Part shown: positions 1-64,000 of the stretch, one piece after another
Position numbering within the stretch: position 1 is the first letter of the stretch
Layout: the number at the start of each line of letters is the position of its first letter
Source: a virus
IMG/VR virus record: IMGVR_UViG_3300005573_000052
Length of the DNA stretch: 64,000 nt
Strand: one strand, 5' to 3'
The notes under the pieces: model-generated
Databases searched by the model: none
The model's input: the letters and a program-made list of their open reading frames with translations, nothing else
Told to the model about the DNA's origin: nothing
Translations under genes and position numbers: made by a program

Positions 1-407
1 TCGGCGCAGTTGCGCGAACAGGGGTATTGCGGCGTGGCGAGTTGGTCCAAGATGGATAAAGCCATTGCGACCAATTCACCCACGGCGGAGGGTCTCTCCG
101 ACAAGCTCACCTAAGAACCATTCTTAGCCAAACTTTTCAAGACCCGCCCAAAGCCTAGCAGCCAAAGCGGGTTTTTTCTTTGACATATCACATAACTCGG
201 GTAGGCACTCCCCGAGACTAAAGAACTAGAGTCACCGCAGCCGGGCGAGAGCTATGTCCTTGAATCTCGCTTTACCCCACGGGAGGGCGCTATCCCGCGA
301 CTTTTGCCTGCTTTCCACTACGAGAGCAAGGGTTTCAGAGTAAACGATACGATTGCAGGGGAGAGTGGTTTGGTAAGCAAAACCCAAAGACCTCCCCTTT
401 ATTTTCT

Positions 408-479
408 GGCCCATTCGATAATCAGCTATGTCGGCGTGTTTTCACCACGCAGTAGGGAGGGCGGCACTCCCATGGGCTA
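408..479 (+). tRNA. tRNA-Glu(TTC)
   Basis: GGCCCAT/ATGGGCT acceptor; GCGTG-TT TTC AC-CACGC; T-loop GGCGGCA. Confidence 0.8.
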
Positions 480-480
480 A

Positions 481-555
481 GCCTCAGAGATGTTGACAGA
501 TGCATGTCAGTCCGCCAGACTGAATGACCCGGAGCGTTGCCGGGCTGGGGCACCA
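481..555 (+). tRNA. tRNA-Gly(GCC)
   Basis: GCCTCAG/CTGGGGC ACCA; TCAGT-CC GCC AG-ACTGA. Confidence 0.85.
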
Positions 556-561
556 ATTTAT

Positions 562-641
562 CCCTCGTTAGCTCAGTCGGGTTAAGAGCAGCCCGCTTTT
601 AACGGGTAGGTCGCGTTGTTCCCAACACGCACGGGGGACCA
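562..641 (+). tRNA. tRNA-Lys(TTT)
   Basis: GCTC/GAGC D stem; CCCG-CT TTT AA-CGGG; ACCA end. Confidence 0.85.
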
Positions 642-709
642 TTCCTGTTAGACAGATTTCGGACCAGCGGTCCATAAACCTCTAACGACTGGGTGTATAT
701 TACGGCGAC

Positions 710-1708
710 ATGTCCAACAAACGTCGCACAAGCGCCATATGGCAAATGCCATCAGATCAGTTCAAGACCATCGTTGCTCAGAGTTTTACTCTGACAGAGG
801 TTCTTTCGCATTTCTCAATGCGCAACGTAGGTAGTAACAATCTCACCCTCAAGCGTCGCATCAAGGAGGAAGGAGTAGACATCTCTCATTTTAGACGAAA
901 GGGTGGTGGTCGAAAGGGTCCGCGAGGCATGACACTCGAAGAGTGTATGTCCACCGTATTTATCGAAGGAAAGGTGGGATGTAAAAGCTCCGTGAGGCGT
1001 TACCTGAGAAGGTTCAAGTTGGTAGAAGAAAAATGTGCCATATGCTCACTGGGGCTAGAATGGAACGGCCAACCTCTTACACTTCAATTGGATCATATTA
1101 GTGGAGATTCTACGGACGACAGAGTGGAAAACTTGCGTTGGATATGTCCCAACTGCCACAGCCAGACAGATACCTACACCGGTAAGGCGAACAAAGGCCG
1201 GGTAGGGGCTAAAATCTTTTCACTTCCTAAAAGGACCGTTCCCACTGCCAACGAAACTTTGGTTATTACCGACAACGGAGAGACAAACATAGTCAAACGG
1301 GCTTCAATGACACGGGCCGAGATTAACGCCAAACACCGTAGCCATTGGCCATCCAAGGAGACATTGAGTGCCAAGGTATGGGAGAAGCCTCTCACTCACC
1401 TGAAAGACGAGTTTGGGTTCAAATCTATTACCTCGTTAAAGCAAATGATCAAGTTGTATCAAATACAAGCACCTCCTGTCGGATTCTGGGCTCGTTTGAA
1501 AGCCGGTTGGTCACGCGACCAAGCTATCAACCCTCCCACGCAGGCTCCGAAAAGATGCCTTCGTAAATTCACTGACGATCAAGTGCGTGAAATTCGCTCT
1601 CGCCTCGATAAAGGAGACAAACCGGCGGCTCTGGCTAGGGCCTATGGATGTAGCCACAAGACGATGCGAGATATACGAGACCGTCAACGATACGTTTCCG
1701 TCGTCTAA
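710..1708 (+). CDS. HNH homing endonuclease with C-terminal HTH
   Basis: CAIC...LQLDHISG...NLRWICPNCHSQT motif; inserted in tRNA array; GGTGTATA upstream. Confidence 0.85.
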   Translation: MSNKRRTSAIWQMPSDQFKTIVAQSFTLTEVLSHFSMRNVGSNNLTLKRRIKEEGVDISHFRRKGGGRKGPRGMTLEECMSTVFIEGKVGCKSSVRRYLRRFKLVEEKCAICSLGLEWNGQPLTLQLDHISGDSTDDRVENLRWICPNCHSQTDTYTGKANKGRVGAKIFSLPKRTVPTANETLVITDNGETNIVKRASMTRAEINAKHRSHWPSKETLSAKVWEKPLTHLKDEFGFKSITSLKQMIKLYQIQAPPVGFWARLKAGWSRDQAINPPTQAPKRCLRKFTDDQVREIRSRLDKGDKPAALARAYGCSHKTMRDIRDRQRYVSVV

Positions 1709-1772
1709 TCTTTCCAGTCCCGGAGGCCATTCCTAGCGCGACCTTTCCAAGGCGTGATGAATCCCGAGTTTT

Positions 1773-1846
1773 GACGGATTAGCCAAGCGGCGAGGCCACC
1801 CTCTGCAAAAGGGTTCAGACCAGTTCGACTCTGGTATCCGTCTCCA
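1773..1846 (+). tRNA. tRNA-Cys(GCA)
   Basis: GACGGAT/ATCCGTC TCCA; CT GCA AA loop; TTCGACT T-loop. Confidence 0.95.
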
Positions 1847-1938
1847 CCTTTCCCCCTCCGTAAGATGTCCCTTAGCAGGGTTTAAGATACGGCGTGCGTG
1901 CTGACAAGGCAAAGCGCAAGGGATGCGAGGAAAATTTT

Positions 1939-2018
1939 GGGGCACGGGGCTGCTTGGCGTGGCCACCTCTTTTGCACAGAGGTTAATCAGCAGGTTTCGA
2001 TCATCTGGTGCTCCACCA
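1939..2018 (+). tRNA. tRNA-Ala(TGC)
   Basis: GGGGCAC/GTGCTCC ACCA with G3:U70; CCTCT-TT TGC AC-AGAGG. Confidence 0.9.
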
Positions 2019-2024
2019 ATTTAT

Positions 2025-2135
2025 GCGGCCTCGGATAAACGGGGTTCCATGGTAGCTTGAAGCGGGGGTGCACTCCTGCCATTGGCCATGAGAGCCGTTA
2101 CGTCCGGCATGGGTGAAAATCCTTGAGTCCGCCCA
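2025..2135 (+). ncRNA. Atypical tRNA-like RNA with long internal stem
   Basis: GCGGCCTC/GAGTCCGC ends plus CCA, T-like loop TGAAAAT, internal CATGG/CCATG stem; no clear anticodon arm. Confidence 0.4.
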
Positions 2136-2140
2136 ATTTA

Positions 2141-2215
2141 GCCTCAGAGATGTTGATGGACACATGCGAGTTTTCCAAACTTGACTACTCGGATCGTTAC
2201 CGGGCTGGGGCACCA
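2141..2215 (+). tRNA. tRNA-Gly(TCC)
   Basis: Paralogue of 481-555; CGAGT-TT TCC AA-ACTTG. Confidence 0.9.
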
Positions 2216-2216
2216 T

Positions 2217-2302
2217 CGTGTATTAGACCGTTAAAGACGCGGGGCAGATTGTAAACCTGTCGCCTTCGGGCCGACTCAGAGCGTTACTGAGATACACGAC
2301 CA
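2217..2302 (+). tRNA. tRNA-Tyr(GTA)
   Basis: CGTGTAT/ATACACG ACCA; TT GTA AA loop; long variable arm. Confidence 0.85.
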
Positions 2303-2308
2303 TTTCAC

Positions 2309-2381
2309 TGGCAGATAGCTTAAGTAGTGAAGCCCGCGATTGATAATCGCGAGAGTATCAGTGCAAATCTGATTCTGCCAA
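2309..2381 (+). tRNA. tRNA-Ile(GAT)
   Basis: TGGCAGA/TCTGCCA; CGCGA-TT GAT AA-TCGCG; CCA not encoded. Confidence 0.9.
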
Positions 2382-2390
2382 ATTTTCCAC

Positions 2391-2464
2391 AGGACCGACA
2401 GGTATGTTATCGGCGAGCACTCCAAACGCTACGCGAGTTAGTTAAATTCTAACCGGTCCTGCCA
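2391..2464 (+). tRNA. tRNA-Trp(CCA)
   Basis: AGGACCG/CGGTCCT GCCA; CT CCA AA loop. Confidence 0.75.
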
Positions 2465-2465
2465 T

Positions 2466-2537
2466 GGAGTCCGGTCTAGTGGCCAGTTTCCCCTGAAGAG
2501 GGAGACGGACGCGATGCGATCTCGCGGGGCTCCACCA
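2466..2537 (+). tRNA. tRNA-Phe(GAA)
   Basis: GGAGTCC/GGGCTCC ACCA; TTCCC-CT GAA GA-GGGAG. Confidence 0.8.
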
Positions 2538-2545
2538 TTTTACGT

Positions 2546-2628
2546 TGCAGTCACAAGCCGAATGACGCTGAGGGTCTTCATACGTCCCGCGAAAGCTATG
2601 CCGAGTGAAACTCTCGGGGCTGCATCCA
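2546..2628 (+). tRNA. tRNA-Met/Ile2(CAT) with extended variable arm
   Basis: TGCAGTC/GGCTGCA TCCA; GGGTC-TT CAT AC-GTCCC. Confidence 0.7.
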
Positions 2629-2633
2629 ACTTT

Positions 2634-2708
2634 CACTCCGTGGGACATTGGTTGTCCGCCAGTTTTGGGAACTGGATCAAGTGTGTCCGATTCACACCGG
2701 GGTGACCA
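2634..2708 (+). tRNA. tRNA-Pro(TGG), 8-nt anticodon loop
   Basis: C1:G72 and A73 (Pro identity); CCAGT-TTTTGGGA-ACTGG. Confidence 0.7.
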
Positions 2709-2786
2709 TCTTGAGGGAAACGCGGGTTCAACCCCCGCCGGGGCCACGGGGCCTCGTCGTCTAGACAGGTTAAGAAACCCTCTAAC
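2709..2786 (+). ncRNA. Circularly permuted tRNA mimic (3' half precedes 5' half)
   Basis: GAGGG, AAAC, T-arm GCGGG-TTCAACC-CCCGC, acceptor hairpin CGGGGCC-ACGG-GGCCTCG, D-arm, CCCTC. Confidence 0.75.
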
Positions 2787-2792
2787 TTTTTT

Positions 2793-2870
2793 GGCGCGTT
2801 AGCTCAGTCCATTCAGAGCAGCCCGTTGTCTGCGGGAAGGCCATGGGAGAGAAGCCCATACGCGCCGCCA
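2793..2870 (+). tRNA. tRNA-Asp(GTC)
   Basis: GGCGCGT/ACGCGCC GCCA; CCCG-TT GTC TG-CGGG. Confidence 0.9.
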
Positions 2871-2874
2871 TTTT

Positions 2875-3032
2875 CTCCTGTGTCCGTCTGATTATCCCGT
2901 GCGTAGGGACTCAGCGCTAGTTGACAGCAACGCCACCGCTTTGTGGCTTAGGCTTAGCTAAACCCAATGCGTCCCGTAGTAGGTGAAAATTAGCTCTCAT
3001 CGCCCGGGCTACGCGATTGGTAGACACAGGAG
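2875..3032 (+). ncRNA. Unknown structured RNA of about 158 nt
   Basis: Perfect 10-bp terminal stem CTCCTGTGTC/GACACAGGAG; inner GCGTAG/CTACGC and GGGAC/GTCCC pairings. Confidence 0.55.
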
Positions 3033-3046
3033 GATTCATTTCGTTT

Positions 3047-3135
3047 GGGGGATTAGCTCAGTTGATTAGAGCGCTTCGTTTACACCGAAGAGGCCGAATA
3101 GGTTCACGCGGGTTTGAATCCTGCATCCCTCACCA
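3047..3135 (+). tRNA. tRNA-Val(TAC), long variable arm
   Basis: CTTCG-TT TAC AC-CGAAG; ACCA. Confidence 0.9.
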
Positions 3136-3141
3136 TTTTAT

Positions 3142-3238
3142 TGCTCAGACCCAGATGGCATGTTAGCTGGCTTCGACTGTTAATCGAATGCGGGGAGATA
3201 GTCTCAAACCAACGGTGGGGCGGCACCACCCTGAGCAG
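3142..3238 (+). tRNA. tRNA-Asn(GTT), long variable arm
   Basis: TGCTCAG/CTGAGCA; TTCGA-CT GTT AA-TCGAA. Confidence 0.85.
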
Positions 3239-3239
3239 C

Positions 3240-3315
3240 GGGAGACGAATCGTCTAGTGACGATGTTTGCACGACACGCAAAATCAGTAGGGTGCAATCC
3301 CCTAGTCTCCCACCA
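3240..3315 (+). tRNA. tRNA-Val(GAC)
   Basis: GGGAGAC/GTCTCCC ACCA; TTTGC-AC GAC AC-GCAAA. Confidence 0.85.
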
Positions 3316-3321
3316 TTTTAC

Positions 3322-3400
3322 CGGTCTGTAGGGTAGCCTGCCTTATCCCGCTTGCATGGGGTGCAAGAAATCGCCAGTTGAAATCTGGCCAGACCGACCA
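3322..3400 (+). tRNA. tRNA-Pro(GGG)
   Basis: CGGTCTG/CAGACCG ACCA; CTTGC-AT GGG GT-GCAAG. Confidence 0.9.
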
Positions 3401-3406
3401 TTTTAT

Positions 3407-3483
3407 CAGCACGTAGCTCAGCCTAGCAGAGCGATTGCCTCGGGTGCAATAGGTCGGGGATGCGATTTCCTCCGTGCTGACCA
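3407..3483 (+). tRNA. tRNA-Pro(CGG)
   Basis: CAGCACG/CGTGCTG ACCA; ATTGC-CT CGG GT-GCAAT. Confidence 0.92.
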
Positions 3484-3644
3484 TTTCCGGGCTCGCAAGG
3501 GTCCGTTGTCATTCCACCTACGATGCAGCTTTACCGCTGACGCAACCGGAGGCAACAACGGAATGCACTTCCAGTGTCGTCCAAGCCTCGATAGGCGGCA
3601 CTCGAACAGGCAGGATACTACTGCGGGAGTCGTAGACATTTTTT

Positions 3645-3890
3645 GGGCCGTCAGTCGGCGCGCAACGGGGACAAACCCACCGGTAATCAACCCGGTCGCG
3701 ACCGGCACTAGCGAGCCGTGCGATTGCCTACGGGAGCGCGCGGAGAGGATGCGATTTCCTCGCGGTCCACTTTTGTTTTACCGTGCTGAAGTTCAGCGTA
3801 AGGCCCGGGTTGATCACCGGGAGATAACGCGAGGAGAACACTCCCCGGAAGGAGAAGGTAGGAGGTGAAATACCTCTCGGCACGACCAAT
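3645..3890 (+). ncRNA. Pair of tRNA-like RNAs with mutually complementary internal segments
   Basis: Unit A GGGCCGT/GCGGTCC plus T-arm GAGGA-TGCGATT-TCCTC; unit B CGTGCTG/CGGCACG ACCA plus T-arm GGAGG-TGAAATA-CCTCT; CCGGTAATCAACCCGG in A is complementary to CCGGGTTGATCACCGG in B. Confidence 0.55.
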
Positions 3891-3949
3891 TCCGCGCTCA
3901 TTCTGGAAAGTCTGTAAAGCCGACGCGGGCAAAGTATCGGCGCTTTCAT

Positions 3950-4026
3950 GGTCCTCTGATGTAAATGGATAAGCATACCGCCCTTTGAAGGCGAGAGTCA
4001 CGTTTGCCAAGCGTGGGGGACTGCCA
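3950..4026 (+). tRNA. tRNA-Gln(TTG)
   Basis: GGTCCTC/GGGGACT GCCA; CT TTG AA loop. Confidence 0.85.
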
Positions 4027-4033
4027 ATTTTAC

Positions 4034-4109
4034 TGCTCCGTGGGATAACATCTAGTCCACACCCCTCTGAAGGGTCGAGGCGTCCGTGAGACTCGGGCCG
4101 GGGCAGCCA
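4034..4109 (+). tRNA. tRNA-Gln(CTG)
   Basis: TGCTCCG/CGGGGCA GCCA; CT CTG AA loop. Confidence 0.88.
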
Positions 4110-4113
4110 TTTT

Positions 4114-4189
4114 GGGCCGTTAGCTCATTCAGCAGAGTATCGCTATGGCATAGCGGAGGTGGGGAGAGCAAAGCTCCCACGGTCCACCA
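4114..4189 (+). tRNA. tRNA-Ala(GGC)
   Basis: GGGCCGT/ACGGTCC ACCA, G3:U70; TCGCT-AT GGC AT-AGCGG. Confidence 0.88.
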
Positions 4190-4451
4190 ATTTCAAGCAG
4201 GAGAGCGTTCGCGGCAGAGATTGCTACGGCCATCTGTCGAGGAAGTTCGCGCCAGAAAAGAAGCCGACTGGGAGGGTGGCTTGGCTTGACCGCCGTCATT
4301 CTTACCGATGACCACCACCCGCCAACACCACATGGTATCTGCAACCCGAAAGCGCCCGAGGGTAGTTCTTCCCGCCAGCAGGGCATGGTTGGGGCTCAGA
4401 CAAATGAACGCATGAAACAGAAGCGCGGCTACGTCCACTTGAAAATTTTAC

Positions 4452-4538
4452 GGATCGGTCCCTATAGCAGCGATTAGCCCTGACTCTTAATCAGGTTGGC
4501 GAAAGCCTACGACGTGGGTGCGAGTCCCACCCGGTCCA
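4452..4538 (+). tRNA. tRNA-Lys(CTT), long variable arm
   Basis: GGATCGG/CCGGTCC; CTGA-CT CTT AA-TCAG. Confidence 0.85.
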
Positions 4539-4539
4539 C

Positions 4540-4613
4540 GGTAGAGACAGCAAGAGCTGAGGACGGTTTCATAAGCCGTGCCGAGTAGGTTGCAATTACC
4601 TCCTCTACCACCA
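4540..4613 (+). tRNA. tRNA-Met/Ile2(CAT)
   Basis: GGTAGAG/CTCTACC ACCA; ACGGT-TT CAT AA-GCCGT. Confidence 0.8.
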
Positions 4614-4617
4614 TTTT

Positions 4618-4693
4618 GCTGACCAAGCATAGACAGCGATGCACCACATTGGTAATGTGGATATGATGGGCGCACATCCCATGGTCAGCTCCA
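4618..4693 (+). tRNA. tRNA-Thr(GGT)
   Basis: GCTGACC/GGTCAGC TCCA; CCACA-TT GGT AA-TGTGG. Confidence 0.92.
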
Positions 4694-4699
4694 TTTTTG

Positions 4700-4785
4700 G
4701 GGTTGTGGCGTAACTGGATAGCCGTGCGAGGTCGAGAGCCTCGTGGTCGTGAGACCGTAGGGGTCCGAGTCCCCTCTTCCCCACC
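4700..4785 (+). tRNA. tRNA-Leu(GAG)
   Basis: CGAGG-TC GAG AG-CCTCG; variable arm; ACCA. Confidence 0.8.
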
Positions 4786-4791
4786 ATTTTC

Positions 4792-4866
4792 GGGCGTATG
4801 ACGTAACTGGATAACCGTGCTGAGTTTAGACCTCAGATTTTGCAGGTCCGAGTCCTGCTACGCCTA
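4792..4866 (+). tRNA. tRNA-Leu(TAG), short variable region
   Basis: GGGCGTA/TACGCCT; CTGAG-TT TAG AC-CTCAG. Confidence 0.85.
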
Positions 4867-4867
4867 C

Positions 4868-4942
4868 GGGGTCATCGAATAAGAGTAGTTCACCAGATTC
4901 TCAATCTGGAAATCGGAGTGCGTTGGCTCCGTGGCCCCACCA
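4868..4942 (+). tRNA. tRNA-Glu(CTC)
   Basis: GGGGTCA/TGGCCCC ACCA; CCAGA-TT CTC AA-TCTGG. Confidence 0.9.
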
Positions 4943-4947
4943 ATTTA

Positions 4948-5030
4948 CGGCTAGTGGATAAGGGAAACTGGTTACAACCGCGAAACTTAAAATTTCGTAT
5001 CCGCTGTGGGTCCGAATCCCACCTAGCCGA
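4948..5030 (+). tRNA. tRNA-Leu(TAA)
   Basis: CGGCTAG/CTAGCCG; CGAAA-CT TAA AA-TTTCG. Confidence 0.85.
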
Positions 5031-5035
5031 CTTTC

Positions 5036-5127
5036 GGGCGTATGGTGTAACAGAAACACGGAGGTCTCAAAAGCCTCTTTTGGGGCTCGCCCCCATATTT
5101 ACGGAGCATTGCCGTATACGCCCACCA
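5036..5127 (+). tRNA. tRNA-Leu(CAA)
   Basis: GGGCGTA/TACGCCC ACCA; GAGGT-CT CAA AA-GCCTC. Confidence 0.9.
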
Positions 5128-5132
5128 TCTTT

Positions 5133-5269
5133 CAGCGGTAGCATATCGGTCAATGCTGTCCTCGCAACATGGGACTAGTCTGCCCAGCCTCCAAAGGCCA
5201 CGGATTAAGGTTGGGCAGAGAGACGCCCGCAAAGAGCGTTGAAGTGGGGTTCAAATCCCCTCACGCTGA
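5133..5269 (+). ncRNA. tRNA-like RNA with two extra hairpins in the variable region
   Basis: CAGCG/CGCTG ends, D-arm AGCAT/ATGCT, TTCAAAT T-arm, long CTGCCCAGCC/GGTTGGGCAG hairpin; anticodon ambiguous. Confidence 0.5.
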
Positions 5270-5350
5270 ATTCACCTATAGGGTTGACGGGCGGTAGCGC
5301 AGTTTGGCGACACCGGGTCGCTCGCAAACTGCTCCGATACCCTCCTTTTC

Positions 5351-5425
5351 GCGCATGTAGCTCAAAGGAAGAGCAGAGGACTCATAATCCTTTGGTTGAG
5401 ATGTCGGAATTCTCCGTGCGCACCA
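5351..5425 (+). tRNA. tRNA-Met/Ile2(CAT)
   Basis: GCGCATG/CGTGCGC ACCA; GAGGA-CT CAT AA-TCCTT. Confidence 0.9.
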
Positions 5426-5429
5426 TTTT

Positions 5430-5507
5430 GGTTCCTACTCCTAGATCAGCGAGGACCTCGACTCGTAATCGAGAACTGAGGCGGCTGCGATGCCGCAGGA
5501 ACCTCCA
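5430..5507 (+). tRNA. tRNA-Thr(CGT)
   Basis: GGTTCCT/AGGAACC TCCA; CTCGA-CT CGT AA-TCGAG. Confidence 0.82.
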
Positions 5508-5526
5508 TCTTTTTTTACTTTTTCAC

Positions 5527-5556
5527 TTGACACCGGCCACCCAATCGGGCTATGGT
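5527..5556 (+). promoter_or_regulatory. Sigma70-type promoter for the Y RNA-Ro60 unit
   Basis: TTGACA-N18-TATGGT, 28 nt before the first Y RNA. Confidence 0.7.
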
Positions 5557-5583
5557 ATCCGTGTTCATTCTCACTTTCCCTTT

Positions 5584-5662
5584 TGCCGTGGTGCCAGACG
5601 ACCAGTTCCTCGCTGTAATCGACCGGACGAAAGTCCACTCTGGTCGTCGCCTGTTCCCGGCA
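5584..5662 (+). ncRNA. Y RNA 1 (minimal)
   Basis: TGCCG/CGGCA terminal stem; shared motif TGGTGCCAGA / TCGCCTGTTCC; GACGACCA/TGGTCGTC stem; next to Ro60. Confidence 0.75.
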
Positions 5663-5670
5663 GTTATTTT

Positions 5671-5758
5671 TCTGCGATGGCGTCAGATGACGGTTACTTC
5701 TTCAATCCATAACTGAATCGCCCGCAAGGGCTAACCGTTCTCGCTTGTTCCTCGCAGA
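5671..5758 (+). ncRNA. Y RNA 2
   Basis: TCTGCGA/TCGCAGA; TGGCGTCAGA / TCGCTTGTTCC; ACGGTTA/TAACCGT. Confidence 0.78.
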
Positions 5759-5772
5759 TTCTCTTTCTCACT

Positions 5773-5922
5773 TTTGGAGTGGCGTAGAGCTAACCAGTTC
5801 CTCGAATACGGATCGAGAGGTCGGGGTTCAAATCCCCGGTGTCGCTTCGGCGACACTAGTGTAACGGTAGCACGCTTAGTGGTCGCAAGGCCACGCTCTG
5901 GTGCTCGCTTGTTCCCTCCAAA
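5773..5922 (+). ncRNA. yrlA: Y RNA 3, YrlA-like with permuted tRNA domain
   Basis: TTTGGAG/CTCCAAA; TGGCGTAGA / TCGCTTGTTCC; T-arm CGGGG-TTCAAAT-CCCCG, then closed acceptor GTGTCGC-TTCG-GCGACAC, then D-arm GTGT-AACGGTA-GCAC. Confidence 0.85.
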
Positions 5923-5973
5923 TTCATTTCCTCGTTGCGCAGCAATTACGCCGCCGACGATGGCACTAGACCC

Positions 5974-7293
5974 ATGAAGACCAATACAAAATCCCCCCGC
6001 GCCAAAGTGTTTACCCACGAAGGTGCTCCCGCTGCCCACGCCACCGCCAAGCAGCAACTCCGCCGCTCCGTCATGTCCTGCATGCTCTGGGAGTCGGAAT
6101 TCCATGAAAGCGGCGAAGATATCGCCCAGCGAATCGCCTCGCTCGTTGCCAAGTGCAAACCTGAGGACGTGGCACTGATCGCTCGCGAAGCCCGCGAACA
6201 GATGAAACTGCGACATGTCCCGCTGCTCCTCGTGCGTGAAATGGCCCGCCTGCCTTCTCACCGCCCTTACGTGGCCGACACGCTTAACGCCGTCATCCAG
6301 CGCGCCGACGAACTCTCCGAGTTTCTGGCTATCTACTGGAAGTCGGGCAAAGACCAGCCTCTCGCCGCTCAGGTCAAAAAGGGACTGGCTCGGGCCTTCA
6401 CCCGATTCGATGAGTATGCCCTGAGCAAATATGACCGCGCCGGTGATGTCAAACTGCGGGATGCTCTCTTCCTCTGTCATGCCAAGCCGCAGGACAAGAA
6501 GCAAGAACGCCTGTGGAAACGACTCGTCAATGGCGAATTGAAGCCTGCCGGAACTTGGGAAGAGCAGCTTTCCGCCGGTAAGGACAAAAAGGCAGTGTTC
6601 ACCAAGTTGATCAAAGACGGTGAACTGGGCGCTCTCGCCCTGCTCCGCAACCTGCGCGGCATGACCGAGGCGGGAGTTAGCCACGAAATCATCACCCAAG
6701 CATTGGCTGGCATGAAAACCGAGCGGGTTCTCCCGTTTCGCTTCATCTCTGCCGCACGCTACGCCCCCCAGTTCGAGGCCGAATTGGAACAGGCGATGTT
6801 CAAGTGTCTTGAGGGAGTGGACAAGCTGAAGGGCTACACCATTCTGCTTGTGGACGTGTCGGGCTCCATGGATTCACCGATCAGCGCCAAGTCTGACCTG
6901 ACGCGTATCGACGCTGCTTGCGGACTCGCCATCCTATTGCGCGAAATCTGCGAACGGGTGGATATCTGCACGTTCTCCAGCGGGATAGTCGGAGTCCCTC
7001 CTCGCCGAGGATTCGCGCTGCGGGATGCCATCAAGAACTCGCAGCCCCATGCAAGCACCGATCTAGGTAGAGCACTCGATACCCTCAAGTATGGAACGGG
7101 TAAAGATCGCATCGTCGTCATCACGGACGAACAGTCCCATACGGCGGTTAATTCCCCCAAGACCACGGGTTACATGCTCAACGTCGCTTCAGCGGCAAAC
7201 GGAGTGGGTTACGGGGCCTGGAACCATATCGACGGTTGGAGTGAGAGTTGTGTGAAATTCGTGGCCGAGCTGGAGAAGCAAAGCGCCGATTGA
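5974..7293 (+). CDS. rsr: Ro60/TROVE domain RNA-binding protein
   Basis: LRRSVMSCMLWE, RHVPLLL, LALLRNLR, vWA MIDAS DVSGSM and VVITDEQS; start moved to MKTNTK. Confidence 0.95.
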   Translation: MKTNTKSPRAKVFTHEGAPAAHATAKQQLRRSVMSCMLWESEFHESGEDIAQRIASLVAKCKPEDVALIAREAREQMKLRHVPLLLVREMARLPSHRPYVADTLNAVIQRADELSEFLAIYWKSGKDQPLAAQVKKGLARAFTRFDEYALSKYDRAGDVKLRDALFLCHAKPQDKKQERLWKRLVNGELKPAGTWEEQLSAGKDKKAVFTKLIKDGELGALALLRNLRGMTEAGVSHEIITQALAGMKTERVLPFRFISAARYAPQFEAELEQAMFKCLEGVDKLKGYTILLVDVSGSMDSPISAKSDLTRIDAACGLAILLREICERVDICTFSSGIVGVPPRRGFALRDAIKNSQPHASTDLGRALDTLKYGTGKDRIVVITDEQSHTAVNSPKTTGYMLNVASAANGVGYGAWNHIDGWSESCVKFVAELEKQSAD

Positions 7294-7316
7294 CCGGGCT
7301 GAAAGGTCAAGTTTAC

Positions 7317-7349
7317 AGAGGGGGCGAACAAGCCTCCTCTTTCTTTTTT
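7317..7349 (+). terminator. Intrinsic terminator after Ro60
   Basis: AGAGGGGGC...GCCTCCTCT hairpin followed by a T-run. Confidence 0.65.
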
Positions 7350-7351
7350 AC

Positions 7352-7427
7352 GGCTCGTTGCCTCAGTGTTCACAGGAGTGCCTTTGTAGCGCACCATTCG
7401 GCGGTTAAAATCCGCCACGAGCCTCCA
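7352..7427 (+). tRNA. tRNA-Thr(TGT)
   Basis: GGCTCGT/ACGAGCC TCCA; TT TGT AG loop. Confidence 0.8.
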
Positions 7428-7434
7428 TTTTCAC

Positions 7435-7596
7435 GCCCTAGTAGCTCAGGCCCTACCAAATATCGGGTATCAGAAGAGCGCGCTCATTAGTTGGTCACCC
7501 AAGCGAACGGCACTTAGTGAACTCATCAATTGAGGGTTTGCGATGCTGCCGTTCGACAAGCGAGGTCGTCGGTGCCAAATCCGACCTAGGGCTCCA
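7435..7596 (+). tRNA. tRNA (Thr-type acceptor) with a large anticodon-arm insertion and D-loop hairpin
   Basis: GCCCTAG/CTAGGGC TCCA, GCTC/GAGC D stem, AGGTC variable loop, GTCGG/CCGAC T stem; insertion contains CGAACGGCA/TGCCGTTCG stem. Confidence 0.65.
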
Positions 7597-7602
7597 TTTC
7601 AT

Positions 7603-7681
7603 GGTGACAAAGGCAGAAGTAACTCAAAGCGCGGCCCTGTGAAGGCCGTTTAAGCGGGTGTGAGACCCGTTTGTCACCCCA
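7603..7681 (+). tRNA. tRNA-His(GTG)
   Basis: G-1:C73 8-bp acceptor; CGGCC-CT GTG AA-GGCCG. Confidence 0.92.
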
Positions 7682-7687
7682 ATTCAC

Positions 7688-7764
7688 GCGACACTCGGCA
7701 ACCGAATAGTCACCCTGCTTGCGGAGCAGAATCAGTCCCAGTTTGAATCTGGGGTGTCGCACCA
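7688..7764 (+). tRNA. tRNA-Arg(GCG)
   Basis: GCGACAC/GTGTCGC ACCA; CTGC-TT GCG GA-GCAG. Confidence 0.82.
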
Positions 7765-7772
7765 TTTTTCAT

Positions 7773-7855
7773 GCGAGCGTAGCCGAAGGGAGCTTCTATC
7801 TCCTTCCCCGTAACCGGAGCTGCAAATGGAGGTTCGACTCCTCTCGCTCGTGCCA
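7773..7855 (+). tRNA. tRNA-Arg(TCT), no D-arm at the normal position
   Basis: GCGAGCG/CGCTCGT GCCA; GGGAG-CT TCT AT-CTCCT; TTCGACT T-loop. Confidence 0.75.
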
Positions 7856-7859
7856 TTTC

Positions 7860-7935
7860 GCGCTGGTCGGCAATGTATAGTCAACCTCGTTTCGACCGAG
7901 AATCAGTGTGGGTTAGAGTCTCACCCGGCGCACCA
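7860..7935 (+). tRNA. tRNA-Arg(TCG)
   Basis: GCGCTGG/CCGGCGC ACCA; CTCG-TT TCG AC-CGAG. Confidence 0.85.
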
Positions 7936-7941
7936 TTTCAC

Positions 7942-8022
7942 GCGAACGTATCCCCTCGGTTTCCTAAACCGGCGAAAGGGTAATCGGAATCCATGGAGGA
8001 TCGTCCCCTCTCGTTCGCACCA
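7942..8022 (+). tRNA. tRNA-Arg(CCT), no D-arm at the normal position
   Basis: GCGAACG/CGTTCGC ACCA; TCGGT-TT CCT AA-ACCGG. Confidence 0.78.
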
Positions 8023-8099
8023 CTTGAACCCCATGAAGGTTCCACCCGGCGAGCCTCGGACAGAGCGGTTACAGGCCGAATCACAGCGTTAATTTTTAC

Positions 8100-8189
8100 G
8101 GAGAGGTGGCAGAGTGGCCTATTGCACTGAGCTTGAAACTCAGAACAGAGTAATATCTGTCGCGAGTCCGAATCTCGCTCTCTCCTCCA
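8100..8189 (+). tRNA. tRNA-Ser(TGA)
   Basis: GGAGAGG/TCTCTCC; CTGAG-CT TGA AA-CTCAG; long variable arm. Confidence 0.92.
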
Positions 8190-8193
8190 TCTT

Positions 8194-8283
8194 AGAGAGC
8201 CAACTGAACGAGGTTCAGGACTGCTTGGAAAGCAGCTCGGGCCGCGCAAGCGACCTACGGGGCAGCACCGTGACTCTCTGCCA
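8194..8283 (+). tRNA. tRNA-Ser(GGA)
   Basis: AGAGAG/CTCTCT GCCA; CTGC-TT GGA AA-GCAG; long variable arm. Confidence 0.85.
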
Positions 8284-9409
8284 TTTTCACCGGTCGTCCA
8301 CGTCTCCCTCGAAAAGTCGAAGACAACAATCCAAATCGTATCATCGCGTCACGTGTTACCTCGTGATTAAATCCAATGGCTAATCCAGCCTGTCGAAGAG
8401 ACCCTTTCGTTTTAAACACTTCGTAAGCTAATTGTGCCTGCTCGGCTGTTGGACGATGAAGTGGTTTACGAATGCGTTTTTGGCTCACGAGAGCCTGTTC
8501 ATGAGTATATCCCGCATGGCGTCGAACCCAATAACCTATAGGAGGTAACGCAACTCCGTATCGCTTGGCCCAACGACGAACCGAGTTACCGTTTACGCCA
8601 TAATCCTTGGCTATGTTCTCTATGGACTTACTCCACACAAGGATGGTCAACTCTTCCTTGGAAGGCCACACTACCTTACGGGAGGCCACTGCGGCAGCAG
8701 CTCGATTGCCATATATGGGCTTGTCCAGAGAACGCAAATATTCTTTCGCCTCGGGAGTCATAGCCCTAACGGATCGTTCTTTGGGGGATATCCGTATGTG
8801 CACGTCACCGAGGTCTCGCGACGTATCCGGTTCGTCTGTAGACCGAAAAACCAACCCCTCTTTGGCCATGATTCCATGAATGGTGTCGTAATTACGACCC
8901 TTAGGGGCCAAACCCAATCGCCGACACACATCACTCGGACTAGTGCATTGGGGGATTGCCTCAATATACATCTGGCGAGATACCTTGACTGTTCGTTTAC
9001 GCGTGGCGGCCCCCTTGTGATTAGGGGCTAATCCATGACAATTTCGACAAAGAACCTGAAGATTCTTTAACTCGTTATTATTATGGTTACCGTCTACGTG
9101 ATGTAACTCTATCGGTATCGGCTCTCCCTGCCATCTGTCATTACCGCATCTCTCACAGACAGGACTTTTAAGACCCTCTCGAAAAAGACGCTTCTTCAAA
9201 TTATCGCTCGCGAGAGGATACTGATTAGATAGGTAAACCTCGATAGGGCGTCCACTGTAAGGGGGCCAGTGAGACGTGTCAATCTGATTCTCGGCAAGGA
9301 GTCGTCTAATACGTTTTTTGTCTCCTCCTCCAAGAAGACGCAAAAGCATATTGCAGGAGGTTGATTCGGCGGCAAGTTGACGTAGTTGGTCGATATTAAG
9401 GGTAGTCAT
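8255..9409 (-). CDS. HNH homing endonuclease (antisense to the tRNA array)
   Basis: CERC...IELHHVDGNHNNNELKNLQVLCRNCH; start MTTLNI; GGTGTATC motif at 9420-9427 on the minus strand. Confidence 0.85.
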   Translation of the reverse strand: MTTLNIDQLRQLAAESTSCNMLLRLLGGGDKKRIRRLLAENQIDTSHWPPYSGRPIEVYLSNQYPLASDNLKKRLFREGLKSPVCERCGNDRWQGEPIPIELHHVDGNHNNNELKNLQVLCRNCHGLAPNHKGAATRKRTVKVSRQMYIEAIPQCTSPSDVCRRLGLAPKGRNYDTIHGIMAKEGLVFRSTDEPDTSRDLGDVHIRISPKERSVRAMTPEAKEYLRSLDKPIYGNRAAAAVASRKVVWPSKEELTILVWSKSIENIAKDYGVNGNSVRRWAKRYGVALPPIGYWVRRHAGYTHEQALVSQKRIRKPLHRPTAEQAQLAYEVFKTKGSLRQAGLAIGFNHEVTRDAMIRFGLLSSTFRGRRGRPVKMAESHGAAP

Positions 9410-9475
9410 GTTCACCCTAGATACACCGCTGAAGACCCGGTTTGTGTGCAATTCTCCACTTTCCGCCATTTTTAC

Positions 9476-9565
9476 GGTAGGTGAATCCGTGCAGGTCACG
9501 GAGCGGCCCTCGAAAAGCCTGCGCGCCCGCAAGGACGTTTTCTGCGACTGAAACGCCTACCGCCA
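9476..9565 (+). tRNA. tRNA-Ser(CGA)
   Basis: GGTAGG/CCTACC GCCA; CT CGA AA loop; long variable arm. Confidence 0.78.
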
Positions 9566-9566
9566 C

Positions 9567-9654
9567 GGTAGATAAACTCGGGAAGCCCGGGCGCGCATTG
9601 CTAATGCGATGGACGGCGAAAGCCGTTGAGGACCATGACCTCTGTCTACCGCCA
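9567..9654 (+). tRNA. tRNA-Ser(GCT)
   Basis: GGTAGA/TCTACC GCCA; CGCA-TT GCT AA-TGCG; long variable arm. Confidence 0.85.
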
Positions 9655-9741
9655 TTTTGCCCTTGACATTCGCTCCCCTATCACACGAAATCCTACTCCT
9701 GTTCCTCTCCCCATATCCACTTCACCCCCCTATCACCAATC

Positions 9742-10365
9742 ATGAGCACCATCCTCGACAAGCAGATTTGCCTCAAGCTAAACAAGAACTGGCAAGGCGT
9801 AGGCTTTGTCACGATAAAACAAGCTGTCACCTTCCTCTGCTCGGAGCAGGACGGCGAGCATCCCGGTTTCGCGCTCGATATCGAGATGGTCACAAATGAG
9901 AACGGCGAATCGGTCCTGTCCTACGCCAACCCGACCAAGTGGGAGGACTGGCTGAAGCTTCCCGTGCGCGAGTCCGACCTTGCTATCACGACTGGTCGCG
10001 GGCAAATTCGCGCTCCGCTGGTAGTTGTCTGTGCCAACTATGCCAAGGTTCCGACCCGCACCACGCGCTGGTCCACGGGCAATGTCCATCGCCGCGACAA
10101 TTACACCTGCGCCTACACGGGCGAGAAGCTCAGTCACGCAACCGCCACGGTTGACCATATCCAGCCCCGTTCACGCGGCGGCAAGGACGCGTGGGAAAAT
10201 ACCGTGTCGTGTCACAAGCGCGTCAACCTGCTCAAGGCCGACCGCACGCCCGAGGAAGCCGGACTGAAACTGCTCGTCAAGCCCAAGGCTCCGCCCATCA
10301 TGCCCGTGGTCATCACGGCGGATGAGGCGCGGCACGAGGCGCAGCGACACTTCCTGATTAACTAG
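9742..10365 (+). CDS. HNH endonuclease (McrA-like)
   Basis: RDNYTCAYTG...TVDHIQPRSRGG...N..KA. Confidence 0.85.
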   Translation: MSTILDKQICLKLNKNWQGVGFVTIKQAVTFLCSEQDGEHPGFALDIEMVTNENGESVLSYANPTKWEDWLKLPVRESDLAITTGRGQIRAPLVVVCANYAKVPTRTTRWSTGNVHRRDNYTCAYTGEKLSHATATVDHIQPRSRGGKDAWENTVSCHKRVNLLKADRTPEEAGLKLLVKPKAPPIMPVVITADEARHEAQRHFLIN

Positions 10366-10379
10366 CCCAGCCCATCAAT

Positions 10380-10412
10380 CCCTCTGACCTTAACCGGCGG
10401 AGGGATTTTTTT
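10380..10412 (+). terminator. Putative intrinsic terminator
   Basis: CCCTC...GAGGG hairpin followed by a T-run. Confidence 0.55.
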
Positions 10413-10452
10413 GTTGACATCGTATGACCAATTTGTCTATCATGAAGTAAAC

Positions 10453-11004
10453 GTGACCCAACTGACCTTCAACCAAGTTCTTCATCGAGAGTATTTGGGC
10501 TCGCCCGTCTGGAAAGCAAAACGAGAAGAGGCCATAAATCATTATGGGCCAGTCTGTTCTCGATGCAAAGAATACGGAACAGACGTTCATCATAAAACTT
10601 ACATTCGGTGGGGTGGCAATGAATTAATGGAAGACCTTGAAATCATGTGTCGTGAGTGCCACGACGCGCATCATCGGGTAGAAAAGGCAACCCGACAAAA
10701 GAAAATCAAGAAAAAAGGTCTACGCAGAGAAGCTATCTACCGATACCTGTCTCCAAGCCAAAAGAAAATCCTAATTGACAGGTTCTCTCTGTCTGGAGAT
10801 AAGGACCTCTACGGAAGAATTGTTTTAAGTAACTCCTTGCCAATAATTAACGAAGCGTTGAAAATTCTTGGTTGTGATTACGCCTATGGACCAAAACAAA
10901 TTTTCAGACCTCCTGTAAGCAAAAAAGAAAGAGAAAAAAATCTTCAACGGGTAAAAAGACAAGAGGAGGCTTACAAACTCGCAATCTCAGGTAAATTACC
11001 GTAA
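10453..11004 (+). CDS. HNH endonuclease
   Basis: CSRC...VHHKTY...CRECHDAHH; promoter TTGACA-N18-TATCAT at 10414-10443. Confidence 0.75.
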   Translation: MTQLTFNQVLHREYLGSPVWKAKREEAINHYGPVCSRCKEYGTDVHHKTYIRWGGNELMEDLEIMCRECHDAHHRVEKATRQKKIKKKGLRREAIYRYLSPSQKKILIDRFSLSGDKDLYGRIVLSNSLPIINEALKILGCDYAYGPKQIFRPPVSKKEREKNLQRVKRQEEAYKLAISGKLP

Positions 11005-11039
11005 CAATCTACAATCTCAATTTAACCACGAGTGTATCT

Positions 11040-11515
11040 CGTGATCCTACAGTCACTGGCCCGGGTTTAATGGGCGGCACTGGCGACGGGTGTCAAAGTA
11101 AGCCGTCGTAGTTTCATGGATAGGTTCCGCTTGCCGCTGCTGAGTTTGCCACTTCTAAGCAGGAAAGTCGGTTGCAACACCGATGGGGATGAAACATGTC
11201 ACTCTTACCTCGTTCGCGGGAGTCATCCGCCGCGACGTTCCGGGCAACCGGGGCCGGAAGAGTGTTCTATGGGATAGGGACGGGGAGAAACCGTATTGAA
11301 ACAGCGCCGCGCTTTAACCGCCCGGTTCTGGCTCTCCGAGACCATCAGGGTCGAATTGGAACCGAGACGTTGGTAAAAGACCCGCGAAGCTCTCGCGCGA
11401 CTTCCATAGGCTTTCTGCTTCCCTTTTCGCCCGGCGATAGGGAAAGTGGTTACCCATGAACAGGTTTCCACTTTCGTTGCTGTCGCAACGAGGCACTCCG
11501 CTGCGCTCCGTGCCA
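11040..11515 (+). ncRNA. Candidate large structured ncRNA
   Basis: No credible ORF; many hairpins and long-range pairings (11113-11119 with 11454-11460; 11157-11167 with 11411-11420); GAGTGTATC motif just upstream. Confidence 0.55.
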
Positions 11516-11869
11516 AATGACGAGAATTACTATCTTTCGCTTCTCCTCTCCACCTTTCTCCTTCGCCCGGTTCACGGGTGCTCCTTGAAGCCCTCTCTCT
11601 TACGTCTCACCCCTAAAGCTGAACACCTATAACTAATGGGGCTTAACGTTGAGCCCATTTCGCCGGAAACCCGGTTCATCTGAAAAATTACTCATGGTTC
11701 AGTGAATAGTATAATACTAGTGATGGTTCAGTATCTGTAGGCCAAGTTCCTGCTACCCAAAGAAATGCGCGAAAAAGGTTGACACTTGGAGGGAAACCGG
11801 GCTACAATAGCCGTGTCAGAGTTCCCGGTTGCACCGTTACGCACCCCAATCTCACCGCTTTACCCCTTC

Positions 11870-12361
11870 ATGCTCACCATCGCCTACGTCAAGAACCTTC
11901 TGTTCTCGCATTTCCTGTCCCAAACGACCTTTGACCTGAAAAGCGACCTAGCCTCCATCAAATTCCCGGCATCCAAGGGCAAGGGGGTGGAGTTGGATTC
12001 AAATCTAGCCGATAAGCATTCCGCCCTTGTGCGCGCCGCGCTGGATGACTTTGTCAAGGACGACATGTTGGTGGAGTTGGAACCCAAGGGGAGTGGTCTC
12101 TACATCCTACGCCTTCCGCTTGACAGCTTTACCCAGACCGTGGAAATCTCGCCCGGATTGGCGGAGATGATTGCCGACCTCATCAATGGGTTCGGTGAGG
12201 CCCAAGACCGGGCCTTGGGTTCAGAGGATGAGGAGGAAGATTTTGAGGGAGAGGCGCGGCAGCACTATCAGTGCGACCGGATGAACCTGAGCGAACGGGA
12301 CATCGCCATCATTGTGCATATCTGCCATTCGCTCATCAACGACATAGGTGACGGGAAGTAA
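11870..12361 (+). CDS. Hypothetical acidic protein
   Basis: Phage-like codon usage; promoter TTGACA-N18-TACAAT at 11779-11808. Confidence 0.75.
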   Translation: MLTIAYVKNLLFSHFLSQTTFDLKSDLASIKFPASKGKGVELDSNLADKHSALVRAALDDFVKDDMLVELEPKGSGLYILRLPLDSFTQTVEISPGLAEMIADLINGFGEAQDRALGSEDEEEDFEGEARQHYQCDRMNLSERDIAIIVHICHSLINDIGDGK

Positions 12362-12379
12362 TAAGGGGAGACATTCCAC

Positions 12380-13264
12380 ATGGACACTCTTGCCTTTCTC
12401 GTCGTCTACGTCCTGTCCGCCGCATTCCTGTTCCATGTGTGGGCAAGGTCCGATTTGACCAAGGTGCCGCGCGAATGGGTCATGCGCGTTTCGCCGGGCT
12501 GGGTGAAATACATGATGCAGTGTCCATTATGTCTGGCGTTTCATGCTGGATGGTTGGGCACGGTGGGATATTGGCTGGCCACGGGCGTAGTGCTGTTCGC
12601 GCCGGTCATCCTGTTTGCCGCGCCGATGGCGGTGCTGATGGTTGACTTGGCCCTGCGCGCTCTAATTCGCGCGAACGAGCCTCCGCTACTTGAGGTGAGC
12701 TGTGGGTCTCAGGAGTCGGTTCTAAACCTTTTCTCGTCATGGGCGAACGACAAAAAAGAAAGAGAGAGGCTGATCAATGACGCTGTGACCGCACAACTAG
12801 TCAGAACGACATTGGCAGGTCCAAGCACGATTTTGTCTTCAGGTCTTCCACGGGCAGTTTTAACCCCTGAGGGTGAAGTGCGGACGGGTTGGGATAGCTC
12901 CATTCTGCCCGGTCAATTTCATACTCCGCCACCCCCCTTGTGGAAGGGACCCATCCCAGAGGGGTGGGAAGTGACAGATTCAGGAACTCTTTACGGATTA
13001 TCGTTCTCGTGTCCCGGGTTGCACGGGCGCAAGGTTCGGACTTCGTATTTTCAAGGTAAGACCGGGGTTATCGTTAATGGATTCCGTAACGGCGATGATT
13101 GCTCGGACGCATGGGGAGAATTGATGTATACACTACGATGGGAACCAAACCAGATATGGTTTGATCAACCCCTAATAGGCGAAAGCTCTGTGCCCGTCAA
13201 GAGTTGTGTATTTCTGGACGATGGGGAGCCGTTTAACCCCGTCGCCCACGAGCAGACCAAGTAA
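12380..13264 (+). CDS. Hypothetical membrane protein (CPxC motif in N-terminal TM region)
   Basis: Hydrophobic N-terminal segments, CPLCLAFH. Confidence 0.7.
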   Translation: MDTLAFLVVYVLSAAFLFHVWARSDLTKVPREWVMRVSPGWVKYMMQCPLCLAFHAGWLGTVGYWLATGVVLFAPVILFAAPMAVLMVDLALRALIRANEPPLLEVSCGSQESVLNLFSSWANDKKERERLINDAVTAQLVRTTLAGPSTILSSGLPRAVLTPEGEVRTGWDSSILPGQFHTPPPPLWKGPIPEGWEVTDSGTLYGLSFSCPGLHGRKVRTSYFQGKTGVIVNGFRNGDDCSDAWGELMYTLRWEPNQIWFDQPLIGESSVPVKSCVFLDDGEPFNPVAHEQTK

Positions 13265-13273
13265 CGCCGCCCC

Positions 13274-13912
13274 ATGACCGAATACGAACTCATCGAGCGG
13301 GTTAAGACCTCCCAAGACAGTCAGGCCCTCGTGGACCTCGTCAACCAGCACACCGGGGCCTATTTCGCGGTGGTCAACCGCTACGCCTCGGCCTACCCCG
13401 GCGTCATCCGCGCCGAAGACATGGGCGATGACAAGCTGCTCAACTTCTATACCTTCATCTGTGCCTACGACCCGACCAAGGGGACCAAGCTAAGCACGTT
13501 TATCACCCAGCGCACCGACTACCTGTGCAAAGTCATGCTGAAGAAGGGGAAACACAACCCGCTGGATGGGTGTGGATATGGCTCATCCGGCATCATGCCC
13601 ATCACCGAAATGGGCGAATTGGGGGAGAGCGGCTCGACCAGCACATTGCGCCCGCTCAATCTGACCGACACCAGCCGGGAAGCTCAGGTGTCCGAGGAGG
13701 CCGGGCTGCACTTGGATGGCGATGCAGTCATGCAGGCGGCGGAAGAGGTATGTCCCGACAAACGGTTCGGGCGCGTGTTTGCTCTGCGTCACCATGAGGG
13801 GCTGAGTTGGCGCGAGATTGGGCGGAAGATGAAGCTGAGCCACGAGCGCGTGCGCAGACTCTACTTGGAGCACGTCGGGGCGGTGGTGGAAGGGATGAAG
13901 GAGACGGTATGA
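13274..13912 (+). CDS. Phage RNA polymerase sigma factor (sigma70 family)
   Basis: Region 2-like YDPTKGTKLSTFITQR and region 4 HTH GLSWREIGRKMKLSHERVRRL. Confidence 0.85.
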   Translation: MTEYELIERVKTSQDSQALVDLVNQHTGAYFAVVNRYASAYPGVIRAEDMGDDKLLNFYTFICAYDPTKGTKLSTFITQRTDYLCKVMLKKGKHNPLDGCGYGSSGIMPITEMGELGESGSTSTLRPLNLTDTSREAQVSEEAGLHLDGDAVMQAAEEVCPDKRFGRVFALRHHEGLSWREIGRKMKLSHERVRRLYLEHVGAVVEGMKETV

Positions 13913-14172
13913 ACCTCCTCCGCCAAACCCTCAACTGGTTCAACCTCCAGTCCGCCGCCAAGAAACGGCGCGAAAAGGTTGTAGCCCAGTCCTACCAGAC
14001 CGATGTCACCCATTCGCTCTGGATGCCGACCCCCAACCGGTATATCGAACACGACATCGGGTTCAAGCTAATCAAGATGCCAGACGGGTCCAAGCAACGG
14101 GTCAGGACGCGCAAGGTCGCTGATACCGGCGGAGTAGCGTTTTACGTGTTTGACGAGTCGTTTCGGTTTTGA
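13909..14172 (+). CDS. Hypothetical protein
   Basis: ATGA overlap with the sigma factor stop. Confidence 0.65.
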   Translation: MNLLRQTLNWFNLQSAAKKRREKVVAQSYQTDVTHSLWMPTPNRYIEHDIGFKLIKMPDGSKQRVRTRKVADTGGVAFYVFDESFRF

Positions 14173-14211
14173 GTTTTTCACTGTTACCAATTACCCCACT
14201 TCCTTCCCCCT

Positions 14212-15291
14212 ATGTCCAATCAGTTTGTTTTTAACGCGCCCCTCAACAACGTGAGTTTTGGTCAAACCTCAATCGCCATCCTCCGCGAGATGTATAAGCG
14301 CGGATTGATGCCTCAGATCATGCCCATCGGGCAAGTAGACCTATCGTCTCAAAAGCCGGATCAAGGGTTCAATGTCTGGCTCCAAAACTGCATCAATAGC
14401 GCGCCCCTGAAGCACTCGCGCAAGAACACGGCTTACAAGCTCTGGCACGTAATGCAATCAAACGAGACATACTCATCCCAAGACAGTCGCCTCATCACAT
14501 TCCAAGAAACGGGGCAGCTTACCCCGGTTGAAGTGAACCTGCTTAAGCAACAGGACAAGGTCTATGTGACCAACCGATATGCCCAAACGTTTTTCAGGAT
14601 GTATGGGATTGAAACGACGTATATGCCGCTCGGGTTTGACTCTCACAACTTCACCTCACTCCCGGTCCGTCCAAAAATTGAAGGAGTGACATCTTGGCTC
14701 TTGACATCAAAAGCGGAGCACCGCAAGCATACCTATCGTCAACTCGGGCTTTGGGCAAAGAAATATGGGAACAGGAAGGAACATAGGCTGAATGCGGCGA
14801 TGACCAATCCATTCCTGAAACCGGAAGACCAGCAAGCGTTGATTTCGCGGGCGTTGGACGGGAAGGCTTATTGGAACATCAATTGGCTGGATTTTGCGCC
14901 GACCAACGCGGAGTATTCGTGCACCCTCCAGTCGTCCGACATTATCCTGTGCTGTAGTGGAAGCGAGGGGTTTGGATTGCCAGAGTTCCATGCGACAGCA
15001 CTGGGCGCGTGGCCAGTGGCTCTCAAGGCTCACTCGTATCTCGATTTCTTCACCGACGAGAACGCAGTGCTGGTCAACCCCAACGGGATGGTTCCCGTCT
15101 ATGACGGAATCTTCTTCCGGGAAGACTCCCCAATTAACAAGGGTAACATTTTTTCGTTCGCTGATGAAGATTGGTATGCGGCGTGTGAGGAGGCGGAAAG
15201 ACGAGTTAAGTTGTTGGGAGTCAATAAGAAGGGTCTTGAACTTAAAAATTGGACATACGCTAAAGCTGTCGATATTTTGATGGAGAAATAA
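14212..15291 (+). CDS. Glycosyltransferase (GT-B, GT4-like)
   Basis: SFGQTS, MPLGFD, SGSEGFGLPEFHATALG motif. Confidence 0.85.
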   Translation: MSNQFVFNAPLNNVSFGQTSIAILREMYKRGLMPQIMPIGQVDLSSQKPDQGFNVWLQNCINSAPLKHSRKNTAYKLWHVMQSNETYSSQDSRLITFQETGQLTPVEVNLLKQQDKVYVTNRYAQTFFRMYGIETTYMPLGFDSHNFTSLPVRPKIEGVTSWLLTSKAEHRKHTYRQLGLWAKKYGNRKEHRLNAAMTNPFLKPEDQQALISRALDGKAYWNINWLDFAPTNAEYSCTLQSSDIILCCSGSEGFGLPEFHATALGAWPVALKAHSYLDFFTDENAVLVNPNGMVPVYDGIFFREDSPINKGNIFSFADEDWYAACEEAERRVKLLGVNKKGLELKNWTYAKAVDILMEK

Positions 15292-15335
15292 AACCCATTG
15301 AGAATGGGTGTATATAGGTGAAACCCCACCTCTCC

Positions 15336-16388
15336 ATGAAAAGGAAAATACAAAAAGAATGGCATGAAGAAATCTGCCAAAAACGGCGAAGCGGCCAGAC
15401 CGTAAAGTCTTTGGCAAAAGAATATAATGTTAGCGAAACAGCCATCGGAAGAACGCTTAGGGCGAATGGGGTAAAAATAGCACCGCGATATTTTCGCAAA
15501 CATTGGTTTGATTTCCGTTTTTTTGATGAGATCGACTCCGAAGAAAAATCTTACATTTTGGGCTTTTTATATGCAGACGGCTCCAATTGTCCTAAAAATG
15601 GTAAGGTTACTTTAGAACTTCAGGATGCTGATAAGGAAATTTTAGAAAAAATTGCAACGGCAATAGGTTTCAGCGGAAAGTTATTTCCTTTAACCCCAAG
15701 ATGCAAAGGGAAGGTTTATCCTTCATGCCGACTTTCACTAAATAGTCGAATATTTTCAGATCGTTGTTCTGAACTCGGAGTTGTTTATGACAAATCCTTT
15801 AAGATTCAGATGCCTTCAGAAACAATTGTTCCTCCCTCTCTTCTTCCCCATTTTATCCGGGGCTATTTTGACGGAGATGGGAGCTTTTCTTTTCGACCAG
15901 AAAAGAGTCGCTTTGCAACGATAAATTTTATTGGGAACCCCTTGTTTATCGACCAATTACAACAATATTTTGTATCTGCTCTCAGCATCAAAGGGTCCAC
16001 CCATCCTCATAAAAACCAAAAATCGAAATATCTAGGTATCTCTGGTAACCTTCAGATAGAAAGGGTTTTGGAACATTTGTATCAAAATGCCACCATTTAT
16101 CTTAAACGGAAACACGATAAGTATATTATCTTTAAGGGGTTGCGTAGAACTTTCTCTCGTAAGGCCGGATGCTCATCTCGGTTTTTTGGTGTTTCTAAAA
16201 CTGAAGACAAAACATGGAAAGCTGGGGTAAATTTTGGAGGCAAACAGCACTATCTGGGAGCCTTTAAGACAGAGGAGGAGGCGGCACGGGTTTACGATAA
16301 ATGGTGTAGAGAACGAGGTCACAATCTTCAGTTGTTGAATTTTCCTAAGTCCGAGGCGGTAGACATACTGCTTGCTGGGGTAGGGTAA
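15336..16388 (+). CDS. LAGLIDADG homing endonuclease with AP2 domain
   Basis: YILGFLYADGS, FIRGYFDGDGS; C-terminal YLGAFKTEEEAARVYD; AT-rich; GGTGTATA at 15307. Confidence 0.9.
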   Translation: MKRKIQKEWHEEICQKRRSGQTVKSLAKEYNVSETAIGRTLRANGVKIAPRYFRKHWFDFRFFDEIDSEEKSYILGFLYADGSNCPKNGKVTLELQDADKEILEKIATAIGFSGKLFPLTPRCKGKVYPSCRLSLNSRIFSDRCSELGVVYDKSFKIQMPSETIVPPSLLPHFIRGYFDGDGSFSFRPEKSRFATINFIGNPLFIDQLQQYFVSALSIKGSTHPHKNQKSKYLGISGNLQIERVLEHLYQNATIYLKRKHDKYIIFKGLRRTFSRKAGCSSRFFGVSKTEDKTWKAGVNFGGKQHYLGAFKTEEEAARVYDKWCRERGHNLQLLNFPKSEAVDILLAGVG

Positions 16389-16415
16389 AAATGGCCCGAT
16401 TATCGCCCCAAAAAC

Positions 16416-16457
<42 letters not shown>

Positions 16458-16534
16458 AGTAGAGGAGACGTGTGTTTGTTGGTGTATCAGGTGATGATAT
16501 CACCTCAAGCCTTCCTCCTTAACCCACTCCCATC

Positions 16535-16918
16535 ATGGCCATTATCAACCCCGTCGCCCAGACGCCCTTCGGTGCGGCCCTCACCAATGTTGCGCTTTCC
16601 TCCCTCAGTGTCCAATACATGCAGGACAACTGCGTGGTCCAGACCCTCGGGGCTACGGGGGTCGATGATGGGTATGCTGGCATTTACACGTTCTCCGGGG
16701 CCTGTGCGGTTGCGGCGGACGGGTTCAACGTGCTGGTTACACCGACCACGGGCCGGTGGATTAACTGTGCGACGCGCACCCCGGCAAGCGTCAATTTGAC
16801 TGGGGACGTAACGGGCGCAGGAGGCACTACGGTTATCGTGGCTCCGAACGGGTTGCCCGTGACAGCCATATCTAAGAAAGCCACTGATGCCACGGCCTGC
16901 CCATCACCCTCTACGTGA
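16535..16918 (+). CDS. Tailspike head-binding-like small structural protein (N part)
   Basis: DDGYAGIYTF...ADGFNVLV...GRW resembles tailspike N-terminal motifs. Confidence 0.5.
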   Translation: MAIINPVAQTPFGAALTNVALSSLSVQYMQDNCVVQTLGATGVDDGYAGIYTFSGACAVAADGFNVLVTPTTGRWINCATRTPASVNLTGDVTGAGGTTVIVAPNGLPVTAISKKATDATACPSPST

Positions 16919-17298
16919 AAGACGTGCCCGTGCTGACGAGCGGTGCGCCTGCGGACATTGCGACGATTGCGGTGCCTGCGGGGATTACGCGGTGGATGAT
17001 TCAAAGCTCTTTTGATATTGCATCAAACCCAAGGGCCATTGGATGTTCTGCCGTAGTAGAAAGCGCAGTAGGCACGCTGGCCTCCGGGATTTTCCGGGTG
17101 AACACAGCGGATGCTGGAGGGGGGATGACCCTCATTATCATAGAAAATCGGCTGACCACGGCGGGGAGCATAGCTGTTTTCGAGATGGGAGACGAAGTAG
17201 ATATGTCAACGAACACGACTCTTTACCTCCATCAATCAACAGCCTCCGCCAACGCAGGCACCGTTTCATTCTACTTGACAATATATCCCCTCCCTTAA
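16915..17298 (+). CDS. Beta-rich hypothetical protein (possibly the frameshifted continuation of the previous ORF)
   Basis: Frame stays open upstream as GLPITLYV. Confidence 0.55.
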   Translation: MKDVPVLTSGAPADIATIAVPAGITRWMIQSSFDIASNPRAIGCSAVVESAVGTLASGIFRVNTADAGGGMTLIIIENRLTTAGSIAVFEMGDEVDMSTNTTLYLHQSTASANAGTVSFYLTIYPLP

Positions 17299-17816
17299 AT
17301 GTGTTTCCAGTGATTCCTTAGGACGATATCTCTGACACATCCACACCCAACCCCGAACTGTCGGGATATAGCCGGTCGGGAGACTCCAGACGAGCGAAGC
17401 CTCCTAATCTCTAAAACGTCAGAATCGGTCAGCTTCGCGTTGTGGTGGCTCATCCCCTTCCTTCCCGTCTTCAGTCCAGTCCTGAACGCGTGATTATGGT
17501 TTTCACTGACCGAAACCCACTCAAGATTTTCACTTCGATTGTCCGATTTTATGCCGTTTTTATGGTTAACCTGAGGTTTGTTGTCGGGGTTAGGAACGAA
17601 CGCTATAGCCACTAGTCTATGGACGAGAAAACTTTTCGCGACTCCATCTCGTTGAAGGGTCGTCCCGGGATATAGGCCCGGGAGAACGGCAATTCTCATT
17701 ATGTGAATTTTCGGCTTGGTTCTCCGAGAATTCATCAAGGAACGCACTCGTCCTAGATTACTGATCTCGTAGAGGTTCTCAAAGCCTAGAATTGGTTTCC
17801 ATTGTTCATTGTCCAT
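17295..17816 (-). CDS. NUMOD4-HNH homing endonuclease
   Basis: EQWKPILGFENLYEISNLGRVRS; VHRLVA...VNHKNGIKSDNRSENLEW. Confidence 0.92.
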   Translation of the reverse strand: MDNEQWKPILGFENLYEISNLGRVRSLMNSRRTKPKIHIMRIAVLPGLYPGTTLQRDGVAKSFLVHRLVAIAFVPNPDNKPQVNHKNGIKSDNRSENLEWVSVSENHNHAFRTGLKTGRKGMSHHNAKLTDSDVLEIRRLRSSGVSRPAISRQFGVGCGCVRDIVLRNHWKHI

Positions 17817-17944
17817 ACCTTCTTATAGCCATAAGAGATAAAAGTGTCAAGTCCATTCTATTTACCCGCTGCCTTAAGCCGTGGGAGCGAGACAGGTAAT
17901 CCAACAATCGGTTCGGGTGTATAGAAGAGACACGCAGTCCACCC

Positions 17945-18541
17945 ATGCCCTCACCGTCCTCCCTATCACTCCCGTCCAGCTCGACCAAGTGCCCATGGTG
18001 CGGGCTGCTCACCGCCGGGCGAGACGCAGCGCGAAAGGACAACTGGTGTGATAACGGGCATCATTATTCAGACCTATCGGCGCTGATAGCCTCGATTAGC
18101 ACCGTTGACTCCTCCGCTCCCACCTCCGCGAAGGAACCCCGTGACTCAACCATCAAGGAGAGGAATAAAACAGCTAGCAATCCGCCCGCTGACCAGTATC
18201 CCAACCCGAGTGGGGGTGGGCCAGCTAGCTCGCCCAATCCTGACAACCCGACTGTCCAGAACATCCCCATCGACACGACGTATGTCGGTAGTCCACCCGA
18301 TTACTCAACCCAGCAGTGGTTCATGGGCAAGCGTTCTGATACCACGGCATGGGTGCTGGATTGCGACGAGAAGACTGGGTTTGCCAAATGGCCGCTCTCG
18401 TTCAAGGTCATCGAGCACGATTTCACCCGTCCGAACAAGCCATTGAACCGGGGGCAGGAGTCCAAGACTACGCCCAATGCCGCGCCGGACAAAGGTGGTG
18501 AGACCTCTCCTCCGTCCATCGGCCCGGTTGGTGCTGCCTAG
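17945..18541 (+). CDS. Hypothetical Pro/Ser-rich protein
   Basis: GGTGTATA at 17916; CPWC motif. Confidence 0.55.
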   Translation: MPSPSSLSLPSSSTKCPWCGLLTAGRDAARKDNWCDNGHHYSDLSALIASISTVDSSAPTSAKEPRDSTIKERNKTASNPPADQYPNPSGGGPASSPNPDNPTVQNIPIDTTYVGSPPDYSTQQWFMGKRSDTTAWVLDCDEKTGFAKWPLSFKVIEHDFTRPNKPLNRGQESKTTPNAAPDKGGETSPPSIGPVGAA

Positions 18542-18608
18542 CCGCCCGCCGCCCGGTTCGCGCGGACGAGTTGACAGATCATCCTCACGTAGCCTACAAT
18601 ACCCTATC

Positions 18609-19016
18609 ATGCCCCTTTACGCCTTTGAACATGCCAAGACCGGCGAAGTGCGAGAAATCGTATTTCACATGAACGAGGACAAGACTTACAATGGGGAGGA
18701 TGGAAAGGAGAAGGGGCTATGGAAGCGGGTGTGGTTGAAGCCGCAGATGGCGGTGGACGCAAAACCGGTGGACCCGTTCTCGCCCAAGGATTTCGTCAAG
18801 GCCACCAACAAGAAGGGTTCGCTAGGAGACCTCTGGGACCGTTCAGCCGAGCTGTCGGCCCAACGCGAGGAGAAACTGGGTGAAGACCCGGTGAAAAAGA
18901 AGTTCTACAAGCAATACTCAGCGAAGCGCAAAGGGACAAAGCACCCGCAGGAGGCGCGCGAGAACGTGACCAAAAAAATGAAGGGGATTGGGCTGACTGC
19001 CAAGTGGGACGACTAG
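18609..19016 (+). CDS. FmdB-like small regulatory protein
   Basis: MPLYAF start typical of FmdB-like ribbons (Cys ligands not evident); promoter TTGACA-N18-TACAAT at 18571. Confidence 0.6.
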   Translation: MPLYAFEHAKTGEVREIVFHMNEDKTYNGEDGKEKGLWKRVWLKPQMAVDAKPVDPFSPKDFVKATNKKGSLGDLWDRSAELSAQREEKLGEDPVKKKFYKQYSAKRKGTKHPQEARENVTKKMKGIGLTAKWDD

Positions 19017-19231
19017 AATCCATCCGCCCCGCTCGCCCGCATTCCGGCAATCCAGTTAGCCCGTTCCGTGGTCAGCCAGACCCACTTGGCCCGCGCATAA
19101 CCCACATCATAACCCACTTTCTCTGATTCCAGCCACTTAACCCGCGCAATCTGTTCCTGCTCAGCTAGATGCCGAGAAAATAGTGAGGAATGCTCGATGG
19201 GAAAAGCGCCGGTTAGAGAGGTATCGCTCAT
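19013..19231 (-). CDS. Small protein with KWLESEKxGxDxG motif
   Basis: VKWLESEKVGYDVGYARAKWVW resembles, from recall, a small-protein family in Verrucomicrobia. Confidence 0.55.
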   Translation of the reverse strand: MSDTSLTGAFPIEHSSLFSRHLAEQEQIARVKWLESEKVGYDVGYARAKWVWLTTERANWIAGMRASGADGF

Positions 19232-19321
19232 TTGGGAGTTGACAGTTGGACCCCAACTGGGCTATCATACACCTGTCAGTCACTTCACCCATACCCAACA
19301 ACACCCAACCCATACATCACC

Positions 19322-19996
19322 ATGGCATTCGGCAAAGGCTCAGGCTCCAACTTCCCTCCGGGAACCAAAGTATATTACGTCAAGATTCGCTCCAAGGACC
19401 TCCCGGCTCCCATTTTTGAAGTCGCTCAAAAGGGCGAAGATGGCAAACCGGTTATTGTTGACCCCGCCGCGACCCGTGTCAGCGGTAACATCATCGGTGT
19501 CAACCACAAGGAATTCACCAACCCGAAGAATAAGGAGGTCATCAAGTCTGTCACCGTGATGATTCAAGATGGCAACGAGGCCTACTACGTAGGCGTGCCC
19601 TACTCGTATCTTGGTCGCGGGATCATGAATAGCATTCTGGCCTTGACCAAATTTGGTGGGGTAGAAATGTCGCTCTACCAGAGCAAGCCGAAACCCGATT
19701 CCGTCAACAAGACGGGCTTCGCCTCCTGTGCGCTCCGCCAAAACGGTGAGTTGGTCTATGGCCGATTCAAGAAGGAAGACTTGCCCGAGATCAAGAAGGT
19801 TAAGGTTGGCGATAAGACCTTCTCGGACGATGCGGAAATCAACGCCTTCTTCAAGGCCCACATCGAGGAACTGAACAAGGTTATCAAGGCCAAAACGCCC
19901 GAGGTTAGTGGCGAGCTGACGCATACCGAACCCGTTTCGGGCGGCGCAACCAATTTTGTTACGGGGGAGGACCTTGACAGCGATGTTCCTTTTTGA
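19322..19996 (+). CDS. Putative single-stranded DNA-binding protein
   Basis: Acidic C-terminal tail ending DLDSDVPF. Confidence 0.6.
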   Translation: MAFGKGSGSNFPPGTKVYYVKIRSKDLPAPIFEVAQKGEDGKPVIVDPAATRVSGNIIGVNHKEFTNPKNKEVIKSVTVMIQDGNEAYYVGVPYSYLGRGIMNSILALTKFGGVEMSLYQSKPKPDSVNKTGFASCALRQNGELVYGRFKKEDLPEIKKVKVGDKTFSDDAEINAFFKAHIEELNKVIKAKTPEVSGELTHTEPVSGGATNFVTGEDLDSDVPF

Positions 19997-20430
19997 TGTC
20001 CGAGAGTAAGATTTGCAGGCGTTGTGCTCAGTCAAAGTCTTTGAGTGAGTTCTATCCTCACTCAAAGATGAAGGATGGACATCTAAATATCTGCAAGTCC
20101 TGCACAAAAGCAAGGGTTTCTGCTCATAGAGCAGCTAACGTAGACAAGATAAGAAATTATGATAGAAAAAGATATCAAGAGTCTGCGCGAAAAGAAAAAG
20201 CTGCCACAAGAGCCAAACAGTTTAGGGTTGATTTCCCTCAGAAATATAAAGCTCACATGGCAGTGGGAAACGCAGTCCGAGACGGAAGGTTAGAAAAGAA
20301 ACCCTGCGAACGGTGTGGAAGAGAAGATTCTCACGGTCATCATCATGATTACGGTCGTCCTTTAGACGTGGTTTGGCTTTGCCCCGTTTGTCACGCCAAG
20401 GAGCACAAACGAATAAAAGACTCCCACTAG
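19993..20430 (+). CDS. Zn-finger HNH-like endonuclease
   Basis: CRRC...SEFY...CKSC; CERC...HHHDYGRPLDVVWLCPVCH. Confidence 0.75.
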   Translation: MMSESKICRRCAQSKSLSEFYPHSKMKDGHLNICKSCTKARVSAHRAANVDKIRNYDRKRYQESARKEKAATRAKQFRVDFPQKYKAHMAVGNAVRDGRLEKKPCERCGREDSHGHHHDYGRPLDVVWLCPVCHAKEHKRIKDSH

Positions 20431-20528
20431 GCACTTACCCCAAGGGGCCGGAGCAATCCGGTCCCTTTTTTGTGCGCGCGAGTTGACAGTGAGGGGCTTG
20501 GGTGGATATGATAGGGGATATCCCATCC

Positions 20529-22511
20529 ATGTCTCGCCATCGTATCCTGCTCCAGACCAACCCTTGCTTTTTGCGCACAGGTTTAGCCGAGAACGCCAAG
20601 ACCCTCCTCCGTTACCTCTACTCCCGGCCCGATCTCTACGAGATAGCTCACTACTGCACGCAGGGCACCGTAACCAACGACCCACGCCTAAACCTCACCC
20701 CGTGGAAATCGTTTGGATGCATTCCGCCCGACCAAGAAATCATCAACCGTATCAACTCGGACCCCGGGTTTGCGCGCAACGCCACGTATGGCTCGGTCAA
20801 CATTGACAACGTGGTCAAGGAGTGGAAGCCGACCATCTGGATTGGGTCGGACGACGTGTGGAGTCATCCGCTTTCCGATTACGCCGAGAAGCCATGGTTC
20901 CAGCGCATCAACTCCATCCACCATTCCACGATTGATTCTGTTCCAGTGCTGGATCAAGCCTTTGAACAGGCCAAGAAGTCCAAGGTCTATCTGACGTGGG
21001 CCAAGTTCGCGGCGAAAGAGATGCGCCGGGTGGGCGGCGCGACGATGAACCACGTCTCGTCCATCTACGGCGCGATGGATACCAAGCTGTTCAGTCCGGT
21101 CTCCGAACAGGAGCGGCAAGCCTTTCGCGCGCGCTTCAATATCAGCCCCGATACCTTCGTCTTCCTATTCGTGTCCCGCAACCAGTTGCGCAAGCAGTTC
21201 CCGCGCTGTCTGGAGGCGTTCGCCATGTTCAAGCGCGACAACCCCGGCGTCAAGGCCAAGCTGCACTTTCACACCTCGTTCTCCGAGAAGGGCATGGGCT
21301 GGGACATCGAAAAGCTGGCGAAGTATCACGGTATCAAGACAGAGGACATCCTGTGCACCTACGTGTGCAAGGCGTGCGGTGCGTGGCTTATCGCCCCCTA
21401 TACCGGCGAAGATATCAACTGCCCGGTATGTCACGCCGAAAAAAGCATGGTGACCGCCAGCATCGTCCACGGCGTGCCGGGCGACCAGATGAGACTCGTC
21501 TATGGGGTTGCGGATGCGTGCCTGAGCATCTTCACCTCGGGCGGACAGGAATACCATAACGTCCAGTCGCTGCTCTGCGGCAAGCCCGTCGCTATCACCA
21601 ACTATTCATGTGGCGAGGATTTCTGCACCGACGAAACCGGCCCCTTCGTCTACCCCATCCGGTGGAAACCGTATGACGAGGCGGGGACGAATTTCACCAA
21701 GGCCGCGAGCGATGCGACTGAAATCGCCCGTTTCATGCGCAAGGTGGTCAATACGTCGAAGCGTGACTTGGCAGCATCGGCGGAAAAGGGGCGCGACTGG
21801 GCGGTGCGTAATTTCAGTATCGAGACCATCGGGGCGCAGTGGGATAAGCTGTTTGCGTCGTTGCCCTCCAATCTGGACTGGAGCACCGTGGACCTGACCA
21901 AGGCCGCGCCCAAGAACCCGGATTATCGCCCCGCAGCGGAAATCACGGACGACGGGAGCTGGCTGAAGGACATCTATCAGGGCATTCTGAATATGGCGGT
22001 GTCGGACCGGGATGAGGGATTATTGCACTGGCTGGAGCGACGACGGGCGGGTATCACCCGGGAGCAGATTCTCGCGTTTTTCGTCCAGACGGCCCAGCAG
22101 GAGAACCAGAAGAATGGGCATAGCACGGCGGGCGCGCCGACTGACTTTGGCGCGTTGCTGGACAATACGGGCAGGAAGCGAGGGCTAATCGTCATCAAGG
22201 AGAGCGTGGGCGACATCTGCATGGTCACATCCCTGTTCCCCTCATTCCACCGCCAGCATCCTGACACGGACCTGTATGTCATGGTGGGCCCCAAATATGC
22301 CGAGTTGCTGGCGGGCAATGAGCATGTCCACAAGGTGCTGCCCTACATCCCGGCGGGCGAATTGGAGTTGGCGATGATTGGACAGGGGACGGGGCGGGCT
22401 CTGTTCGATTGTTTTTATCACCCGGCTATCACCGCTCAACGCCACCTTGGCTACCTCAGTTCGCCCGAGCCCGAGTTCGACGTGAAAGACAAGACGGAGA
22501 CCCAATCATGA
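20529..22511 (+). CDS. Glycosyltransferase, GT4-like with C-terminal GT9-like domain
   Basis: FLFVSRNQLRK, TSGGQEY, SLLCGKP; C-terminal SVGDICMVTSL...NEHVHKV; promoter at 20483-20512. Confidence 0.85.
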   Translation: MSRHRILLQTNPCFLRTGLAENAKTLLRYLYSRPDLYEIAHYCTQGTVTNDPRLNLTPWKSFGCIPPDQEIINRINSDPGFARNATYGSVNIDNVVKEWKPTIWIGSDDVWSHPLSDYAEKPWFQRINSIHHSTIDSVPVLDQAFEQAKKSKVYLTWAKFAAKEMRRVGGATMNHVSSIYGAMDTKLFSPVSEQERQAFRARFNISPDTFVFLFVSRNQLRKQFPRCLEAFAMFKRDNPGVKAKLHFHTSFSEKGMGWDIEKLAKYHGIKTEDILCTYVCKACGAWLIAPYTGEDINCPVCHAEKSMVTASIVHGVPGDQMRLVYGVADACLSIFTSGGQEYHNVQSLLCGKPVAITNYSCGEDFCTDETGPFVYPIRWKPYDEAGTNFTKAASDATEIARFMRKVVNTSKRDLAASAEKGRDWAVRNFSIETIGAQWDKLFASLPSNLDWSTVDLTKAAPKNPDYRPAAEITDDGSWLKDIYQGILNMAVSDRDEGLLHWLERRRAGITREQILAFFVQTAQQENQKNGHSTAGAPTDFGALLDNTGRKRGLIVIKESVGDICMVTSLFPSFHRQHPDTDLYVMVGPKYAELLAGNEHVHKVLPYIPAGELELAMIGQGTGRALFDCFYHPAITAQRHLGYLSSPEPEFDVKDKTETQS

Positions 22512-23782
22512 CCAAGCTAGTATCCCAATATGCCAAGGCTACAGGCCTGACGGTGTCGAAGCCAAACATCAAGGAGCAGTTCTATCCCATAGCGTTTGAC
22601 CGGTATGTCACGTTGCAGACGGGCGCGGGTCAGGACCCCAAAAAATACAGCTACTATCAGGAAGTTATCGCGCTGGTCAAGCCCATCCTCGACGCCAACC
22701 ATATCATCATCCTGCATCTCGGCGGCAAGGACGACCCGCAGGTCAACGGCGTGCATGATTTGCGCGGCAAGACCACCTTCCTGCAAGCCAACTATCTCAT
22801 CAAGCGCGCGGTCGCCCATATGGGCAACGATAGCTGGCTGATGCACTGCGCGGGCTGGCACTTCAAGCCACTGATAGGCCTGTTCGGCTCCACCCACCCG
22901 GATCAACACGGCCCCTATTGGTGCGACCCGGCCAACACGGTGCTGCTTCAGTCCCACCGCTGGGGTGGAAAACCGACTTACAGTGCGGGCGAGAATCCGA
23001 AGAGCATCGACACCATTCCGCCCGAACAGGTGGCTAACGCCCTCCTGCGCCTCCTCGGCATTAAGGACCAGTTTGCCTACCAGACCCGGTTCATCGGCCT
23101 GCTCTACACTGCCACGGTCATTGACCTCATCCCCGACTCCTTCCCGAACGCCGAGTTCTTGCCGGGCGCGCCGCTCAACGTCCGCATGGACTATTTGCAC
23201 AACGAGCAGGTGCTGGCTGACCTGCTGGCAACGGGCCGTAGGGTTAACATCTTCACCAAGGCCCCGATGGACATCAACTTGCTGAACAACCATCGGGGTC
23301 AGGTGCTGTCCTACAACCATGAGCTGGACGCGGGCACAGACGAGGCCAAGCTGCCCACCCTGCAATACGTGGACTTGATTCGCGCTGTGTGCCCGCACTA
23401 CGCCTTCTTCACGCGCGAGCAGGACGCGGCGAAGGTCAGTGCCCTGCGCTTCCGCTACTTTGACCACGTCACGGTCGAGCAGGTCAAGGACTTGACCAAG
23501 GAGGAATATCTGGGAGCGGCGATGGCCTATCTGAACTGGAAGGGCGAAGAGAAAAGGCTTGACTTGGGTAGGGAAGTGGCGCAGACTGGCGGGGTGCTCC
23601 GGTTCAAGACCAACAAGTTCATTTTAGCGGGTGGTTCGGCCTACCTCTCATACGCTCATCTCGCCGCCAAACAACCCACTCAGTCGCTTCAGGCGAACGA
23701 GGGGGAGGTAATTGACACTCCAGACCTGTGGAGAGATATCAATCACATGATGGTAACTTGGACTCCGGGCACACCCTCTTAA
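22508..23782 (+). CDS. GT9/heptosyltransferase-like glycosyltransferase
   Basis: DLRGKTTFLQANYLIKRAVAHMGNDSWLMHCA...PLIGLFG. Confidence 0.8.
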   Translation: MTKLVSQYAKATGLTVSKPNIKEQFYPIAFDRYVTLQTGAGQDPKKYSYYQEVIALVKPILDANHIIILHLGGKDDPQVNGVHDLRGKTTFLQANYLIKRAVAHMGNDSWLMHCAGWHFKPLIGLFGSTHPDQHGPYWCDPANTVLLQSHRWGGKPTYSAGENPKSIDTIPPEQVANALLRLLGIKDQFAYQTRFIGLLYTATVIDLIPDSFPNAEFLPGAPLNVRMDYLHNEQVLADLLATGRRVNIFTKAPMDINLLNNHRGQVLSYNHELDAGTDEAKLPTLQYVDLIRAVCPHYAFFTREQDAAKVSALRFRYFDHVTVEQVKDLTKEEYLGAAMAYLNWKGEEKRLDLGREVAQTGGVLRFKTNKFILAGGSAYLSYAHLAAKQPTQSLQANEGEVIDTPDLWRDINHMMVTWTPGTPS

Positions 23783-23788
23783 CTTCCT

Positions 23789-24616
23789 ATGTCAACCCCT
23801 CCTGACTCCCCCGCTCCTCTCTCCCGCGCCTTTGAGCGCGACGCCCGCGGCCTCATCAAGGGCGTGGATTACTTCTATACCCCCGAAGGTCTGGTGGACT
23901 ATCGCCGTATGGTCTCGCCACGCTTCCTCTATGTCGCCCGTGAACACGAGGCCAAGGTGATTCAGCAGCAAAACAAGCCGTTGGCTGAGATTGACCTGCT
24001 GGCTGTGCGCGACGAATGGCTGCGCATCAGGATCGGCGGTATCAACCAACTCGCCCAACTGCGCGGGTATACGGACCTGAATTACTCCCAGTTCCAGACT
24101 CGCGAGGGATTCGCGGCGGTCGTGTGCTCGATGACGTTCATCGGCAACTACGAGACCAGCCATCAACCATTCACCTGCTCAGCCATCGCCAGCGCCACGA
24201 TGCGTTCCGTGGACCGCAATTTCACCCCCTATCTTGAGACGTTTGCCGAAAACCGGGCGTTCAGTCGATGCGTGAAGCGGGCACTCCAACTCAACATCCT
24301 CGCCGATATTGAGATTGGTGGAGATGGGCGGGATGCGGCCAAGGATAACGGTTCGGACGCTGAGGTTCATGAGGCAGTCATTGGCACGGCCCCGGGCGGC
24401 TTTGAGCCCAAGGACGAGCTGGCTCGCCTCTGCGCGGCGCAGAAGACCCCCATCACGTTTGAGGCCCTGAAGACCGGCGCGCTGAAATACGTGGCGGAAC
24501 TGAAGTCCAACCCGGCGGAATGGACGGGGTTTGATTCCATCCAGCCCATTGATGCCTACGTGCTCATCAACAAGATTCGTGACGGGGCGAACAAGGTCAA
24601 GGCAGGGCAACGGTAA
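23789..24616 (+). CDS. Conserved phage protein (possibly ssDNA-annealing)
   Basis: GGINQLAQLRG...AENRAFSRCVKRAL; function is a guess. Confidence 0.6.
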   Translation: MSTPPDSPAPLSRAFERDARGLIKGVDYFYTPEGLVDYRRMVSPRFLYVAREHEAKVIQQQNKPLAEIDLLAVRDEWLRIRIGGINQLAQLRGYTDLNYSQFQTREGFAAVVCSMTFIGNYETSHQPFTCSAIASATMRSVDRNFTPYLETFAENRAFSRCVKRALQLNILADIEIGGDGRDAAKDNGSDAEVHEAVIGTAPGGFEPKDELARLCAAQKTPITFEALKTGALKYVAELKSNPAEWTGFDSIQPIDAYVLINKIRDGANKVKAGQR

Positions 24617-24706
24617 CGAAAAAGGTTAGCCATGACGGGCTCTCCCTCAACTCCCGCCGATTCAACGGCCCCGTGTGCCGGCCTCGGCTCTGAGCGATTG
24701 TTAGCC
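24611..24706. mobile_element. attC-like site a
   Basis: CGGTAAC...GTTAGCC imperfect palindrome that includes the upstream stop codon. Confidence 0.55.
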
Positions 24707-24905
24707 GTTTCCTCTGTGAGCAGGCATGGCACGTTACACGAGTGGGAGCTGTGTGCTGATGGAATCTACTATTCCCGTTGCGGGCGCACATGGGAGAAAC
24801 CGGAAAACCTACAGAATACCACGGAGGCGATAAAGCGGTGCCGCTTTTGCTTTCCGGCTAATATTGACAGTCAGACGCAGCCACCATCACCAATCAGCCT
24901 TAACC

Positions 24906-25130
24906 ATGCCAACCTTGACGCCTGAAAACAAAAACGTGAGTGCCAGCCGGACAAATAAGGTCGTTATTCGTGGTGTCCTTGTCAGGGGTCTCCTGAAATC
25001 GTGGGCATGGTTCTGGTGCATAATCGCCGCGCCATTTGGATACATAACCGTGCTCTGCTCCTTAATCGGACTTGGCCCGAAGAAGGCTAAAAATTGGGCA
25101 AAACACTGCGGACTTCCGTGGTTTCCCTAA
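24906..25130 (+). CDS. Small cassette-like ORF (membrane protein)
   Basis: Stop codon TAA lies within the CCCTAAC core of attC c. Confidence 0.6.
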   Translation: MPTLTPENKNVSASRTNKVVIRGVLVRGLLKSWAWFWCIIAAPFGYITVLCSLIGLGPKKAKNWAKHCGLPWFP

Positions 25131-25184
25131 CAAACGCACTTCAGACACGAGCGAAGCGAGTCGTCTGTAAAGCAATAGTTAGAC
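25125..25184. mobile_element. attC-like site c
   Basis: CCCTAAC-AAACGCA-CTTCAGAC...GTCTGTAAAG-CAATA-GTTAGAC. Confidence 0.75.
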
Positions 25185-25193
25185 TTTCACTTT

Positions 25194-25430
25194 ATGATTA
25201 AAGGACGAAAATTTTACGAAAAAAACTGGAGACGGCTAGAGCAAAACGAGATTCCAGCTTACGGAGACGTTTGGTTCCCCGGCGGCCCATGTTCAGGATG
25301 GAAGCCAAGAGTCTTAAAAGAAGGCGAGGACTGTTTAGACCCCGTTGGTGCTCAGGATGGGGCTATTTACCGGAAACGTAATGGAAAGAAGCCGGAATTT
25401 TGGACGCCTAACGAAAAAGGCCAAACATGA
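25194..25430 (+). CDS. Small hypothetical protein
   Basis: Starts 10 nt after attC c. Confidence 0.55.
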   Translation: MIKGRKFYEKNWRRLEQNEIPAYGDVWFPGGPCSGWKPRVLKEGEDCLDPVGAQDGAIYRKRNGKKPEFWTPNEKGQT

Positions 25431-25687
25431 CGCACTCTCATTCATCTCTAACAAATTATCCGGCAACGTGTGCGGCATTGCCTGTGCCGCCGGATTCGGC
25501 GGAGGACGCTTTATTACCAGAAACAGAAGTTCGGGCGGAGTATGACCGCCTGTGCAAGCAACTCGACACAACCAAATGGACCGCCGCCGATTACGGAACT
25601 TTTTTCTGTTTCTTTTCCCACGGGTGGTATGGTCGCGCTTCTGAAGCGGCCTATCAACAGAAGCCGAACGGTCCCGATGACGCATGA
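25427..25687 (+). CDS. Small hypothetical protein
   Basis: ATGA-coupled to its neighbours. Confidence 0.55.
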   Translation: MTHSHSSLTNYPATCAALPVPPDSAEDALLPETEVRAEYDRLCKQLDTTKWTAADYGTFFCFFSHGWYGRASEAAYQQKPNGPDDA

Positions 25688-25917
25688 TGAAACCGGCCAA
25701 AACACTCTCAAAGACGCAGCGAAATTCGCTGTGTCTGACAGGTGATTGGGCGCAGGAGATGCGAAAGCACCAAGAGCGCGCCGCAGTAGCGCGTGATATG
25801 ATGTATCGCTCCGATACGCTCATTGAGCATAAAAGGTGGAAGGCTTTCTGCGAAAGCCGCGAGCGAATGGCCGAGACATGCGTCCCTCTAGCACCCAACA
25901 CCAAAATTGTGCCATAA
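25684..25917 (+). CDS. Small hypothetical protein
   Basis: Stop lies in CCATAAC, a degenerate attC-like half-site. Confidence 0.5.
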   Translation: MMKPAKTLSKTQRNSLCLTGDWAQEMRKHQERAAVARDMMYRSDTLIEHKRWKAFCESRERMAETCVPLAPNTKIVP

Positions 25918-25978
25918 CAGGACGCAGCCTTGAGAAAATGCTTGACAAGCTGGTCAAAGTATGAATAATGGAGAGAAT

Positions 25979-26185
25979 ATGAAAAAACTTACGAAAGAAT
26001 TGGTTGGCAAAACGCTCAAATGCGGGGAAGAATGGTATGGTGGTTTTGTTTTTTACGTTGGCGTATACCAAAGTCCTAAGGGCGACTTTTTGGCTGAACG
26101 AAAAGTGTATGTAAATTCATACACGAACAAGATTGAAAGGGAGAAAAAAATGCGGAAGTGTTTGTGCCTTTTGGGTTTGAGATAG
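25979..26185 (+). CDS. Small AT-rich hypothetical protein
   Basis: Local AT-rich segment, TTGACA upstream. Confidence 0.5.
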   Translation: MKKLTKELVGKTLKCGEEWYGGFVFYVGVYQSPKGDFLAERKVYVNSYTNKIEREKKMRKCLCLLGLR

Positions 26186-26215
26186 CCAGCGAATCTGACT
26201 TGCCAAACTCTAAAG

Positions 26216-26539
26216 ATGAACCAGATGGCCAATCTACCTGACATGAAAACCACCAAAAAACATGCGCGCGTGCATCTTGGCTTTGGCGATTTGTTCGGCG
26301 AGGGCGCTTGGCCGCTCCCGAAACGCTTCGATTTTCCGGACGGATCAACGCTGCGGCGCTTTGCCCGCAAGACTCCCCGAGATGGTGGAACTACCGACTG
26401 CGTGGACTGCGGCACCGCAATCTCACAGGGTGCACTCTGCGCCTCGTGCTGGGCAAAATGCGCTTTTCCATCTTCGCTGAACGTGGAGATGAGCCACGGC
26501 GCTCGCGAGGACGGAGCTAAGCACAACCCAAAACCATGA
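26216..26539 (+). CDS. Small Zn-ribbon hypothetical protein
   Basis: CVDC...CASC; 3' end runs into attC f. Confidence 0.5.
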   Translation: MNQMANLPDMKTTKKHARVHLGFGDLFGEGAWPLPKRFDFPDGSTLRRFARKTPRDGGTTDCVDCGTAISQGALCASCWAKCAFPSSLNVEMSHGAREDGAKHNPKP

Positions 26540-26575
26540 CGCGAGCGACGTTGGTTCTCTATCGACTGGTTAGCC
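26476..26575. mobile_element. attC-like site f
   Basis: GCTGAAC-GTGGA-GATGAGCC ACG GCGCTCGCG...CGCGAGCGA CGT TGGTTC...GACTG-GTTAGCC. Confidence 0.7.
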
Positions 26576-26582
26576 ACTTTTT

Positions 26583-26858
26583 ATGGACGCAATACAAAAC
26601 CCAATAATCCCCGACGCCTACGCGAACTTCGCGAGGGCTTGCGCTGCGCTCGCCGAGAGCCACGGCATCTCAACCTTCCAACTCAAGATCACGCCGAAGT
26701 GGCGCGACCCGATGCCGCCGAACGTCCAAATTCACGGCGACGTGCAGATCAACTATGCGGCCACGGACGGACGCGGACGCCCATGCACAAACCTCAGCGT
26801 GTATCTGACGACCAACACGCAACTGGGCGTCGTCCGCACACCGGAGTCTTGTGGCTAA
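26583..26858 (+). CDS. Cassette-like ORF
   Basis: Starts 8 nt after attC f; stop lies in GGCTAAC of attC g. Confidence 0.65.
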   Translation: MDAIQNPIIPDAYANFARACAALAESHGISTFQLKITPKWRDPMPPNVQIHGDVQINYAATDGRGRPCTNLSVYLTTNTQLGVVRTPESCG

Positions 26859-26983
26859 CAAACAGGTGAGCAACGCCCCGCAGAGCGTGCCGCCGACCCT
26901 TTGAAAACCATGAACTCTCCGAGCGTAGAACAAACTCACGAGCAACCCCCGATGCGGGGCGTTGGCTCTAGCGACAGTTCGGC
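26853..26983. mobile_element. attC-like site g
   Basis: GGCTAAC...GAGCAACGCCCCGCA...TGCGGGGCGTTGGCTC...GTTCGGC. Confidence 0.7.
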
Positions 26984-26993
26984 AATTCGCGAG

Positions 26994-27167
26994 ATGCACC
27001 TCGGAACAATGACCGACGCCGAGCAGCGCCGCTGCCTCGAAATCGGGAAGCGCATCCCATCGCTGCGCTGGTGGTATTCGATGCACGCAAAACTCGGCTG
27101 CTCTCCCCGTGACGCGGTGGACGCCGGACGTTTCGCCGACGTGGAAGCCCTCTTGCCGAACATTTAG
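26994..27167 (+). CDS. Cassette-like ORF
   Basis: Lies between attC g and attC h. Confidence 0.5.
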   Translation: MHLGTMTDAEQRRCLEIGKRIPSLRWWYSMHAKLGCSPRDAVDAGRFADVEALLPNI

Positions 27168-27210
27168 CTCAGCCACGGCGCAAGCCGTTGGCTGGGGCGT
27201 CTGGTTGGGC
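27155..27210. mobile_element. attC-like site h
   Basis: GCCGAAC-ATTTA-GCTCAGCC ACGGC GCAA GCCGT T GGCTG G GGC-GTCTG-GTTGGGC, with extrahelical T and G. Confidence 0.8.
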
Positions 27211-27237
27211 GCTTCCCGACCGAAAACCAAAACATCA

Positions 27238-27480
27238 ATGCACTACAGAAACGGCCGAGAGGCCAAAAACGGTGACAAAATCGTCCGCCTGAACGGCGGC
27301 AAAATCGAAGCCTTCGGCGTGCTGCACAGCGCCACTCCGGGTAACGACTACTGCAACGGCAATATCGCCGTGGTCCAGTCCGCGCAGGAATACGCCTGCA
27401 TGTGCGACTGCATCCACGTCGATGACCTCGCGGCGATCCTCGCCGAAAAGGGCCTAGATAAACGTCCCGCTGGCAAGTGA
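27238..27480 (+). CDS. Small phage protein (MHYRNGREAKNGD)
   Basis: Follows attC h; strong codon bias. Confidence 0.7.
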   Translation: MHYRNGREAKNGDKIVRLNGGKIEAFGVLHSATPGNDYCNGNIAVVQSAQEYACMCDCIHVDDLAAILAEKGLDKRPAGK

Positions 27481-27513
27481 TGCCTGACAGCCGGGAAAGA
27501 CCGGCACCAATCT

Positions 27514-27867
27514 ATGAACACTCGAAATCTCAACTGGGCGCAGGTGAAACCGCTGGAAGACAAGCAACTCTTCATCGGGTGCGCGTGCTGCTCGACCGCG
27601 TGCCGAATCGCTCACGCTGACCTGCCAATCGCGGTCGGCTTCGGCTCCGCTGTGCTCACGAAAGACGACGAGCTGATCTACTCCGAGACGCAGGACGGGC
27701 CGGTCTGGACCGTGGCAGACGCCGAAAAGCTCGCCGCAGCCGACCCGGATCACGACTGGCGTATCCAGAAGGACGGGCCGCTGCACGGTGAAACCTTCCA
27801 GCGCCACGCGAAAGGCAAATATGCCGGCCAGTGGGTCTGCATCGAGAGCAACCAAGGCTTCGCATGA
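27514..27867 (+). CDS. Hypothetical protein
   Basis: Strong codon bias; followed by a weak attC-like element at 27872-27962. Confidence 0.7.
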   Translation: MNTRNLNWAQVKPLEDKQLFIGCACCSTACRIAHADLPIAVGFGSAVLTKDDELIYSETQDGPVWTVADAEKLAAADPDHDWRIQKDGPLHGETFQRHAKGKYAGQWVCIESNQGFA

Positions 27868-28045
27868 TTTCGCCCAACAAAGGAATATGACGACTAGCAC
27901 CTCATAATCGCCTCTAATTAAACAAGCAAACAAATCCGTATCAATGTGTTGCGGCGTTAGCGAGACAACCGCAGGCATTATCAGCTTTGTTTTACTCCGT
28001 CCTAAGTTAAGAGCATAGAGCGGTGTATAGAAGGGGAACCGCTCC

Positions 28046-28495
28046 ATGTCCTCCCTGTTCACCCCCACCCAGTTAACCAGCTATGACGCCGCGCTGGACA
28101 ACGTGTTCGACACGTTCAAGCGCCCCATCATGGCGTATGTCGAGGCGCAGGCTATAACCCTGTCGTCTTCAATGACTTACAGCCGGTTCGGCCAGCATGA
28201 CCAGAATGTGCTGAACCCTCCGGTCACCCCCCAAGGCACCCAGATTTACGCGTGTATCAGGTATGGCAACGGTCAAGCTTACGATTTCATGGCCCCGGGC
28301 AGTGATGTGCAGTTAAAACTGCGCGAATCGGAAGGACTGGTTCGCATCAAGGTAGACGCGACTGGCTACGAAATCATGAAGAATGCCAAAACGGTGGTCT
28401 TGGATGGTTTCACTTTCACCATTGACTCGACGCCGCGCCCGCATGGGCTGGTCACTCCGCACCGTTGGACATTCATGATGCGGAAAACGGATTAA
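28046..28495 (+). CDS. Virion neck/head-closure-like protein
   Basis: First gene of the tail operon, late motif at 28022; assigned by position. Confidence 0.5.
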   Translation: MSSLFTPTQLTSYDAALDNVFDTFKRPIMAYVEAQAITLSSSMTYSRFGQHDQNVLNPPVTPQGTQIYACIRYGNGQAYDFMAPGSDVQLKLRESEGLVRIKVDATGYEIMKNAKTVVLDGFTFTIDSTPRPHGLVTPHRWTFMMRKTD

Positions 28496-28499
28496 GGCC

Positions 28500-29159
28500 A
28501 TGGCCATCTACATCGACATCCCGTTGCGGACACGCCAAGCCATCATTGAGGAGGCGGGATTGACTGTCCGGCGCGAAGCCGAGCGGGTCATCAAACGGGA
28601 GTATTTCGACCCGGCGGTGGAGCAGATGAAGCAGGATTTTCTGAGCCATCCAGTGACGGAGGAACTGAAGCTGGGAGCGCAAAATGCCGCCAAGACGCCC
28701 AATATCAGTGGGACACTGGAAGGCGATTTCAAGCTGGATGGCGAGGACACAACCACGCCTAACCTGTTCTCGTTCATTGGGTTCAATGAGGGAGAAGACC
28801 CCACGGTGCCCATTGAGGAAGCTCTGAACTCGCGCCAACCGGGCATCGGCCCCACCCTTGAGTTTAAAGAGAAACAGAAGAATGACAAAGGGGTGAGATT
28901 CGTGTTTCAGGTGTCTGCGCCAGACGAGAACGTCATCTACAATGACACTCCCATGCCGGGGTGGGATGACATGTCGTGGGCTTACCGCATCGAGCACGGC
29001 ATCCCGGGCATCGGGTTCTTTCTCAATGCCGAGCGCAAGAACAGCTTGTCGGGTGGAGGTATTCAGGTTCGCAATAAACTGCGGGGAGGGCGTTTTCGCC
29101 CGGTTAGCTACCTCACCACCATCTTCAAGGACTTCCTGCGGCGCGCGACGCCGAAGTGA
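28500..29159 (+). CDS. Neck/tail-completion-like protein
   Basis: Position; SWAYRIEHGIPG motif. Confidence 0.5.
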   Translation: MAIYIDIPLRTRQAIIEEAGLTVRREAERVIKREYFDPAVEQMKQDFLSHPVTEELKLGAQNAAKTPNISGTLEGDFKLDGEDTTTPNLFSFIGFNEGEDPTVPIEEALNSRQPGIGPTLEFKEKQKNDKGVRFVFQVSAPDENVIYNDTPMPGWDDMSWAYRIEHGIPGIGFFLNAERKNSLSGGGIQVRNKLRGGRFRPVSYLTTIFKDFLRRATPK

Positions 29160-29220
29160 TGGGTAGAGCGGGTGTATAGGAGGGGAAAGGTGTGCCTAGG
29201 CAGGCCACCGACACTCCCTC

Positions 29221-30090
29221 ATGGTCCCCCAGTTCTCCAATAACCTATACGCGAGCACCTTCCTCTGGCTTGAACATCAGTTCGCCCAGAAGGCGGTCGC
29301 GTATCAGACCCTGACGACCCCACTCTACTACGTGCCCGACACCCAGTTGCCAGTGGGTTACGTGCGCTACAGTTCGCCTCTAAAAGGCTGGGTTTATGAT
29401 TCGGGTGTCAGTGGAGCAGTGGTGATTCAAACGGTCAGCGGGGCAAGCGGCATTTTGCTCCAACGGTCGAGCGGGATGAAGATCGACTACAACAACGGTG
29501 GCATCATCCTACCCTCTTCTTATGGCACAGGTCTCACGCTGACTGGCACTTACAGCTTCCGTGAGGTCAATATGTATCAGGCCAATGAGACTCAAGAGGC
29601 CCTGATTACGCAGGGAAAGTTCTTCCGCAACCCCCGGTTCGTTTATCAAGCCACCTCAGGTATAGCTCCCTATACCTATGTCACGCCCGCCGTGTTTCTT
29701 GACATCCTCAGTTCCAAAACCGATGCATTCCAGTTTGGCGGGTTGATAGAAAGCACCGTGACCTTCACGGCGACCATTTTGGCTGAATCCACCTTCCAGC
29801 TCAACGCGTTGCTGTCCATTTCCAGTGACCAGAAATATCAGTATCTGCCCGTCTTCAACGCCATTGATGACGTGGTGGACGAATGGGGCGATACCAAAAG
29901 CGGGCTCTACAATTACAATGCGCTGGTTGAGATGTGGGGCACGCCCGGCAATCTCGCCTACGTCAAAAACGTGAGAACGGCCAAAATGTCGGACCGGGTC
30001 AAGGCCAACCCTCTGCTGTTCATCGGAGTGGCTGATTTCGAGATAAGCTATGTCCGGCAAGCACCGATTTCGACTAATGTGTTCGTTTGA
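29221..30090 (+). CDS. Virion structural protein (tail terminator-like)
   Basis: Precedes the tail tube genes; late motif at 29171. Confidence 0.5.
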   Translation: MVPQFSNNLYASTFLWLEHQFAQKAVAYQTLTTPLYYVPDTQLPVGYVRYSSPLKGWVYDSGVSGAVVIQTVSGASGILLQRSSGMKIDYNNGGIILPSSYGTGLTLTGTYSFREVNMYQANETQEALITQGKFFRNPRFVYQATSGIAPYTYVTPAVFLDILSSKTDAFQFGGLIESTVTFTATILAESTFQLNALLSISSDQKYQYLPVFNAIDDVVDEWGDTKSGLYNYNALVEMWGTPGNLAYVKNVRTAKMSDRVKANPLLFIGVADFEISYVRQAPISTNVFV

Positions 30091-30269
30091 TGACTGTTTC
30101 ACTCCGCTACCCCAAGTGTATCTCCTGCTCTCAACCCCTTTTTCCAGTCCAGCTAGCCCAAGGTCCAAGGTAACGTAACCCACCCCGCCCATGCCCAACG
30201 CACGTTAGCTCGGGTAAAAATAACAAGAGAATCTGTCGAATCTTGTTCTGGCGGGTGTATAGTAGGCCG

Positions 30270-31508
30270 ATGCACAAAGGTTACAGTTTCCGCCTTTACC
30301 CGACAGAGACCCAAAAGGCTCTGCTTGAAAAGCATTTTGGTTGCGCTAGATGGGTCTATAATTGGGCTCTGGAACAGAAAATCGCCTATTACCAGAAAGA
30401 AAAAAAGGGAGTGTCAATGTATGAGGTGGCAAGGGAATTGACCAAGCTAAAGCGTGAAGAGGGGAAAGAATGGCTTCAAGAAGTGTCGAGTCAGTCTCTC
30501 GGCTATTCCATGATGCATTTGGATAGAGCTTTTACTAATTTTTTCAAGCACAAAAAGGGATTTCCTAAGTTCAAAAGCAAGAAAAAGAGCCGAGCGAGTT
30601 TCACTCACAATTTGAGTAACGATCTCAACGAAGAGAAGGGGCTTGTTTACGCAACCAATTTTAGAGAGGGGATAAGATGTGTTTTCACTCGTCCTGTCGA
30701 AGGGAAGATTAAGCGGATGACGTTTTCCCGGACCAAGACGGGAAAATACTATGTCGGGATATTAGTCGAGACCCCGGAGGAGTTCCCCACACCCCCGCCT
30801 CCAAGGGAAGAACTCTCCGTAGGAATAGACTTAGGGCTGAAGACGTTTGCAACATTAGACGACGGAACCAAGATTGATACCCCGAAATTCCTTCAAGGTT
30901 CCCTCCAAAGGCTCAGGCGAGCGCAAAAGCATTTAAGTCGCTGCCAATATGGGTCCAAAAATTGGGAAAAGGCGCGTGACAAGGTGGCCAGACTGCATGA
31001 GCACGTAGCTAACTCCCGAAAAGATTTTCTGCACAAGGTCAGTCATAAACTAGTATGCGATAATCAAGCTACTACGTTATGCATTGAAAACTTGGACATA
31101 ACAGAAATGATAGAAAAGGCCCCTTCGCGGCGTAAAAGGTCGATTTACGACGCGGGGTGGAGGATGTTTAGGGGTATGCTAGAATACAAGTGCGAGTGGC
31201 ACGGCAAAAATTTAATGATGATAGGCCAGTTCGAGCCTTCAAGCAAGATATGCTCGTGCTGTGGGGAGATGAACAAAGACCTCGGCAAAAAACGAGAATG
31301 GACGTGTAAAAAATGTGAGACACACCACGACCGAGACATCAATGCCGCCAAAAACATAAAAAAAATAGCCTTTTGCAAGCAGAACACTGTGTCTGCCAAG
31401 ATTTTACCGCCGGACAGGCGGGATGTTAAGCCTGTGGAGAGTTCCGTTTTGGAATTCAACGAAGCAGGAACGGAAAAGGATCGCCTAACTCCCTCACGGG
31501 GTGTATAG
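30270..31508 (+). mobile_element. tnpB: TnpB RNA-guided endonuclease (IS200/IS605 family), no TnpA
   Basis: YSFRLYPT, FGCARWVYN, GIDLGLK, IENL, SSKICSCCG, CKKC..HDRDINAAKNI. Confidence 0.95.
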
Positions 31509-31552
31509 ACGTAAACCGACTCTGGTGTCAATTTTCTTTCAAGGAGCCCACA

Positions 31553-32515
31553 ATGCCTAACACATTTTTCCAAGGTGCCGAACTGGCCATGTCCAGCGGC
31601 GTAACGCCCGGAGTAATGGCCAACATCCAGCGTCTTCAGGATGTCCGCATTGACTACCAGATTCCCCGCACCGAGGTCCGAACCTTGGGCCGTTTCAAAC
31701 CCCTGAACGACCGCCCAGTAATCAATTATACCCCGGTTAACATGTCGGTCAGCTACGTCAAGTCTAACAAGGACGTAGAACGTAATTTAGGCATCCTGAA
31801 CAGCACGGGTGTGGCTGTGCAAATCGGTCAGAATGTGGAACTTACAAGCTGGGGCTGTCGGAACTACACGCTTTACAACGCTCCGGTCACATCGCCCAAC
31901 TACGCCAATGAGTGGGACGTTGTCTCAGGCGTCCTCAAGTCGTTCGCGCTCAATGGGTCGGTTGGCCAGCCGGTCAACGGGTCGTTCAGTGTGGAAGCCC
32001 TTGATTTACAACAGGCTGCAAACAACACGGCTCGCACCATTCCCTCCTACTCGGGCAATGTCATCAAGCCGGAAAACACAATCATCACCGGCATCAATTT
32101 CACCGGACTTGGCTTTTCGGGCCTGATTGTCCAGTCGTTCAACCTCCAAACCGCCTTCAATTACGCCCAAACCTTCCGTATCGGCACCCAGTTCCCCGAG
32201 CGACGCATGACGGACGCCATGGCGAGTCTTCAAATCAGCGCGTTTATGGAGGGGACGACCAATACGGTTACCAGCCTGAACCAATATGCCTGTGGGACCT
32301 TCATTACCGGGCTTTACGTGCTGACCATGCAGCCGAGTTGCACGACCGATGTTCCCACCACCGTAACCATGTCCTATCCCTATCTGGAAAGCCAGTCGCT
32401 GGGTGCGCAGGTGGGCAATTATATCGCGGTGGAGCTGAGTTTTGTGACGCCCCTGAGCGTCGTGGCCTTTGAAGCAACCGGTGCGAATCAAGGGTCCAAT
32501 CTGACTATTACCTAA
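31553..32515 (+). CDS. Tail tube-like protein 1
   Basis: Beta-rich; RLQDVRIDYQIPRTEV resembles the paralogues at 32585 and 52392. Confidence 0.65.
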   Translation: MPNTFFQGAELAMSSGVTPGVMANIQRLQDVRIDYQIPRTEVRTLGRFKPLNDRPVINYTPVNMSVSYVKSNKDVERNLGILNSTGVAVQIGQNVELTSWGCRNYTLYNAPVTSPNYANEWDVVSGVLKSFALNGSVGQPVNGSFSVEALDLQQAANNTARTIPSYSGNVIKPENTIITGINFTGLGFSGLIVQSFNLQTAFNYAQTFRIGTQFPERRMTDAMASLQISAFMEGTTNTVTSLNQYACGTFITGLYVLTMQPSCTTDVPTTVTMSYPYLESQSLGAQVGNYIAVELSFVTPLSVVAFEATGANQGSNLTIT

Positions 32516-32584
32516 ACCCTCCCGCGCTAGGTGTATAAGGGGTGAGCCTTACCATCCCAAGTTTTCCCTTAACCCGCTCCCCAC

Positions 32585-33730
32585 ATGCCTGTTGATATCA
32601 TTCGTCAAATCTACAACGTCCTCGGCGTTTTCGTCGGCCCCTCTCCTGCCACTGGTTTCATGACCAGCTCGGGCACGGTTGCGTCGCCCATTTCGGGGGT
32701 TAACCTTCTCAATCCGATCCCTCGCGTTCAGTCCGCTTCTATCGACCTGAGCATTCCCCGTCAGGATGTCAACCAGTTTGGTCAGCTTACCCGTTTGTCA
32801 AACGTAATTGTTGACAACCCCGAAGTCTCCCTCAACCTCGAATACTTGCTCCTCGATGGCTACGCAGAAAGTATCCTTGGTTTTGCTGCCTCAGGACAGC
32901 AATCGTTTGTTTCGGGCTTTATAGATGGAACGCAGTCCGAGAAAAATTACTTCCTCGGCATCGCTCCGCAGGGAACTGACCTGATTAATTATTCCAGCCC
33001 TAATTCGATTAATGTCGCAGCTATCGGTAACGGCACCGTGTCAAACTACTCGCTGAATCTTGCCGTTGGTCAGATTCCCCGCGCAACCGTCACGATTCAA
33101 GGTAACAACTTCCAGACCTACACGGGTTCGGCAAATAAGGCCTCTCCGGCCATCAACCCTTACACGGCTCTGCCAATTGTTGGTCCGCAATTTAGTCTGC
33201 CTACCATGTCGGGTTATACTGGGGTTAATCTACCGGCCTGTCTTCGCCCGGGCGACATTTCGCTTGCGCTAGGAATTTCGGGCTCGCCTTTTGATTATAC
33301 CAGTGGGGTCGGCACAATTCGTGTGCAAGGTCTTTCGATGTCAGTTCCAATCGCGCTCGACCCAATCAAACAACTCGGCAATCCTTATCCGATTGCTCGC
33401 CCGATTCGTTTCCCTGTCAATTGCACCTTGAGCATTGATGCGACCGTGGGTGATGTGCTCCAACAGAATGTGGCGAACTTGTTTTGTTCTGATTTGCCGG
33501 TCAATCTTGCCTTCACTTTGAACAACCCGAACTGCGCCCGTTCGCCGGACAACGCTATCACGGTGTGGTTCAATCAAGCCAAGCTTGAGAACCGCAACTA
33601 CGCGGCATCCATCGGTCAAAATAGCACGGTGCGACTGAATTTTTCTAACCAACTTGGCGGTATCACTTCAAATTATCTCGGTCAAGGGGTCATTTTTAGC
33701 GGAAGCTATGGCGATACCCCTGTAGCCTAA
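32585..33730 (+). CDS. Major tail tube-like protein 2
   Basis: RVQSASIDLSIPRQDVNQFGQL; internal two-domain duplication. Confidence 0.7.
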   Translation: MPVDIIRQIYNVLGVFVGPSPATGFMTSSGTVASPISGVNLLNPIPRVQSASIDLSIPRQDVNQFGQLTRLSNVIVDNPEVSLNLEYLLLDGYAESILGFAASGQQSFVSGFIDGTQSEKNYFLGIAPQGTDLINYSSPNSINVAAIGNGTVSNYSLNLAVGQIPRATVTIQGNNFQTYTGSANKASPAINPYTALPIVGPQFSLPTMSGYTGVNLPACLRPGDISLALGISGSPFDYTSGVGTIRVQGLSMSVPIALDPIKQLGNPYPIARPIRFPVNCTLSIDATVGDVLQQNVANLFCSDLPVNLAFTLNNPNCARSPDNAITVWFNQAKLENRNYAASIGQNSTVRLNFSNQLGGITSNYLGQGVIFSGSYGDTPVA

Positions 33731-33747
33731 TCGTCCAAATCTCGAAG

Positions 33748-33778
33748 AACCGGTTGACGCAAGTCGCCGGTTTTTTGT
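33748..33778 (+). terminator. Intrinsic terminator
   Basis: ACCGG TTGAC GCAA GTC GCCGGT followed by a T-run. Confidence 0.65.
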
Positions 33779-33819
33779 TGACATCTTCACCATAATCTTG
33801 CTAAACAATACCCACTTTT

Positions 33820-35061
33820 ATGTTAACTCCTCATTATCGAATCGCGCCAGTTAAACCCGAAAACTCCGAAACAGAGAAACTGATTAGGCTATACTACGTG
33901 GAACAAAAACTTGGCCTTGAGAAAGCCGCAAGCAAGATGGGCCATACGGCAGGATGGATGATTGCCAGACTGAAGGGTCTTGGAATCCCGATAAGGGGGA
34001 GACTTGAGTGTCACAAGAAATATAAGGTTAATGAAAATTATTTTGAACGGATAGACTCCCACGAAAAGGCTCTCGTTCTTGGATTTATCTACGCAGACGG
34101 CTGCGTTCATCTCATGGACGGCAAGACATTCAGAATGCAAATAGCGCTCCAACATCGGGACATCGACTACCTTGAATATATCAAAGGGTGTCTTGATTAC
34201 GAAGGTCCAGTGAGAACACACCTATTAAAAAGGAACGGAAGGTATTACTCCTATCTGAACATTGGTAGTGACAAGATGTGTCGGGACCTGATAAAGTTGG
34301 GGTGTCACGAAAGAAAATCTCTCGTATCCAAGTTCCCCACTGAGGAGCAAGTGCCCCGAGAGTTCCTGTCGTCGTTCATTTGTGGATTTTTCGACGGAGA
34401 TGGAGGATATGGTCTAAGCAAGAAACCTTACGTGGATGCACTCTCCCTCAGTTTTGCCATATCTTATGACATGGCCCTCGTCTTTCAGGATTACCTAAAA
34501 GACCAATTGAGGGTTCATGCCCATATGAGTAAAGAGCCAAGGGATGAAGGTAAGGACCCAAGGACCCACATTTGGAAACTACGCACCGGAGGAAACCCAC
34601 AGACCCTGAGACTTGCTGATTGGATGTATTCCCATGCGCCGTTTAAGATGAAACGGAAATACGACATCTACCTGAGCGTTCGTCAGCATTACGACGAAAA
34701 CCTCGTTTGGATCAAGCCTGCCCATTGGTTGCAAGAAGTAACCGAAAAAGCCAGAATCAATTCTACCGGACGGGTTTGCTCTGAAGAGACAAAACGAAGA
34801 ATGAAAGCTTCGGCTTTGAGCAACAAGAATCGAAATAAATGGCATCCTCTCTCCATCAAGTCCCCTTCTGGTCAGGTCTACCACTCCAACTGTTGCTTCA
34901 AGCTTTACAAGGAAATTTTGAAGGACTTAGGGCTGCACAACACCTACCTCTCCAAGATGGCCTCCGGCAAGATCACTTGCTACAAAGGCTACACCATAGC
35001 CACCCCCGCCGAGGTTGCCGCCGCCCGCGAAAACGGCACGTTGGTTGAGAAAATCTACTAA
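33820..35061 (+). CDS. LAGLIDADG homing endonuclease (NUMOD3-like tail)
   Basis: VLGFIYADGC; FICGFFDGDG. Confidence 0.9.
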   Translation: MLTPHYRIAPVKPENSETEKLIRLYYVEQKLGLEKAASKMGHTAGWMIARLKGLGIPIRGRLECHKKYKVNENYFERIDSHEKALVLGFIYADGCVHLMDGKTFRMQIALQHRDIDYLEYIKGCLDYEGPVRTHLLKRNGRYYSYLNIGSDKMCRDLIKLGCHERKSLVSKFPTEEQVPREFLSSFICGFFDGDGGYGLSKKPYVDALSLSFAISYDMALVFQDYLKDQLRVHAHMSKEPRDEGKDPRTHIWKLRTGGNPQTLRLADWMYSHAPFKMKRKYDIYLSVRQHYDENLVWIKPAHWLQEVTEKARINSTGRVCSEETKRRMKASALSNKNRNKWHPLSIKSPSGQVYHSNCCFKLYKEILKDLGLHNTYLSKMASGKITCYKGYTIATPAEVAAARENGTLVEKIY

Positions 35062-35193
35062 ACCTCTCCTCCCCGGGTGTATCTCCCCGTGACCCCGCCC
35101 AATGCGCCCGGTCAAGGTTTAAGGTTTCCGTTTCGTCTGTCAGGTCTCCAGTTCAGTCATCCCATTCCACCCCGGCACAAGGTTCCATTCCCC

Positions 35194-35532
35194 ATGTCTC
35201 TCCCCCCCGGCCAGTCTTCCCCGCTCTCTCTTGACCTCAATCAGTCAGTCCAATACGCGGTATCGCGCCAAGTCATCACGTTGATGAAGGAATATCTGGC
35301 TATCATGGAACAACTTGCGGAGGAGCACGATGAGGCTCTCGACAAACTCTGCGCCGCGCTGCCGCCCGAATATCACGCCTACGTCAACCTCGCCGACCAT
35401 TTCACGGAGGAAAAGGAAGGACGGATTCGCAAGGCGGTCCTTGGGCGCGGCAACGACTGCAAGCGCGCCATATTGGAGGAACTGGACAAGTATGACTTGG
35501 AGTTCCGACACGCGCGCGACGCAGGCGACTGA
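35194..35532 (+). CDS. Hypothetical protein
   Basis: Late motif at 35076; AAGGT-rich leader. Confidence 0.7.
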   Translation: MSLPPGQSSPLSLDLNQSVQYAVSRQVITLMKEYLAIMEQLAEEHDEALDKLCAALPPEYHAYVNLADHFTEEKEGRIRKAVLGRGNDCKRAILEELDKYDLEFRHARDAGD

Positions 35533-35591
35533 GCCTATTTTTACTTCACCTCATAGAATCTAACCCGGCATAAGGATACAGACACACCATC

Positions 35592-36539
35592 ATGGCTACC
35601 AAGCAACTCCACTCGTTCGTCATCACCCTCCCCAAAGAGGTCGAAGAAGTCACTGTGACCGAGGAAAACGGTCAGAAAGTCACGCGCTCCGGCAAGGTGA
35701 CAAAACAGGTGGATCACACCATCATTCTCAAGGAGCCCTCGCGCCGCGAAAAGTCCGAGCTGGGGCTGTTCCAGAACGTGACCTACAGTCGCGCCATTAC
35801 CAATGGGTTGCTGCCCAAGTTGGTCATGCAGCAGAAGATTGCCAAGGCCGACCCAACATCGTCCCTGTCAGAGGATGAGGACAAGAACCTTGATGCTGTC
35901 AATGCCCGGTTGCGCGAGATTGGGGCGGAGTATGTCCGAATCAACATTGCGGCCAAGGACGAGAAGGACGAGTCGGAGGAGACGAGGCTGCGGCGCGAAC
36001 GGCTCGCCACCGAGTATCTAGTCTTGCAGAAAAAGGCGATTGAAATCAACGCGGCTTATCAGACCGTGTTTGCGCACACCGCCGAGAACCACACTCAGTC
36101 CGAGACCCTCAAATGGCTCACACTATTCCTGACGTATGTCAAGGTCGGCGAAGAACAACGGCCCTTGTTCACGGGGGCGGATTTCGCAGCCAAGGAAAAT
36201 CACTCCATTGACATGGAAGAGGCGGGCGATCCCCTGTATACCAAGTTGCTGGAACCAGACCCCCGCACCGGACTACCCCGCTTGTCAGCCTATTGGATGC
36301 TCTACCTGTTCAACCGGGCCAGCTCGGCTGCCGATTTCGCCAAGATTGAGGAGGAGTGGACCAAGCAGCACGAGGCTGAACGCAAAATGAGGGAGGAAGC
36401 TGAGAAGGCGGCTTTGGAGGATAAGGCGGAAGGTAAACCCGCAGAACCCTCTATCGAGGCTGTGGCTACCCCCCAAAACGCCCCTAGCGCGCCCGCTGCG
36501 GTAGTAGACCCGGCCCCCGAGCCCTCAGCGACGGTCTAA
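35592..36539 (+). CDS. Tail assembly chaperone-like protein
   Basis: Helical/acidic; lies between tube and tape measure genes. Confidence 0.5.
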   Translation: MATKQLHSFVITLPKEVEEVTVTEENGQKVTRSGKVTKQVDHTIILKEPSRREKSELGLFQNVTYSRAITNGLLPKLVMQQKIAKADPTSSLSEDEDKNLDAVNARLREIGAEYVRINIAAKDEKDESEETRLRRERLATEYLVLQKKAIEINAAYQTVFAHTAENHTQSETLKWLTLFLTYVKVGEEQRPLFTGADFAAKENHSIDMEEAGDPLYTKLLEPDPRTGLPRLSAYWMLYLFNRASSAADFAKIEEEWTKQHEAERKMREEAEKAALEDKAEGKPAEPSIEAVATPQNAPSAPAAVVDPAPEPSATV

Positions 36540-36561
36540 GGGAGGGGTTTAGACCCTTCCT

Positions 36562-37554
36562 ATGCCCGCTCAACCCGCCCTTCCAGCCGCGCCCGTGGGG
36601 TTATCCACCCTGCGTCGCGCCTTCGTAGACATCTGCCGGGGTTATTCGGTCGGGTCTTACCGGGGGACACCAATCTACATCAAGCACCTAAACCACGTCA
36701 GTCATCTTGGGTTGGACGAGATACAGGACAGATTTGAGCGCGAGGCCATAGCCAAGGGGGCAAAAACCGAGGCTCAGAGGCTAGAGGAGCTGAGGGCAGA
36801 AGGCAAATGGTCAGATGCCAAGGACCTAGACATAGAACGCCAGCGTGACGCCGTTTGGCGATTTGAGGAGGGCCGGAAGAGCATTGTCGCACCGCCTAGT
36901 GTTCTACGTTCGCATGACACCCAGATTGAGGGTGAGAAGAAGAAGCTGCTGGCGATGATGAACGAGAAGGCACAGTTGATAGGGTTGACAGCGGAGAACT
37001 ACGCCCAGCGGCTGGTCAGCGACCATTACATCATCGTCAACCTGTTCGCGGACAAGGAGTTAGCCAGCCCCATGTTTCGCGCCGAGGACTACGACGAGTT
37101 CCCCGATTCGGACGTAGAGGAAATCATGGAGGCTTACGCGGCGGCGGTGGAACCGTGTGCCGAGGCTAACATCCGCAGATTGGCGGTGGCCGACTTCTTC
37201 ACCTCCTACTACCACCTGTGTAATGACGACCTGTCGTCCTTTTTTGGCAAGCCCGTCTGCGAACTGACCTACCACCAAGTGCGGCTTGGCAACGTAGCGC
37301 GGTATTTCAAGTCGTTGATGGAGAATGTAGATACGACAACGCTAGACCCCAAGACACGCAACGACCCAGATGCGCTTGAGCGGGCGTTCAGTGCTAGCAA
37401 GGCCAAGAGCAAGATGGAGGAGAGCGGGCAGGTTCCAGTCGGTATGAGTGCGAGCGATATCAAGGAAATGGGATTGGAAAACCGGTTGTCACAGGTCCGG
37501 GGAGAAGAGTCCGGGTTAGACATCATCAAGCGACTGCGCGGACAGGCGCGTTAG
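36562..37554 (+). CDS. Tail assembly chaperone-like protein 2
   Basis: Immediately precedes the tape measure gene. Confidence 0.5.
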   Translation: MPAQPALPAAPVGLSTLRRAFVDICRGYSVGSYRGTPIYIKHLNHVSHLGLDEIQDRFEREAIAKGAKTEAQRLEELRAEGKWSDAKDLDIERQRDAVWRFEEGRKSIVAPPSVLRSHDTQIEGEKKKLLAMMNEKAQLIGLTAENYAQRLVSDHYIIVNLFADKELASPMFRAEDYDEFPDSDVEEIMEAYAAAVEPCAEANIRRLAVADFFTSYYHLCNDDLSSFFGKPVCELTYHQVRLGNVARYFKSLMENVDTTTLDPKTRNDPDALERAFSASKAKSKMEESGQVPVGMSASDIKEMGLENRLSQVRGEESGLDIIKRLRGQAR

Positions 37555-37666
37555 CCTCGTCAATCCCCCCATCAGCACAGGTGTATAGGGATGCGCAAGC
37601 GATGTCCGCCCGGACGCGCGCGGCACAAGGTCAGGTTCTCTTCTAGTTTCTCTCCCCCAAGGTCAC

Positions 37667-40600
37667 ATGGCCATACCTCCAGTCCAACTCCCCGTTGATG
37701 TCTATCTCACCGATAAGAGCCTCAACAACCTGCGCCGGTCGCTCAGCAACGTGCGCGGATTGGACGTGTTTGCGCAGGCCTCTCAGGGTGTCCGACAGTT
37801 CGAGGGGGCACTAGACCGCGCTAATCAGCGCGTAGTGCTGTTCGGTGCGTCCACCGCCATCCTGTATTCCGCCCTGCGCGGGTTTCAGGAACTGGGTCGC
37901 GCGACCCTGACGGTCGAGAAGAACCTCATCGCCATCAACAGCATCTTCAAGCTGACTAATACCCAGTTGAGTCAGTTCTCCAAGGACCTGTTTAACGTGG
38001 CGGTCGGCACCAGTCAAGCGTTTGAGAAGGTCGCGGACGCGGCACAGGAATTCGCGCGTCAAGGCCTAAGCGTGACCGAAACCACCAAGCGGACCAAAGA
38101 CGCCATGATTTTGACCCGGTTGGCAGCGGTGGATACAGCCACGGCAGTCAATACCCTGACCGCGTCGATCAACGGGTTCCAGCGCGAAGCCTTGGACTCC
38201 ACCACCATTGTCAACAAGCTGGCCAACGCCGACGCCGCATTCGCCGTGTCGGCCAAGGACCTGTCGGATTCGTTGGTGCGTGTGGGTTCCGCCGCTTCAG
38301 ACGTAGGTGTCAGTTTTGACCAACTCATCTCGCTCGTCACTGCCACGAAGCAGATAACTGGGCGCGACGGCGCGGTTATCGCCCAAGCCCTTAACACCAT
38401 TTTCACCCGTGTTGGGCGCAAGGACACGCAGGAGGCACTGGAGGGACTTGGCGTCCAGATGCGCGACTTGGCGACCAACAAGGCTTTGCCAACCATTCAG
38501 GTTTTGGCTAACTTCGCTCGCGTCTACGACAGCCTGACCGGCTCAACGCGCACTTGGGCGGCAGAACTGGTGGGTGGCGTGCGAAACCTCAATACCCTCA
38601 AGGCTGTGCTGGCGGATTTGAGCAAGGAGAACAGCGTCTATGGGCAGGTTATGGGTGTGCTGGGCGACAAGACCAACGCCGCCTACATCCGCAATGAGGA
38701 GTTGAACAAGTCACTCGAAGCTACCATCGAGCGGATGAGTGTTGTCACCAAGCAAATCTACTCCAATATCGGCAATGTTGGGTTCAGTGGGCCGGTCAAG
38801 AGTCTGCTAAACGGTTTGACCAACAACGTTGTCACCGACGCCTTGCGCGATGCAGATGGCACCGCCGAGACGATGGGTGGGCAAATTGCTCAGGGGTTTA
38901 TCAAGGGATTTGGTAATGCGGTCGTGTTCGGGCTTGGCCCCGTGCTTCTCAAGGCCCTGCTGTCCATCTCGACACGCACCTTCCGAAACCTGATTGATGA
39001 CGTTAAGCTGGCCAGCGGTCTGACCAAACAACAACAGATTCAGGCTGAGACCCAAGCTCAGATTGTGGGCCTGTATAACAGCGGCAATCAGGCTTTGATG
39101 CAGCAGTTGGCTAATGCTACGTCGCTGACCGAGCGATATCTGATATTGGAGCGAACCCTCCAGTCTATCCGGGCGTCCAACGCGGCCTTTGCATCTGAAG
39201 TAGCAGGGGCGACCTCCTTCTTGATTGGGCGCGGTTACAACCCCAAAGTTCCTCGACGCGCGGCAGGCGGATATCTACCCAGTGCCATTTCAGCGGAAAG
39301 TGCAGCGATTAGCATGGGTATTGGCGGGGCTCCAGCGGGGGCACGACCGGTTACCGTGCCAAATTTCAAGTTTGGGGGCGGGGTAATCGGACCTCTGGTG
39401 GCGAACACCAGCGAGTTCATCGTGCCAAATATGGCGGGCGGAGGCTCGGCGGTTTACAACCGCGAGATGATTCAGAAATTCGGTTTGCCACCCGGAGCCA
39501 CCCCAGTTGCGGCAGGAGGGTATGTGCCGAATGCGGCGGGAGGAATGGATAGTTACGATTACTCATCTGAGATAGCGGCATTTGAGGCGCAGCAAAACCG
39601 TTCCCGTTACAATCCAAGACAGTATTCATCTCCTGCTGGTCCGCCTTTTCCCACTTCGGCTCAATGGAAAAAATTGGACCCCGTTGGATATCAGCGGTCT
39701 GCGGATTTTGAGCGAGCGCAAAAGGAACTTGAAAAGGTGGCGAAAGAAGAAGCTCGTCTCGCCAAGATGAAATTGGCCCAAATGGAAGCTGACTGGCAGC
39801 AAGAAGAAAGCTCCAGAGCTGTTAAGCGGGGTTTGACAAAAACCGAGATAGCTTTGTCCGAAAAACAACTCAGAAGTCATCGTGAAGAGGTGGCCCTTCG
39901 TCAGGAAGAACTCAGAGCGGCATTTCTGAAAAGAAAGAGTGTGAAAGAGGCTCCTTACGTGACTGCCCCGCCCTCGGGCAATTGGGAGGCTTATATCGCC
40001 TCTCTTCGGGCGAGACAGGTAGGTGGATCGTTTTTGGCCGGAGACATCCAAAGGATGATGGAGATAGAGGGGGTAATTCCTGCCAACGAAGCTCTCATGG
40101 GTTTGGGGAAAATTCAGATTCCTCTTCGTCCTCCGGGAGGAGGGACCGGAATTATTGGGGCACCGTCTGCCCCTTCATGGATTTCTCGTGCCCGAGCACA
40201 ACTAACTTCTCCCATCGGCAGAGTGGGGCTAGGTATTGGTGCTTCGTTTCTTGGTGGAACCGTTCCCGAGGGAAAAGGCGGCACAGCAAGTGGTATCGCC
40301 GGGGGAGCCTTATCCAATGCTTTGACCTATGGGGGGGCGGCATTATCTTTCACTGGTAATCCCTATATTGGACTTGGAGCTGCCATAATAGGCGGAGCTG
40401 TTGGAGCAATATCAAAGTTCAATAAATCATTGGACGAGTTAGCGGAAGAAGTGGATCAGTTTAAGAAAAAACTCGCACAGGGAACTGAAGCGGGGGTTAA
40501 CGTCCTGCGTTTACAGGAGGAAAAATTGGAGGCTTTGCGTCAAGGCAACACAGCTCGGGTTCAAGAAATTATCCGTCAAGTTGCAGTTGAAATGCGACAG

Positions 40601-43531
40601 GTGCGGCCAGAATATCTTGGATTGGTCAAAGAAAATCTGAATAATCCCAACGGGATTCAGAACTACATTCAGGCTACCTCTCCTGTCAACCGTCGTCTAA
40701 TTGGGGGGCAGAACTTAATTCAGGAACTGGGTGCGAACAGGTCGTCACTGATTAGTGAAACCCTTGCGATATTTGGCAACGGAGTCAGTAATAAAAACAT
40801 CGCAGCAGGAACGGAGGCATTCGCCTCTGCTCTTGAACAAGTTCCCACTGAAAAACTTAATGCTCTGAGTCGGCTGCTAACTCAAAACCCCCAAGCGGCA
40901 CTAAAAGAAGTGGGAAATATCGTTGGAGCAGCAAGTAACCCTGATTTCCAGAAATCGCTGGCGAGAGTATCTTCTCGACCGTATTCGGGAGATTTTGGCG
41001 ACAACAGCGAAACTCAACTGGTTCGATTCGCCTTGCGTCAGGCACTGTTCGATTTGACCCGGGGGCGTGCTCAAGGGGCCAGCCAATCGACCCAAGATCG
41101 CAATTTCGTGGCACGAGAACTGGAACTCCGCGACTTGGCCTTTGATTATGATCGGGGGGCTCGGTATACTCAACTTTCCGGGGCAGCACAACAGCGGCTA
41201 AATCAGAACAGACAAAGGCTGCTTCTCACCACGGGAGGAGCTGGAGAACTGGGATCGTTGATTCAACAGGGCGGCTTCGACATTGAAAATATACGAAGCC
41301 AGTCTTCTGTCGAGAAAAGCGTGCTGTTGCAAACCGGACAGAGGGACTTGGTCCGGCTGTTGAAGGCCTCGGGAGCCGATTCGCCAGAATATCGCAAACG
41401 AATCGCCGAATTAACCAGCCTTGGTTCAGTCCAGTCCCTGAAGGGGTTTTTGGACACCCCAGAAGGAAAGCGAGCCGCGCCGAACGCAAACATGTCCCAA
41501 TTTCTGGACGCCTTGGGGCAACTCGCTGACCAGCTTGGAGCCTTGGACGAGACAGAAAGACAGAACATCCGGGTGACAGAAGACGCCACTCAGACCAACA
41601 TCCGGCTTTATCAGTTCTCCCGTTCGCGAGGAGGGGCACTGGCAGAATCCCGCACCGGGTTAAACGCCGCCTTGGAGGAAGAAAGTGCCGCACGTCGTCG
41701 AGGCGAAGTCCCCAGTATCCTTAATGAACGTCGATTGGCAAGAGAAGAAGCTCAAGATTTGCTTTATACTCGTTGGAATCCGAATACTGCTGCCGAAAGT
41801 GGATTCAATGCGCGCCAATATATTAGAAATTTGGAAAGGAGTGTCAATTCCTCGGCCGCCATGGATCAAGCCTATGTTCAGTCTGATCGTGGGCAACGGC
41901 TTAGCCTACTTATGACTCAGGCTCGGGCCTCAGGGCGACGTGGTCAACAACAACGTTTGGATGAGTTGGAGATAACTCGCGCAAATCCTTATGCCACGGG
42001 TTCGGATTTGTCCGGGGCTGCATTCAGCGTGGCGCGTGATAAGGGCACAAACGGCGAGTTTTTCGGGTCTCTCAAAACAGGTTTTGGTTCCGTTTTCGCT
42101 GGACTTAAGGCTGACATCAAAGACCTTTCCCAACTCGGCGCTCAGCTCGGCCAGTCTCTCGAACAGAACCTCGGCAATGCGTTCGGCAATTTTGTCACTG
42201 GCACTCAAACTGCCTCACAAGCCTTCCGTTCGTTCACTATTAGCGTGCTTAATGATGCTGCCCGGGCGTTTGCCTCCAAAGCTGTGCAGGGATTGTTGGG
42301 GATGCTGTTGGGGAACATTGGATTTGGGGGGTTGCTGGGTGGAACAGGGGCAACTGCTGGATCGGGAGGACTATCTTCCGATATCATTGCCGAGGCATCA
42401 ACCCGGGGCAAAGCCAATGGCGGTTTCGTGTTCGCCAACGGTGGCTCTGTTCCAGCCCTGCTCACTGGCGGCGAATATGTGTTTACGCCCCAGCAAGTGA
42501 AACGCCTTGGTCCACAGGCTATGCAGGCCTTGAATACCGGCGCGACCCATGCGGGCGGCGGGATGGTTAACGGAGGCTCTGGCATCCGGGACGACGTGGC
42601 TGCACGACTCCAGCCCGGCTCCTACGTCATCAAGAAGAGCATGGTGCAGAAATATGGAGCCGACTATCTGGACCACTTGGCCAGTGGGGGAGCGGTGCAG
42701 CGGCGCTTTTGGGGCGGCTTCATCCTTCCGGGCGCGCTTCTGGGTGGTATCATCGGCGGGATTTCGGGAGGTAAGAAGGGCGCGCTGATGGGTCTCGTTG
42801 CGGGCGCAGCCTTGGGCGGACTTGGCAATGTGGCTGGGGGCGGTTCCTTCTTTGGGGGCACGGCTGCTACACAGGCCGCAACAGGGATTGGGGCATTGAG
42901 CAAGGTCCCACTTACCATGGCTCAAAAGCTTATCTTTATGGGCGGCGGGGCAGCTATTCTTGGTGTAGCGGCGGGCATGGCTGCTCCCCGTAATAACCGC
43001 CTGATGTCGCAAGCCCAAATTATCGGCTATCAGGGCGAATTGGAGCGCAATCAGCAGGCCGAGATTGACGCCATGCGCGCAAACGGGGGGTTACCCTATG
43101 TCCGCGACGGCGTGCTTATGGGCAGTATTGGGGGGTCCAACGCGGGCAACTATGCTCCGGGCATCAGCCGAGTCTATACCGCCTCAACCCGTCAGTTTTT
43201 CGGCAATGGCAGCACTCGGTTTGCCGATGGTGGGGCCAGCGGGTCCATGACCGCGTCGTCCGGTATGGCCTCCGTCATCAACACTCCTACTCCTGTGTTC
43301 ACGGCAGGAAATCCGCGCGGTGGCGGTTCCAACGTCGGTATCAATGTCACCATCAACGACAACGGTAGTTCAACGTCTTCAACCAAGAGTAGCGGGGGAG
43401 GCATGGACCAGCAGTTTGGCGAGGTGCTTGGTCGCCGCATCAAGGAAGTCACCATGCAGACCATTCAAGAACAACAGCGTGTTGGCGGTATTCTGCGCCC
43501 GCAGAGCCAGATGCGCCCGGCTTACTCCTAA
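37667..43531 (+). CDS. Tail tape measure protein
   Basis: 1954 aa; TP901-type core (AAQEFARQG...DAMILTRLA), helical, Gly-rich ANGG/AAGG repeats. Confidence 0.93.
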   Translation: MAIPPVQLPVDVYLTDKSLNNLRRSLSNVRGLDVFAQASQGVRQFEGALDRANQRVVLFGASTAILYSALRGFQELGRATLTVEKNLIAINSIFKLTNTQLSQFSKDLFNVAVGTSQAFEKVADAAQEFARQGLSVTETTKRTKDAMILTRLAAVDTATAVNTLTASINGFQREALDSTTIVNKLANADAAFAVSAKDLSDSLVRVGSAASDVGVSFDQLISLVTATKQITGRDGAVIAQALNTIFTRVGRKDTQEALEGLGVQMRDLATNKALPTIQVLANFARVYDSLTGSTRTWAAELVGGVRNLNTLKAVLADLSKENSVYGQVMGVLGDKTNAAYIRNEELNKSLEATIERMSVVTKQIYSNIGNVGFSGPVKSLLNGLTNNVVTDALRDADGTAETMGGQIAQGFIKGFGNAVVFGLGPVLLKALLSISTRTFRNLIDDVKLASGLTKQQQIQAETQAQIVGLYNSGNQALMQQLANATSLTERYLILERTLQSIRASNAAFASEVAGATSFLIGRGYNPKVPRRAAGGYLPSAISAESAAISMGIGGAPAGARPVTVPNFKFGGGVIGPLVANTSEFIVPNMAGGGSAVYNREMIQKFGLPPGATPVAAGGYVPNAAGGMDSYDYSSEIAAFEAQQNRSRYNPRQYSSPAGPPFPTSAQWKKLDPVGYQRSADFERAQKELEKVAKEEARLAKMKLAQMEADWQQEESSRAVKRGLTKTEIALSEKQLRSHREEVALRQEELRAAFLKRKSVKEAPYVTAPPSGNWEAYIASLRARQVGGSFLAGDIQRMMEIEGVIPANEALMGLGKIQIPLRPPGGGTGIIGAPSAPSWISRARAQLTSPIGRVGLGIGASFLGGTVPEGKGGTASGIAGGALSNALTYGGAALSFTGNPYIGLGAAIIGGAVGAISKFNKSLDELAEEVDQFKKKLAQGTEAGVNVLRLQEEKLEALRQGNTARVQEIIRQVAVEMRQVRPEYLGLVKENLNNPNGIQNYIQATSPVNRRLIGGQNLIQELGANRSSLISETLAIFGNGVSNKNIAAGTEAFASALEQVPTEKLNALSRLLTQNPQAALKEVGNIVGAASNPDFQKSLARVSSRPYSGDFGDNSETQLVRFALRQALFDLTRGRAQGASQSTQDRNFVARELELRDLAFDYDRGARYTQLSGAAQQRLNQNRQRLLLTTGGAGELGSLIQQGGFDIENIRSQSSVEKSVLLQTGQRDLVRLLKASGADSPEYRKRIAELTSLGSVQSLKGFLDTPEGKRAAPNANMSQFLDALGQLADQLGALDETERQNIRVTEDATQTNIRLYQFSRSRGGALAESRTGLNAALEEESAARRRGEVPSILNERRLAREEAQDLLYTRWNPNTAAESGFNARQYIRNLERSVNSSAAMDQAYVQSDRGQRLSLLMTQARASGRRGQQQRLDELEITRANPYATGSDLSGAAFSVARDKGTNGEFFGSLKTGFGSVFAGLKADIKDLSQLGAQLGQSLEQNLGNAFGNFVTGTQTASQAFRSFTISVLNDAARAFASKAVQGLLGMLLGNIGFGGLLGGTGATAGSGGLSSDIIAEASTRGKANGGFVFANGGSVPALLTGGEYVFTPQQVKRLGPQAMQALNTGATHAGGGMVNGGSGIRDDVAARLQPGSYVIKKSMVQKYGADYLDHLASGGAVQRRFWGGFILPGALLGGIIGGISGGKKGALMGLVAGAALGGLGNVAGGGSFFGGTAATQAATGIGALSKVPLTMAQKLIFMGGGAAILGVAAGMAAPRNNRLMSQAQIIGYQGELERNQQAEIDAMRANGGLPYVRDGVLMGSIGGSNAGNYAPGISRVYTASTRQFFGNGSTRFADGGASGSMTASSGMASVINTPTPVFTAGNPRGGGSNVGINVTINDNGSSTSSTKSSGGGMDQQFGEVLGRRIKEVTMQTIQEQQRVGGILRPQSQMRPAYS

Positions 43532-43543
43532 ACCCATCTTCTC

Positions 43544-44299
43544 ATGCCCGCAGTCACGAACTACTCTTTTCAGACATGGTCCGCCTCCCGGTCCTACCAG
43601 AAATGGGATGTAGTTTATGGGGCCAGCGCGACCGATACCCGCTACTTCTACGCCACGGTGGACAACAGCGCCGAAAATCCCACGGGCCGATTCTGGTATA
43701 ACCCGGCTTCGTTTTCGCGCCAAGACAACGTCACGAGGATGACGTTCACGCAAACGGGGACCCGATTCTTCCAGCCCGGAAGCATTGTGGTGATTTCCGG
43801 GGTAACGGCAGACACCACGGTGCAGTATACGGGGACGGTGCTCGCGGCGGGCAGTGGTTATGTGGACTACTTGAACCCCGGATATAATACGTCAAGCAAC
43901 CTGTTCGCGGGGGGTGTCATGGCCCCGATTCATCCGTATTGGACCACCGGATTCTACTGGTTGCCGAGCTGGCAAACCACGGTAGACCTGTCCCAAAACG
44001 TGGTCAAGACACAGCTTGGCGAGGGCTACAGCCAACAGTTCAACCCGGTCATCAATGCCAACATGTTGGCGTGGAACATGGTGTTTGCCGAGCGCACGGA
44101 CAAGGAAACCACGGCTCTGCTTAACTTCGTGGAGAACTACGGCGGTGCGACGCCGTTCAAGGTAGGATTTCCCGTGGGCAAGCTCTATCCCCTGAAACCG
44201 GCGGTCCAGTATATCACCATTGGTCAACCGAAGCACGAGATGACCTCGTATGGACTGAACAACGTGACCCTGCAAATAGCCCAGAATTTCAACGTGTAG
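43544..44299 (+). CDS. Minor tail protein, lambda gpM-like C-terminus
   Basis: TQLGEGYSQ...WNMVFAERT...FVENYGGATPF. Confidence 0.75.
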   Translation: MPAVTNYSFQTWSASRSYQKWDVVYGASATDTRYFYATVDNSAENPTGRFWYNPASFSRQDNVTRMTFTQTGTRFFQPGSIVVISGVTADTTVQYTGTVLAAGSGYVDYLNPGYNTSSNLFAGGVMAPIHPYWTTGFYWLPSWQTTVDLSQNVVKTQLGEGYSQQFNPVINANMLAWNMVFAERTDKETTALLNFVENYGGATPFKVGFPVGKLYPLKPAVQYITIGQPKHEMTSYGLNNVTLQIAQNFNV

Positions 44300-44378
44300 C
44301 GGGCTGGCGCAGGTGTATAGGATAGTGCTAGGTAAAGGTTAGGTCAAGTCAACGGAACAAGGTAAACACACATAAGTC

Positions 44379-45302
44379 ATGGCACAACAACAGGTTAATG
44401 CGGAAGCAACACTGGGCAACCCCAGTGCCTTAATCAGTTTGTATGAACTGGACGCGCGCTACATTAGTGCCGCAGGTCAACAATTCTTTTTCCATCCCGG
44501 AGTAAACGGGCTCCTGCAACCGGTCACGTATAATGGAATCACGTATACCCCTTATCCAGTCGAAATTACACAAATGGAAATGCCGGGTAATGGCAGTTTG
44601 CCTCGGCCCAAGGTTCGCGCCGCAAATATCAATGGTTTCTTGAGCCAGTTTCTGCTTACCGAAGGGGACCTTGTGGGAGCCAAGTTCATCCGTCGTCGCG
44701 TCTATGCACGCTTTTTGGACAATTCTAACTTCCCCAACAACGTCAATCCCTTCGGCACCCCGGACCCCACCGCCGCTTACGACGACGAAATTTTCTACAT
44801 CAATCGTAAGGTGACCGAGAATCAGGAACTAGTCGAGTTTGAATGTGTGACTCCACTCGAACTGGATAACGTTCAAATCCCCTATCGTAAGGTCCTCGGC
44901 ACGGTGTGTCCGTTCCGTTTTCGTGACGCCGAGACCTGTGGATATACGTCGTTCAACGCCGTGTGTGACCGGTTTGGCAAGACCTTCAGCGGGGCGGGAA
45001 CCTCAGGCTACGGATTTACCGGCATGGTTTATACCGGGGCGTGGAACAGTGGGGTGAACTACGGATCAGGCACGGTGGTAAGCATCGTGAGCCAGAATGA
45101 TTTCACGTATGGGCAGACATTCGTGTATGTGTGCCGGGTGGACAATACCAGCGGAATCAGCAATAACCCGCAGTTCAACACGACTAACTGGATTCCCGAT
45201 GCGTGCCCGCATAATCTGCTGGGGTGCGGACTGCATTATCCGAATGGACAGTTACCAGCGGGATTTTTTCCAGCGGTTGCAAGGCTTGCTTACGAGTCGT
45301 AA
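44379..45302 (+). CDS. Minor tail protein L
   Basis: ISLYELD, YTPYPVE, ARFLD..NFP, conserved Cys cluster. Confidence 0.9.
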   Translation: MAQQQVNAEATLGNPSALISLYELDARYISAAGQQFFFHPGVNGLLQPVTYNGITYTPYPVEITQMEMPGNGSLPRPKVRAANINGFLSQFLLTEGDLVGAKFIRRRVYARFLDNSNFPNNVNPFGTPDPTAAYDDEIFYINRKVTENQELVEFECVTPLELDNVQIPYRKVLGTVCPFRFRDAETCGYTSFNAVCDRFGKTFSGAGTSGYGFTGMVYTGAWNSGVNYGSGTVVSIVSQNDFTYGQTFVYVCRVDNTSGISNNPQFNTTNWIPDACPHNLLGCGLHYPNGQLPAGFFPAVARLAYES

Positions 45303-45346
45303 TACTGATTATTAACGCTTTACGATATGATCGCGCAGCAACACCC

Positions 45347-46078
45347 ATGAACACCCGCCTCAAGCACTCCATCATCGACCTCGCCCGCGCCACGCCGGAC
45401 TTAGAGGTGTGCGGGTTCATCTACCAGACTCTGGAGGGTCGCCCCGAAATCGCACCGTGTGTCAACGTGGCTGCAAATTCCGCCGAGGAGTTTGAAATCA
45501 GCCCGGACGATTACGTGCGCGTGAGCACCGAACTAGGCCATATCATTGGGGTATATCACAGCCATCCCAAGGGGCGCGGCGCGTTCAGCGAGGCGGACAT
45601 TGAGGCGGCTGGTGAATTCGCGCTGCCCCTGTATCTCTACGCAGTCGAGACCGGCGAATGGCTGGATTATATCCCGTCCACCTATCGGGTAGAACTGGAG
45701 GGGCGCACGTTCAGCGCCGGATTTGACGATTGTTATGGCACCGTCAGAACCTATTTCAGGCAGGAGTTGGGAGTGTATCTCAGTGACTATGATCGAGATG
45801 AGACCAGTGAAGATCGCAATGGCACCCAAATCCTCGAACGTTTTGCGGCGGAGGGCTTTGTGGAAGTGTCGGGAGGTCAACCCATCATGCTGAATGATGC
45901 GCTGTTGTTCAAAGCTCCCGGTTATACGACGCCCCAACACATGGGTGTTGTGCTGCCCGGAAATAGAATGCTCCACCACCAGATTGCGCGGCTGTCGCGG
46001 CTGGATGACTTGGAGGCGCGCTGGATGAGGCGGCTTGTCAAGGTGCTACGCTATCAAGGAAAAACTGTCACACCATGA
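45347..46078 (+). CDS. Tail tip protein K (JAB/MPN + NlpC/P60)
   Basis: EVCG, YHSHP...FSEAD, DCYG..R.YF, HMGV. Confidence 0.92.
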   Translation: MNTRLKHSIIDLARATPDLEVCGFIYQTLEGRPEIAPCVNVAANSAEEFEISPDDYVRVSTELGHIIGVYHSHPKGRGAFSEADIEAAGEFALPLYLYAVETGEWLDYIPSTYRVELEGRTFSAGFDDCYGTVRTYFRQELGVYLSDYDRDETSEDRNGTQILERFAAEGFVEVSGGQPIMLNDALLFKAPGYTTPQHMGVVLPGNRMLHHQIARLSRLDDLEARWMRRLVKVLRYQGKTVTP

Positions 46079-46878
46079 GTTCCACAGTTATCACTGCCGA
46101 CACTCAACCAGTCAACCCGAACCTGACGACCATCCATCTGGAAGGGGCGCTCGGGGCCAAGTTCGGGCGCATTTGGAGGTTGGATGTCAAGTCCACTGCC
46201 GAAGCCATCCGAGCCATCGACATCAATCTGCGCGGAGCGCTTCAACAATATCTAGCCGGTCCAGCTCGGAACAAATGGTATAAGATTGCGCTGCAAAAAA
46301 AGACGAACGTGATTGACCCGAAGGAGATTCAGCACCGGAGCGGTCGGTCGGACATCTGGATTATTCCCACCGTGCGCGGCGCGGGCAAGGGACTGGGCAA
46401 GATATTGGCTGGCATAGCTTTGTTGGCGCTCGTTTATTTCACAGGCGGTTTTGCGGCGGGTGTGGCCGGTTGGGGCAGCACCGCAGCGGGCTCTCTTACT
46501 TTTTTGGGACAATTGGCCGTAGGATTCGGCATTTCTCTCATCCTCGGAGGCATAGTTCAAGCCCTTACGCCAACTCCAGCCGAACCGCCCGACAACAAAA
46601 ACTCTTTCGTTTTTCCGGGTAGCACGGCTCCTACTGTTCAAGGCGTATGCGTGCCTGTGATTTATGGGCGTGCACTGGTGGCCCCGGTAGTGGTAGGAGT
46701 AGGACTAGATAATGACGACTTATCTACCGCTTCTTCGACTTCTCTCGGGGGAAGAGGAGAGGCTGATGTTATCACGATTAATAATGGAAATTCACAAGGG
46801 GGGGTTTATCAATATGTCGTAACCATTGAAAATCTTTACCAATATCCCGACCCAACCAAGCCCCCGGTCCCGGGTTAA
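46075..46878 (+). CDS. Tail assembly protein I
   Basis: LEGALGAKFGR...AEAIRAI; QGVCVPVIYG. Confidence 0.9.
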   Translation: MSSTVITADTQPVNPNLTTIHLEGALGAKFGRIWRLDVKSTAEAIRAIDINLRGALQQYLAGPARNKWYKIALQKKTNVIDPKEIQHRSGRSDIWIIPTVRGAGKGLGKILAGIALLALVYFTGGFAAGVAGWGSTAAGSLTFLGQLAVGFGISLILGGIVQALTPTPAEPPDNKNSFVFPGSTAPTVQGVCVPVIYGRALVAPVVVGVGLDNDDLSTASSTSLGGRGEADVITINNGNSQGGVYQYVVTIENLYQYPDPTKPPVPG

Positions 46879-46898
46879 CCATTTGACCATATTATCCC

Positions 46899-49800
46899 AT
46901 GGGTAACCCTGTTGAAGCCCCCAATAACCTTGTTTCCAACACCCGGTTGACTTTCCTCGACTTGTTGAGCGAAGGGACCATTGGCGGATTTTGGCCAGTG
47001 AGTGGCGTTTCCGGCAACAGCCCCCTGTGTTCGGTTTACTTTGACGGCGTGCCGTTGATGAATGGCGACGGCTCGACTAACTACAATCTGTCCGGTCAGG
47101 GTTTCCAGTTCGATTATCGGTCAGGCACGAGTGGACAGTTCGCCATTTCGGGATTTGATAAGCCGGAAACTTTTATCCCATTGCCTTCTAACACCCGGAC
47201 TTACAATCCGCCGACTGGTGCGGGTTACTACCGCCCCGTAGTTGCGGCATTTAACTCCACTCAGTATCCCGATGCAGAAGCGGTCAAGGTCACGGTAAGA
47301 GTTCCCGCCTTGTATGCCATAGACGACGATCAGAACACCAATACATTTAACATCTCTTATGGCATTGATGTGTCGCTTAATGGGGGGGAATGGCAGCCCG
47401 TGATGGGAGACACCATCTACGGCAAATGCACCAGCGATTATTTTCGCACCACTCTCTGTCCGTTACCCAAGACACCACCGCAAAACACCAATTCATGGAA
47501 GGTTCGTGTCCGCCGAACGAGTCAGAATATCCTATCCAGCCGGGTAGCTAATGAACTGTTCGTGCATGCCATCGCAGTAGTCTCCTCCAGCACCTACCGC
47601 TACCCCATGTCCGCACTGGCGGGCATTCAGATAACTGCCGACCAATTTGGAAGTATTCCGTCGCGAGCCTATGATATCAAGGGTATCAAGGTCGCGATTC
47701 CACAGGGCTATACTCCTACTCAGTATAATGTAACCGGCTCGTCGCCCATCACACCCGCCGTTTATCCGGCTGTCTGGGATGGCACGTTTGCGGCAGAAAA
47801 ACAGTGGACCGATAACCCGGCGTGGATATTCTACGACCTTATCACCAACAAGCGTTACGGTTTGGGCAATTACGTCCGCACCGAATGGATGGACAAGTGG
47901 ACTCTCTATCAAATCGCCCAGTTCTGCGACCAGATGGTGGATGACGGCGAAGGCGGATTGGAACCTCAATTTACTTGCAATGTAGCCATCACGCAGGCAC
48001 AGGACGCCTACACGTTGATGAACAATCTCGTGTCAGTGTTCCGAGGCATGCTCTATTGGGCGAACGGGCGCATTATCCCCGTGGGGTCCGAGACACGCTC
48101 GCCAGTTTTCAATTTCACCAATGCCAATGTGGTCAATGGCATGTTCAACTACTCGGACACTCCGCGCAACACGCGCAGCACGGTAGTTACGACCAAGTGG
48201 CTGGACCCACAAAACCAGTTCCGTCCCACCCCCGAACGCATCGAGGACACCGAAGGTATTGCCCGGTTTGGCTACGTGGAGAAACAAGTGGGATCATTTG
48301 CCTGCACCTCGCGCGGGCAGGCCATTCGCGGCGCGAACTGGATTCTCACGGTAGAACAGCAGTTGACCGAGACGGTGCTTCTCCAAACCGATCTTGAAGG
48401 CCTCTACATGCGGCCCGGTGACATCTTCGGGGTTTACGACAACTACCGCACCAACCAGCAGCAAGGCGGGCGCATCCTGTCGTTTGACTCCACGCGCAGC
48501 GGCATGGTATTGGACCGACAGGTTAATCTACAGCCCGGATTGACATATTTCATGTCCACGCTGGTGCCCAAGGCCACCTACACCGCCAGCGGTGACATCA
48601 CTGGGTCGGACCAGATTGACTTGATTCGTAACAGTCAGTTTGAAGTGCGGCGCGTCTATACCCCTGCCGGAAGTGGGTTGTCCACTATCACAGTCAGTGG
48701 GGCGTTTACCACGGGTCTGATGCCCGGCGCGCCCTTCATCCTGTCGGCCAGCGGCACCAACGCGACCATTTTTGACCAAGCCATCCAATACCGCTGCTTG
48801 GCCACTTCCGAACCCTCCAATGGTGTGACCGAGATATTGGGCGTGCGTTACCAGACCGGCATCAACACCTATGTCACGCGGAATTACTCGGCCGTTACCA
48901 CCCCGGTTATCAACGGCGATCTGACTCCGCCCGGCCCCGCGACCGGGTTGTTTGTTACCGGCGTGTCCGGCCTGATGGTAAACAACGCCTTCTACACCTA
49001 TGCCGCGCTGGTGTGGAGCGGGTCCAAGAGCGCCAATCTTGCCTATTACCGGGTGACCGGAATTGATCCCGGTGGAAGTCCCGTCCTGATTGGCCAGCCC
49101 CAAACCACCGGGATGAATTACTCGCTGCCTGTTACGGGCCGCTATGCCTTCCTTGTTGGCGCAGTCAATGCCAATGGAGTGGGGTCCGCGTTTACCTCCG
49201 GGTCGTTTACACTGGGTTCGGCCAATCCGCTGGGCGTCACGGCCCCCCTTTCGGGCATTTACATCATGCCTGAGGATAATGGGCTGGAAGGTGGCCCGGA
49301 TTACTACTACACCAATTCCTCAGGCGCGCCTACGGGCTATATTGGTCTGACCCCGACCTTTGTCTGGAACATCACCCAGACCAATGGGTATGACGAACCC
49401 ACCTCTCAGTTCATCTCGGGCTATCGTATCCGGCTGTTGAAACTCGGCAACGAGTCAACCAGTCTGATGAACAGCGATGTCTACATCAGCGGCAAGGAGA
49501 ACCAGAGCTACCAGATACCGGCGGGTTACCTGTATACTGGGTATACGGTTGCGCCTTTGCGCGGATTCACTTTCAGCGTGGATACGGTGGACAATTTTGG
49601 CAATACCCGGTCCGGGGCTCGCCTTGCGGTGAACAATGTCATTCCGCTGCCTCCTACGATTGAGCGTTTTCTGGGTTTCAACGGCGGCTTCAATTACACC
49701 ATCAACCCAACCGCCAACTCGGATGCAAGTGGTCTTGCTTTCTGGTGGAACAATAGCAGCGGCTTTACCCCCACATATGGCAACTACAATCTGGTTACCA

Positions 49801-50921
49801 ACAACATTGTCGGGACAGCAAATACGGACAAGACCAATCCGTATTATGTGTGGTATAGCATCTTGGATAATTTTGGAACCGGTGGCTCGTTGGCGACAAG
49901 CAACGATTACACTCCGACCATTCGCGGTCCCATTGCGATCAATCCCAATTCTGTCATCAGCGGGGTGACCAATTATGGATATACGCTGACTCCAGATGGA
50001 CGCATCAGTGGAATGGCGTCGATTGCGCCAACGGGCGGCGGGACGACCACACCATACGGGCGGTTTGACAAGTTGATTTTCGCGGGGTGCGATTTGCAGT
50101 CGGATAACTATGTGGCGGGGTTGTCGGGGTGGCTGTTGACGAGGAATGGTGTGTTTGAGGCGAACAGCGGACTGTTTCGTACGACGTTGGAGATTGGAAC
50201 CGGAGGAAACCGAATTCATATTGATACAAATGGATTGGTAGGTGGATATGGGGATACCGACGGATTAGATGTAAGAATTGGAAATCAAAATGGAATAGAT
50301 TCAGCCGCATCATTTACAGCTAATGTTTCGGGCAATTTTATGGGGCTATGGCAACCGTATCTCATTGGAGCGGTAAAAGGTTCATATCTATTCTTACAGA
50401 CGATAGGAAGTGGATATTCTACTTCAATGACTTACTTTGGAGGATTGTTTTTGGATAAGGCTCCACTAAACATTTCAACGGCTGATGTGACGGTGTCGAA
50501 TGGCAATATATATACATTTAATGGAAATGTGGCTTCTATTTATGGATATGTTTCTGGTCAATCCGGTCTCTTTTACAACGGCCTCTTCACCTCGGGCAAC
50601 TCCACCATCGGCGGAAACAGGCTCGAAAAACAGGGCATCACCCTCGGTTATAACCTTGACGACGTGTATGAGCCATACCTCAGGTTTCAGTCTGAACCGA
50701 GTCCGTTCAACGGCCTCTACAACGCCCGGATTTACCGGGAAGAGGGCAATGTTGGCAACCTGATTATGGAAAACGTGACGGGTGATATCTACCTGTCAAC
50801 AAGCAATTCGTCCTACTATGCCGCGTTTGGCACCTACGTGGGCACACCCGTGACCTCGGCGGGTTACATCACCATCAGGGATCAGGCGGGTAACCTGCGC
50901 AAGCTGATGGTGGGAACGTGA
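46899..50921 (+). CDS. Central tail fibre / host-specificity protein J
   Basis: DLLSEGTIGG, WTDNPAWIFYDL, EPQFTCN, SRGQAIR, FN3-like region. Confidence 0.93.
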   Translation: MGNPVEAPNNLVSNTRLTFLDLLSEGTIGGFWPVSGVSGNSPLCSVYFDGVPLMNGDGSTNYNLSGQGFQFDYRSGTSGQFAISGFDKPETFIPLPSNTRTYNPPTGAGYYRPVVAAFNSTQYPDAEAVKVTVRVPALYAIDDDQNTNTFNISYGIDVSLNGGEWQPVMGDTIYGKCTSDYFRTTLCPLPKTPPQNTNSWKVRVRRTSQNILSSRVANELFVHAIAVVSSSTYRYPMSALAGIQITADQFGSIPSRAYDIKGIKVAIPQGYTPTQYNVTGSSPITPAVYPAVWDGTFAAEKQWTDNPAWIFYDLITNKRYGLGNYVRTEWMDKWTLYQIAQFCDQMVDDGEGGLEPQFTCNVAITQAQDAYTLMNNLVSVFRGMLYWANGRIIPVGSETRSPVFNFTNANVVNGMFNYSDTPRNTRSTVVTTKWLDPQNQFRPTPERIEDTEGIARFGYVEKQVGSFACTSRGQAIRGANWILTVEQQLTETVLLQTDLEGLYMRPGDIFGVYDNYRTNQQQGGRILSFDSTRSGMVLDRQVNLQPGLTYFMSTLVPKATYTASGDITGSDQIDLIRNSQFEVRRVYTPAGSGLSTITVSGAFTTGLMPGAPFILSASGTNATIFDQAIQYRCLATSEPSNGVTEILGVRYQTGINTYVTRNYSAVTTPVINGDLTPPGPATGLFVTGVSGLMVNNAFYTYAALVWSGSKSANLAYYRVTGIDPGGSPVLIGQPQTTGMNYSLPVTGRYAFLVGAVNANGVGSAFTSGSFTLGSANPLGVTAPLSGIYIMPEDNGLEGGPDYYYTNSSGAPTGYIGLTPTFVWNITQTNGYDEPTSQFISGYRIRLLKLGNESTSLMNSDVYISGKENQSYQIPAGYLYTGYTVAPLRGFTFSVDTVDNFGNTRSGARLAVNNVIPLPPTIERFLGFNGGFNYTINPTANSDASGLAFWWNNSSGFTPTYGNYNLVTNNIVGTANTDKTNPYYVWYSILDNFGTGGSLATSNDYTPTIRGPIAINPNSVISGVTNYGYTLTPDGRISGMASIAPTGGGTTTPYGRFDKLIFAGCDLQSDNYVAGLSGWLLTRNGVFEANSGLFRTTLEIGTGGNRIHIDTNGLVGGYGDTDGLDVRIGNQNGIDSAASFTANVSGNFMGLWQPYLIGAVKGSYLFLQTIGSGYSTSMTYFGGLFLDKAPLNISTADVTVSNGNIYTFNGNVASIYGYVSGQSGLFYNGLFTSGNSTIGGNRLEKQGITLGYNLDDVYEPYLRFQSEPSPFNGLYNARIYREEGNVGNLIMENVTGDIYLSTSNSSYYAAFGTYVGTPVTSAGYITIRDQAGNLRKLMVGT

Positions 50922-50998
50922 CCGGATTTTGGTCTAGACACCTGATTCGCGCCGCCGGTTGACACGTTCACCCCAACTGATCTATAATTGACGTTGCC

Positions 50999-51292
50999 AT
51001 GACCGAGCAACCCCCCTCAGCCCCTCCTCTCACCCTCCTCTCCGCCTTCGCATCCCAGTTCAACAAGGACTTGGCGGGATTCGATGCCAAGACGAAGGAG
51101 GCCGAGGAGCGCATTACCCAGCTTCGTGCCCAAATCGCCGAACTGGAGAAGCAACTGGTCGCGCTGGCGGGTGGACGGACCTATTGTGAGTATTGCTTAG
51201 CCGAAACGCGCCGGTTGGAGGCAGAGGCGAAGACAGGTCAAGTTGCTGCTTCCGATTCGCGCGGGCCGGGCGAAACTGGCACAATCGCCTAA
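50999..51292 (+). CDS. Small coiled-coil protein
   Basis: Promoter TTGACA-N18-TATAAT at 50959-50988. Confidence 0.65.
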   Translation: MTEQPPSAPPLTLLSAFASQFNKDLAGFDAKTKEAEERITQLRAQIAELEKQLVALAGGRTYCEYCLAETRRLEAEAKTGQVAASDSRGPGETGTIA

Positions 51293-52392
51293 CTGGCCGC
51301 GCCGCCGGAAAAGATGAACCCGTTGGGCGAGCCGATAAGTCCGCGCCACGTAAACCGGACGCTGTCCATGGGACCGATAGAGCTGCTAAAGGATTGATTG
51401 GCTAGGCGCAGTTGGTCGGTGTAAAACCCGAACAGTGTGGTTCCCGCGCATGGCTTGCGCACGATGAGGTTGACCTGCATACCACTACCCAGACAGTCGA
51501 TGCGCTGGAGCTGGTCGGCCTGATAGCGCGAAACCACGGCCTCAGCAGTCAGCTCTACCGTCAATGGCCAGATAGTCGTGCGATTGGGCGGATAGACGAA
51601 GCCTAGCGGGCGCAATTCCTGCCGGTTCGCCGTGACACTCAGATTGCAAGACTGGAGATAGCACGCCTGTTCACCCGAGAAGACGGTGGCGAAGGCGGTG
51701 GTGGGGGTGTTGAGCGGTGTGCCGGGCGGAAGAGGGAACTGAAGCAACAGGTCCTTGGCCCCGACCGCCGCGACCAGCTCGTTGTCTGGGTCGTATTGGG
51801 GGGTGGCGGGGGGAAGAAGGAATATCCCGGTGGACTGCGCTCCATCCTGAGCATTGACGGTAGGGACGAGATTGCCTCCGGTGGGCATTCCGGTGTAGAG
51901 AAATGCGGATAGACAGGTAAGCGATGCGGCTGACTGGACAATGCTGCCGACCTGCGCGGACAGATTGTAGGTGTTGAACAGGCCTTGGGAGAATGCCACG
52001 ACCGTTCGTTCTGTTCCGGTCACCCCAATCAAATCCGCCCCCTGCTCGTTGTTGATTCCGACGTAGTAGTTCTGCTCCACGTCCACGTTGGTCAGCCCCG
52101 TGTAGTAGGGGTTGGTAAGGACGCCGAGCCCCACCGCCGCTTCATTAGCCCCGTCCGTATCATACCATGCGATGTTGAGGCTGACCGGGGTATAGGTATT
52201 GAGAGATGATTCGGTCCCAGCGTCCAGATAGGCCACCTGTTCCAGCGGGTAGTCGAGGGACCAAGAGGCCTCCTGCACGCGCGCGAGCTGAAGAAAGTTG
52301 CCCGAGTAAGACTGGTCGGATGCGGCCCCGCTGATGGAACAGTAGACGGCCTTGCTGGAGTAGCGTTCGTAGCCGGGGGAGGAGAAGGACAT
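51289..52392 (-). CDS. Tail tube-like paralogue 3
   Basis: LARVQEASWSLDYP; LSVTANRQELRPLG...WPLTVEL parallels the 32585 protein. Confidence 0.65.
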   Translation of the reverse strand: MSFSSPGYERYSSKAVYCSISGAASDQSYSGNFLQLARVQEASWSLDYPLEQVAYLDAGTESSLNTYTPVSLNIAWYDTDGANEAAVGLGVLTNPYYTGLTNVDVEQNYYVGINNEQGADLIGVTGTERTVVAFSQGLFNTYNLSAQVGSIVQSAASLTCLSAFLYTGMPTGGNLVPTVNAQDGAQSTGIFLLPPATPQYDPDNELVAAVGAKDLLLQFPLPPGTPLNTPTTAFATVFSGEQACYLQSCNLSVTANRQELRPLGFVYPPNRTTIWPLTVELTAEAVVSRYQADQLQRIDCLGSGMQVNLIVRKPCAGTTLFGFYTDQLRLANQSFSSSIGPMDSVRFTWRGLIGSPNGFIFSGGAAS

Positions 52393-52433
52393 GGTGGCGT
52401 GGGCTTAGTCGCGCGAAACGGGCGCGTCCCCGG

Positions 52434-52955
52434 TTAAGGCCAAATATAAGCCTGTGACCAAATGGGTCCCAAAATTGAGTAATAGGACACGTCGCGCGGC
52501 ACGTTGGAATTTTGCACATTTTCCACGTATTGGTTAACCAATTGACGCAACACCCTATTGGCTTCGACGGACATGTCCATATAGACCTTGCCGATGGAGG
52601 CGGCGTTGACCTGTGTGACCACACCGTCGCCTTCCCGCACGCTCTGCCACGGGATGGTGCTTCCACCTACACCCATGGTGGCCTGACTAAGTGACGAGTA
52701 ATACGAGGTTACAAACATAGCCCCAACAATTGCCATCTCGGCAGCAAAGAGCTGTGGGGTCACATCATAGTTGACTGAACCAGCTCCGGTATAGCCCGAG
52801 CCAGAGTAACAGGTCGAGATATAGGTGTTCAGACGCCCGATGGTGTTGGGCTGGCAAGCATAACCGGAGATGGTCAGAGCCGAGAGATTGGCGGGGCTAC
52901 CAAGGTCAATCCAGAGACCAGTTGACCAGAGTCCGATGAAATCGCTGCTTAGCAT
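52434..52955 (-). CDS. Head-tail adaptor-like protein
   Basis: Downstream of the capsid gene; late motif at 53026; assigned by position. Confidence 0.5.
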   Translation of the reverse strand: MLSSDFIGLWSTGLWIDLGSPANLSALTISGYACQPNTIGRLNTYISTCYSGSGYTGAGSVNYDVTPQLFAAEMAIVGAMFVTSYYSSLSQATMGVGGSTIPWQSVREGDGVVTQVNAASIGKVYMDMSVEANRVLRQLVNQYVENVQNSNVPRDVSYYSILGPIWSQAYIWP

Positions 52956-53084
52956 GATGGGAATGGGGCTGAAGAAGGGGAAAGGAAAAAGGGTGGGAAT
53001 CGACCCATGAGTCAATCCACCCCTCTATACACCCCTCCCGTCCGCGCGAAAGGGCAAATCAGGCACTACCTAGGGGATGTGTGC

Positions 53085-53321
53085 CTAGCTCTTGAACCAG
53101 ATAGCGGCGTCACCCAATGCCCGGACAAGCCAGTTATCCGGTTTGGACAACCAGCTAACCACCTGAAACGGAATGAGCACGGGTGCGGCGGCGACCCAGA
53201 ATAGGCCCTGTTTCCACCAGCGCGCGAACGGTTGGGGTAGTTGCTCGATGGCGAGGTAGAGGGCGGAGGCGACCCCAATCCAGATGAGAACGGCGAGGAC
53301 GAAGAGAATGGTGGAAATCAT
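53085..53321 (-). CDS. Small membrane protein
   Basis: Two hydrophobic segments. Confidence 0.55.
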   Translation of the reverse strand: MISTILFVLAVLIWIGVASALYLAIEQLPQPFARWWKQGLFWVAAAPVLIPFQVVSWLSKPDNWLVRALGDAAIWFKS

Positions 53322-53334
53322 GGGTGAAAACGGG

Positions 53335-53865
53335 TTAACGGTTGAGAAGTTGGCGGCGAATGGCATTCTGTGCGTCAATCTGCTCCTGTGTGAATCGGGA
53401 GGAACGGGGGACGACCACCCGGGCGGTCGCAGTCCACTCGGTCTGCAACCGCTTAATCAGGCGCTCCTTGTCGTCAATGGGGACTAGCTTGGCTTCCTCG
53501 ACAGCGTGGCGATGAAGCTCGGAGGTGCTGAGCCCGCGCAGATAGGCGGTGTAGTCGGCCATGGTGGTATAGTGAGACATCGAGGCCTTGGAGACCGATT
53601 GGGCCGAGCGGGTGAGCTGGGCCACGTTGGTGATGGGGCCGTTGCCAAGGATGGTGACGGCACCGTGAGCTTGATGGGCGGGCTGTTTGGCTCCGGTGGA
53701 AGATTGGGTGGACGGGGTAGCTGCACCATCGACGGAAGAGGCGGACGCTACGGTTTCGGCAACGGAGGGTGACGGAGCCGTGGTCAGCGCGCCATTTGAT
53801 TCGATAGGGGTGGAACGGGCCTTGTTCGCGCGGACGCGACGGGGAGCGGGGGAGGAGTTAGCCAT
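53335..53865 (-). CDS. Hypothetical late protein
   Basis: Helical C-terminal domain; AAGGT leader. Confidence 0.6.
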   Translation of the reverse strand: MANSSPAPRRVRANKARSTPIESNGALTTAPSPSVAETVASASSVDGAATPSTQSSTGAKQPAHQAHGAVTILGNGPITNVAQLTRSAQSVSKASMSHYTTMADYTAYLRGLSTSELHRHAVEEAKLVPIDDKERLIKRLQTEWTATARVVVPRSSRFTQEQIDAQNAIRRQLLNR

Positions 53866-53952
53866 GGGATGAGGATTGATGATGGATGTTAACCTTGACC
53901 TGCCGGGAAACCTAGAGCCGGGAATGGCTATAAGTGGCAGGATAGGATACAC

Positions 53953-55755
53953 CTAGGGCGACGTGGTTTGTGGGGAGGAAGAGATGGGTTCGGTGTAAGT
54001 AGTTGGGGATGACCCGTTTAGGATAGACGTAAAAAAGGATTCGGGGGGCCAGATGTCAGTTCGCGCCTTCCAAAAGTCAACAATAGCCAAAATGGCAGGA
54101 TTGTCCCATTTGCGGGACAGGTTGGGAGTGGGGAGGCGGCGGAGGAGGGTGAAGAGGACGGCGGCTTGGAGACCACGGACCGTGAAGTAGTAGCAGGTTT
54201 CGTCATCACCTTGGCGGACAAGGGATTCGCGCCCTCGATCAATACGGGGGAGATTGAGGTCGTCTATCGCGCGCTTGATGCCAGCGATTATCTCGCGGTT
54301 CACCCCGCAGACCATAATGGTCATGGAGCCGGGCTGGTTGGAGCGGGTGACACAGCCGTCGCCGTCAATGAAGCCGCGAAGGAAGCTGAGTTTGGAAATG
54401 ATGTCGGGGAAGGTGGGAAGCTCGCAACGAAGAGTCTTGTTGACCGTGATGTTGAAATTGCGTTCTAGGTCAGCGTGCCATTCGGTGGCGCTCTCGATGG
54501 AAATACGGCACTGAGGAGTGGGACCGGCCTTAGCTCCCGGAAGATTGCATTCGGCCATGAAGTTGACAATGGGCTGTTCTAACTTGGTCTCAGCCTTGAA
54601 CCACTCAAGCAGACACCGGTCTTTTTCGGCTACTGACCAGCGAACAGCCTTGGAATTCCGGTTGATAAACAGACACCCATCAGTGCAAATCAGGCCCGCC
54701 CAGTAAGATGTGCGCGGGGTGATGGTGGAGAAAAAGGAGCGGTCGTAGTCATACTTGGGGTAGCTGCCGTATTCGCGGGTGCGAAGGGCGGTCATCGACT
54801 CAATGTGAGCTATTGCGCTCGTCAGCCCAAATGTTGCGGCGATTTCGGGTAACGGGTGGGTTTCGCGTAGGGCAGACAGGGCAATTGGGGATACGTTGGC
54901 TGACTCGACCATTTCCACATAGCGGCGCAACTTGCTCCATTTGCGTTCCAAACGGATGATGTCAAGTGACAGGAATATCTTGGCCAGCCAATAGACCTTG
55001 GCTCCGCCCACCGAGTAATTGAAGGTGCTGTCGGCCTCCTTGAAGCGCACGATTGCCGCGTCGGACTCGGGCGCCCATTGGTCAAAATGGGCCTTGACCC
55101 AAGTAAGCATCGTCTCCTTCCCGCCCAGCGAAATGTTATACTTGGTTGTGTCGGTTTCGGACACATATTCGACAATCCATCCGTTGCCGTCAATCAGTCC
55201 CGAGATGAACGCGGCGACGAGGCGCGGGTCTGAGATATTGGGTGGACGCAGGGTCTCGGTCTTGCGCGGAAAGATATTCCAGTGCTCGCCGAGCTTGGCA
55301 CAGATTTCCCCGCCGGTTATCTGCATTCGGGACAGCGAGTAGGTCTTCTTGTTACCGTCAGCGTCGGGCTTTACGAACTCGTCAAACGCGTGGTTCTCGG
55401 AGTCAAGGATGTTGGCTGTGGAGTCAAGTGCGGCGCGCACTGCCTCAAGATGAGCCCGGTCCTTGCTGGACATGTTGAAGACGAGGCGGGGCTCTCCAGA
55501 CGTGACACTGCCGTTTCCTGCGATGAACCCGGCTACAGCGCAGTTTTGCTCGGTCGGAGTGTCAAAGTAGTGCCGGTTGTGGACGGGCAGCACCTTGATG
55601 GCTATTTCCAGCTTCTGCGCCCGAGAGCGGATGGAGTCGTAAGTGCGCCCCGGGAGAAATGCCATCACCTCTCTGATGGTCTTGCAGGTGGCGAATTTTT
55701 CGCGGAGGAGGGCGTCTTCGGTGGAAGACCAAGGGGTAGAGACAGAGATAGACAT
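53953..55755 (-). CDS. Multi-LAGLIDADG homing endonuclease with Myb-like N-terminus
   Basis: WSSTED..L; AGFIAGNGS, SGLIDGNGW, AGLICTDGC, RGFIDGDGC (four motifs). Confidence 0.9.
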   Translation of the reverse strand: MSISVSTPWSSTEDALLREKFATCKTIREVMAFLPGRTYDSIRSRAQKLEIAIKVLPVHNRHYFDTPTEQNCAVAGFIAGNGSVTSGEPRLVFNMSSKDRAHLEAVRAALDSTANILDSENHAFDEFVKPDADGNKKTYSLSRMQITGGEICAKLGEHWNIFPRKTETLRPPNISDPRLVAAFISGLIDGNGWIVEYVSETDTTKYNISLGGKETMLTWVKAHFDQWAPESDAAIVRFKEADSTFNYSVGGAKVYWLAKIFLSLDIIRLERKWSKLRRYVEMVESANVSPIALSALRETHPLPEIAATFGLTSAIAHIESMTALRTREYGSYPKYDYDRSFFSTITPRTSYWAGLICTDGCLFINRNSKAVRWSVAEKDRCLLEWFKAETKLEQPIVNFMAECNLPGAKAGPTPQCRISIESATEWHADLERNFNITVNKTLRCELPTFPDIISKLSFLRGFIDGDGCVTRSNQPGSMTIMVCGVNREIIAGIKRAIDDLNLPRIDRGRESLVRQGDDETCYYFTVRGLQAAVLFTLLRRLPTPNLSRKWDNPAILAIVDFWKARTDIWPPESFFTSILNGSSPTTYTEPISSSPQTTSP

Positions 55756-55875
55756 AAGGTGTCAGTGTTGGGGTATAATGGAGTAGGTAGTGTTGATGGG
55801 TGGTATGTCATTATACACCTGTGATAGGCTCTCTGTCAACCCAACTCGATAAAATAAGTAACCGCCTGAAATGGG

Positions 55876-55908
55876 CACAAAAAAAGACCCGCCAGTGAAG
55901 CGGGTCTC
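55876..55908 (-). terminator. Terminator after the capsid gene
   Basis: GAGACCCGC...GCGGGTCTT plus T-run on the minus strand. Confidence 0.75.
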
Positions 55909-55937
55909 GTTGTGTAAGTCGTTGGACTAGAGGGAGA

Positions 55938-57113
55938 TCAGAAGCTGCATCCAAACTTGGCGCGCCCCTCTACTGAGACGAAACCTTCGCGCTTGGACCC
56001 CGTCATCCCGAGTTTCTCTGACCGCACAGTAAACGTGTCGTCGTTGACAAGCGAGAATTCTGATCCCTCGTCACTTGCACTCAACCGTGCCAGATCGAAC
56101 ATCTCGCTGTTGAGACCAACAACAATTTGCTCGCTCGCCGGGTCGAATACCGACGTGGAACCACCACCAAAACCGGTGCCGAAGCCCGGGAGCTGAACTG
56201 AACCCATGGCCGTGGCGAAGGTCTGGTTGTAGGGGCGGGAAACACCCATTTCATAGACCTTGTGGAGGATGACATCAAACAGCGTGGGGATGCCACCACC
56301 GTTGAAGATTTGCTCGCGGACGGACTCGGGAGCCGCGATGGACGAGCCGCCCTGAGTGGCAACTGCGCCCTGCACGGTGTTGGAAGGCTGATACGCGATG
56401 GCGCGAATCTGGCCCATCCACTCGGGCGAACCGAGCATGTCGGTCAGTGCGCGGCGGTCGAGGACCGGGGTGCCACCCACCCACGAAGCGGTGGTGCGGT
56501 CGTAACCGATCATCATGGTGTTGAAGTCGTCCAACTGGAAGCGACCGGCGGTGTTAGCACGGGCCAACGTCAAGTTGTTGGTCGCGGTGTTGGAGGCATT
56601 GCCGTCAATGCGGGCACCGGCCAGCGAGTTGAAGAGGATGAACGACGCGTTGGTCTCGGAGACCAGCAGCACTTCCTGCACCAGACGGGTCAGACCGTTG
56701 GCGAGGTGGTCGATGTTACCGGCGCGCAAGTAGTTCTTGTTGAACGAGATGGCGCTGTCCACGGGATAGGTCTGAACGAAGAGTTCAGTTGCACCCTGCT
56801 GGAAGTTGGTGGCGGTGCCGCCCGGCTGGCTGTTGGTCCAAACGTTCAGCATGTTGCGCTGACGGACATCGAAGTAGTCGTCCAGCGGGATGGTGGACGG
56901 AGTATTGATGTCGTAAACCAGCGTGGTGAACAGGTTCGAGATGACCGGAGCCTGCTCGATGACCTGACGAATCGGACGGGTCATGACCGCCGCGAGAGCC
57001 TCGGTGGCAGCAAGGGACTCCGTCTTGTTCTTGGAGCCCATGCGCTTGACGAGGTCAAGGGAGGCAGGGGTGCGGTCCAATTGGACCCGAAGATTGCGCT
57101 TTTTGATATTCAT
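55938..57113 (-). CDS. Major capsid protein
   Basis: 391 aa, follows scaffold and decoration genes, strongest codon bias, followed by a terminator. Confidence 0.8.
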   Translation of the reverse strand: MNIKKRNLRVQLDRTPASLDLVKRMGSKNKTESLAATEALAAVMTRPIRQVIEQAPVISNLFTTLVYDINTPSTIPLDDYFDVRQRNMLNVWTNSQPGGTATNFQQGATELFVQTYPVDSAISFNKNYLRAGNIDHLANGLTRLVQEVLLVSETNASFILFNSLAGARIDGNASNTATNNLTLARANTAGRFQLDDFNTMMIGYDRTTASWVGGTPVLDRRALTDMLGSPEWMGQIRAIAYQPSNTVQGAVATQGGSSIAAPESVREQIFNGGGIPTLFDVILHKVYEMGVSRPYNQTFATAMGSVQLPGFGTGFGGGSTSVFDPASEQIVVGLNSEMFDLARLSASDEGSEFSLVNDDTFTVRSEKLGMTGSKREGFVSVEGRAKFGCSF

Positions 57114-57162
57114 GATAAGGGTAAGTAGATTGGGATACCGAGGTGGTGGTTGGGGTTACTGG

Positions 57163-57786
57163 TTAGAGTTCCAGCTTGAGCTGGGCATAACCACCGAAAG
57201 CGGAACCGGAGTAGCTGAGCCACTTGCCGACGATTTGGGAGCCAGTGTAGGTGTAGCCGCCAGTAGCGAGCTGACCAGCGATGGCTCCGGCGGGATTGAC
57301 CGCCTCGACCTTGCCCGCGCCGCCCGTCGAAACCACGGCGACGTAGCCCGGGAAGGGCGTGCCGATGATCTGGCTGAGCTTGAGGGTCACAATGCCGCGC
57401 GACAGAATCGGGGTGGCGAAACCGGTCTGGACAAAGCCACGGTCGAGGGTCTTGTCATAGGGCTGGTTGGCCAGCAAGTTGCCGTTTTCATCGGTAAGAG
57501 CCGTGGTATGCAGGGTGATGCCGAGAGTGTTGTAGCGGGTGTCGCCAGCCTGCGTCGGGCGAACACGACGGGGCGTGTTGTAGCGATAGGAGGTGACGTT
57601 GGTGAAAGCCGCAGCGACCGCTTGGGTCGTGTATTGGCCAGCGGACAGAGCAGGGTCCTGATTGCCGGTCTGGAGAGCGACCAGTTGGCCGTTCAGACCC
57701 GTGCCATCAAGAGCATACCAGTTGATCACTTCAGCCGGGTCATATTGGCGGAAGGGGAGGAGATTGCCATCAGTGAGGATACTCAT
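57163..57786 (-). CDS. Capsid decoration/cement-like protein
   Basis: Lies between scaffold and capsid genes; late motif at 57827. Confidence 0.55.
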   Translation of the reverse strand: MSILTDGNLLPFRQYDPAEVINWYALDGTGLNGQLVALQTGNQDPALSAGQYTTQAVAAAFTNVTSYRYNTPRRVRPTQAGDTRYNTLGITLHTTALTDENGNLLANQPYDKTLDRGFVQTGFATPILSRGIVTLKLSQIIGTPFPGYVAVVSTGGAGKVEAVNPAGAIAGQLATGGYTYTGSQIVGKWLSYSGSAFGGYAQLKLEL

Positions 57787-57868
57787 ATTGGGTGGGGATT
57801 AATCGCTAGAGGGAGAGTTGGAAGTCTATACACCGAGCAGTCGGTGGTTTATAGAATTGGGGTGAAAA

Positions 57869-60460
57869 TTAACGCGTTTTGCGGGTGGACTTTTTGGCGG
57901 CTTCGGCGAGGTCGGCGACCTTGGTGCCACCGATGGAGGCGACTTGAGCGAAGGCTTCCATGTATTTGTCCTTCAGGCTTTGACCGCGAGCGGCGTCGCC
58001 GAGGTCATTGACCACGGGAGCATCAGTCGGATTGGCTTGGGCAGAAGCGAGAGCCTGTTGAGCAGCAGCCTTGCAAGCTTTGTCATCAGCGTCATCATCC
58101 GGCTCCTTGTCGTTCTTCTTATCGCCGAGCTTTTCACCGCCCTTGTCGGGGAAAGCGGCCTTGGACCAGCCCTTATAGAGCTTCTTGGCGCGGGCAAGCC
58201 ACTTGGCGAACGCGGCGTCATCGGCGCAGGCCTTGATCTCGTCAATCACTTCGGCGCGAGTCTCGTCGTCAAAGGCGAAATTCGCCTCGACCGTGGCCAT
58301 GCGCTCGTTGAACTGGGCCTCGGCGGCAGCGGCCTGCTGCGCGGCGACAGCCTCGTCATGGGATTTCTTGAGAGCAGCAAACTGGCGCTGCATGTCTTCA
58401 AGGGCGGCTTGTGTGGTGGCCTGAGCGGCAACGGCGTCGGCGCGCTCCTTGGCGAACTTCTCGCTGGCCTTGGCGATTTCCTCGGTAAAGAGGGCTACGT
58501 TAGCCATGGCGGTAGGAAGCTCTTCCACGGTTTTGACAGACGCAATGGTCTGCTTGATGTCATCGAGATTCATGGTAGGTGATACGGTGGGGTTGGGAGT
58601 GGAAACTGATACACCTGCGGTGGCGGTGTTTGTGAGAGTCGGCATGAGAGCGCGCCCGGCGGCGGAGGCAAAAATGGCGGCGAGACGGGCGAAAACGTCA
58701 TCCAGCGCGGCCTTGATGGCATTGTCCGTGTAAGGCGCGTTGCGACCCTTGTCGTTCAGTGCGTTGTTGGCATCCTGCTTCAGCGCGGCCTCGGGGCGCA
58801 CGGTCGGATATTGGTCGCCGATGCGAGGGTGAACGAGCTTGGTGTCGTCAGTTTGTGGCGGCATACCGGGCGTCATGGAGGTGATGGTGACATGCGGGGG
58901 CATGGCCAGCTCTTTTTCCAGTTGTAGCGTCGCGCCGTCGAAAATCTTGACATTGGTTAGCTTGGTGCCGTCCGACAGCGTAACATCCACGCCGTTGACC
59001 AGCGGCGCGCTTCCGTTGTTGGGCAATTGGATGTTGGCGAGGGCATTCTGCCACTCGGGGGTAAGCTTGAGGAAACAGGAGGAAGTCGTGGACATAGGAA
59101 TGTCGGCTGTGGGGGTATACACCTGCTCGGCAGAGGTTTGACGGAGAGGGATTTCCACCGGGTCGCCGGTATGGGGGCGGAACGAGAGGGAATTGAAGGT
59201 CATGGCGTGGCCCATAAACCGCTTGTCGCCAACGTATTGCGCGGCGCGGCCCTTCTTGGTATAGCACAGGGTTAGGTGGGGTTGAAAATCGAGCCACGCA
59301 TAGTCGTTATCCGTGGAGGTGCGAAGTAGGTGATGGAGGGTGTGGATGTCCTGTCCCTCGACCGTGACCTTGAGGACATCATAAGGGGCATCGTCGCGCT
59401 CGAAAGCGGAAACTTCGCCCATCGTGATGGTAGCCGGACCCATGTCAGCCAGTGCGGTTTGGATAGGCGCGGCATCGGCGGTTTTGATGCCGTATAGCAC
59501 GGTGGCATGGCTTTCCGTCTCCCGCCCATATTTGCCCGCCCCCTCGCCCTCCCCATAATACAAATCGTCCTCCGGGATACTCGCCGCAAACTCCAGATAG
59601 CGCGCCGCGTCGGCGGACGAGAGAGTGAACTGAGTGGAACTGCGACTATAAAGCCCGGCATCCAGCACGTCGGCCAACGGGTGGACGAAATTGGGGTTGG
59701 ACAGCACTGGAGCAATGCCCTTGACGGCTGCGGCGGGCACCGCGACAATCCCGGCCCCGAGCGGCACAATCTCGCCCCTCAGCACCCGCGCGACACGCTC
59801 GCCAGTCGATGCAATCGCCCCCTTGCCGCCATTGCACCTGAGGGTCTTGTCCCACTTCTCCCAGTCGCCGGAATCGGGTGTGATGAGTTTGGTCGCCAGA
59901 GCTAAGTCCGACTTCCCCTTGGGCAGCACGACCACATCGTAGTCATCGAACCCGACCTCGAATGACAGGGACAGCCTGCCCTTGTCGCGCGAACCGGGCG
60001 CGGCGGACTGGATGATGAAATTGCACAGGTCCTTGTCGGCGACCTTCCAGATGGCCATGGCGATGGCGATGTTGCATGGCTTGTTGGCTTCCCTCGCCTC
60101 GTCCACGGTGAGTAAGCGGTCGGTACCGATTTCGGACAGCCCAGCCTTGACGATGTAGCCCACAATCACGCCACGGTTGTGTTCGATATCGACCAGTTGG
60201 CCCTCGAACTTGGGGTAGACTCGGAGAGTGTCTTCGAGACTGACTGCGTCATCATTGAGGTTACAGACTCCGCCTACTGCCAGATTGCCAACGACATACA
60301 AAATGGTCGGATGATCCTCCGGGTTGATAGAGGAGGGAAGCAGCCCCTTCAGTCGGTCAATCGACGCGCAAATCTCGTTTCGCTCTGCATCGGAGGGCGG
60401 GTGATAGTGGCCGACTGCCTCGAAGCGGGCCTTGTATTTGGGCGTGTAGAACTCGGGCAT
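57869..60460 (-). CDS. Prohead protease/scaffold with internal 2H phosphoesterase (Acb1/gp57B-like) domain
   Basis: N-terminal DIEHNR...LSLSFEVGF protease-like region; SHATVLYG and PHLTLCY; C-terminal coiled-coil scaffold. Confidence 0.8.
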   Translation of the reverse strand: MPEFYTPKYKARFEAVGHYHPPSDAERNEICASIDRLKGLLPSSINPEDHPTILYVVGNLAVGGVCNLNDDAVSLEDTLRVYPKFEGQLVDIEHNRGVIVGYIVKAGLSEIGTDRLLTVDEAREANKPCNIAIAMAIWKVADKDLCNFIIQSAAPGSRDKGRLSLSFEVGFDDYDVVVLPKGKSDLALATKLITPDSGDWEKWDKTLRCNGGKGAIASTGERVARVLRGEIVPLGAGIVAVPAAAVKGIAPVLSNPNFVHPLADVLDAGLYSRSSTQFTLSSADAARYLEFAASIPEDDLYYGEGEGAGKYGRETESHATVLYGIKTADAAPIQTALADMGPATITMGEVSAFERDDAPYDVLKVTVEGQDIHTLHHLLRTSTDNDYAWLDFQPHLTLCYTKKGRAAQYVGDKRFMGHAMTFNSLSFRPHTGDPVEIPLRQTSAEQVYTPTADIPMSTTSSCFLKLTPEWQNALANIQLPNNGSAPLVNGVDVTLSDGTKLTNVKIFDGATLQLEKELAMPPHVTITSMTPGMPPQTDDTKLVHPRIGDQYPTVRPEAALKQDANNALNDKGRNAPYTDNAIKAALDDVFARLAAIFASAAGRALMPTLTNTATAGVSVSTPNPTVSPTMNLDDIKQTIASVKTVEELPTAMANVALFTEEIAKASEKFAKERADAVAAQATTQAALEDMQRQFAALKKSHDEAVAAQQAAAAEAQFNERMATVEANFAFDDETRAEVIDEIKACADDAAFAKWLARAKKLYKGWSKAAFPDKGGEKLGDKKNDKEPDDDADDKACKAAAQQALASAQANPTDAPVVNDLGDAARGQSLKDKYMEAFAQVASIGGTKVADLAEAAKKSTRKTR

Positions 60461-60506
60461 AGTGGGGAGGTTGACCGTTGAGGGTTAAGAGCCTATACAC
60501 CCGGCC

Positions 60507-62627
60507 TCACTTGCCGTCAAAATCCACCTTGCTCCGCATCAGCACCGAAGCCGTCCACGAGTCAACGGGGTGCTCCGGGGTGTCAAAGGTCGCGCGAATC
60601 TCGGTAATCTCGGCCAACACGTCCTTGGGCAGCTCCTTAGGAGTCTTGATGTAAGACCCCACGGCCTTCTTCCATTTGCCCGCGTCCGGCTCATTGAACA
60701 CAATGGACTGGGCGATGGACGCCGCGACCTGCTGCTGTGCGTCGGTCAGCCCACCCTCCACCTTCCACTTCTTGACCAGCGCCTCCTCCACCCCGGCCTT
60801 CAGCGCGTTCATCTCGGCCAGAGCCTCAGCCACGCGAATCATGCCAAAGTGATACTTGCCGTCGCCGGGGCGCACGATGTCGGGCTCGGTGCCATCCCAA
60901 TTGGCGGTGCGAACTTGTTTCTGCCCGATGGGCGTGGTGACCTTGCGCGGAGCCGGAGTGCCACCCGTGCCAGCGGGACGCCCCTTGCCCACGCTGCCCT
61001 TTCCACCCTCCTCATCCGCGCCGGTTTCGGGCGCAAGTGGAGTATACAACCCCTTGTCCCGCGCCTTCTTATACTCCTCCTGATTGACCAGCGACTCGTC
61101 CTTGGTGGGCAGCACACCGGTCTCGATGGCAGTATTGACCTCGTCCGCCGTAAGCAAACCAAGCTGCCCCATCTGCACATACAGGCGGTTGAGCATGGCT
61201 TCGTCCTGAATCTGGATGGGCTCAAATTCCACCGTGGGCTCGTCGCGGAAATTCATCTGCTGGCAGACCTTCTTGATCTCCGGGATGAGGAAATTTTCCA
61301 GAAAGGCGCGGCGACCCTCCTTGAGCGACTCGATGAAAATCTTGACCTTGATCGACGCGTTGGCAAACTTGGACTCCTCACCGAAGAACATGTATTGCAG
61401 CCCCTCCTTGATGTCCTTGTCCACGCGCTCATACTTGGCGGGGCCGAGTAGCTCCTTGAGGTCGGGGATGACCCATTCAGCTTTGGTGGTGTAGTCGGCC
61501 ACGAGCACGCGCCCGATGGTCTGGGACTGGAAGATGTTTTGCAAGGCCTGCAACTGCTTGGCCGAGGGAACCTGATTCCACTGGTCCGCCGCGCGCCCCG
61601 CCGTGACGAGGAGAACGACCTGTTCCATCGTGCTGGCGAGGGTCATGTCGATGCGGCGAAGCTGGAGCTTGAACTCGATGTCGTTCATGACTGGGAAGGC
61701 CATGGGGATGGCGAGGGGCTCGTAGTCGGCCTTACGGTAGAACACGTAGTAAAGGCGTGTCTGGTCGAGCGGGACGTAGATGTAGCGCCACGCGCCGCCC
61801 TGCTGAATCTGCCGCTGGATGTCCTCGGGGAACGACTCGAAGACCTGCTTGTCCTCCTCGGTCTGCGGGTTTTTCAACCGCTGGATTTCGTAAGTGCTCA
61901 ACATGCGGACGTAACCGTAGGCGTAACTCGCGCCGCGCTGGAGGTAGACCTGCATCGGATTGAGGATGATGTAGCGGATGGGCACCGTTTTGCTCTTGCG
62001 CGACGCAGCGGAGGTCTCATGGCGCATGTCGGACGAGTAGGCCGTCTTCAGCATGTTCATCCCGTCCTCGCTGATCTTACCGGAGAACTTGTAGATGAAG
62101 ACGTTGCCGGAGCGGTAGTATTCGAGGAAGAACCGGGTCATGAACTGGTTGATCTCGATGGATTCCAACCACGTCTTGATGAAGGTACGAACCCGCTTGT
62201 TGGGCGTGTTGATGATGAGGTCGGAGATGGAGAAGTCTACGAGGAGGTTGAGCAGGTTGCGCAGGGGAGCGTAATTATACGAACATTGGTAGACGAGACT
62301 CACGGCTCCGGTGGCCCCGTAATAAGCCCCGTCGCCCGAGATATCGAAAGGCATGATGCCGGTGCGGATGTTCGGGTAGACATTTGGGTCAAGAACCGTG
62401 GGGGCTGCCCCGTCACGATAACCTGTCGGATTGAACGGCCCGCCACCACACGCGGCCTTGGCGGAATAGTGAGGAGCCCCGTCAAACGCCGGTTCCATGT
62501 CAATATGCGCGGCTTGGGCGATTTGGGTGGTAGGCTGACCAGCGGTAGCGGGAGAGGAGGCCGTGACCACGATGGGCTTGCGGGGCGACTGCCAGTAGCT
62601 GGACGACTTGCGATAAGGACGGGGCAT
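60507..62627 (-). CDS. Portal protein
   Basis: 706 aa between terminase and protease; FFLEYYRSGNVF, YEPLAIPMAFPV. Confidence 0.75.
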   Translation of the reverse strand: MPRPYRKSSSYWQSPRKPIVVTASSPATAGQPTTQIAQAAHIDMEPAFDGAPHYSAKAACGGGPFNPTGYRDGAAPTVLDPNVYPNIRTGIMPFDISGDGAYYGATGAVSLVYQCSYNYAPLRNLLNLLVDFSISDLIINTPNKRVRTFIKTWLESIEINQFMTRFFLEYYRSGNVFIYKFSGKISEDGMNMLKTAYSSDMRHETSAASRKSKTVPIRYIILNPMQVYLQRGASYAYGYVRMLSTYEIQRLKNPQTEEDKQVFESFPEDIQRQIQQGGAWRYIYVPLDQTRLYYVFYRKADYEPLAIPMAFPVMNDIEFKLQLRRIDMTLASTMEQVVLLVTAGRAADQWNQVPSAKQLQALQNIFQSQTIGRVLVADYTTKAEWVIPDLKELLGPAKYERVDKDIKEGLQYMFFGEESKFANASIKVKIFIESLKEGRRAFLENFLIPEIKKVCQQMNFRDEPTVEFEPIQIQDEAMLNRLYVQMGQLGLLTADEVNTAIETGVLPTKDESLVNQEEYKKARDKGLYTPLAPETGADEEGGKGSVGKGRPAGTGGTPAPRKVTTPIGQKQVRTANWDGTEPDIVRPGDGKYHFGMIRVAEALAEMNALKAGVEEALVKKWKVEGGLTDAQQQVAASIAQSIVFNEPDAGKWKKAVGSYIKTPKELPKDVLAEITEIRATFDTPEHPVDSWTASVLMRSKVDFDGK

Positions 62628-62696
62628 GGGAGTTGGATGAAAGTGACTTTGGTTCTGACTTTATGCGGGGAGATACACCGTGGGAAGGAGGGCTTA

Positions 62697-63446
62697 TTAG
62701 ATTTGGTAGTCGCTAATCCACAAATCGTCGCCCTTTAATTGGTTGTGTTTCTGCCACATCGGAAAGAGATTACTCCAATGAAAGCATTGTTTTTGCTGTT
62801 CTGGATCGGTCAAATCAAAGTAAGTGCAGGGAAAGTAGTGATCTATGTTCCACTTGTCGGGTCCAAACCCGTAGTTGTCCCACGTCATCCCGTTTTCAAA
62901 ATTTTTTTCTAGCCACTGTTTGAAAAAATCAACGGTGCAGCCTAACAAATCCAACGTCGAAGCACTTTTCTTTTTGCGTCTCAACGCGCAGGAAAGCCTT
63001 CCTCGAAGCCTATTAGTAATTTTATACTGAATGTCGGTTTTTTCTCGTTCTTTTCTTCTCTTGCGATTGTTGGCATTAATTTCTTTTCTTCGACTCTTTT
63101 GGTATGCAGCCAATTTTTCTTTGTGGCGAAAATCGTAACTAGTCTTATTTTCTTTCACAAAGGCCCTCGCTTCTTCTCTTGTTCGGTTTTCCTTTCTAGC
63201 TTTTCGTTTCAATTCAGAAGAGTGCCCCTTGTAATATAACTGGGTGGCTGCGTAATACTCTCTGTTTTCTTCTCGCCATTTATAGACATTAGCCTTGACT
63301 CGTTCCCAATTCTTTTTCCTGTATTCCTTATTTTTGACCCGACTACACGCCCGACAAATAAACTTATAACCACTCTTGGTATACTTATCTTTGACAAAGT
63401 CTACCAATGGCTTCTCTGTCTTGCAGCAATAACACGTCTGATTCAT
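62697..63446 (-). CDS. HNH-like homing endonuclease
   Basis: LGCTVDFFKQWLE...MTWDNYG...WNIDHYFPC...CFHWSNL.PMW. Confidence 0.85.
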   Translation of the reverse strand: MNQTCYCCKTEKPLVDFVKDKYTKSGYKFICRACSRVKNKEYRKKNWERVKANVYKWREENREYYAATQLYYKGHSSELKRKARKENRTREEARAFVKENKTSYDFRHKEKLAAYQKSRRKEINANNRKRRKEREKTDIQYKITNRLRGRLSCALRRKKKSASTLDLLGCTVDFFKQWLEKNFENGMTWDNYGFGPDKWNIDHYFPCTYFDLTDPEQQKQCFHWSNLFPMWQKHNQLKGDDLWISDYQI

Positions 63447-64000
63447 CGTAGAGCAAGCATCACAGGTATAAATTCGTCAACCTCGGGAGAAGGTAACTCT
63501 TGGGAAGCCAAATAAATTTTTAGAGCCCAATTTGCAAGCCAGAGAGCACTGTAACTATCGCGCCGATTACGCTGGACATTCTTCCGGTTCTTGGTCATGT
63601 GGCTGGGCAGGTCGAAACTGATATGGCCCAGTGCCGTGCTGCTCACTTCAATCAGCGCACACTCTTTCTTGGTCTGTTCCATGAGCACGTCCTGATGGTT
63701 GACGAACTCATAGGCATTTCCCATCCCCTCCACGTCCTCGTCGTGAAAGGCGGGGTGGGTTTGATGAATCGACCCAATATCATAGCCCGCCAACTCGGCA
63801 GTCTTACCCACAGAGGCCGCGTGAGAAGCGAAGATAATGGCCCGTTCATTAAGACAGGCACGAAGATAATCGTTGCCCGCCTTGATGATGGATGTGCTAA
63901 AATACTGCTTCTGCACGATGCGCTTGACACTGCTGTCTCGGTTGTAGGACTTGGCGACCTGACCGACAATGGTCTCAAAGTCGGCCCCGGCGAAATCTGC
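63443..64000 (-). CDS. Terminase large subunit (C-terminal part, runs off the window)
   Basis: RRDSYSALWLANW nuclease-end motif; directly upstream of the portal; frame open to the window edge. Confidence 0.7.
   Translation of the reverse strand, partial: ADFAGADFETIVGQVAKSYNRDSSVKRIVQKQYFSTSIIKAGNDYLRACLNERAIIFASHAASVGKTAELAGYDIGSIHQTHPAFHDEDVEGMGNAYEFVNHQDVLMEQTKKECALIEVSSTALGHISFDLPSHMTKNRKNVQRNRRDSYSALWLANWALKIYLASQELPSPEVDEFIPVMLALR

What the first reader, a model, noticed from the sequence alone, without database searches (positions are those of the whole stretch)
2709..2786. Free-standing circularly permuted tRNA: T-arm, closed acceptor hairpin, then D-arm
Seen: a tRNA 3' half (GAGGG AAAC GCGGG-TTCAACC-CCCGC CGGGGCC A) lies before its matching 5' half (GGCCTCG TC GTCT...AAGAAA CCCTC). 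The 7-bp acceptor is closed by a 4-nt loop, the anticodon stem GAGGG/CCCTC pairs the two ends, and there is no anticodon loop. This is the same topology as the tRNA domain of Y RNA 3, but without a Ro-binding stem. It keeps a canonical TTC T-loop, unlike most true tRNAs here. Inference: an unchargeable elbow-mimic decoy, or the precursor of a permuted tRNA needing ligation as in red algae and some archaea.
Basis: partly seen in the sequence, partly recalled or inferred. Interest (0 to 1): 0.82.

Follow-up and report, generated by a model that had tools for sequence, protein, structure and literature searches.

The report
Handle-less sealed tRNA-Glu mimic RNA
Between two tRNA genes of this uncultured phage lies a 70-base gene for an "inside-out" tRNA body with a sealed amino-acid end and no anticodon; it matches the tRNA-shaped head of bacterial Y RNAs but lacks their Ro60-binding handle, and the same head recurs in many phages that have no detectable Ro60 gene.

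Summary
From 5' to 3' the element has an anticodon-stem strand, a 4-nt variable loop, a perfect T arm (TTCAACC), a 7-bp acceptor hairpin closed by ACGG, U8-C9, a D arm with G18G19, A26, and the other anticodon-stem strand. No dinucleotide shuffle of the window reached its descriptor score (0 of 100).

It fills one slot of the tRNA operon. It starts 4 nt after tRNA-Pro(UGG) and ends 10 nt before the next tRNA, so there is no room for a Ro60-binding handle, and none is present.

Its D arm and 4-nt variable loop are tRNA-Glu-like.

A narrow sequence pattern found 30 closed-acceptor copies of this Glu-type head in IMG/VR. About 13 stand free inside tRNA arrays, and nine of those genomes are complete or nearly so with no TROVE hit. 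About 9 sit on Ro handles. Cultured phages Lacusarx and Psa21 carry unannotated copies. One orthologous pair shows three compensatory pair changes and no broken pair.

Best reading: a working, unchargeable tRNA-Glu body mimic, that is, a YrlA-type head without its handle. Its target is unknown. The "permuted pre-tRNA needing ligation" idea is not supported.

This scan has noted stand-alone permuted tRNA mimics on other phage DNA before. I found no published description.

The parts
2634..2708 (+). Upstream neighbour tRNA-Pro(UGG) ending in ACCA. Its 3' processing would set the 5' side of the element.
   Evidence: ARAGORN; Rfam tRNA 46.6 bits
2709..2712 (+). 4-nt leader TCTT
2713..2717 (+). Outer (anticodon-stem-like) helix, 5' strand GAGGG, equivalent to tRNA 39-43
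2718..2721 (+). 4-nt variable loop AAAC (tRNA-Glu type, no position 47; C48 can pair with G15)
2722..2738 (+). T arm GCGGG / TTCAACC / CCCGC with a canonical T54-T55-C56-R57-A58 loop
2739..2756 (+). Sealed acceptor hairpin: CGGGGCC (66-72), loop ACGG, GGCCTCG (1-7); 7 pairs
   Evidence: the MFE fold draws six of the seven pairs
2757..2777 (+). U8-C9, D arm GTCT / AGACAGGTTA / AGAA (G18G19 present; G10.A25 mismatch), then A26. This region is closest to tRNA-Glu D arms.
2778..2782 (+). Outer helix, 3' strand CCCTC, equivalent to tRNA 27-31
2783..2792 (+). Trailer TAACTTTTTT, T-rich like the other spacers of this array. It is not called as a terminator.
2793..2867 (+). Downstream neighbour tRNA (anticodon GTC read by eye). 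RNase P cleavage at its 5' end would set the 3' side of the element.
   Evidence: Rfam tRNA 39.9 bits
5770..5925 (+). Y RNA 3, approximate limits read by eye. It has the same permuted head (5813-5879), but on a Ro handle (GGCGTAG...CAGTTCCTC / CGCTTGTTCC). Included for comparison.
5935..7293 (+). Ro60/TROVE-vWA gene, 3.15 kb downstream on the same strand
   Evidence: Pfam TROVE E 2e-18

Best explanation
This is a small non-coding RNA gene, a handle-less member of the YrlA-type tRNA-mimic kind. Inferred: it is transcribed as part of the phage tRNA operon. It would be released as an RNA of about 70-85 nt by the same cuts that free its neighbours, namely 3' maturation of tRNA-Pro and RNase P at the next tRNA. 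Shown by sequence and fold: it can form an L-shaped tRNA body with a canonical elbow and a tRNA-Glu-like core (TC-GTCT D arm, U11-A24, A46, no residue 47). Its acceptor end is sealed by a 4-nt loop and it has no anticodon loop, so it can be neither charged nor decoded. Inferred mechanism: it occupies a protein that reads the tRNA elbow or the tRNA-Glu core. It would act as a decoy or competitor that cannot be cleaved in the anticodon loop or attacked at a CCA end, or as an adaptor for the same unknown effector that the heads of YrlA Y RNAs bind. It would act without Ro60. A minor possibility is RNase P nicking in the acceptor loop, because the acceptor has 7 pairs as in M. smegmatis YrlA.
For: The structure is present and beyond chance. 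It occupies one slot between two tRNAs with spacers of 4 and 10 nt. There is no Ro motif and no flank pairing (duplex z = +1.3), whereas the Y RNA heads next to Ro genes show the GGCGTAG..GTTACTTC / CGCTTGTTCC handle. The head recurs. A sequence-only pattern gave 50 matches in IMG/VR. Of the 35 that do not overlap a called tRNA, 30 have a closed acceptor. About 13 of these abut tRNAs inside arrays. Across 18 free-standing copies, acceptor stems are 91% paired against 48% with permuted partners, and outer stems 91% against 57%, with 3-6 pair types per column. The orthologous pair L236 / L246 (Psa21) differs at 10 of 69 positions: three compensatory pairs, four loop changes, no broken pair. Many caps are UUCG, GCAA or GAAA tetraloops. 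Nine genomes at least 95% complete that carry free-standing heads have no TROVE hit. The heads are not recent copies of the resident tRNA-Glu genes. The D-arm region is nearest to tRNA-Glu in 30 of the top 40 of about 1,200 tRNA bodies. In this phage almost all true tRNAs have lost the canonical T loop, while this element and Y RNA 3 keep it. Literature: YrlA heads fold as tRNA, are modified by TruB and DusA, and have an unknown elbow-binding effector; the 7-bp M. smegmatis head is cut by RNase P (PMC4201824; bioRxiv 10.1101/312249).
Against: No close relative of this phage exists (best Ro identity 65%), so conservation of this particular copy is untested. This copy is the only one of the 18 with a G10.A25 mismatch, and it has A22 instead of G22, which could mean early decay. 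The Psa21 relative D6 lacks the element at the same spot, so it is dispensable there. The 18 copies were chosen partly for closed acceptors, which inflates that one statistic. A negative TROVE Pfam search does not exclude very divergent Ro-like proteins.
Confidence: 0.55

Rival explanations
1. It is a non-functional by-product of recombination in the tRNA array. The junction of two tandem tRNA-Glu copies (3' half, spacer, 5' half) survived after the outer halves were deleted, perhaps helped by the homing endonucleases that fill this array. It is still transcribed and folded but does nothing.
For: Tandem Glu(UUC)-Glu(CUC) pairs are common in phage arrays, and their junctions score as this fold. 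The dimeric-tRNA origin model has been proposed for YrlA (bioRxiv 10.1101/312249). HNH and LAGLIDADG genes surround the array. Homing endonuclease SegB cuts inside tRNA genes and drives segmental amplification (PMC13096335). This copy has a D-stem mismatch. The element is absent at the same spot in phage D6.
Against: Two precise deletions ending exactly at the anticodon stem would be needed, repeatedly, in unrelated phages. The other 20 of 21 pairs and all tertiary-contact bases are intact. The class shows compensatory change between orthologues and tetraloop caps. The copies are unlike the resident tRNA-Glu genes.
Confidence: 0.22
2. It still belongs to the Ro60 system of this phage. It would be a head detached from its handle that works together with the head-less Y RNAs 1 and 2 and Ro60, for example by delivering the same effector in trans.
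For: It lies on the same strand 3.15 kb upstream of Ro60, within the 4-kb window used to call YrlA RNAs (PMC4201824). Relatives L002 and L011 carry a Glu-type head on a Ro handle next to a standard head. In this window two of the three Y RNAs have handles without heads.
Against: No complementarity to Y RNA 1 or 2 was seen by eye, and this was not searched formally. The same head stands alone in nine complete or near-complete genomes with no TROVE hit.
Confidence: 0.12
3. It is a circularly permuted pre-tRNA-Glu that is circularised at its ends and then opened at the acceptor loop to give a working tRNA, as in red algae and some archaea.
For: The gene order is the same (3' half before 5' half) and the acceptor has 7 pairs. 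RtcB is present in 3 of 9 complete genomes that carry such heads.
Against: No anticodon loop can be formed. Every join of trailer and leader gives C33 or A33, and the full tails would give a 14-nt loop. No bulge-helix-bulge is possible. The tails are not conserved in the class. No splicing endonuclease is known in bacteria (bioRxiv 10.1101/312249). Tetraloop caps argue for a permanently closed end. Normal tRNA-Glu genes coexist in the same arrays.
Confidence: 0.03
4. It is a cis-acting processing or termination signal for the operon and not a trans-acting RNA.
For: A T6 run follows 4 nt after the closing stem. Some class members sit at array edges.
Against: The terminator scan does not call it, and all spacers in this array are T-rich. 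Neighbouring tRNAs already provide processing sites. A full set of tRNA tertiary bases is not needed for a terminator.
Confidence: 0.05

Closest known systems
YrlA (Y RNA-like A) of bacteria and actinobacteriophages: tRNA-like effector domain (Chen et al. 2014, PMC4201824; crystal structure, Wang et al. 2018, bioRxiv 10.1101/312249)
   Same: The topology is identical: T arm, closed acceptor-like stem-loop, D arm, all closed by an anticodon-like stem, with no anticodon loop. The tRNA tertiary bases are conserved. It is encoded near Ro60 on the same strand. The 7-bp acceptor matches M. smegmatis YrlA, which RNase P cleaves.
   Different: There is no Ro60-binding handle and no room for one. It sits as a unit of a tRNA operon. 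Copies of the same head occur in phages with no TROVE gene. No Rfam family matched at E <= 10.
Circularly permuted tRNA genes of Cyanidioschyzon merolae and some archaea (as summarised in bioRxiv 10.1101/312249)
   Same: The 3' half is encoded before the 5' half, the acceptor is initially closed, and the ends pair as an anticodon stem.
   Different: There are no sequences that could become an anticodon loop, no bulge-helix-bulge, and no known bacterial splicing endonuclease. Many class members are capped by tight tetraloops.
Junctions of tandem tRNA genes (dimeric tRNA transcripts; origin model of Sim and Wolin 2018, cited in bioRxiv 10.1101/312249)
   Same: The T arm of one tRNA is followed by the D arm of the next. 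Such junctions score with my covariance model.
   Different: Here the complementary outer halves are absent, the neighbours are unrelated tRNAs (Pro and a GTC-anticodon tRNA), and the spacer is only 4 nt.
Bacterial tRNA-Glu
   Same: It shares the U8-C9, GTCT D stem, A14-G15, G18G19, the 4-nt variable loop ending in AC, and the T loop. E. coli GluRS reads major identity elements in the augmented D stem (PMC2777447). The exact positions U11-A24, U13-G22..A46 and the missing residue 47 are from my own knowledge.
   Different: It has no anticodon loop and no free CCA end. It has A22 and A25 instead of G22 and C25.
b7a-tRNA and other tRNA-like RNAs linked to RtcB (Burroughs and Aravind 2016, as cited in bioRxiv 10.1101/312249)
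   Same: It is a tRNA-shaped non-coding RNA proposed to act with RNA repair enzymes.
   Different: b7a-tRNA has normal tRNA order. RtcB is present in only 3 of 9 complete genomes that carry the free-standing head.

Membership tests
YrlA-type Y RNA | tRNA-like domain in the order T arm, closed acceptor-like hairpin, D arm, closed by an anticodon-like stem | tested here: met
   Sequence, MFE fold (it draws a 3-bp hairpin in place of the D arm), descriptor. The 66-bit score with my model R1 is by construction, because this element was one of its four training sequences.
YrlA-type Y RNA | tRNA tertiary-contact bases conserved (T-loop T54-A58, C56, G18G19, U8, A14, 15-48 pair) | tested here: met
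   Read directly; class table
YrlA-type Y RNA | Ro60-binding module: terminal helix with a GNCGAA-like motif (in these phages GGCGTAG...GTTACTTC with CGCTTGTTCC) | tested here: not met
   The flanks are tRNAs. There is no motif and no flank duplex (z = +1.3), whereas the Ro-adjacent heads carry the handle motif and most give negative flank-duplex z-scores.
YrlA-type Y RNA | Encoded within 4 kb of, and on the same strand as, a Ro60 orthologue | tested here: met
   TROVE gene 5935-7293 (+), 3.15 kb away
YrlA-type Y RNA | Match to a curated Rfam Y RNA model | tested here: not met
   No Rfam family other than chance-level hits at E <= 10. The window's own Y RNA 3 does not match either, so the test is weak.
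YrlA-type Y RNA | Bound by Ro60; modified by TruB and DusA | not testable with these tools
   Needs immunoprecipitation and modification mapping
Functional tRNA-Glu | Anticodon loop and free 5'/3' acceptor ends with CCA | tested here: not met
   No loop between 27-31 and 39-43. The acceptor is closed by ACGG. Not called by ARAGORN even at relaxed thresholds, nor by Rfam tRNA.
Functional tRNA-Glu | tRNA-Glu core: TC-GTCT D arm and 4-nt variable loop | tested here: met
   30 of the 40 nearest D-arm regions among about 1,200 tRNA bodies are Glu (the loci are enriched for this motif). AAAC variable loop. Deviations: A22 and A25.
Circularly permuted pre-tRNA (algal/archaeal type) | Leader and trailer form a bulge-helix-bulge, and ligation restores a 7-nt anticodon loop | tested here: not met
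   The tails UCUU and UAACUUUUUU do not pair. No join gives U33. The tails vary across the class.
Two-piece (permuted) tmRNA | Tag reading frame and pseudoknots after the 5' acceptor strand | tested here: not met
   The element is 70 nt and the next tRNA starts 10 nt later. No tmRNA call here. Only a 10-bit T-arm match to tmRNA.

The most novel reading that the evidence does not exclude
Stand-alone, sealed tRNA-Glu body mimics form a widespread and undescribed class of phage small RNAs that work without Ro60. They would titrate or recruit a host factor that reads the tRNA-Glu core and elbow, for example a tRNA-targeting defence nuclease, GluRS or glutamyl-tRNA reductase. The same factor would be the long-sought effector of the tRNA-like heads of YrlA Y RNAs. 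In this phage, whose own tRNAs have shed the canonical elbow, the element would be the bait that keeps that factor busy.
Probability: 0.25. Interest if true: 0.8.

Novelty: new variant of a known kind. Interest (0 to 1): 0.6.

Why it matters
The effector that binds the tRNA-shaped head of YrlA Y RNAs was still unknown in the papers read here (2014, 2018). Finding the same head without any handle inside tRNA operons, including in complete phage genomes with no TROVE hit, suggests the head has a job of its own. It also makes that job testable in cultured phages (Sphingobium phage Lacusarx, Pseudomonas phage Psa21). The Glu-type core narrows the candidate partners. The element also fits the current picture of phage tRNA arrays as counter-measures to tRNA-targeting defences: a body mimic with no anticodon loop and no CCA end could not be cut at the anticodon loop or attacked at the CCA end. 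For annotation, these genes are missed by tRNA finders and by Rfam, and they are unannotated in the GenBank records of both phages.

Tried and rejected
- **Close relatives of the window phage.** I looked for them to test conservation of this copy. INPHARED gave nothing in near or distant mode. Ro-based locus searches in IMG/VR and JGI metagenomes gave at most 65% amino-acid identity, and every head next to those Ro genes sits on a Ro handle.
- **Direct sequence search.** blastn and nhmmer with the element against the loci gave only one weak hit.
- **Covariance model R1.** It finds the heads but also scores tandem-tRNA junctions at 25-45 bits, so score alone cannot separate them. I therefore filtered with ARAGORN overlap and a closed-acceptor test.
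- **Ligation model.** I tested all joins of trailer and leader for a 7-nt loop with U33, and none works. L098 could give UUCUAAC, but the other copies do not, so I treat that as chance.
- **RtcB co-occurrence.** RtcB is present in 3 of 9 complete genomes, so there is no obligate link.
- **Terminator reading.** The scan does not call one here.
- **L123 pair.** It is ambiguous, because an Rfam tRNA hit spans the two units. I did not count it as firm.
- **Recent copy of the phage's own tRNA-Glu.** Rejected, because the stems differ.
- **Other cultured phages.** Searches with L127, L245 and L258 found nothing.

Full report
**What is there.** The window is part of a large uncultured phage; neither megablast nor blastn found a match in INPHARED. 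From about 180 to 8200 on the + strand it carries a dense operon of tRNA and tRNA-like genes. Most units end in CCA followed by a T-rich spacer.

Inside the operon, at 5935-7293, is a Ro60 gene (TROVE plus vWA). Three Y RNAs lie in front of it. Only the third has a tRNA-like head.

The reported element lies at 2713-2782. From 5' to 3' it reads:
- GAGGG (outer stem strand)
- AAAC (variable loop)
- GCGGG-TTCAACC-CCCGC (T arm)
- CGGGGCC-ACGG-GGCCTCG (sealed acceptor hairpin)
- TC
- GTCT-AGACAGGTTA-AGAA (D arm)
- A
- CCCTC (outer stem strand)

ViennaRNA returns the outer stem, the T arm and six of the seven acceptor pairs as the minimum-free-energy structure, at 47% of the ensemble, but draws a 3-bp hairpin in place of the D arm. 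The energy z-score is -1.0, so energy alone does not set it apart from shuffled sequence.

**Is it more than chance?** I wrote a descriptor for this topology. It requires a T arm with a TTCRA-type loop, an adjoining closed hairpin, a D arm with GG, and a closing stem. It finds exactly two top-scoring hits in the window: this element and the head of Y RNA 3. In 100 dinucleotide shuffles of the window it found none at that score. Bases that the descriptor did not demand are also in place: U8, A14, G15 with C48, A21, G53-C61 and purine 57.

**It stands free.** tRNA-Pro(UGG) ends 4 nt upstream, and a tRNA with Rfam score 39.9 bits starts 10 nt downstream. No stem can form between the flanks (duplex z = +1.3). 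The handle motif shared by the Ro-adjacent heads in 26 IMG/VR and 80 metagenome loci is absent; that motif is GGCGTAG...GTTACTTC at the 5' side and CGCTTGTTCC at the 3' side. ARAGORN does not call the element even at relaxed thresholds, and no Rfam family matches at E <= 10. The terminator scan does not call it either.

**What kind of tRNA it imitates.** The D arm begins TC-GTCT-AG and the variable loop has four bases ending in AC. Among about 1,200 distinct tRNA bodies in the fetched loci, 30 of the 40 nearest D-arm regions belong to tRNA-Glu. Those loci are enriched for this motif, so the figure is indicative only. In E. coli the augmented D stem of tRNA-Glu carries major GluRS identity elements (PMC2777447).

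The phage's own tRNA-Glu(CUC), at 4868-4942, has different stems and a non-canonical T loop. Only about 2 of 26 tRNA genes in the window keep a TTCRA T loop, whereas this element and Y RNA 3 do.

**The element belongs to a recurrent class.** No close relative of this phage exists in the collections; the best Ro identity is 65%. I therefore searched for the head by sequence pattern only.

- **Broad pattern.** It showed three contexts for a closed Glu-type head: on Ro handles, on a second handle with ACAGCAA, and with no handle inside tRNA arrays.
- **Narrower pattern.** AAAC, the T loop, fixed spacing and TCGTCTA returned all its IMG/VR matches, 50 in total.
  - 15 overlap called tRNAs, mostly tandem Glu-Glu or Gln-Gln junctions.
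  - Of the other 35, 30 have a closed acceptor. About one would be expected by chance (my estimate, not a tool result).
  - About 13 of the 30 abut tRNAs inside arrays with spacers of 2-15 nt, like the window copy.
  - About 9 sit on Ro-type handles.
  - The rest have other contexts or unclear ones.

Arrays that hold the element usually also hold ordinary tRNA-Glu genes, and the element is not a copy of them.

**Evidence for selection on the fold.** Across 18 free-standing copies:
- Acceptor stems are 91% paired, against 48% when partners are permuted among sequences (maximum 62% in 500 trials).
- Outer stems are 91% paired, against 57%.
- Each column shows 3-6 different pair types.

The acceptor figure is somewhat inflated because I kept only closed copies. 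The outer stem was not used to choose the copies.

More telling is an orthologous pair: a 317-kb metagenomic phage (L236) and Pseudomonas phage Psa21 (L246). They differ at 10 of 69 positions. Six of those differences make three compensatory pairs, one each in the outer, T and acceptor stems. Four lie in loops. None breaks a pair. The downstream flank is unalignable. Many caps are UUCG, GCAA or GAAA tetraloops, which suggests the closed hairpin is the working form.

**Independence from Ro60.** Nine genomes at least 95% complete that carry free-standing heads have no TROVE match. The control genomes gave the expected hits. A very divergent Ro-like protein cannot be excluded by Pfam alone. In any case the free heads have no handle of any kind. 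RtcB is present in only 3 of those 9 genomes.

**Cultured examples.** L118 is 100% identical to Sphingobium phage Lacusarx, which has two heads in tandem between tRNA-Pro and tRNA-Val. L246 lies in a 305,260-bp record, the same length as the Pseudomonas phage Psa21 genome, and the Psa21 record holds the head just after tRNA-Ser. In both GenBank records the heads are unannotated. The Psa21 relative D6 lacks the element at the same place, so it is an accessory gene.

**How it most likely works.**
- **Shown.** The fold, the slot in the operon, the lack of a handle, the Glu-type core, the recurrence, and structure-preserving evolution in the class.
- **Known from the literature.** YrlA heads fold like tRNA, are modified by TruB and DusA, and are thought to bind an unidentified protein that reads the elbow. 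The 7-bp head of M. smegmatis YrlA is cut by RNase P and receives CCA (PMC4201824; bioRxiv 10.1101/312249). Defences that cut tRNA loops exist, and phage tRNAs can supplement or decoy them (PMC13096335).
- **Inferred.** The RNA is freed by the processing of its neighbours. It then acts as an unchargeable and undecodable tRNA-Glu body that occupies a tRNA-reading protein, as a decoy or as an adaptor, without Ro60. I put this at about 0.55.

The main rival is a harmless relic of recombination between tandem tRNA-Glu genes, at about 0.2. It is favoured by this copy's single D-stem mismatch (G10.A25), by its A22, and by the absence of any relative to test. A detached head still serving the Ro60 system is possible, at about 0.1. 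The permuted pre-tRNA idea is very unlikely because no anticodon loop can be restored from the tails.

**Comparison with relatives.** Ro-encoding relatives such as L002 and L011 carry two Y RNAs, each with a head on a Ro handle; one head is Glu-type and one is standard. This window has two handles without heads, one handle with a standard head, and the Glu-type head alone in the tRNA array. That pattern fits head and handle being separable modules.

**Novelty.** The permuted, sealed tRNA topology is known for YrlA. A stand-alone head inside tRNA operons, and its tRNA-Glu character, were not found in the searchable literature. Earlier notes of this scan describe stand-alone permuted tRNA mimics in several other phages. 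Those are unpublished AI notes. My census here was made independently of them and agrees. I class the element as a new variant of a known kind.

Noticed in passing
window 4193-4442 (+): Weak match to archaeal-type RNase P RNA (26 bits, E 2e-4, far below the gathering score), with strings resembling CR-I (GAGGAAGTTCGCGCC) and CR-V (ACAGAAGCGCGGCTA). This may be a minimal phage-encoded RNase P RNA inside the tRNA operon.
   Followed up: no
window 480-8190 (+): Only about 2 of 26 tRNA genes keep a TTCRA T loop. Most differ at position 55 or 56, and several D loops lack GG. The permuted element and Y RNA 3 keep the canonical elbow.
   Followed up: partly
window 5580-5930 (+): Three tandem Y RNAs lie behind a sigma-70-like promoter (5527-5556) and in front of Ro60. 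Two are handles with only small hairpins, and one has a full tRNA-like head. A terminator follows Ro60 at 7317-7340.
   Followed up: partly
window 710-1708, 8255-9532(-), 9742-10365, 10411-11004, 15318-16388: HNH (weak to clear Pfam matches) and LAGLIDADG homing-endonuclease-like ORFs lie in and around the tRNA operon. A TnpB/OrfB_IS605 gene lies at 30243-31508.
   Followed up: no
L036:9598-9790, L053:1796-1863 and 3674-3746, L073:337-405, L096:1458-1525, L264:2456-2525: The same sealed tRNA-like heads sit on a different handle, with flanks like GGATCnnTACAGCAAC. L036 lies in a complete 424-kb genome with no TROVE hit; the other records were not checked for TROVE.
   Followed up: no
L263:6040-6190: A permuted Glu-type head appears nested inside a normal-order tRNA-like frame. 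The outer acceptor strands AAACCAT and ATGGTTT flank it.
   Followed up: no
window 62573-62866 (+): ARAGORN at a relaxed threshold calls a permuted tmRNA (tag ANPQIVAL*). No Rfam tmRNA family reaches its gathering score, so this is probably a false call.
   Followed up: no
L267 (Lacusarx KY629563.1, record about 67090-67230) and L268 (Psa21 MK552327.1, locus 618-686): Free-standing Glu-type heads are present but unannotated in two cultured phage genomes. Phage D6 (OQ363659.1), a relative of Psa21, lacks it after the same tRNA-Ser.
   Followed up: yes
L098:5510-5582 and L232:3806-3872: Two phages whose arrays share part of their gene order each carry a free-standing head just before tRNA-Ser(GCU). 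One head is standard (TA-GCTC) and the other is Glu-type, so heads at the same position need not be homologous.
   Followed up: no

What the first reader, a model, noticed from the sequence alone, without database searches (positions are those of the whole stretch)
5527..7349. Phage Ro60 with three different tandem Y RNAs, as an autonomous unit inside the tRNA array
Seen: own promoter (5527-5556), three RNAs that share the bipartite motif TGGYGY(C)AGA / TCGCYTGTTCC inside covarying terminal stems, then a TROVE gene and a terminator. The internal modules differ. RNA1 and RNA2 carry only small hairpins, while RNA3 has a full YrlA-type permuted tRNA domain. Established: bacterial Ro60 (Rsr) binds Y RNAs encoded next to it, YrlA mimics tRNA, and in Deinococcus a Y RNA tethers Rsr to PNPase. 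Ro60/YrlA has been reported in a few phages. Inference: three interchangeable adaptors could direct one Ro60 ring to different partners (tRNA quality control or repair, PNPase, or decoying of host tRNases) to protect the phage tRNA pool.
Basis: partly seen in the sequence, partly recalled or inferred. Interest (0 to 1): 0.85.

Follow-up and report, generated by a model that had tools for sequence, protein, structure and literature searches.

The report
Phage Ro60 gene with three Y RNAs
An uncultured hot-spring phage carries a small operon for a Ro60-type RNA-binding ring protein and three partner "Y RNAs", one of them a sealed, rearranged tRNA copy; it is real, but it is an ordinary member of a protein-RNA module already described in bacteria and phages.

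Summary
Window 5527-7349 holds a promoter-like site, three structured RNAs (5583-5663, 5672-5757, 5774-5921), a 439-aa TROVE+vWA gene (5974-7293) and a terminator-like hairpin.

- **Protein:** it matches the solved Thermus phage phiLo Ro60 by sequence (E 2e-21). Its model matches phiLo, Xenopus and Deinococcus Ro60 by fold.
- **RNAs:** a covariance model of the shared handle finds only these three RNAs in the 64-kb window. It finds 66 more RNAs beside TROVE genes in 25 related viral contig loci, 15 in three cultured phages and 96 in 28 bacterial loci (mostly Acidobacteriota). All lie on the TROVE strand, in arrays of 2-8. All 17 modelled pairs show compensatory changes.
- **RNA3:** a model built without the window scores it at 71.9 bits. 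Re-permuted, its core reads as a complete tRNA-Arg(ACG).
- **Rfam:** no YrlA (RF02553) match was listed in the window. Relatives match it only below cut-off.

Phage Ro60 with Y RNAs is already published (Chen 2014; Hu 2025). This scan has noted similar arrays on other DNA many times. I rate it a new member of a known kind. Function was not tested. The proposed link to protecting the phage tRNA pool gets little support from context.

The parts
5527..5556 (+). Sigma-70-like promoter (TTGACA, 18 nt, TATGGT), 27 nt upstream of RNA1
   Evidence: 10 of 12 matches, which is at chance level on its own; the spacer motif CCCAAYYG..CTAT is shared with + strand sites at 10414, 19239 and 50959. That pattern was derived post hoc.
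5583..5663 (+). Y RNA 1 (mini type): 6-bp terminal stem, handle UGGUGCCAGA / UCGCCUGUUCC, 9-bp inner stem, small hairpin with a 7-nt loop CUGUAAU, and a GAAA-capped hairpin at 5625-5636
   Evidence: fold -33.1 kcal/mol, z -3.3. R1 52.0 bits, E 9e-12; covariation in the family.
5672..5757 (+). Y RNA 2 (mini type): handle UGGCGUCAGA / UCGCUUGUUCC, the family motif GGUUACUUC, a hairpin, and a GCAA-capped hairpin at 5720-5731
   Evidence: fold. R1 60.4 bits, E 4e-14. R2 36.5 bits over the handle parts.
5774..5921 (+). Y RNA 3 (YrlA type): the handle plus a sealed, circularly permuted tRNA. Anticodon-arm-like hairpin 5801-5817 (loop AUACGGA), AGGU 5818-5821, T arm 5822-5838, acceptor 5839-5856 capped by UUCG (5846-5849), UA 5857-5858, D arm 5859-5873, extra GCAA hairpin 5879-5894
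   Evidence: R1 31.5 bits; model R2, built from relatives only, 71.9 bits, E 1.4e-15, full length; the re-permuted core is called tRNA-Arg(ACG) by ARAGORN, while the native order is not. Rfam tRNA 20.9 bits over part of it, and no YrlA match listed.
5974..7293 (+). Ro60 homologue, 439 aa: HEAT-repeat TROVE ring plus a vWA domain with a DxSxS (MIDAS) motif, DVSGSM
   Evidence: Pfam TROVE 3.2e-18, VWA_2 3.6e-06; phrog_850 RNA-binding protein 1.2e-48; phiLo Ro60 9KOP/9L5Y E 2.2e-21. AF2 pLDDT 86; Foldseek 9kop 1.6e-19, 1yvp 1.9e-14, 2nvo 3e-12. D294, S296 and S298 are invariant in 21 relatives.
7317..7350 (+). Intrinsic-terminator-like hairpin (9 bp, 6 of them G-C) followed by a T run, 24 nt after the stop codon
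   Evidence: pattern scan, number of sites at chance level; hairpin within a -20 kcal/mol fold. The position directly after the gene is the main argument.
5430..5507 (+). Context: upstream tRNA-like gene (7-bp acceptor, anticodon-loop CUCGUAA, non-canonical T loop, encoded UCCA). It ends 20 nt before the promoter.
   Evidence: fold. Not called by ARAGORN or Rfam. A canonical tRNA lies at 5351-5422.
7352..7427 (+). Context: downstream tRNA-like gene (7-bp acceptor, T arm, encoded UCCA). It starts 2 nt after the terminator T run.
   Evidence: fold. Not called by ARAGORN or Rfam.

Best explanation
This is a phage-borne Ro60/Y-RNA ribonucleoprotein module.

Shown: a Ro60-fold protein gene lies directly downstream of three RNAs. 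These RNAs belong to a large covarying family found only beside, and on the same strand as, genes of this protein subfamily in phages and bacteria.

Inferred:
- One promoter (5527-5556) drives a transcript carrying three Y RNAs and the Ro60 mRNA, ending at the hairpin at 7317-7350. The RNAs are cut out of this precursor.
- Each RNA binds the outer face of the Ro60 ring through its shared handle. The handle is the terminal stem, a G-G/C-C pair step, 5' UGGYG(N)AG (the published GNCGAA(N)G / vertebrate GGUCCGA type) and 3' YCGYUUGUUCC.
- The differing interiors act as effector modules. RNA3 presents a sealed tRNA-Arg(ACG) look-alike with an intact T/D elbow, able to engage tRNA-binding enzymes. 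RNA1 and RNA2 present short hairpins.
- By analogy with Deinococcus Rsr-Yrn1-PNPase and phiLo Ro60-Yrl-PNPase, the particles most likely tether Ro60 to, or modulate, host RNA-processing enzymes such as PNPase during infection.
For: Protein:
- Pfam TROVE and VWA_2.
- phmmer to phiLo Ro60, E 2.2e-21.
- AF2 model with pLDDT 86 matches 9KOP, 1YVP and 2NVO at E 1.6e-19 to 3e-12, TM about 0.6-0.7.
- MIDAS residues are invariant.

RNA family:
- In 18 mini RNAs the inner stem, which I did not use to pick them, is 86% paired, and 8 of 9 pairs show double changes.
- R1 gives 69 hits in 226 kb. All are on the TROVE strand and all are beside the gene.
- In 63 RNAs, 93% of cells are paired and 17 of 17 pairs show double changes, including G-C to A-U in the 'invariant' GG/CC step. 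Slid controls give 41-54% paired.
- The family is also present in cultured phages: Sopo 5, CcrColossus 8, Papperlapapp 2. It is present in 28 of 28 sampled bacterial loci, with 96 hits.

RNA3:
- R2, built without the window, scores 71.9 bits.
- ARAGORN reads the re-permuted core as tRNA-Arg(ACG).
- Relatives of the same type are sub-threshold Rfam YrlA hits at the same coordinates.

Literature:
- Y RNAs lie next to Ro60 on the same strand, with a GNCGAA(N)G motif and at least two Y RNAs per species (PMC4201824).
- Phage Ro60 binds two phage Y-like RNAs and host PNPase (PMC12135203).
Against: - There is no expression or binding data for this phage.
- No Rfam YrlA (RF02553) match was listed for RNA3 at E<=10.
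- The three window handles differ from the published GNCGAA(N)G motif at 1-2 positions.
- Promoter and terminator rest on consensus scans whose counts are at chance level.
- The PNPase link is by analogy only. No PNPase or RNA-repair gene was identified in the window. Only a weak, below-cut-off 2H/2'-5' ligase-like hit was seen.
Confidence: 0.85

Rival explanations
1. Anti-defence decoy or sequestration device. The Ro60 particle with its tRNA-shaped and hairpin RNAs exists mainly to neutralise a host defence, for example by soaking up a tRNA- or anticodon-directed nuclease or another defence protein, rather than for RNA quality control. This overlaps with the best explanation in anatomy and differs in purpose.
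For: - Bas63 gp130, structurally Ro60-like and next to tRNA genes, was reported to counter the Ppl defence system (PMC11482910, read).
- Hu 2025 speculate that PNPase capture could blunt type III CRISPR.
- In a heuristic search for a first hairpin (found in 60 of 78 family RNAs), 18 hairpins had 7-nt loops. 16 of those 18 have U at loop position 2 and a purine at position 6, as anticodon loops do. RNA1 (CUGUAAU, read by eye) and RNA3 (AUACGGA) are of this kind (heuristic).
Against: - The same module is common in Acidobacteriota genome assemblies, including contigs over 1 Mb. That fits a housekeeping or stress RNA-metabolism role at least as well.
- No defence or anti-defence gene was identified beside it here.
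- The loop statistic comes from a scoring scheme that mildly favours 7-nt loops.
Confidence: 0.2
2. One reading: the three adaptors serve to protect or quality-control the phage's own tRNA pool, which is why the unit sits inside the tRNA array.
For: - Here the unit is flanked within 2-20 nt by tRNA-like genes.
- Several relatives (L005, L009, L017, L019, L032) also sit in tRNA arrays.
- Salmonella rsr-yrlBA lies in the RtcBA RNA-repair operon, which is regulated by damaged tRNAs (abstract of PMC7790460, listed).
Against: - About two thirds of related viral loci show no tRNA gene within 2.5-3 kb, for example the 43-kb Xanthomonas phage locus L027.
- The bacterial loci I sampled carry the arrays without any need for a phage tRNA set.
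- Co-location with tRNA genes may simply reflect origin. Sim and Wolin proposed that YrlA arose from dimeric tRNA transcripts (cited in 10.1101/312249).
Confidence: 0.15
3. The RNAs are not stable trans-acting RNAs. Instead they are cis elements of the Ro60 mRNA leader, that is, autoregulatory binding sites or attenuators.
For: - They lie between the promoter-like site and the gene.
- Each is followed by a pyrimidine or U-rich spacer.
Against: - In relatives the same RNAs lie downstream of the gene (L005, L008, L018, and phiLo L030) or more than 1 kb upstream among tRNA genes.
- Numbers vary from 1 to 8 per locus.
- One type carries a full tRNA-like domain.
- Homologous YrlA and Yrn RNAs accumulate as discrete Rsr-bound RNAs (PMC4201824).
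Confidence: 0.05
4. RNA3 is a permuted tRNA gene that is processed into a working tRNA-Arg(ACG).
For: - The re-permuted core is a full cloverleaf with anticodon ACG.
- M. smegmatis YrlA is cleaved by RNase P and receives CCA in vivo (PMC4201824).
Against: - The acceptor is sealed by UUCG with no discriminator base or CCA.
- The D arm and anticodon arm are separated by the handle and an extra hairpin.
- I know of no bacterial ligation pathway for this junction.
- The layout is the conserved YrlA-type layout in 20 relatives.
Confidence: 0.03

Closest known systems
Thermus phage phiLo Ro60 (phiRo60; PDB 9KOP, 9L5Y) with Yrl1 and Yrl2 (Hu et al. 2025, PMC12135203)
   Same: - Both are phage-encoded TROVE+vWA ring proteins. 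This is the best sequence match among solved structures (E 2.2e-21) and the best fold match (E 1.6e-19, TM 0.69).
- Several Y-like RNAs are encoded next to the gene.
- Both come from hot-spring settings.
   Different: - Identity is only about 25% (tblastn 25.8%, Foldseek 24-25%), and the proteins are 439 versus 500 aa.
- The published Yrl1 and Yrl2 were picked upstream of the gene by a CGAA motif.
- My handle model instead matches two elements downstream of phiRo60 (L030 3804-3867 at E 3e-06; 3995-4072 at E 0.09) and nothing upstream.
- No tRNA-like Yrl is reported for phiLo, whereas RNA3 here has one.
Bacterial and phage YrlA / YrlB with Rsr (Chen et al. 2014, PMC4201824; Rfam RF02553; structure preprint 10.1101/312249)
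   Same: - Encoded within 4 kb of the Ro60 gene and on the same strand.
- A GNCGAA(N)G-type motif near the 5' end.
- The conserved YUAY step (here UUAC in GGUUACUUC).
- The order hairpin, T arm, sealed acceptor, UA, D arm.
- More than one Y RNA per locus, one tRNA-like and others simple hairpins.
   Different: - No RF02553 match is listed for RNA3, and relatives reach only 30-52 of the 69 bits required.
- In Salmonella YrlA the stem leading to the Rsr site takes the place of the anticodon stem. In RNA3 a separate 5-bp stem with a 7-nt loop, followed by AGGU(C), gives a complete four-arm cloverleaf when re-permuted, and an extra GNRA hairpin follows the D arm.
- The mini RNAs lack T and D arms altogether.
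Deinococcus radiodurans Rsr-Yrn1/Yrn2-PNPase (RYPER) and metazoan Ro60-Y RNA particles
   Same: - The ring protein fold is shared (2nvo E 3e-12; 1yvp E 1.9e-14).
- The RNAs are modular: a Ro-binding stem plus an effector module.
- Several Y RNAs exist per genome.
- Yrn2, tRNA-Asp and Yrn1 are co-transcribed, a precedent for Y RNAs inside a tRNA operon.
   Different: - Sequence similarity to these proteins is too low for phmmer at E 0.01.
- No evidence here for PNPase tethering.
- The 3' handle strand CGYUUGUUCC is specific to this subfamily as far as I tested.
Bas63 gp130, a Ro60-like phage protein upstream of tRNA genes that counters the Ppl defence system (PMC11482910)
   Same: A Ro60-like phage protein encoded next to a tRNA gene stretch, with some 'tRNAs' suspected to be Y RNAs.
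   Different: I did not compare sequences. The anti-defence role there is experimental, and nothing comparable is known for this phage.

Membership tests
Ro60 / Rsr (TROVE + vWA ring protein) | TROVE (HEAT-repeat) domain followed by a vWA domain | tested here: met
   Pfam TROVE E 3.2e-18 (66.6 bits, cut-off 23) and VWA_2 28 bits (cut-off 27). vWA_Ro60 scores 20.8 bits, below its cut-off of 27.7.
Ro60 / Rsr (TROVE + vWA ring protein) | Closed ring fold like the solved Ro60 structures | tested here: met
   AF2 model with pLDDT 86 and pTM 0.80. Foldseek top 13 hits are all Ro60 entries (9kop, 9l5y, 1yvp, 2i91, 2nvo and human Ro60), E 1.6e-19 to 1e-10, TMq 0.60-0.69. Ring closure itself was not measured.
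Ro60 / Rsr (TROVE + vWA ring protein) | MIDAS motif (DxSxS) in the vWA domain | tested here: met
   DVSGSM at residues 294-299. D294, S296 and S298 are invariant in 21 relatives.
Ro60 / Rsr (TROVE + vWA ring protein) | Binds Y RNA on the outer surface and misfolded RNA in the central hole | not testable with these tools
   Needs EMSA, RIP or a structure.
YrlA (Rfam RF02553) | Score at or above the curated gathering threshold (69 bits) | tested here: not met
   No RF02553 match was listed in the window at gathering score or at E<=10. Relatives of RNA3 in Sopo, Satis, CcrColossus and L005 score 30-52 bits.
YrlA (Rfam RF02553) | Encoded within 4 kb of the Ro60 orthologue, on the same strand | tested here: met
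   RNA3 ends 52 nt before the start codon, on the same strand.
YrlA (Rfam RF02553) | tRNA-like domain in the order (V) - T arm - sealed acceptor - UA - D arm, with conserved T and D loop nucleotides | tested here: met
   GGUUCAAAUCC T loop, UUCG-capped 7-bp acceptor, UA, and a D loop AACGGUA containing GG. R2 alignment is full length at 71.9 bits. The consensus of 20 relatives has 28 of 30 covarying pairs.
YrlA (Rfam RF02553) | GNCGAA(N0-1)G motif near the 5' end | tested here: inconclusive
   RNA3 has GGCGUAG (one change), RNA2 has GGCGUCAG and RNA1 has GGUGCCAG. Exact GGCGAAG occurs in family members L001a, L002a and L018a.
Y RNA in the general sense (Ro60-bound modular RNA) | 5' and 3' ends pair into a stem that carries a conserved Ro-binding element, with a variable effector module inside | tested here: met
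   Terminal and inner stems covary: 93% paired and 17 of 17 pairs with double changes in 63 RNAs. Interiors range from about 25 to 190 nt.
Y RNA in the general sense (Ro60-bound modular RNA) | Physical association with Ro60 and dependence on it for stability | not testable with these tools
   No RNA data are available for this phage.
tRNA (Rfam RF00005) | Cloverleaf in the normal order with free acceptor ends | tested here: not met
   Native RNA3 scores 20.9 bits over part of it against a cut-off of 29, and ARAGORN finds nothing. Only the artificially re-permuted core is called tRNA-Arg(ACG).

The most novel reading that the evidence does not exclude
Ro60 in this subfamily may be a hub for a programmable set of handle-tagged RNA decoys. 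The arrays (3 RNAs here, up to 8 in Caulobacter phage CcrColossus and in Acidobacteriota) would display sealed whole-tRNA copies and bare anticodon-arm look-alikes of particular tRNAs. The set carried by a phage would be tuned to the tRNA-directed nucleases or tRNA-binding enzymes of its host, an RNA-based counter-defence. The mini RNAs and the conserved 3' handle strand have not, to my knowledge, been described.
Probability: 0.15. Interest if true: 0.75.

Novelty: new member of a known kind. Interest (0 to 1): 0.4.

Why it matters
For this window it matters little. It adds one more phage to a known protein-RNA partnership, and this scan has already noted similar arrays on other DNA.

The family-level by-products are more useful:
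- A compact handle model finds both the tRNA-like and the previously undetectable mini Y RNAs. It shows arrays of 2-8 RNAs in phages and bacteria.
- It flags likely mis-annotations, such as a 'tRNA-Gln' in CcrColossus and a small CDS in phiLo.
- It points to cultured systems where the unknown function of bacterial and phage Ro60 particles could be tested directly: CcrColossus on Caulobacter, Xanthomonas phage Sopo, and Occallatibacter savannae.

Tried and rejected
- **Rfam, window:** at gathering thresholds on the whole window, and at E<=10 on 5200-7700 and 5765-5930, no Y_RNA or YrlA match was listed. Only weak tRNA or mascRNA-like partial hits fell on RNA3.
- **Expression:** no RNA holder was listed for the stretch. 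Two hot-spring metagenome DNA runs hold it, one of which may be the source. A wastewater run held only short, diverged pieces of the protein gene. Laid contigs showed no variants in the RNAs.
- **Whole genome:** none is held for the window.
- **Re-permutation of relatives:** the automated version was noisy. About half of the YrlA-type RNAs gave an ARAGORN call, but the 'anticodon' depended on trimming. I use only the clean RNA3 result.
- **Anticodon-loop likeness of the first hairpin:** suggestive only, from a heuristic whose scoring mildly favours 7-nt loops.
- **Dispersed repeat or mobile element:** rejected, because there are no copies elsewhere in 64 kb and none on the other strand.
- **mRNA leader element and permuted tRNA gene:** considered and ranked low (see rival explanations).
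- **Terminal-stem covariation in my first set:** partly forced by how I picked candidates, since I required at least 4 pairs. I therefore rely on the inner stem and on model-found sequences.
- **Not done:** no complex prediction was run and no binding claim is made from one. I did not run R-scape (not available).
Full report
**What is there.** Window 5300-7600 reads, on the + strand, as follows.
- A canonical tRNA at 5351-5422 (Rfam 50 bits).
- A tRNA-like cloverleaf ending in UCCA at about 5430-5507, then a T run.
- A TTGACA-18-TATGGT site at 5527-5556.
- Three structured RNAs at 5583-5663, 5672-5757 and 5774-5921.
- A 439-codon ORF at 5974-7293.
- A 9-bp hairpin with a T run at 7317-7350.
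- Two bases later, another tRNA-like gene at about 7352-7427.

The window is a tailed phage. It encodes a tape-measure protein, a tail fibre J homologue, HNH endonucleases and a transposase. Two hot-spring metagenome runs hold the stretch, one of which may be its source. No whole genome is held for it.

**The protein.**
- Pfam finds TROVE (E 3.2e-18) and VWA_2. PHROGs finds phrog_850 'RNA-binding protein' (E 1.2e-48).
- Among solved structures, the only sequence matches are the two entries for Thermus phage phiLo Ro60 (9KOP and 9L5Y, E 2.2e-21).
- An AlphaFold2 model built on 21 relatives (pLDDT 86, pTM 0.80) has Ro60 entries as its 13 best PDB matches. These include phiLo (E 1.6e-19), Xenopus (1yvp, 1.9e-14), Deinococcus Rsr (2nvo, 3e-12) and human Ro60.
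- The vWA MIDAS motif DVSGSM is invariant in relatives.
- I conclude it is a compact Ro60 homologue.

**The RNAs.**
- Each of the three has a 6-bp terminal stem of unrelated sequence (GCCG.., CUGCGA.., UUGGAG..). These enclose 5' U-GG-Y-G..AG and 3' YCGYYUGUUCC, followed by an inner stem.
- I found 26 IMG/VR loci encoding relatives of the protein at 38-62% identity. A simple motif-plus-stem script then found the same bipartite arrangement next to the gene in most of them, with only one stray - strand match among the loci.
- In an alignment of 18 short members, the inner stem, which played no part in picking them, is 86% paired, and 8 of 9 pairs show changes on both sides.
- Covariance model R1, built from that alignment, gave 69 matches in 226 kb. 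All are on the TROVE strand and all are beside the gene. In the 64-kb window it matched only the three RNAs, at 52.0, 60.4 and 31.5 bits.
- On 63 model-aligned RNAs, 93% of cells pair, against 41-54% when partners are slid. All 17 pairs show compensatory changes. These include G-C to A-U at the two 'invariant' G-G/C-C steps, for example UAG...UCU in L007, L009 and L010. That alignment is fitted to the model, so it leans towards the structure. The change at the GG/CC step was not in the seed.
- Arrays of 2-5 RNAs per viral locus are the rule, usually mixing short 'mini' RNAs with tRNA-like ones.

**RNA3.**
- Its interior reads as follows:
  - a 5-bp hairpin with the 7-nt loop AUACGGA (5801-5817);
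  - AGGU;
  - a T arm with GGUUCAAAUCC;
  - a 7-bp acceptor sealed by UUCG (cap at 5846-5849);
  - UA;
  - a D arm GUGU-AACGGUA-GCAC (to 5873);
  - an extra GCAA-capped hairpin (5879-5894).
- I cut the sequence at the cap and rejoined it in tRNA order. ARAGORN then calls a complete tRNA-Arg(ACG). The native order gives nothing.
- Twenty tRNA-like relatives align well. Their consensus fold (handle, inner stem, T arm, acceptor hairpin, D arm) has 28 of 30 pairs with compensatory changes.
- Model R2, built from them without the window, scores RNA3 at 71.9 bits (E 1.4e-15, full length). It treats the extra hairpin as an insertion. L002 and L003 carry a GNRA hairpin at the same place.
- RNA1 and RNA2 also carry a GNRA hairpin just before the 3' inner strand (5625-5636 and 5720-5731).

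**Relation to YrlA.**
- Rfam holds YrlA as RF02553 (114 positions, cut-off 69 bits).
- On the records behind my loci it hits the same tRNA-like array members that R1 finds:
  - Sopo, 52.1 and 37.3 bits, inside L027 1857-1986 and 2323-2458;
  - CcrColossus, 42.3 bits, inside L028 1452-1590;
  - Satis, 43 bits;
  - L005's contig, 30.4 bits.
- All of these are below the cut-off.
- In the window no RF02553 match was listed, even at E<=10 on 166 nt. The tool keeps only the best of overlapping matches within one clan, so a weak YrlA match under the tRNA hit could have been hidden.
- RNA3 therefore works like a YrlA and shares its layout and context. By Rfam's curated criterion it is not a member.
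- The difference from Salmonella YrlA is as follows. There, the stem leading to the Rsr site stands in for the anticodon stem (10.1101/312249). Here a separate anticodon-arm-like hairpin followed by AGGU(C) is retained. This fits the published idea that YrlA arose from dimeric tRNA transcripts (inference).

**Breadth.**
- The protein subfamily occurs in 89 GenBank phage records. Hosts include Brevundimonas, Xanthomonas, Caulobacter, Rhizobium, Bacteroides (crAss001), Streptomyces, Gordonia, Vibrio and Thermus.
- R1 finds 5 RNAs upstream of the gene in Xanthomonas phage Sopo, 8 in Caulobacter phage CcrColossus and 2 in Brevundimonas phage Papperlapapp. It gives weaker hits in phiLo, a Rhizobium phage and Streptomyces phage Satis.
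- A scan of bacterial and archaeal genomes found at least 572 loci. The 80 best (57-65% identical) are mostly Acidobacteriota (Terriglobia). They include isolates Occallatibacter savannae AB23 and strain AB60, and contigs over 1 Mb.
- In 28 sampled loci, R1 found 96 RNAs, all on the gene's strand.
- The module is therefore cellular as well as viral. The window's three RNAs are an average array.

**Transcription signals.**
- The -35/-10 scan result is at chance frequency (1 found, 1.1 expected).
- A search for TTGACA-N18-TATGGT with up to 2 mismatches gave 11 sites against 3.7 expected. Four + strand sites share the spacer CCCAAYYG..CTAT. This suggests a phage promoter class, with the caveat that I derived the extended pattern from those same sites.
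- The terminator-like hairpin sits 24 nt after the stop codon.
- 'Own promoter and terminator' is therefore plausible but not shown.

**Function.**
- Shown: gene-RNA linkage and a conserved RNA architecture.
- Inferred from named precedents: the handle binds the Ro60 outer surface, and the interiors recruit or imitate partners. The precedents are Xenopus and Deinococcus Ro60-Y RNA, Rsr-Yrn1-PNPase, YrlA as a substrate of tRNA enzymes (PMC4201824), and phiRo60-Yrl-PNPase (PMC12135203).
ARAGORN finds tRNA genes near the TROVE gene in only about a third of related viral loci. Bacterial chromosomes also carry the arrays.
- An anti-defence role remains open. Bas63 gp130 is a precedent (PMC11482910). 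In a heuristic search for a first hairpin, 18 hairpins had 7-nt loops, and 16 of those 18 look like anticodon loops.

**Novelty.**
- Chen et al. 2014 reported 355 YrlA-like RNAs next to Ro60 in 254 bacteria and 22 phages. That includes several per locus, and at least two Y RNAs in every species tested.
- Hu et al. 2025 characterised a phage Ro60 with two Y-like RNAs.
- Earlier notes of this scan describe similar Ro60-RNA arrays on many other genomes.
- This locus is a new member of a known kind.
- I found no paper describing the mini RNAs, the conserved 3' handle strand, or arrays of up to eight RNAs. That is a family-level point, not specific to this window.

Noticed in passing
L030 3804-3867 and 3995-4072 (Thermus phage phiLo MH673673.1, downstream of phiRo60): Handle model R1 matches two elements directly downstream of the phiLo Ro60 gene (E 3e-06 and 0.09). 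Both have the UACUUC motif and terminal stems, and they overlap the annotated hypothetical CDS phiLo_25. The published Yrl1 and Yrl2 were chosen upstream by a CGAA motif, and R1 finds nothing there. phiLo may encode further, or different, Y RNAs than those studied.
   Followed up: partly
L028 1217-2410 (Caulobacter phage CcrColossus JX100810.1): Eight R1 matches in a row lie upstream of the TROVE gene. The annotated 'tRNA-Gln' (L028 1628-1695) lies inside one of them (1624-1788), so it is probably a Y RNA and not a tRNA. ARAGORN likewise calls 'tRNAs' inside Y RNAs in L009, L022 and L027.
   Followed up: partly
L042-L121 (genome contigs): The closest relatives of the phage protein (up to 65% identity) are in Acidobacteriota (Terriglobia) genomes, on contigs up to 2 Mb, each with 3-8 handle RNAs upstream. 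Cultured strains Occallatibacter savannae AB23 (L093) and Acidobacteria bacterium AB60 (L086) are among them. I did not check whether these copies are chromosomal or prophage-borne.
   Followed up: partly
window 5527-5553, 10414-10440, 19239-19265, 50959-50985 (+): Four promoter-like sites share an extended spacer, TTGACA-N7-MCCAAYYG-NN-CTAT. This may be a phage-specific promoter class. I derived the pattern from these same sites.
   Followed up: partly
window 2722-2778 (+): The T arm, sealed acceptor and D arm part of model R2 matches a handle-less element between tRNA genes (19.3 bits, E 0.01).
   Followed up: no
window 5430-5507 and 7352-7427 (+): The two tRNA-like genes that abut the module have 7-bp acceptors and encoded UCCA ends. 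The upstream one has a non-canonical T loop. Neither is called by ARAGORN or Rfam. By contrast, RNA3 keeps a textbook T loop and a D-loop GG.
   Followed up: partly
window 57869-60460 (-): An 863-aa ORF has a weak 2'-5' RNA ligase / 2H phosphoesterase-like stretch (Pfam 23.2 bits, below the cut-off of 27; phrog_755 RNA ligase E 1.3e-07). It is a possible RNA-repair function elsewhere in the phage.
   Followed up: no
window 30243-31508 (+), 8255-9532 (-), 9742-10365 (+), 15318-16388 (+): A transposase gene (phrog_506, E 9e-124) lies among the phage genes. Several homing-endonuclease-type ORFs (HNH, LAGLIDADG) lie around the tRNA array.
   Followed up: no

What the first reader, a model, noticed from the sequence alone, without database searches (positions are those of the whole stretch)
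7773..8022. Two Arg tRNAs (TCT, CCT) with the D-loop apparently moved to the 3' side of the anticodon arm
Seen: both have only about 7-8 nt between acceptor and anticodon stem (TAGCCGAA; TATCCCC). Both have a long segment after the anticodon arm containing a D-loop-like sequence (CCG-TAAC-CGGA; GGG-TAATCGGAA-TCC), and the 5' linker can pair with that segment (TAGC/GCTG; TATCCC/GGGTA). The same rearrangement in two isoacceptors with different stems argues for selection. Inference: an alternative fold that rebuilds the elbow from the variable side, in tRNAs reading the AGA/AGG codons.
Basis: partly seen in the sequence, partly recalled or inferred. Interest (0 to 1): 0.75.

Follow-up and report, generated by a model that had tools for sequence, protein, structure and literature searches.

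The report
Phage arginine tRNAs with rewired D-arm
Two genes in this phage's tRNA cluster are very probably working arginine tRNAs (for AGA and AGG) that do not fold into the textbook cloverleaf: part of the D-stem and the D-loop lie after the anticodon arm and pair back to the 5' side, a design shared by many phages, missed by gene finders, and absent from the papers I could search.

Summary
Window 7773-7855 (anticodon UCU) and 7942-8022 (CCU) have normal acceptor, anticodon and T arms and an encoded CCA. Only 8 or 7 nt replace the D-arm, and the 'variable' region is 23 or 22 nt.

Both belong to a large phage family. I collected 152 distinct members, all with Arg or Ile-type anticodons. Covariation supports pairing of the 5' linker with two segments that flank a D-loop-like bulge (U-A-R-N1-4-G-G-A):
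- helix Y, 12-14 with 36-38;
- helix X, 8-11 with 47-50.

Three further results point to a canonical-like elbow and real charging:
- A Levitt-like pair covaries (A-U 125, G-C 22, G-U 0).
- The base after GG is A in Arg members and U in Ile members, matching the known position-20 identity bases.
- Ile-type members (GAU, UAU, CAU) always have A73.

A conventional cloverleaf and a local hairpin are both not conserved. ARAGORN of 152 members and gets 2 anticodons right. Isolated phages carry unannotated copies (Pseudomonas PA11, Caulobacter Ccr10, Vibrio D419). No paper I could search describes the design.

This scan had already found the family on other DNA (at least seven follow-up reports). New here are the CCU sub-type and the tests above. 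Charging, decoding and the 3D fold are untested.

The parts
7773..7855 (+). tRNA-Arg(UCU), rewired D-arm, 'type A' (83 nt with encoded CCA)
   Evidence: Sequence. Rfam tRNA 28.0 bits with the D-arm deleted. Member of the 48-sequence alignment A4, 97.3% of cells paired in the proposed fold. RNAalifold predicts the same fold unaided.
7780..7783 (+). UCU gene: helix X 5' strand (U8 A9 G10 C11)
   Evidence: Pairs with 7819-7822. Family: 10-48 GC46/AU1/CG1; 11-47 CG35/UA9/UG3/AU1. Pairs 8-50 and 9-49 are invariant, so they are untested by covariation.
7784..7786 (+). UCU gene: helix Y 5' strand (C12 G13 A14)
   Evidence: Pairs with 7808-7810. In this gene 12-38 and 13-37 pair, and 14-36 is A.C. Family: 13-37 has four pair types and none unpaired; 14-36 is paired in 30 of 48.
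7788..7804 (+). UCU gene: anticodon arm, anticodon UCU at 7795-7797, loop CUUCUAU (U33, A37)
   Evidence: All five stem pairs show compensatory changes in the family.
7808..7810 (+). UCU gene: helix Y 3' strand (C36 C37 G38)
   Evidence: The rival local hairpin with 43-45 shows no compensatory change.
7811..7818 (+). UCU gene: D-loop-like bulge UAACCGGA (proposed equivalents A14 R15 Y16 Y17 G18 G19 A20)
   Evidence: The motif U-A-R-N(1-4)-G-G-A is kept in members retrieved with patterns that left it free. Its R covaries with the base before the T stem. The base after GG follows amino-acid identity.
7819..7822 (+). UCU gene: helix X 3' strand (G47 C48 U49 G50)
7823..7827 (+). UCU gene: connector CAAAU; its last base U55 is the proposed partner of A41 (Levitt-like pair)
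   Evidence: Family table: A-U 125, G-C 22, G-G 6, A-C 1, A-G 1, G-U 0.
7828..7844 (+). UCU gene: T arm GGAGG-UUCGACU-CCUCU
   Evidence: Canonical T loop. The stem covaries and the G-C pair next to the loop is invariant.
7942..8022 (+). tRNA-Arg(CCU), rewired D-arm, 'type B' (81 nt with encoded CCA), anticodon at 7963-7965
   Evidence: Sequence. 34.9 bits with model R1. Aligns without gaps to Ile and Arg type-B members. 94.4% of cells paired in the proposed fold.
7952..7954 (+). CCU gene: helix Y 5' strand (CCC)
   Evidence: Pairs with GGG at 7978-7980. Type-B family 100% paired: 12-38 UA8/CG2/GC1; 13-37 CG8/GC3.
7978..7980 (+). CCU gene: helix Y 3' strand (GGG)
7981..7988 (+). CCU gene: D-loop-like segment UAAUCGGA
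   Evidence: Same motif as type A. A42 with U53 (window 7983 and 7994) fits the Levitt-like pair: AU8/GC2/other1 in A6.
7995..8011 (+). CCU gene: T arm GGAGG-AUCGUCC-CCUCU, with A54 and U58 in place of T54 and A58
   Evidence: Sequence. The same A54/U58 swap occurs in family members L101, L104 and L132.

Best explanation
Both elements are genuine, expressed-type phage tRNA-Arg genes (UCU for AGA, CCU for AGG). They belong to a widespread, essentially phage-only family in which the D-arm is rewired rather than lost.

The fold:
- The strand after the acceptor stem (U8 A9 G10 Y11 C12 N13 N14) runs straight into the anticodon stem.
- Its partners lie after the anticodon arm. Positions 36-38 pair with 12-14 (helix Y). 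Positions 47-50 pair with 8-11 (helix X).
- Between the two partner segments is an 8-nt bulge that has the sequence of a D-loop (A14 R15 Y16 Y17 G18 G19 A20).
- Stacked on the anticodon stem, X plus Y give a limb about as long as a normal D-stem plus core layers.

Proposed interactions (inferred, not shown):
- The bulge reaches the unchanged T loop (GG with psi55/C56).
- Its R forms a Levitt-type pair with the base before the T stem.
- Its last A is presented to ArgRS as the A20 identity base, together with C35, U36 and A/G73.

Shown: the anatomy, the conservation, the covariation of X, Y and the Levitt-like pair, and the identity-base correlation.
Inferred: the 3D L-shape, arginylation, decoding, and any advantage of the design.

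For the CCU gene helix X is at most two A-U pairs and has no covariation support.
For: 1. The window is phage DNA: tail protein J, HNH endonucleases and a transposase. It carries a near-complete tRNA array. The two genes sit 4-8 nt from neighbours in a run of four Arg tRNAs (GCG, UCU, UCG, CCU), and no other UCU or CCU tRNA was found in the array.
2. 152 distinct members were found in 246 held loci. Anticodons: UCU 89, ACG 14, UCG 13, CCU 7, GCG 3, CCG 1, GAU 13, UAU 9, CAU 3.
3. Alignment A4 is 97.3% paired against 66.8% in shuffles and 38-49% when partners are slid. Helix X is 100% paired, with compensatory changes at 10-48 and 11-47. Helix Y has four pair types at 13-37.
4. RNAalifold finds X and Y unaided.
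5. Type-B helix Y is 100% paired with CCC/GGG, CUC/GAG, CUG/CAG and CGG/CCG.
6. Levitt-like pair: A-U 125, G-C 22, G-G 6, G-U 0. The G members were retrieved with a pattern that left the partner free.
7. The base after GG is A in Arg members; only one differs once seven mis-parsed cases are reread by eye. It is U in 24 of 25 Ile/CAU members. A73 is present in 25 of 25 Ile/CAU members. This matches published bacterial identity sets: Arg A20, C35, U/G36, A/G73; Ile A73, U20 (PMC9976931).
8. C35 and A37 are invariant, and the T arm is canonical.
9. AGA and AGG are used in the window's long ORFs: 68 of 502 Arg codons.
10. E. coli's translation machinery accepts a tRNA without a D-arm (PMC11551756).
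Against: - No expression, end-mapping, charging or decoding data exist.
- U8-G50 and A9-U49 never vary, so half of helix X is unproven. It may instead form tertiary contacts.
- Only one nucleotide (A46) links GG back to helix X. That makes a fully canonical elbow geometrically tight, so the real 3D fold may differ from my model.
- In this window's UCU gene helix Y has only two pairs (14-36 is A.C).
- The window's CCU gene has an unusual T loop (AUCGUCC) and weak helix X.
- Part of the motif conservation in the first retrieval was forced by the search pattern.
- Sequences are related, so cell counts overstate the number of independent events.
Confidence: 0.8

Rival explanations
1. tRNA-like RNAs that are not decoders. 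For example, decoys or sponges for host tRNA-targeting nucleases or for a synthetase, or substrates of phage RNA-repair enzymes, that keep a tRNA outline without entering translation.
For: The window and related phages carry RNA-repair-type genes near the array: an RNA ligase-like protein and a Ro60/TROVE-like protein. 13 of 89 loci with a rewired UCU gene also hold a separate canonical Arg(UCU) gene, so the rewired copy is sometimes redundant. No functional data exist.
Against: - Features needed only for charging and decoding are kept: anticodons limited to Arg and Ile-type triplets with C35 or A35, U33, A37; identity base A or U after GG; A73 in Ile-type members; a canonical T arm for EF-Tu.
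- In this window they are the only UCU and CCU tRNAs found in a near-complete set.
Confidence: 0.1
2. D-armless tRNAs of the mitochondrial kind. The linker and long variable region are flexible connectors, there is no D-loop/T-loop elbow, and the GG motif is kept for another reason such as synthetase contact only.
For: The secondary structure is a three-way junction like mt-tRNA-Ser(AGY). A single nucleotide between GG and helix X makes the canonical return path tight (inference from the anatomy).
Against: Helices X and Y covary. The R of the bulge covaries with the base before the T stem, as R15-Y48 does. The T loop stays canonical, unlike the T loops of armless mitochondrial tRNAs.
Confidence: 0.07
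3. Decayed tRNA pseudogenes that lost the D-arm by deletion and gained junk in the variable loop.
For: Default gene finders reject them. The window's array holds other degenerate-looking tRNAs.
Against: The same architecture occurs in 152 distinct sequences from very different phages, with compensatory changes in every helix and coordinated indels.
Confidence: 0.01
4. A conventional cloverleaf with another anticodon. ARAGORN at a lowered threshold reads 7773-7855 as tRNA-Tyr(GUA), taking the UCU hairpin as the D-arm.
For: ARAGORN -ps80 gives this call.
Against: The required anticodon stem (31-35 with 43-47) is paired in only 45.8% of cells across the family, and pair 34-44 in 1 of 48. Position 33 would be C rather than U. 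The UCU loop has a perfect anticodon-loop signature.
Confidence: 0.02

Closest known systems
Canonical bacterial and phage tRNA-Arg (class I cloverleaf, Rfam RF00005; e.g. E. coli argU/argW products)
   Same: 7-bp acceptor stem; 5-bp anticodon stem with a 7-nt loop (U33, C35, A37); 5-bp T stem with a UUCGA-type loop; U8 A9 G10 Y11 after the acceptor stem; a D-loop-like A-R-Y-Y-G-G-A motif; A/G73; CCA; location in a tRNA array.
   Different: There is no D hairpin between positions 9 and 26. The D-stem 5' strand continues directly into the anticodon stem. Its partner strands and the D-loop lie 3' of the anticodon arm, so the secondary structure is a three-way junction, not a cloverleaf. Both genes fall below Rfam's gathering score, and ARAGORN misses them.
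D-armless mitochondrial tRNAs (mammalian mt-tRNA-Ser(AGY), nematode mt-tRNAs; PMC7609411, PMC9427863)
   Same: A short connector between the acceptor and anticodon stems, and a three-helix secondary structure.
   Different: Those are organellar, short, with eroded T loops and no D-loop substitute, and are served by co-evolved enzymes. Here the RNA is 80-83 nt, keeps a canonical T loop and a complete D-loop motif, and has covarying long-range helices and a Levitt-like pair.
Synthetic D-arm-less 'mini HisT' used by evolved E. coli (PMC11551756)
   Same: It shows that bacterial EF-Tu, ribosome and a synthetase can use a tRNA without a D hairpin.
   Different: It is man-made, lacks any D-loop replacement, and needed a pnp mutation for stability. 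That paper states that all known bacterial tRNAs are cloverleaves.
Class II tRNAs and allo-tRNAs with long variable arms or 8/4 and 9/3 acceptor branches (PMC5389517)
   Same: Non-standard tRNA geometries found in bacteria and phages by metagenome mining, with an enlarged region between the anticodon and T arms.
   Different: Those keep a normal D-arm, and their variable arm is a self-contained hairpin. Here the enlarged region pairs back to the 5' linker and carries the D-loop.

Membership tests
Canonical cloverleaf tRNA (Rfam RF00005) | Score at or above the family's gathering threshold (29 bits) | tested here: not met
   UCU gene 28.0 bits. CCU gene not reported even at E up to 10.
Canonical cloverleaf tRNA (Rfam RF00005) | D-arm hairpin between position 9 and the anticodon stem | tested here: not met
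   Only 8 or 7 nt lie there. Rfam's alignment deletes the D-arm.
Canonical cloverleaf tRNA (Rfam RF00005) | 7-bp acceptor stem, 5-bp anticodon stem with a 7-nt loop and U33, 5-bp T stem with a 7-nt loop | tested here: met
   All three helices covary.
Rewired-D-arm phage tRNA family (defined here and in earlier reports of this scan) | 5' linker pairs with the segment just before a U-A-R-N(1-4)-G-G motif located 3' of the anticodon arm (helix Y) | tested here: met
   UCU gene: C12-G38 and G13-C37. CCU gene: CCC/GGG. Family covariation.
Rewired-D-arm phage tRNA family (defined here and in earlier reports of this scan) | Linker positions 8-11 pair with the four bases after the motif (helix X) | tested here: inconclusive
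   Met for the UCU gene (UAGC/GCUG), and 10-48 and 11-47 covary. For the CCU gene only A9-U and U10-A are possible, and type-B relatives show no consistent pairing.
Rewired-D-arm phage tRNA family (defined here and in earlier reports of this scan) | R of the motif matches the base before the T stem (A with U, G with C) | tested here: met
   Both window genes have A with U. Family: A-U 125, G-C 22, G-G 6, G-U 0.
Bacterial tRNA-Arg identity (substrate of ArgRS) | C35, U36 or G36, and A73 or G73 | tested here: met
   UCU gene with G73; CCU gene with A73. C35 is invariant in A4. Identity set from PMC9976931.
Bacterial tRNA-Arg identity (substrate of ArgRS) | A20 in the D-loop | tested here: inconclusive
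   An A follows GG in both genes and in all but one Arg member, against U in Ile members. That this A sits where A20 does in 3D is inferred.
Bacterial tRNA-Arg identity (substrate of ArgRS) | Arginylation by ArgRS | not testable with these tools
   Needs an enzyme assay or charged-tRNA sequencing.
D-armless mitochondrial-type tRNA | Connector instead of a D-arm, with no D-loop substitute and a relaxed T loop | tested here: not met
   The connector is present, but a conserved D-loop motif, a canonical T loop and long-range covarying pairs are also present.
Class II tRNA (long variable arm) | Self-contained variable-arm hairpin plus a normal D-arm | tested here: not met
   The local hairpin 36-38/43-45 shows no compensatory change and breaks where 13-37 and 14-36 covary. 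There is no D-arm.

The most novel reading that the evidence does not exclude
Phages maintain a distinct, non-cloverleaf tRNA architecture that the host translation apparatus still charges and uses. The rewiring is selected because it makes these Arg and Ile tRNAs poor substrates for host tRNA-targeting defence nucleases or decay pathways that read the normal D-arm. The design arose once and spread to new anticodons by identity switching (A20/U20 plus the anticodon).
Probability: 0.25. Interest if true: 0.9.

Novelty: new variant of a known kind. Interest (0 to 1): 0.8.

Why it matters
A 2024 paper states that all known bacterial tRNAs are cloverleaves (PMC11551756). A natural, widespread tRNA topology outside organelles would show several things:
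- The L-shape can be built from a different strand order.
- It would give structural biologists a new test of what ArgRS, IleRS, EF-Tu, RNase P, the CCA-adding enzyme and the ribosome really read.
- Phage tRNA repertoires are under-counted, since ARAGORN of 152 and isolates such as PA11, Ccr10 and D419 carry unannotated copies.
- It could supply naturally orthogonal-looking scaffolds for genetic-code engineering.
- It raises a concrete question about phage-host conflict over tRNAs.

Tried and rejected
- ARAGORN default and Rfam at gathering thresholds find neither gene.
- Single-sequence MFE folding is uninformative (z-scores -1.46 and +0.08).
- No whole genome is held for the window.
- blastn of the window region against the phage collection found only the neighbouring tRNA-Ser.
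- A first blastn with wrong minus-strand coordinates gave nothing and was redone correctly.
- Conventional cloverleaf Tyr(GUA): rejected.
- Pairing of TAT with GTA in the CCU gene: not complementary.
- Hairpin closing the D-loop motif (39-47, 38-48): disfavoured. The member with A11-U47 and C10-G48 (L058:252-334) keeps helix X but breaks that hairpin.
- Cellular origin: the genome-contig scan gave 10 hits in 185,579 species. Seven are real members, all on MAG contigs. The Catonella and Polaribacter hits are coding-sequence chance matches.
- Eight paper searches found no description of the design.
- A 3D model was not possible with the tools at hand.

Full report
**What is in the window.** The window is phage DNA. 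It encodes a lambda-J-like tail protein, HNH endonucleases, a transposase and a Ro60/TROVE-like RNA-binding protein. No host genome is held for it. Its first 8.2 kb is a dense tRNA array. ARAGORN at default finds 13 genes. With relaxed or mitochondrial settings about 37 appear, covering all 20 amino acids.

Near the end of the array four Arg tRNAs lie 4-8 nt apart:
- GCG, 7688-7764;
- UCU, 7773-7855;
- UCG, 7860-7935;
- CCU, 7942-8022.

The finding concerns the second and fourth.

**Checking the observation.** Each has a perfect 7-bp acceptor stem, then 8 nt (UAGCCGAA) or 7 nt (UAUCCCC). Next comes a 5-bp anticodon stem with a textbook loop (CUUCUAU or UUCCUAA), then 23 or 22 nt, a 5-bp T stem, the discriminator and CCA. 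ARAGORN misses both at default. Rfam's tRNA model gives the UCU gene 28.0 bits (threshold 29) by deleting the D-arm and inserting 20 nt. It gives the CCU gene nothing. Single-sequence folding says little.

**Relatives.** Loci around homologues of the neighbouring TROVE gene held two more genes of the same build: a UCU gene in L017 and a CCG gene in L009. I then ran three DNA patterns over IMG/VR.
Of those fetched, 45 distinct genes had this architecture.
- Two patterns anchored on the 5' half left the 3' half free. They brought in further members with variation in the D-loop-like segment.

A structural scan of all 246 held loci then gave 152 distinct members.

| Amino acid | Anticodons (count) |
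|---|---|
| Arg | UCU 89, ACG 14, UCG 13, CCU 7, GCG 3, CCG 1 |
| Ile-type | GAU 13, UAU 9, CAU 3 |

ARAGORN at default of the 152 and gets the anticodon right in 2.

**The fold, type A (the UCU gene).**
- In 48 distinct ungapped sequences, the fold 'acceptor / X (8-11 with 47-50) / Y (12-14 with 36-38) / anticodon arm / T arm' is 97.3% paired. Shuffles give 66.8%, and sliding the partners gives 38-49%.
- Helix X is 100% paired. Pair 10-48 is GC46, AU1, CG1. Pair 11-47 is CG35, UA9, UG3, AU1.
- U8-G50 and A9-U49 never vary, so they are neither supported nor refuted.
- In helix Y, 12-38 is always C-G. Pair 13-37 is GC36, CG7, AU4, UA1 with none unpaired. Pair 14-36 is paired in 30 of 48 with five pair types. 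The 18 exceptions all fall in the CGAG/CGAA class to which the window gene belongs.
- RNAalifold, given only the alignment, predicts X, Y and an extra 15-33 pair.
- Microbacterium phage Pumpernickel has lost two bases on each strand of X together.
- Some members carry a small extra hairpin after X.

**The fold, type B (the CCU gene).** This gene aligns without gaps to a second sub-type. Its closest look-alikes are Ile tRNAs with GAU, CAU and UAU anticodons, and Arg tRNAs with CCU and CCG. Its helix Y (11-13 with 37-39) is 100% paired in 11 sequences, through CCC/GGG, CUC/GAG, CUG/CAG and CGG/CCG. Helix X is at most two A-U pairs in the window gene and is not consistent among relatives. I therefore treat it as unproven for this gene.

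**Is the bulge a D-loop?** The 8 nt between the two partner strands (UAACCGGA and UAAUCGGA in the window) match A14 R15 Y16 Y17 G18 G19 A20 preceded by U. Three tests support the equivalence.
1. The R covaries with the base just before the T stem: A-U 125, G-C 22, G-G 6, A-C 1, A-G 1, G-U 0. This is the pattern of the R15-Y48 Levitt pair. The G members came from a pattern that did not constrain the partner. Both states occur within the Arg, GAU, UAU and CAU groups.
2. The base after GG is A in Arg members. The seven apparent U cases in the table are regex mis-parses, seen in the listing. Among Arg members not forced by the first pattern it is A70, T3, G1 before that correction. It is U in 24 of 25 Ile/CAU members.
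3. All 25 Ile/CAU members have A73. Arg members have A, G or U.

Published bacterial identity sets are A20, C35, U/G36, A/G73 for Arg, and A73, U20 and others for Ile (PMC9976931). C35 and A37 are invariant in type A.

**Rival folds.**
- The lowered-threshold ARAGORN call of tRNA-Tyr(GUA) for 7773-7855 needs a stem that is paired in only 45.8% of family cells.
It breaks exactly where 13-37 and 14-36 covary.
- A hairpin closing the motif through 38-48 and 39-47 is contradicted by L058:252-334, which keeps X as UACA/UGUG.

**How it probably works.**

Shown:
- The 5' strand 8-14 is continuous with the anticodon stem and pairs with two segments that lie after the anticodon arm.
- The D-loop motif and the T loop are kept.

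Inferred:
- X, Y and the 15-33 pair stack on the anticodon stem. That gives 8 layers where a normal tRNA has 7: 26-44, four D-stem pairs, 8-14 and 15-48. The limb length is therefore nearly preserved.
- The bulge supplies G18/G19 to the T loop, R15 to the Levitt pair and A20 to ArgRS.

A difficulty: only one base links GG back to helix X, so the elbow cannot be strictly canonical. I could not model 3D.

Function as a decoder is plausible on three grounds.
- E. coli's machinery accepts a D-arm-less tRNA (PMC11551756).
- The window's long ORFs use AGA and AGG, 68 of 502 Arg codons.
- I found no other UCU or CCU tRNA in the array.

Why the design is kept is unknown. 13 of 89 loci with a rewired UCU gene also hold a separate canonical one, which hints at a property beyond simple supply.

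**Distribution.** Members occur in isolated phages and are not annotated as tRNAs there.

| Phage | Anticodon |
|---|---|
| Pseudomonas phage PA11 and relatives | UCU |
| Pseudomonas phage Boevelstad | UCU |
| Caulobacter phages Ccr10, Ccr2, Ccr29 (fold checked in Ccr10) | ACG |
| Microbacterium phage Pumpernickel (Zooman matches by blastn only) | UCU |
| Vibrio phage D419 (285 further Vibrio records match by blastn only) | ACG |
| crAss-like Kehishuvirus 'tikkala' | Ile GAU |

In PA11 the gene overlaps the end of an annotated HNH endonuclease CDS. In the Kehishuvirus it fills a 90-nt gap in the annotated tRNA row. blastn also matches Streptomyces phages and Maribacter phage Panino, which I did not check further.

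In one genome for each of 185,579 prokaryote species, a narrow pattern hit 10 stretches. Seven are real members, all on metagenome-bin contigs.

**Novelty.** Eight literature searches found no description. A 2020 review of non-canonical tRNAs does not mention phages at all. A 2024 paper states that all known bacterial tRNAs are cloverleaves. This scan's own records show the same family reported on other genomes in at least seven follow-up reports. My analysis was done before reading them and agrees. The Levitt-like covariation, the position-20 and A73 identity correlation, the type-B CCU gene and the list of isolates are what I tested here.

**Verdict.** The design is a new structural variant of tRNA and of high interest. 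Function and 3D fold await experiment.

Noticed in passing
L105:6304-6383 and 6217-6296; L177:7568-7647; L245:2702-2781; L187:1329-1408; L193:2915-2994; L249:588-670: The rewired design also serves isoleucine-type tRNAs (GAU, UAU and CAU anticodons). These have U instead of A after the GG and always A73. Some differ from each other mainly in the anticodon, which suggests identity switching within the family.
   Followed up: partly
window 7688-7764 and 7860-7935: The two conventional-looking Arg tRNAs (GCG, UCG) that flank the rewired ones have weak 3-bp D-stems, D-loops without GG, and T loops UUUGAAU and UUAGAGU, which lack C56. They seem to lack the usual elbow contact, while the rewired genes keep GG and the UCG of the T loop.
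   Followed up: partly
window 8000-8006; also L101:5062-5144, L104:3569-3651, L132:13347-13429: The T loop begins AUCGU, so T54/A58 is replaced by A54/U58. Both partners of the intraloop pair are swapped in all four cases seen.
   Followed up: no
L177:6598-6680 region, L197:11283-11365 region, L195:10634-10716 region, L046:5764-5856, L065:915-1008, L093:1949-2042: Longer members (about 90-94 nt) carry an extra small hairpin inserted between helix X and the AAAU connector, like a true variable arm added to the rewired fold.
   Followed up: no
window 4193-4442: Sub-threshold match to archaeal-type RNase P RNA (26.2 bits against a gathering score of 84) inside the tRNA array. An earlier first-reader note reads it as a minimal phage RNase P RNA.
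   Followed up: no
window 5935-7293: Ro60/TROVE-like RNA-binding protein (phrog_850, E 1e-48) in the middle of the tRNA array. Homologues at 38-62% identity lie on 26 IMG/VR contigs, several beside tRNA arrays.
   Followed up: partly
NC_007808.1 47672-47754 (L247:596-678); also MG676466.1 and MZ089731.1: In Pseudomonas phage PA11 and relatives the rewired tRNA-Arg lies under or next to CDS annotated as HNH or homing endonuclease. The CDS ends there may be over-extended, and the tRNA is not annotated.
   Followed up: partly
L112:791-1039: One phage contig holds a rewired Arg(UCU), a canonical Arg(UCU) and a rewired Arg(CCU) side by side.
   Followed up: no
window 710-1708 and 8255-9532: HNH endonuclease genes interrupt or flank the tRNA array, as in many related loci.
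   Followed up: no
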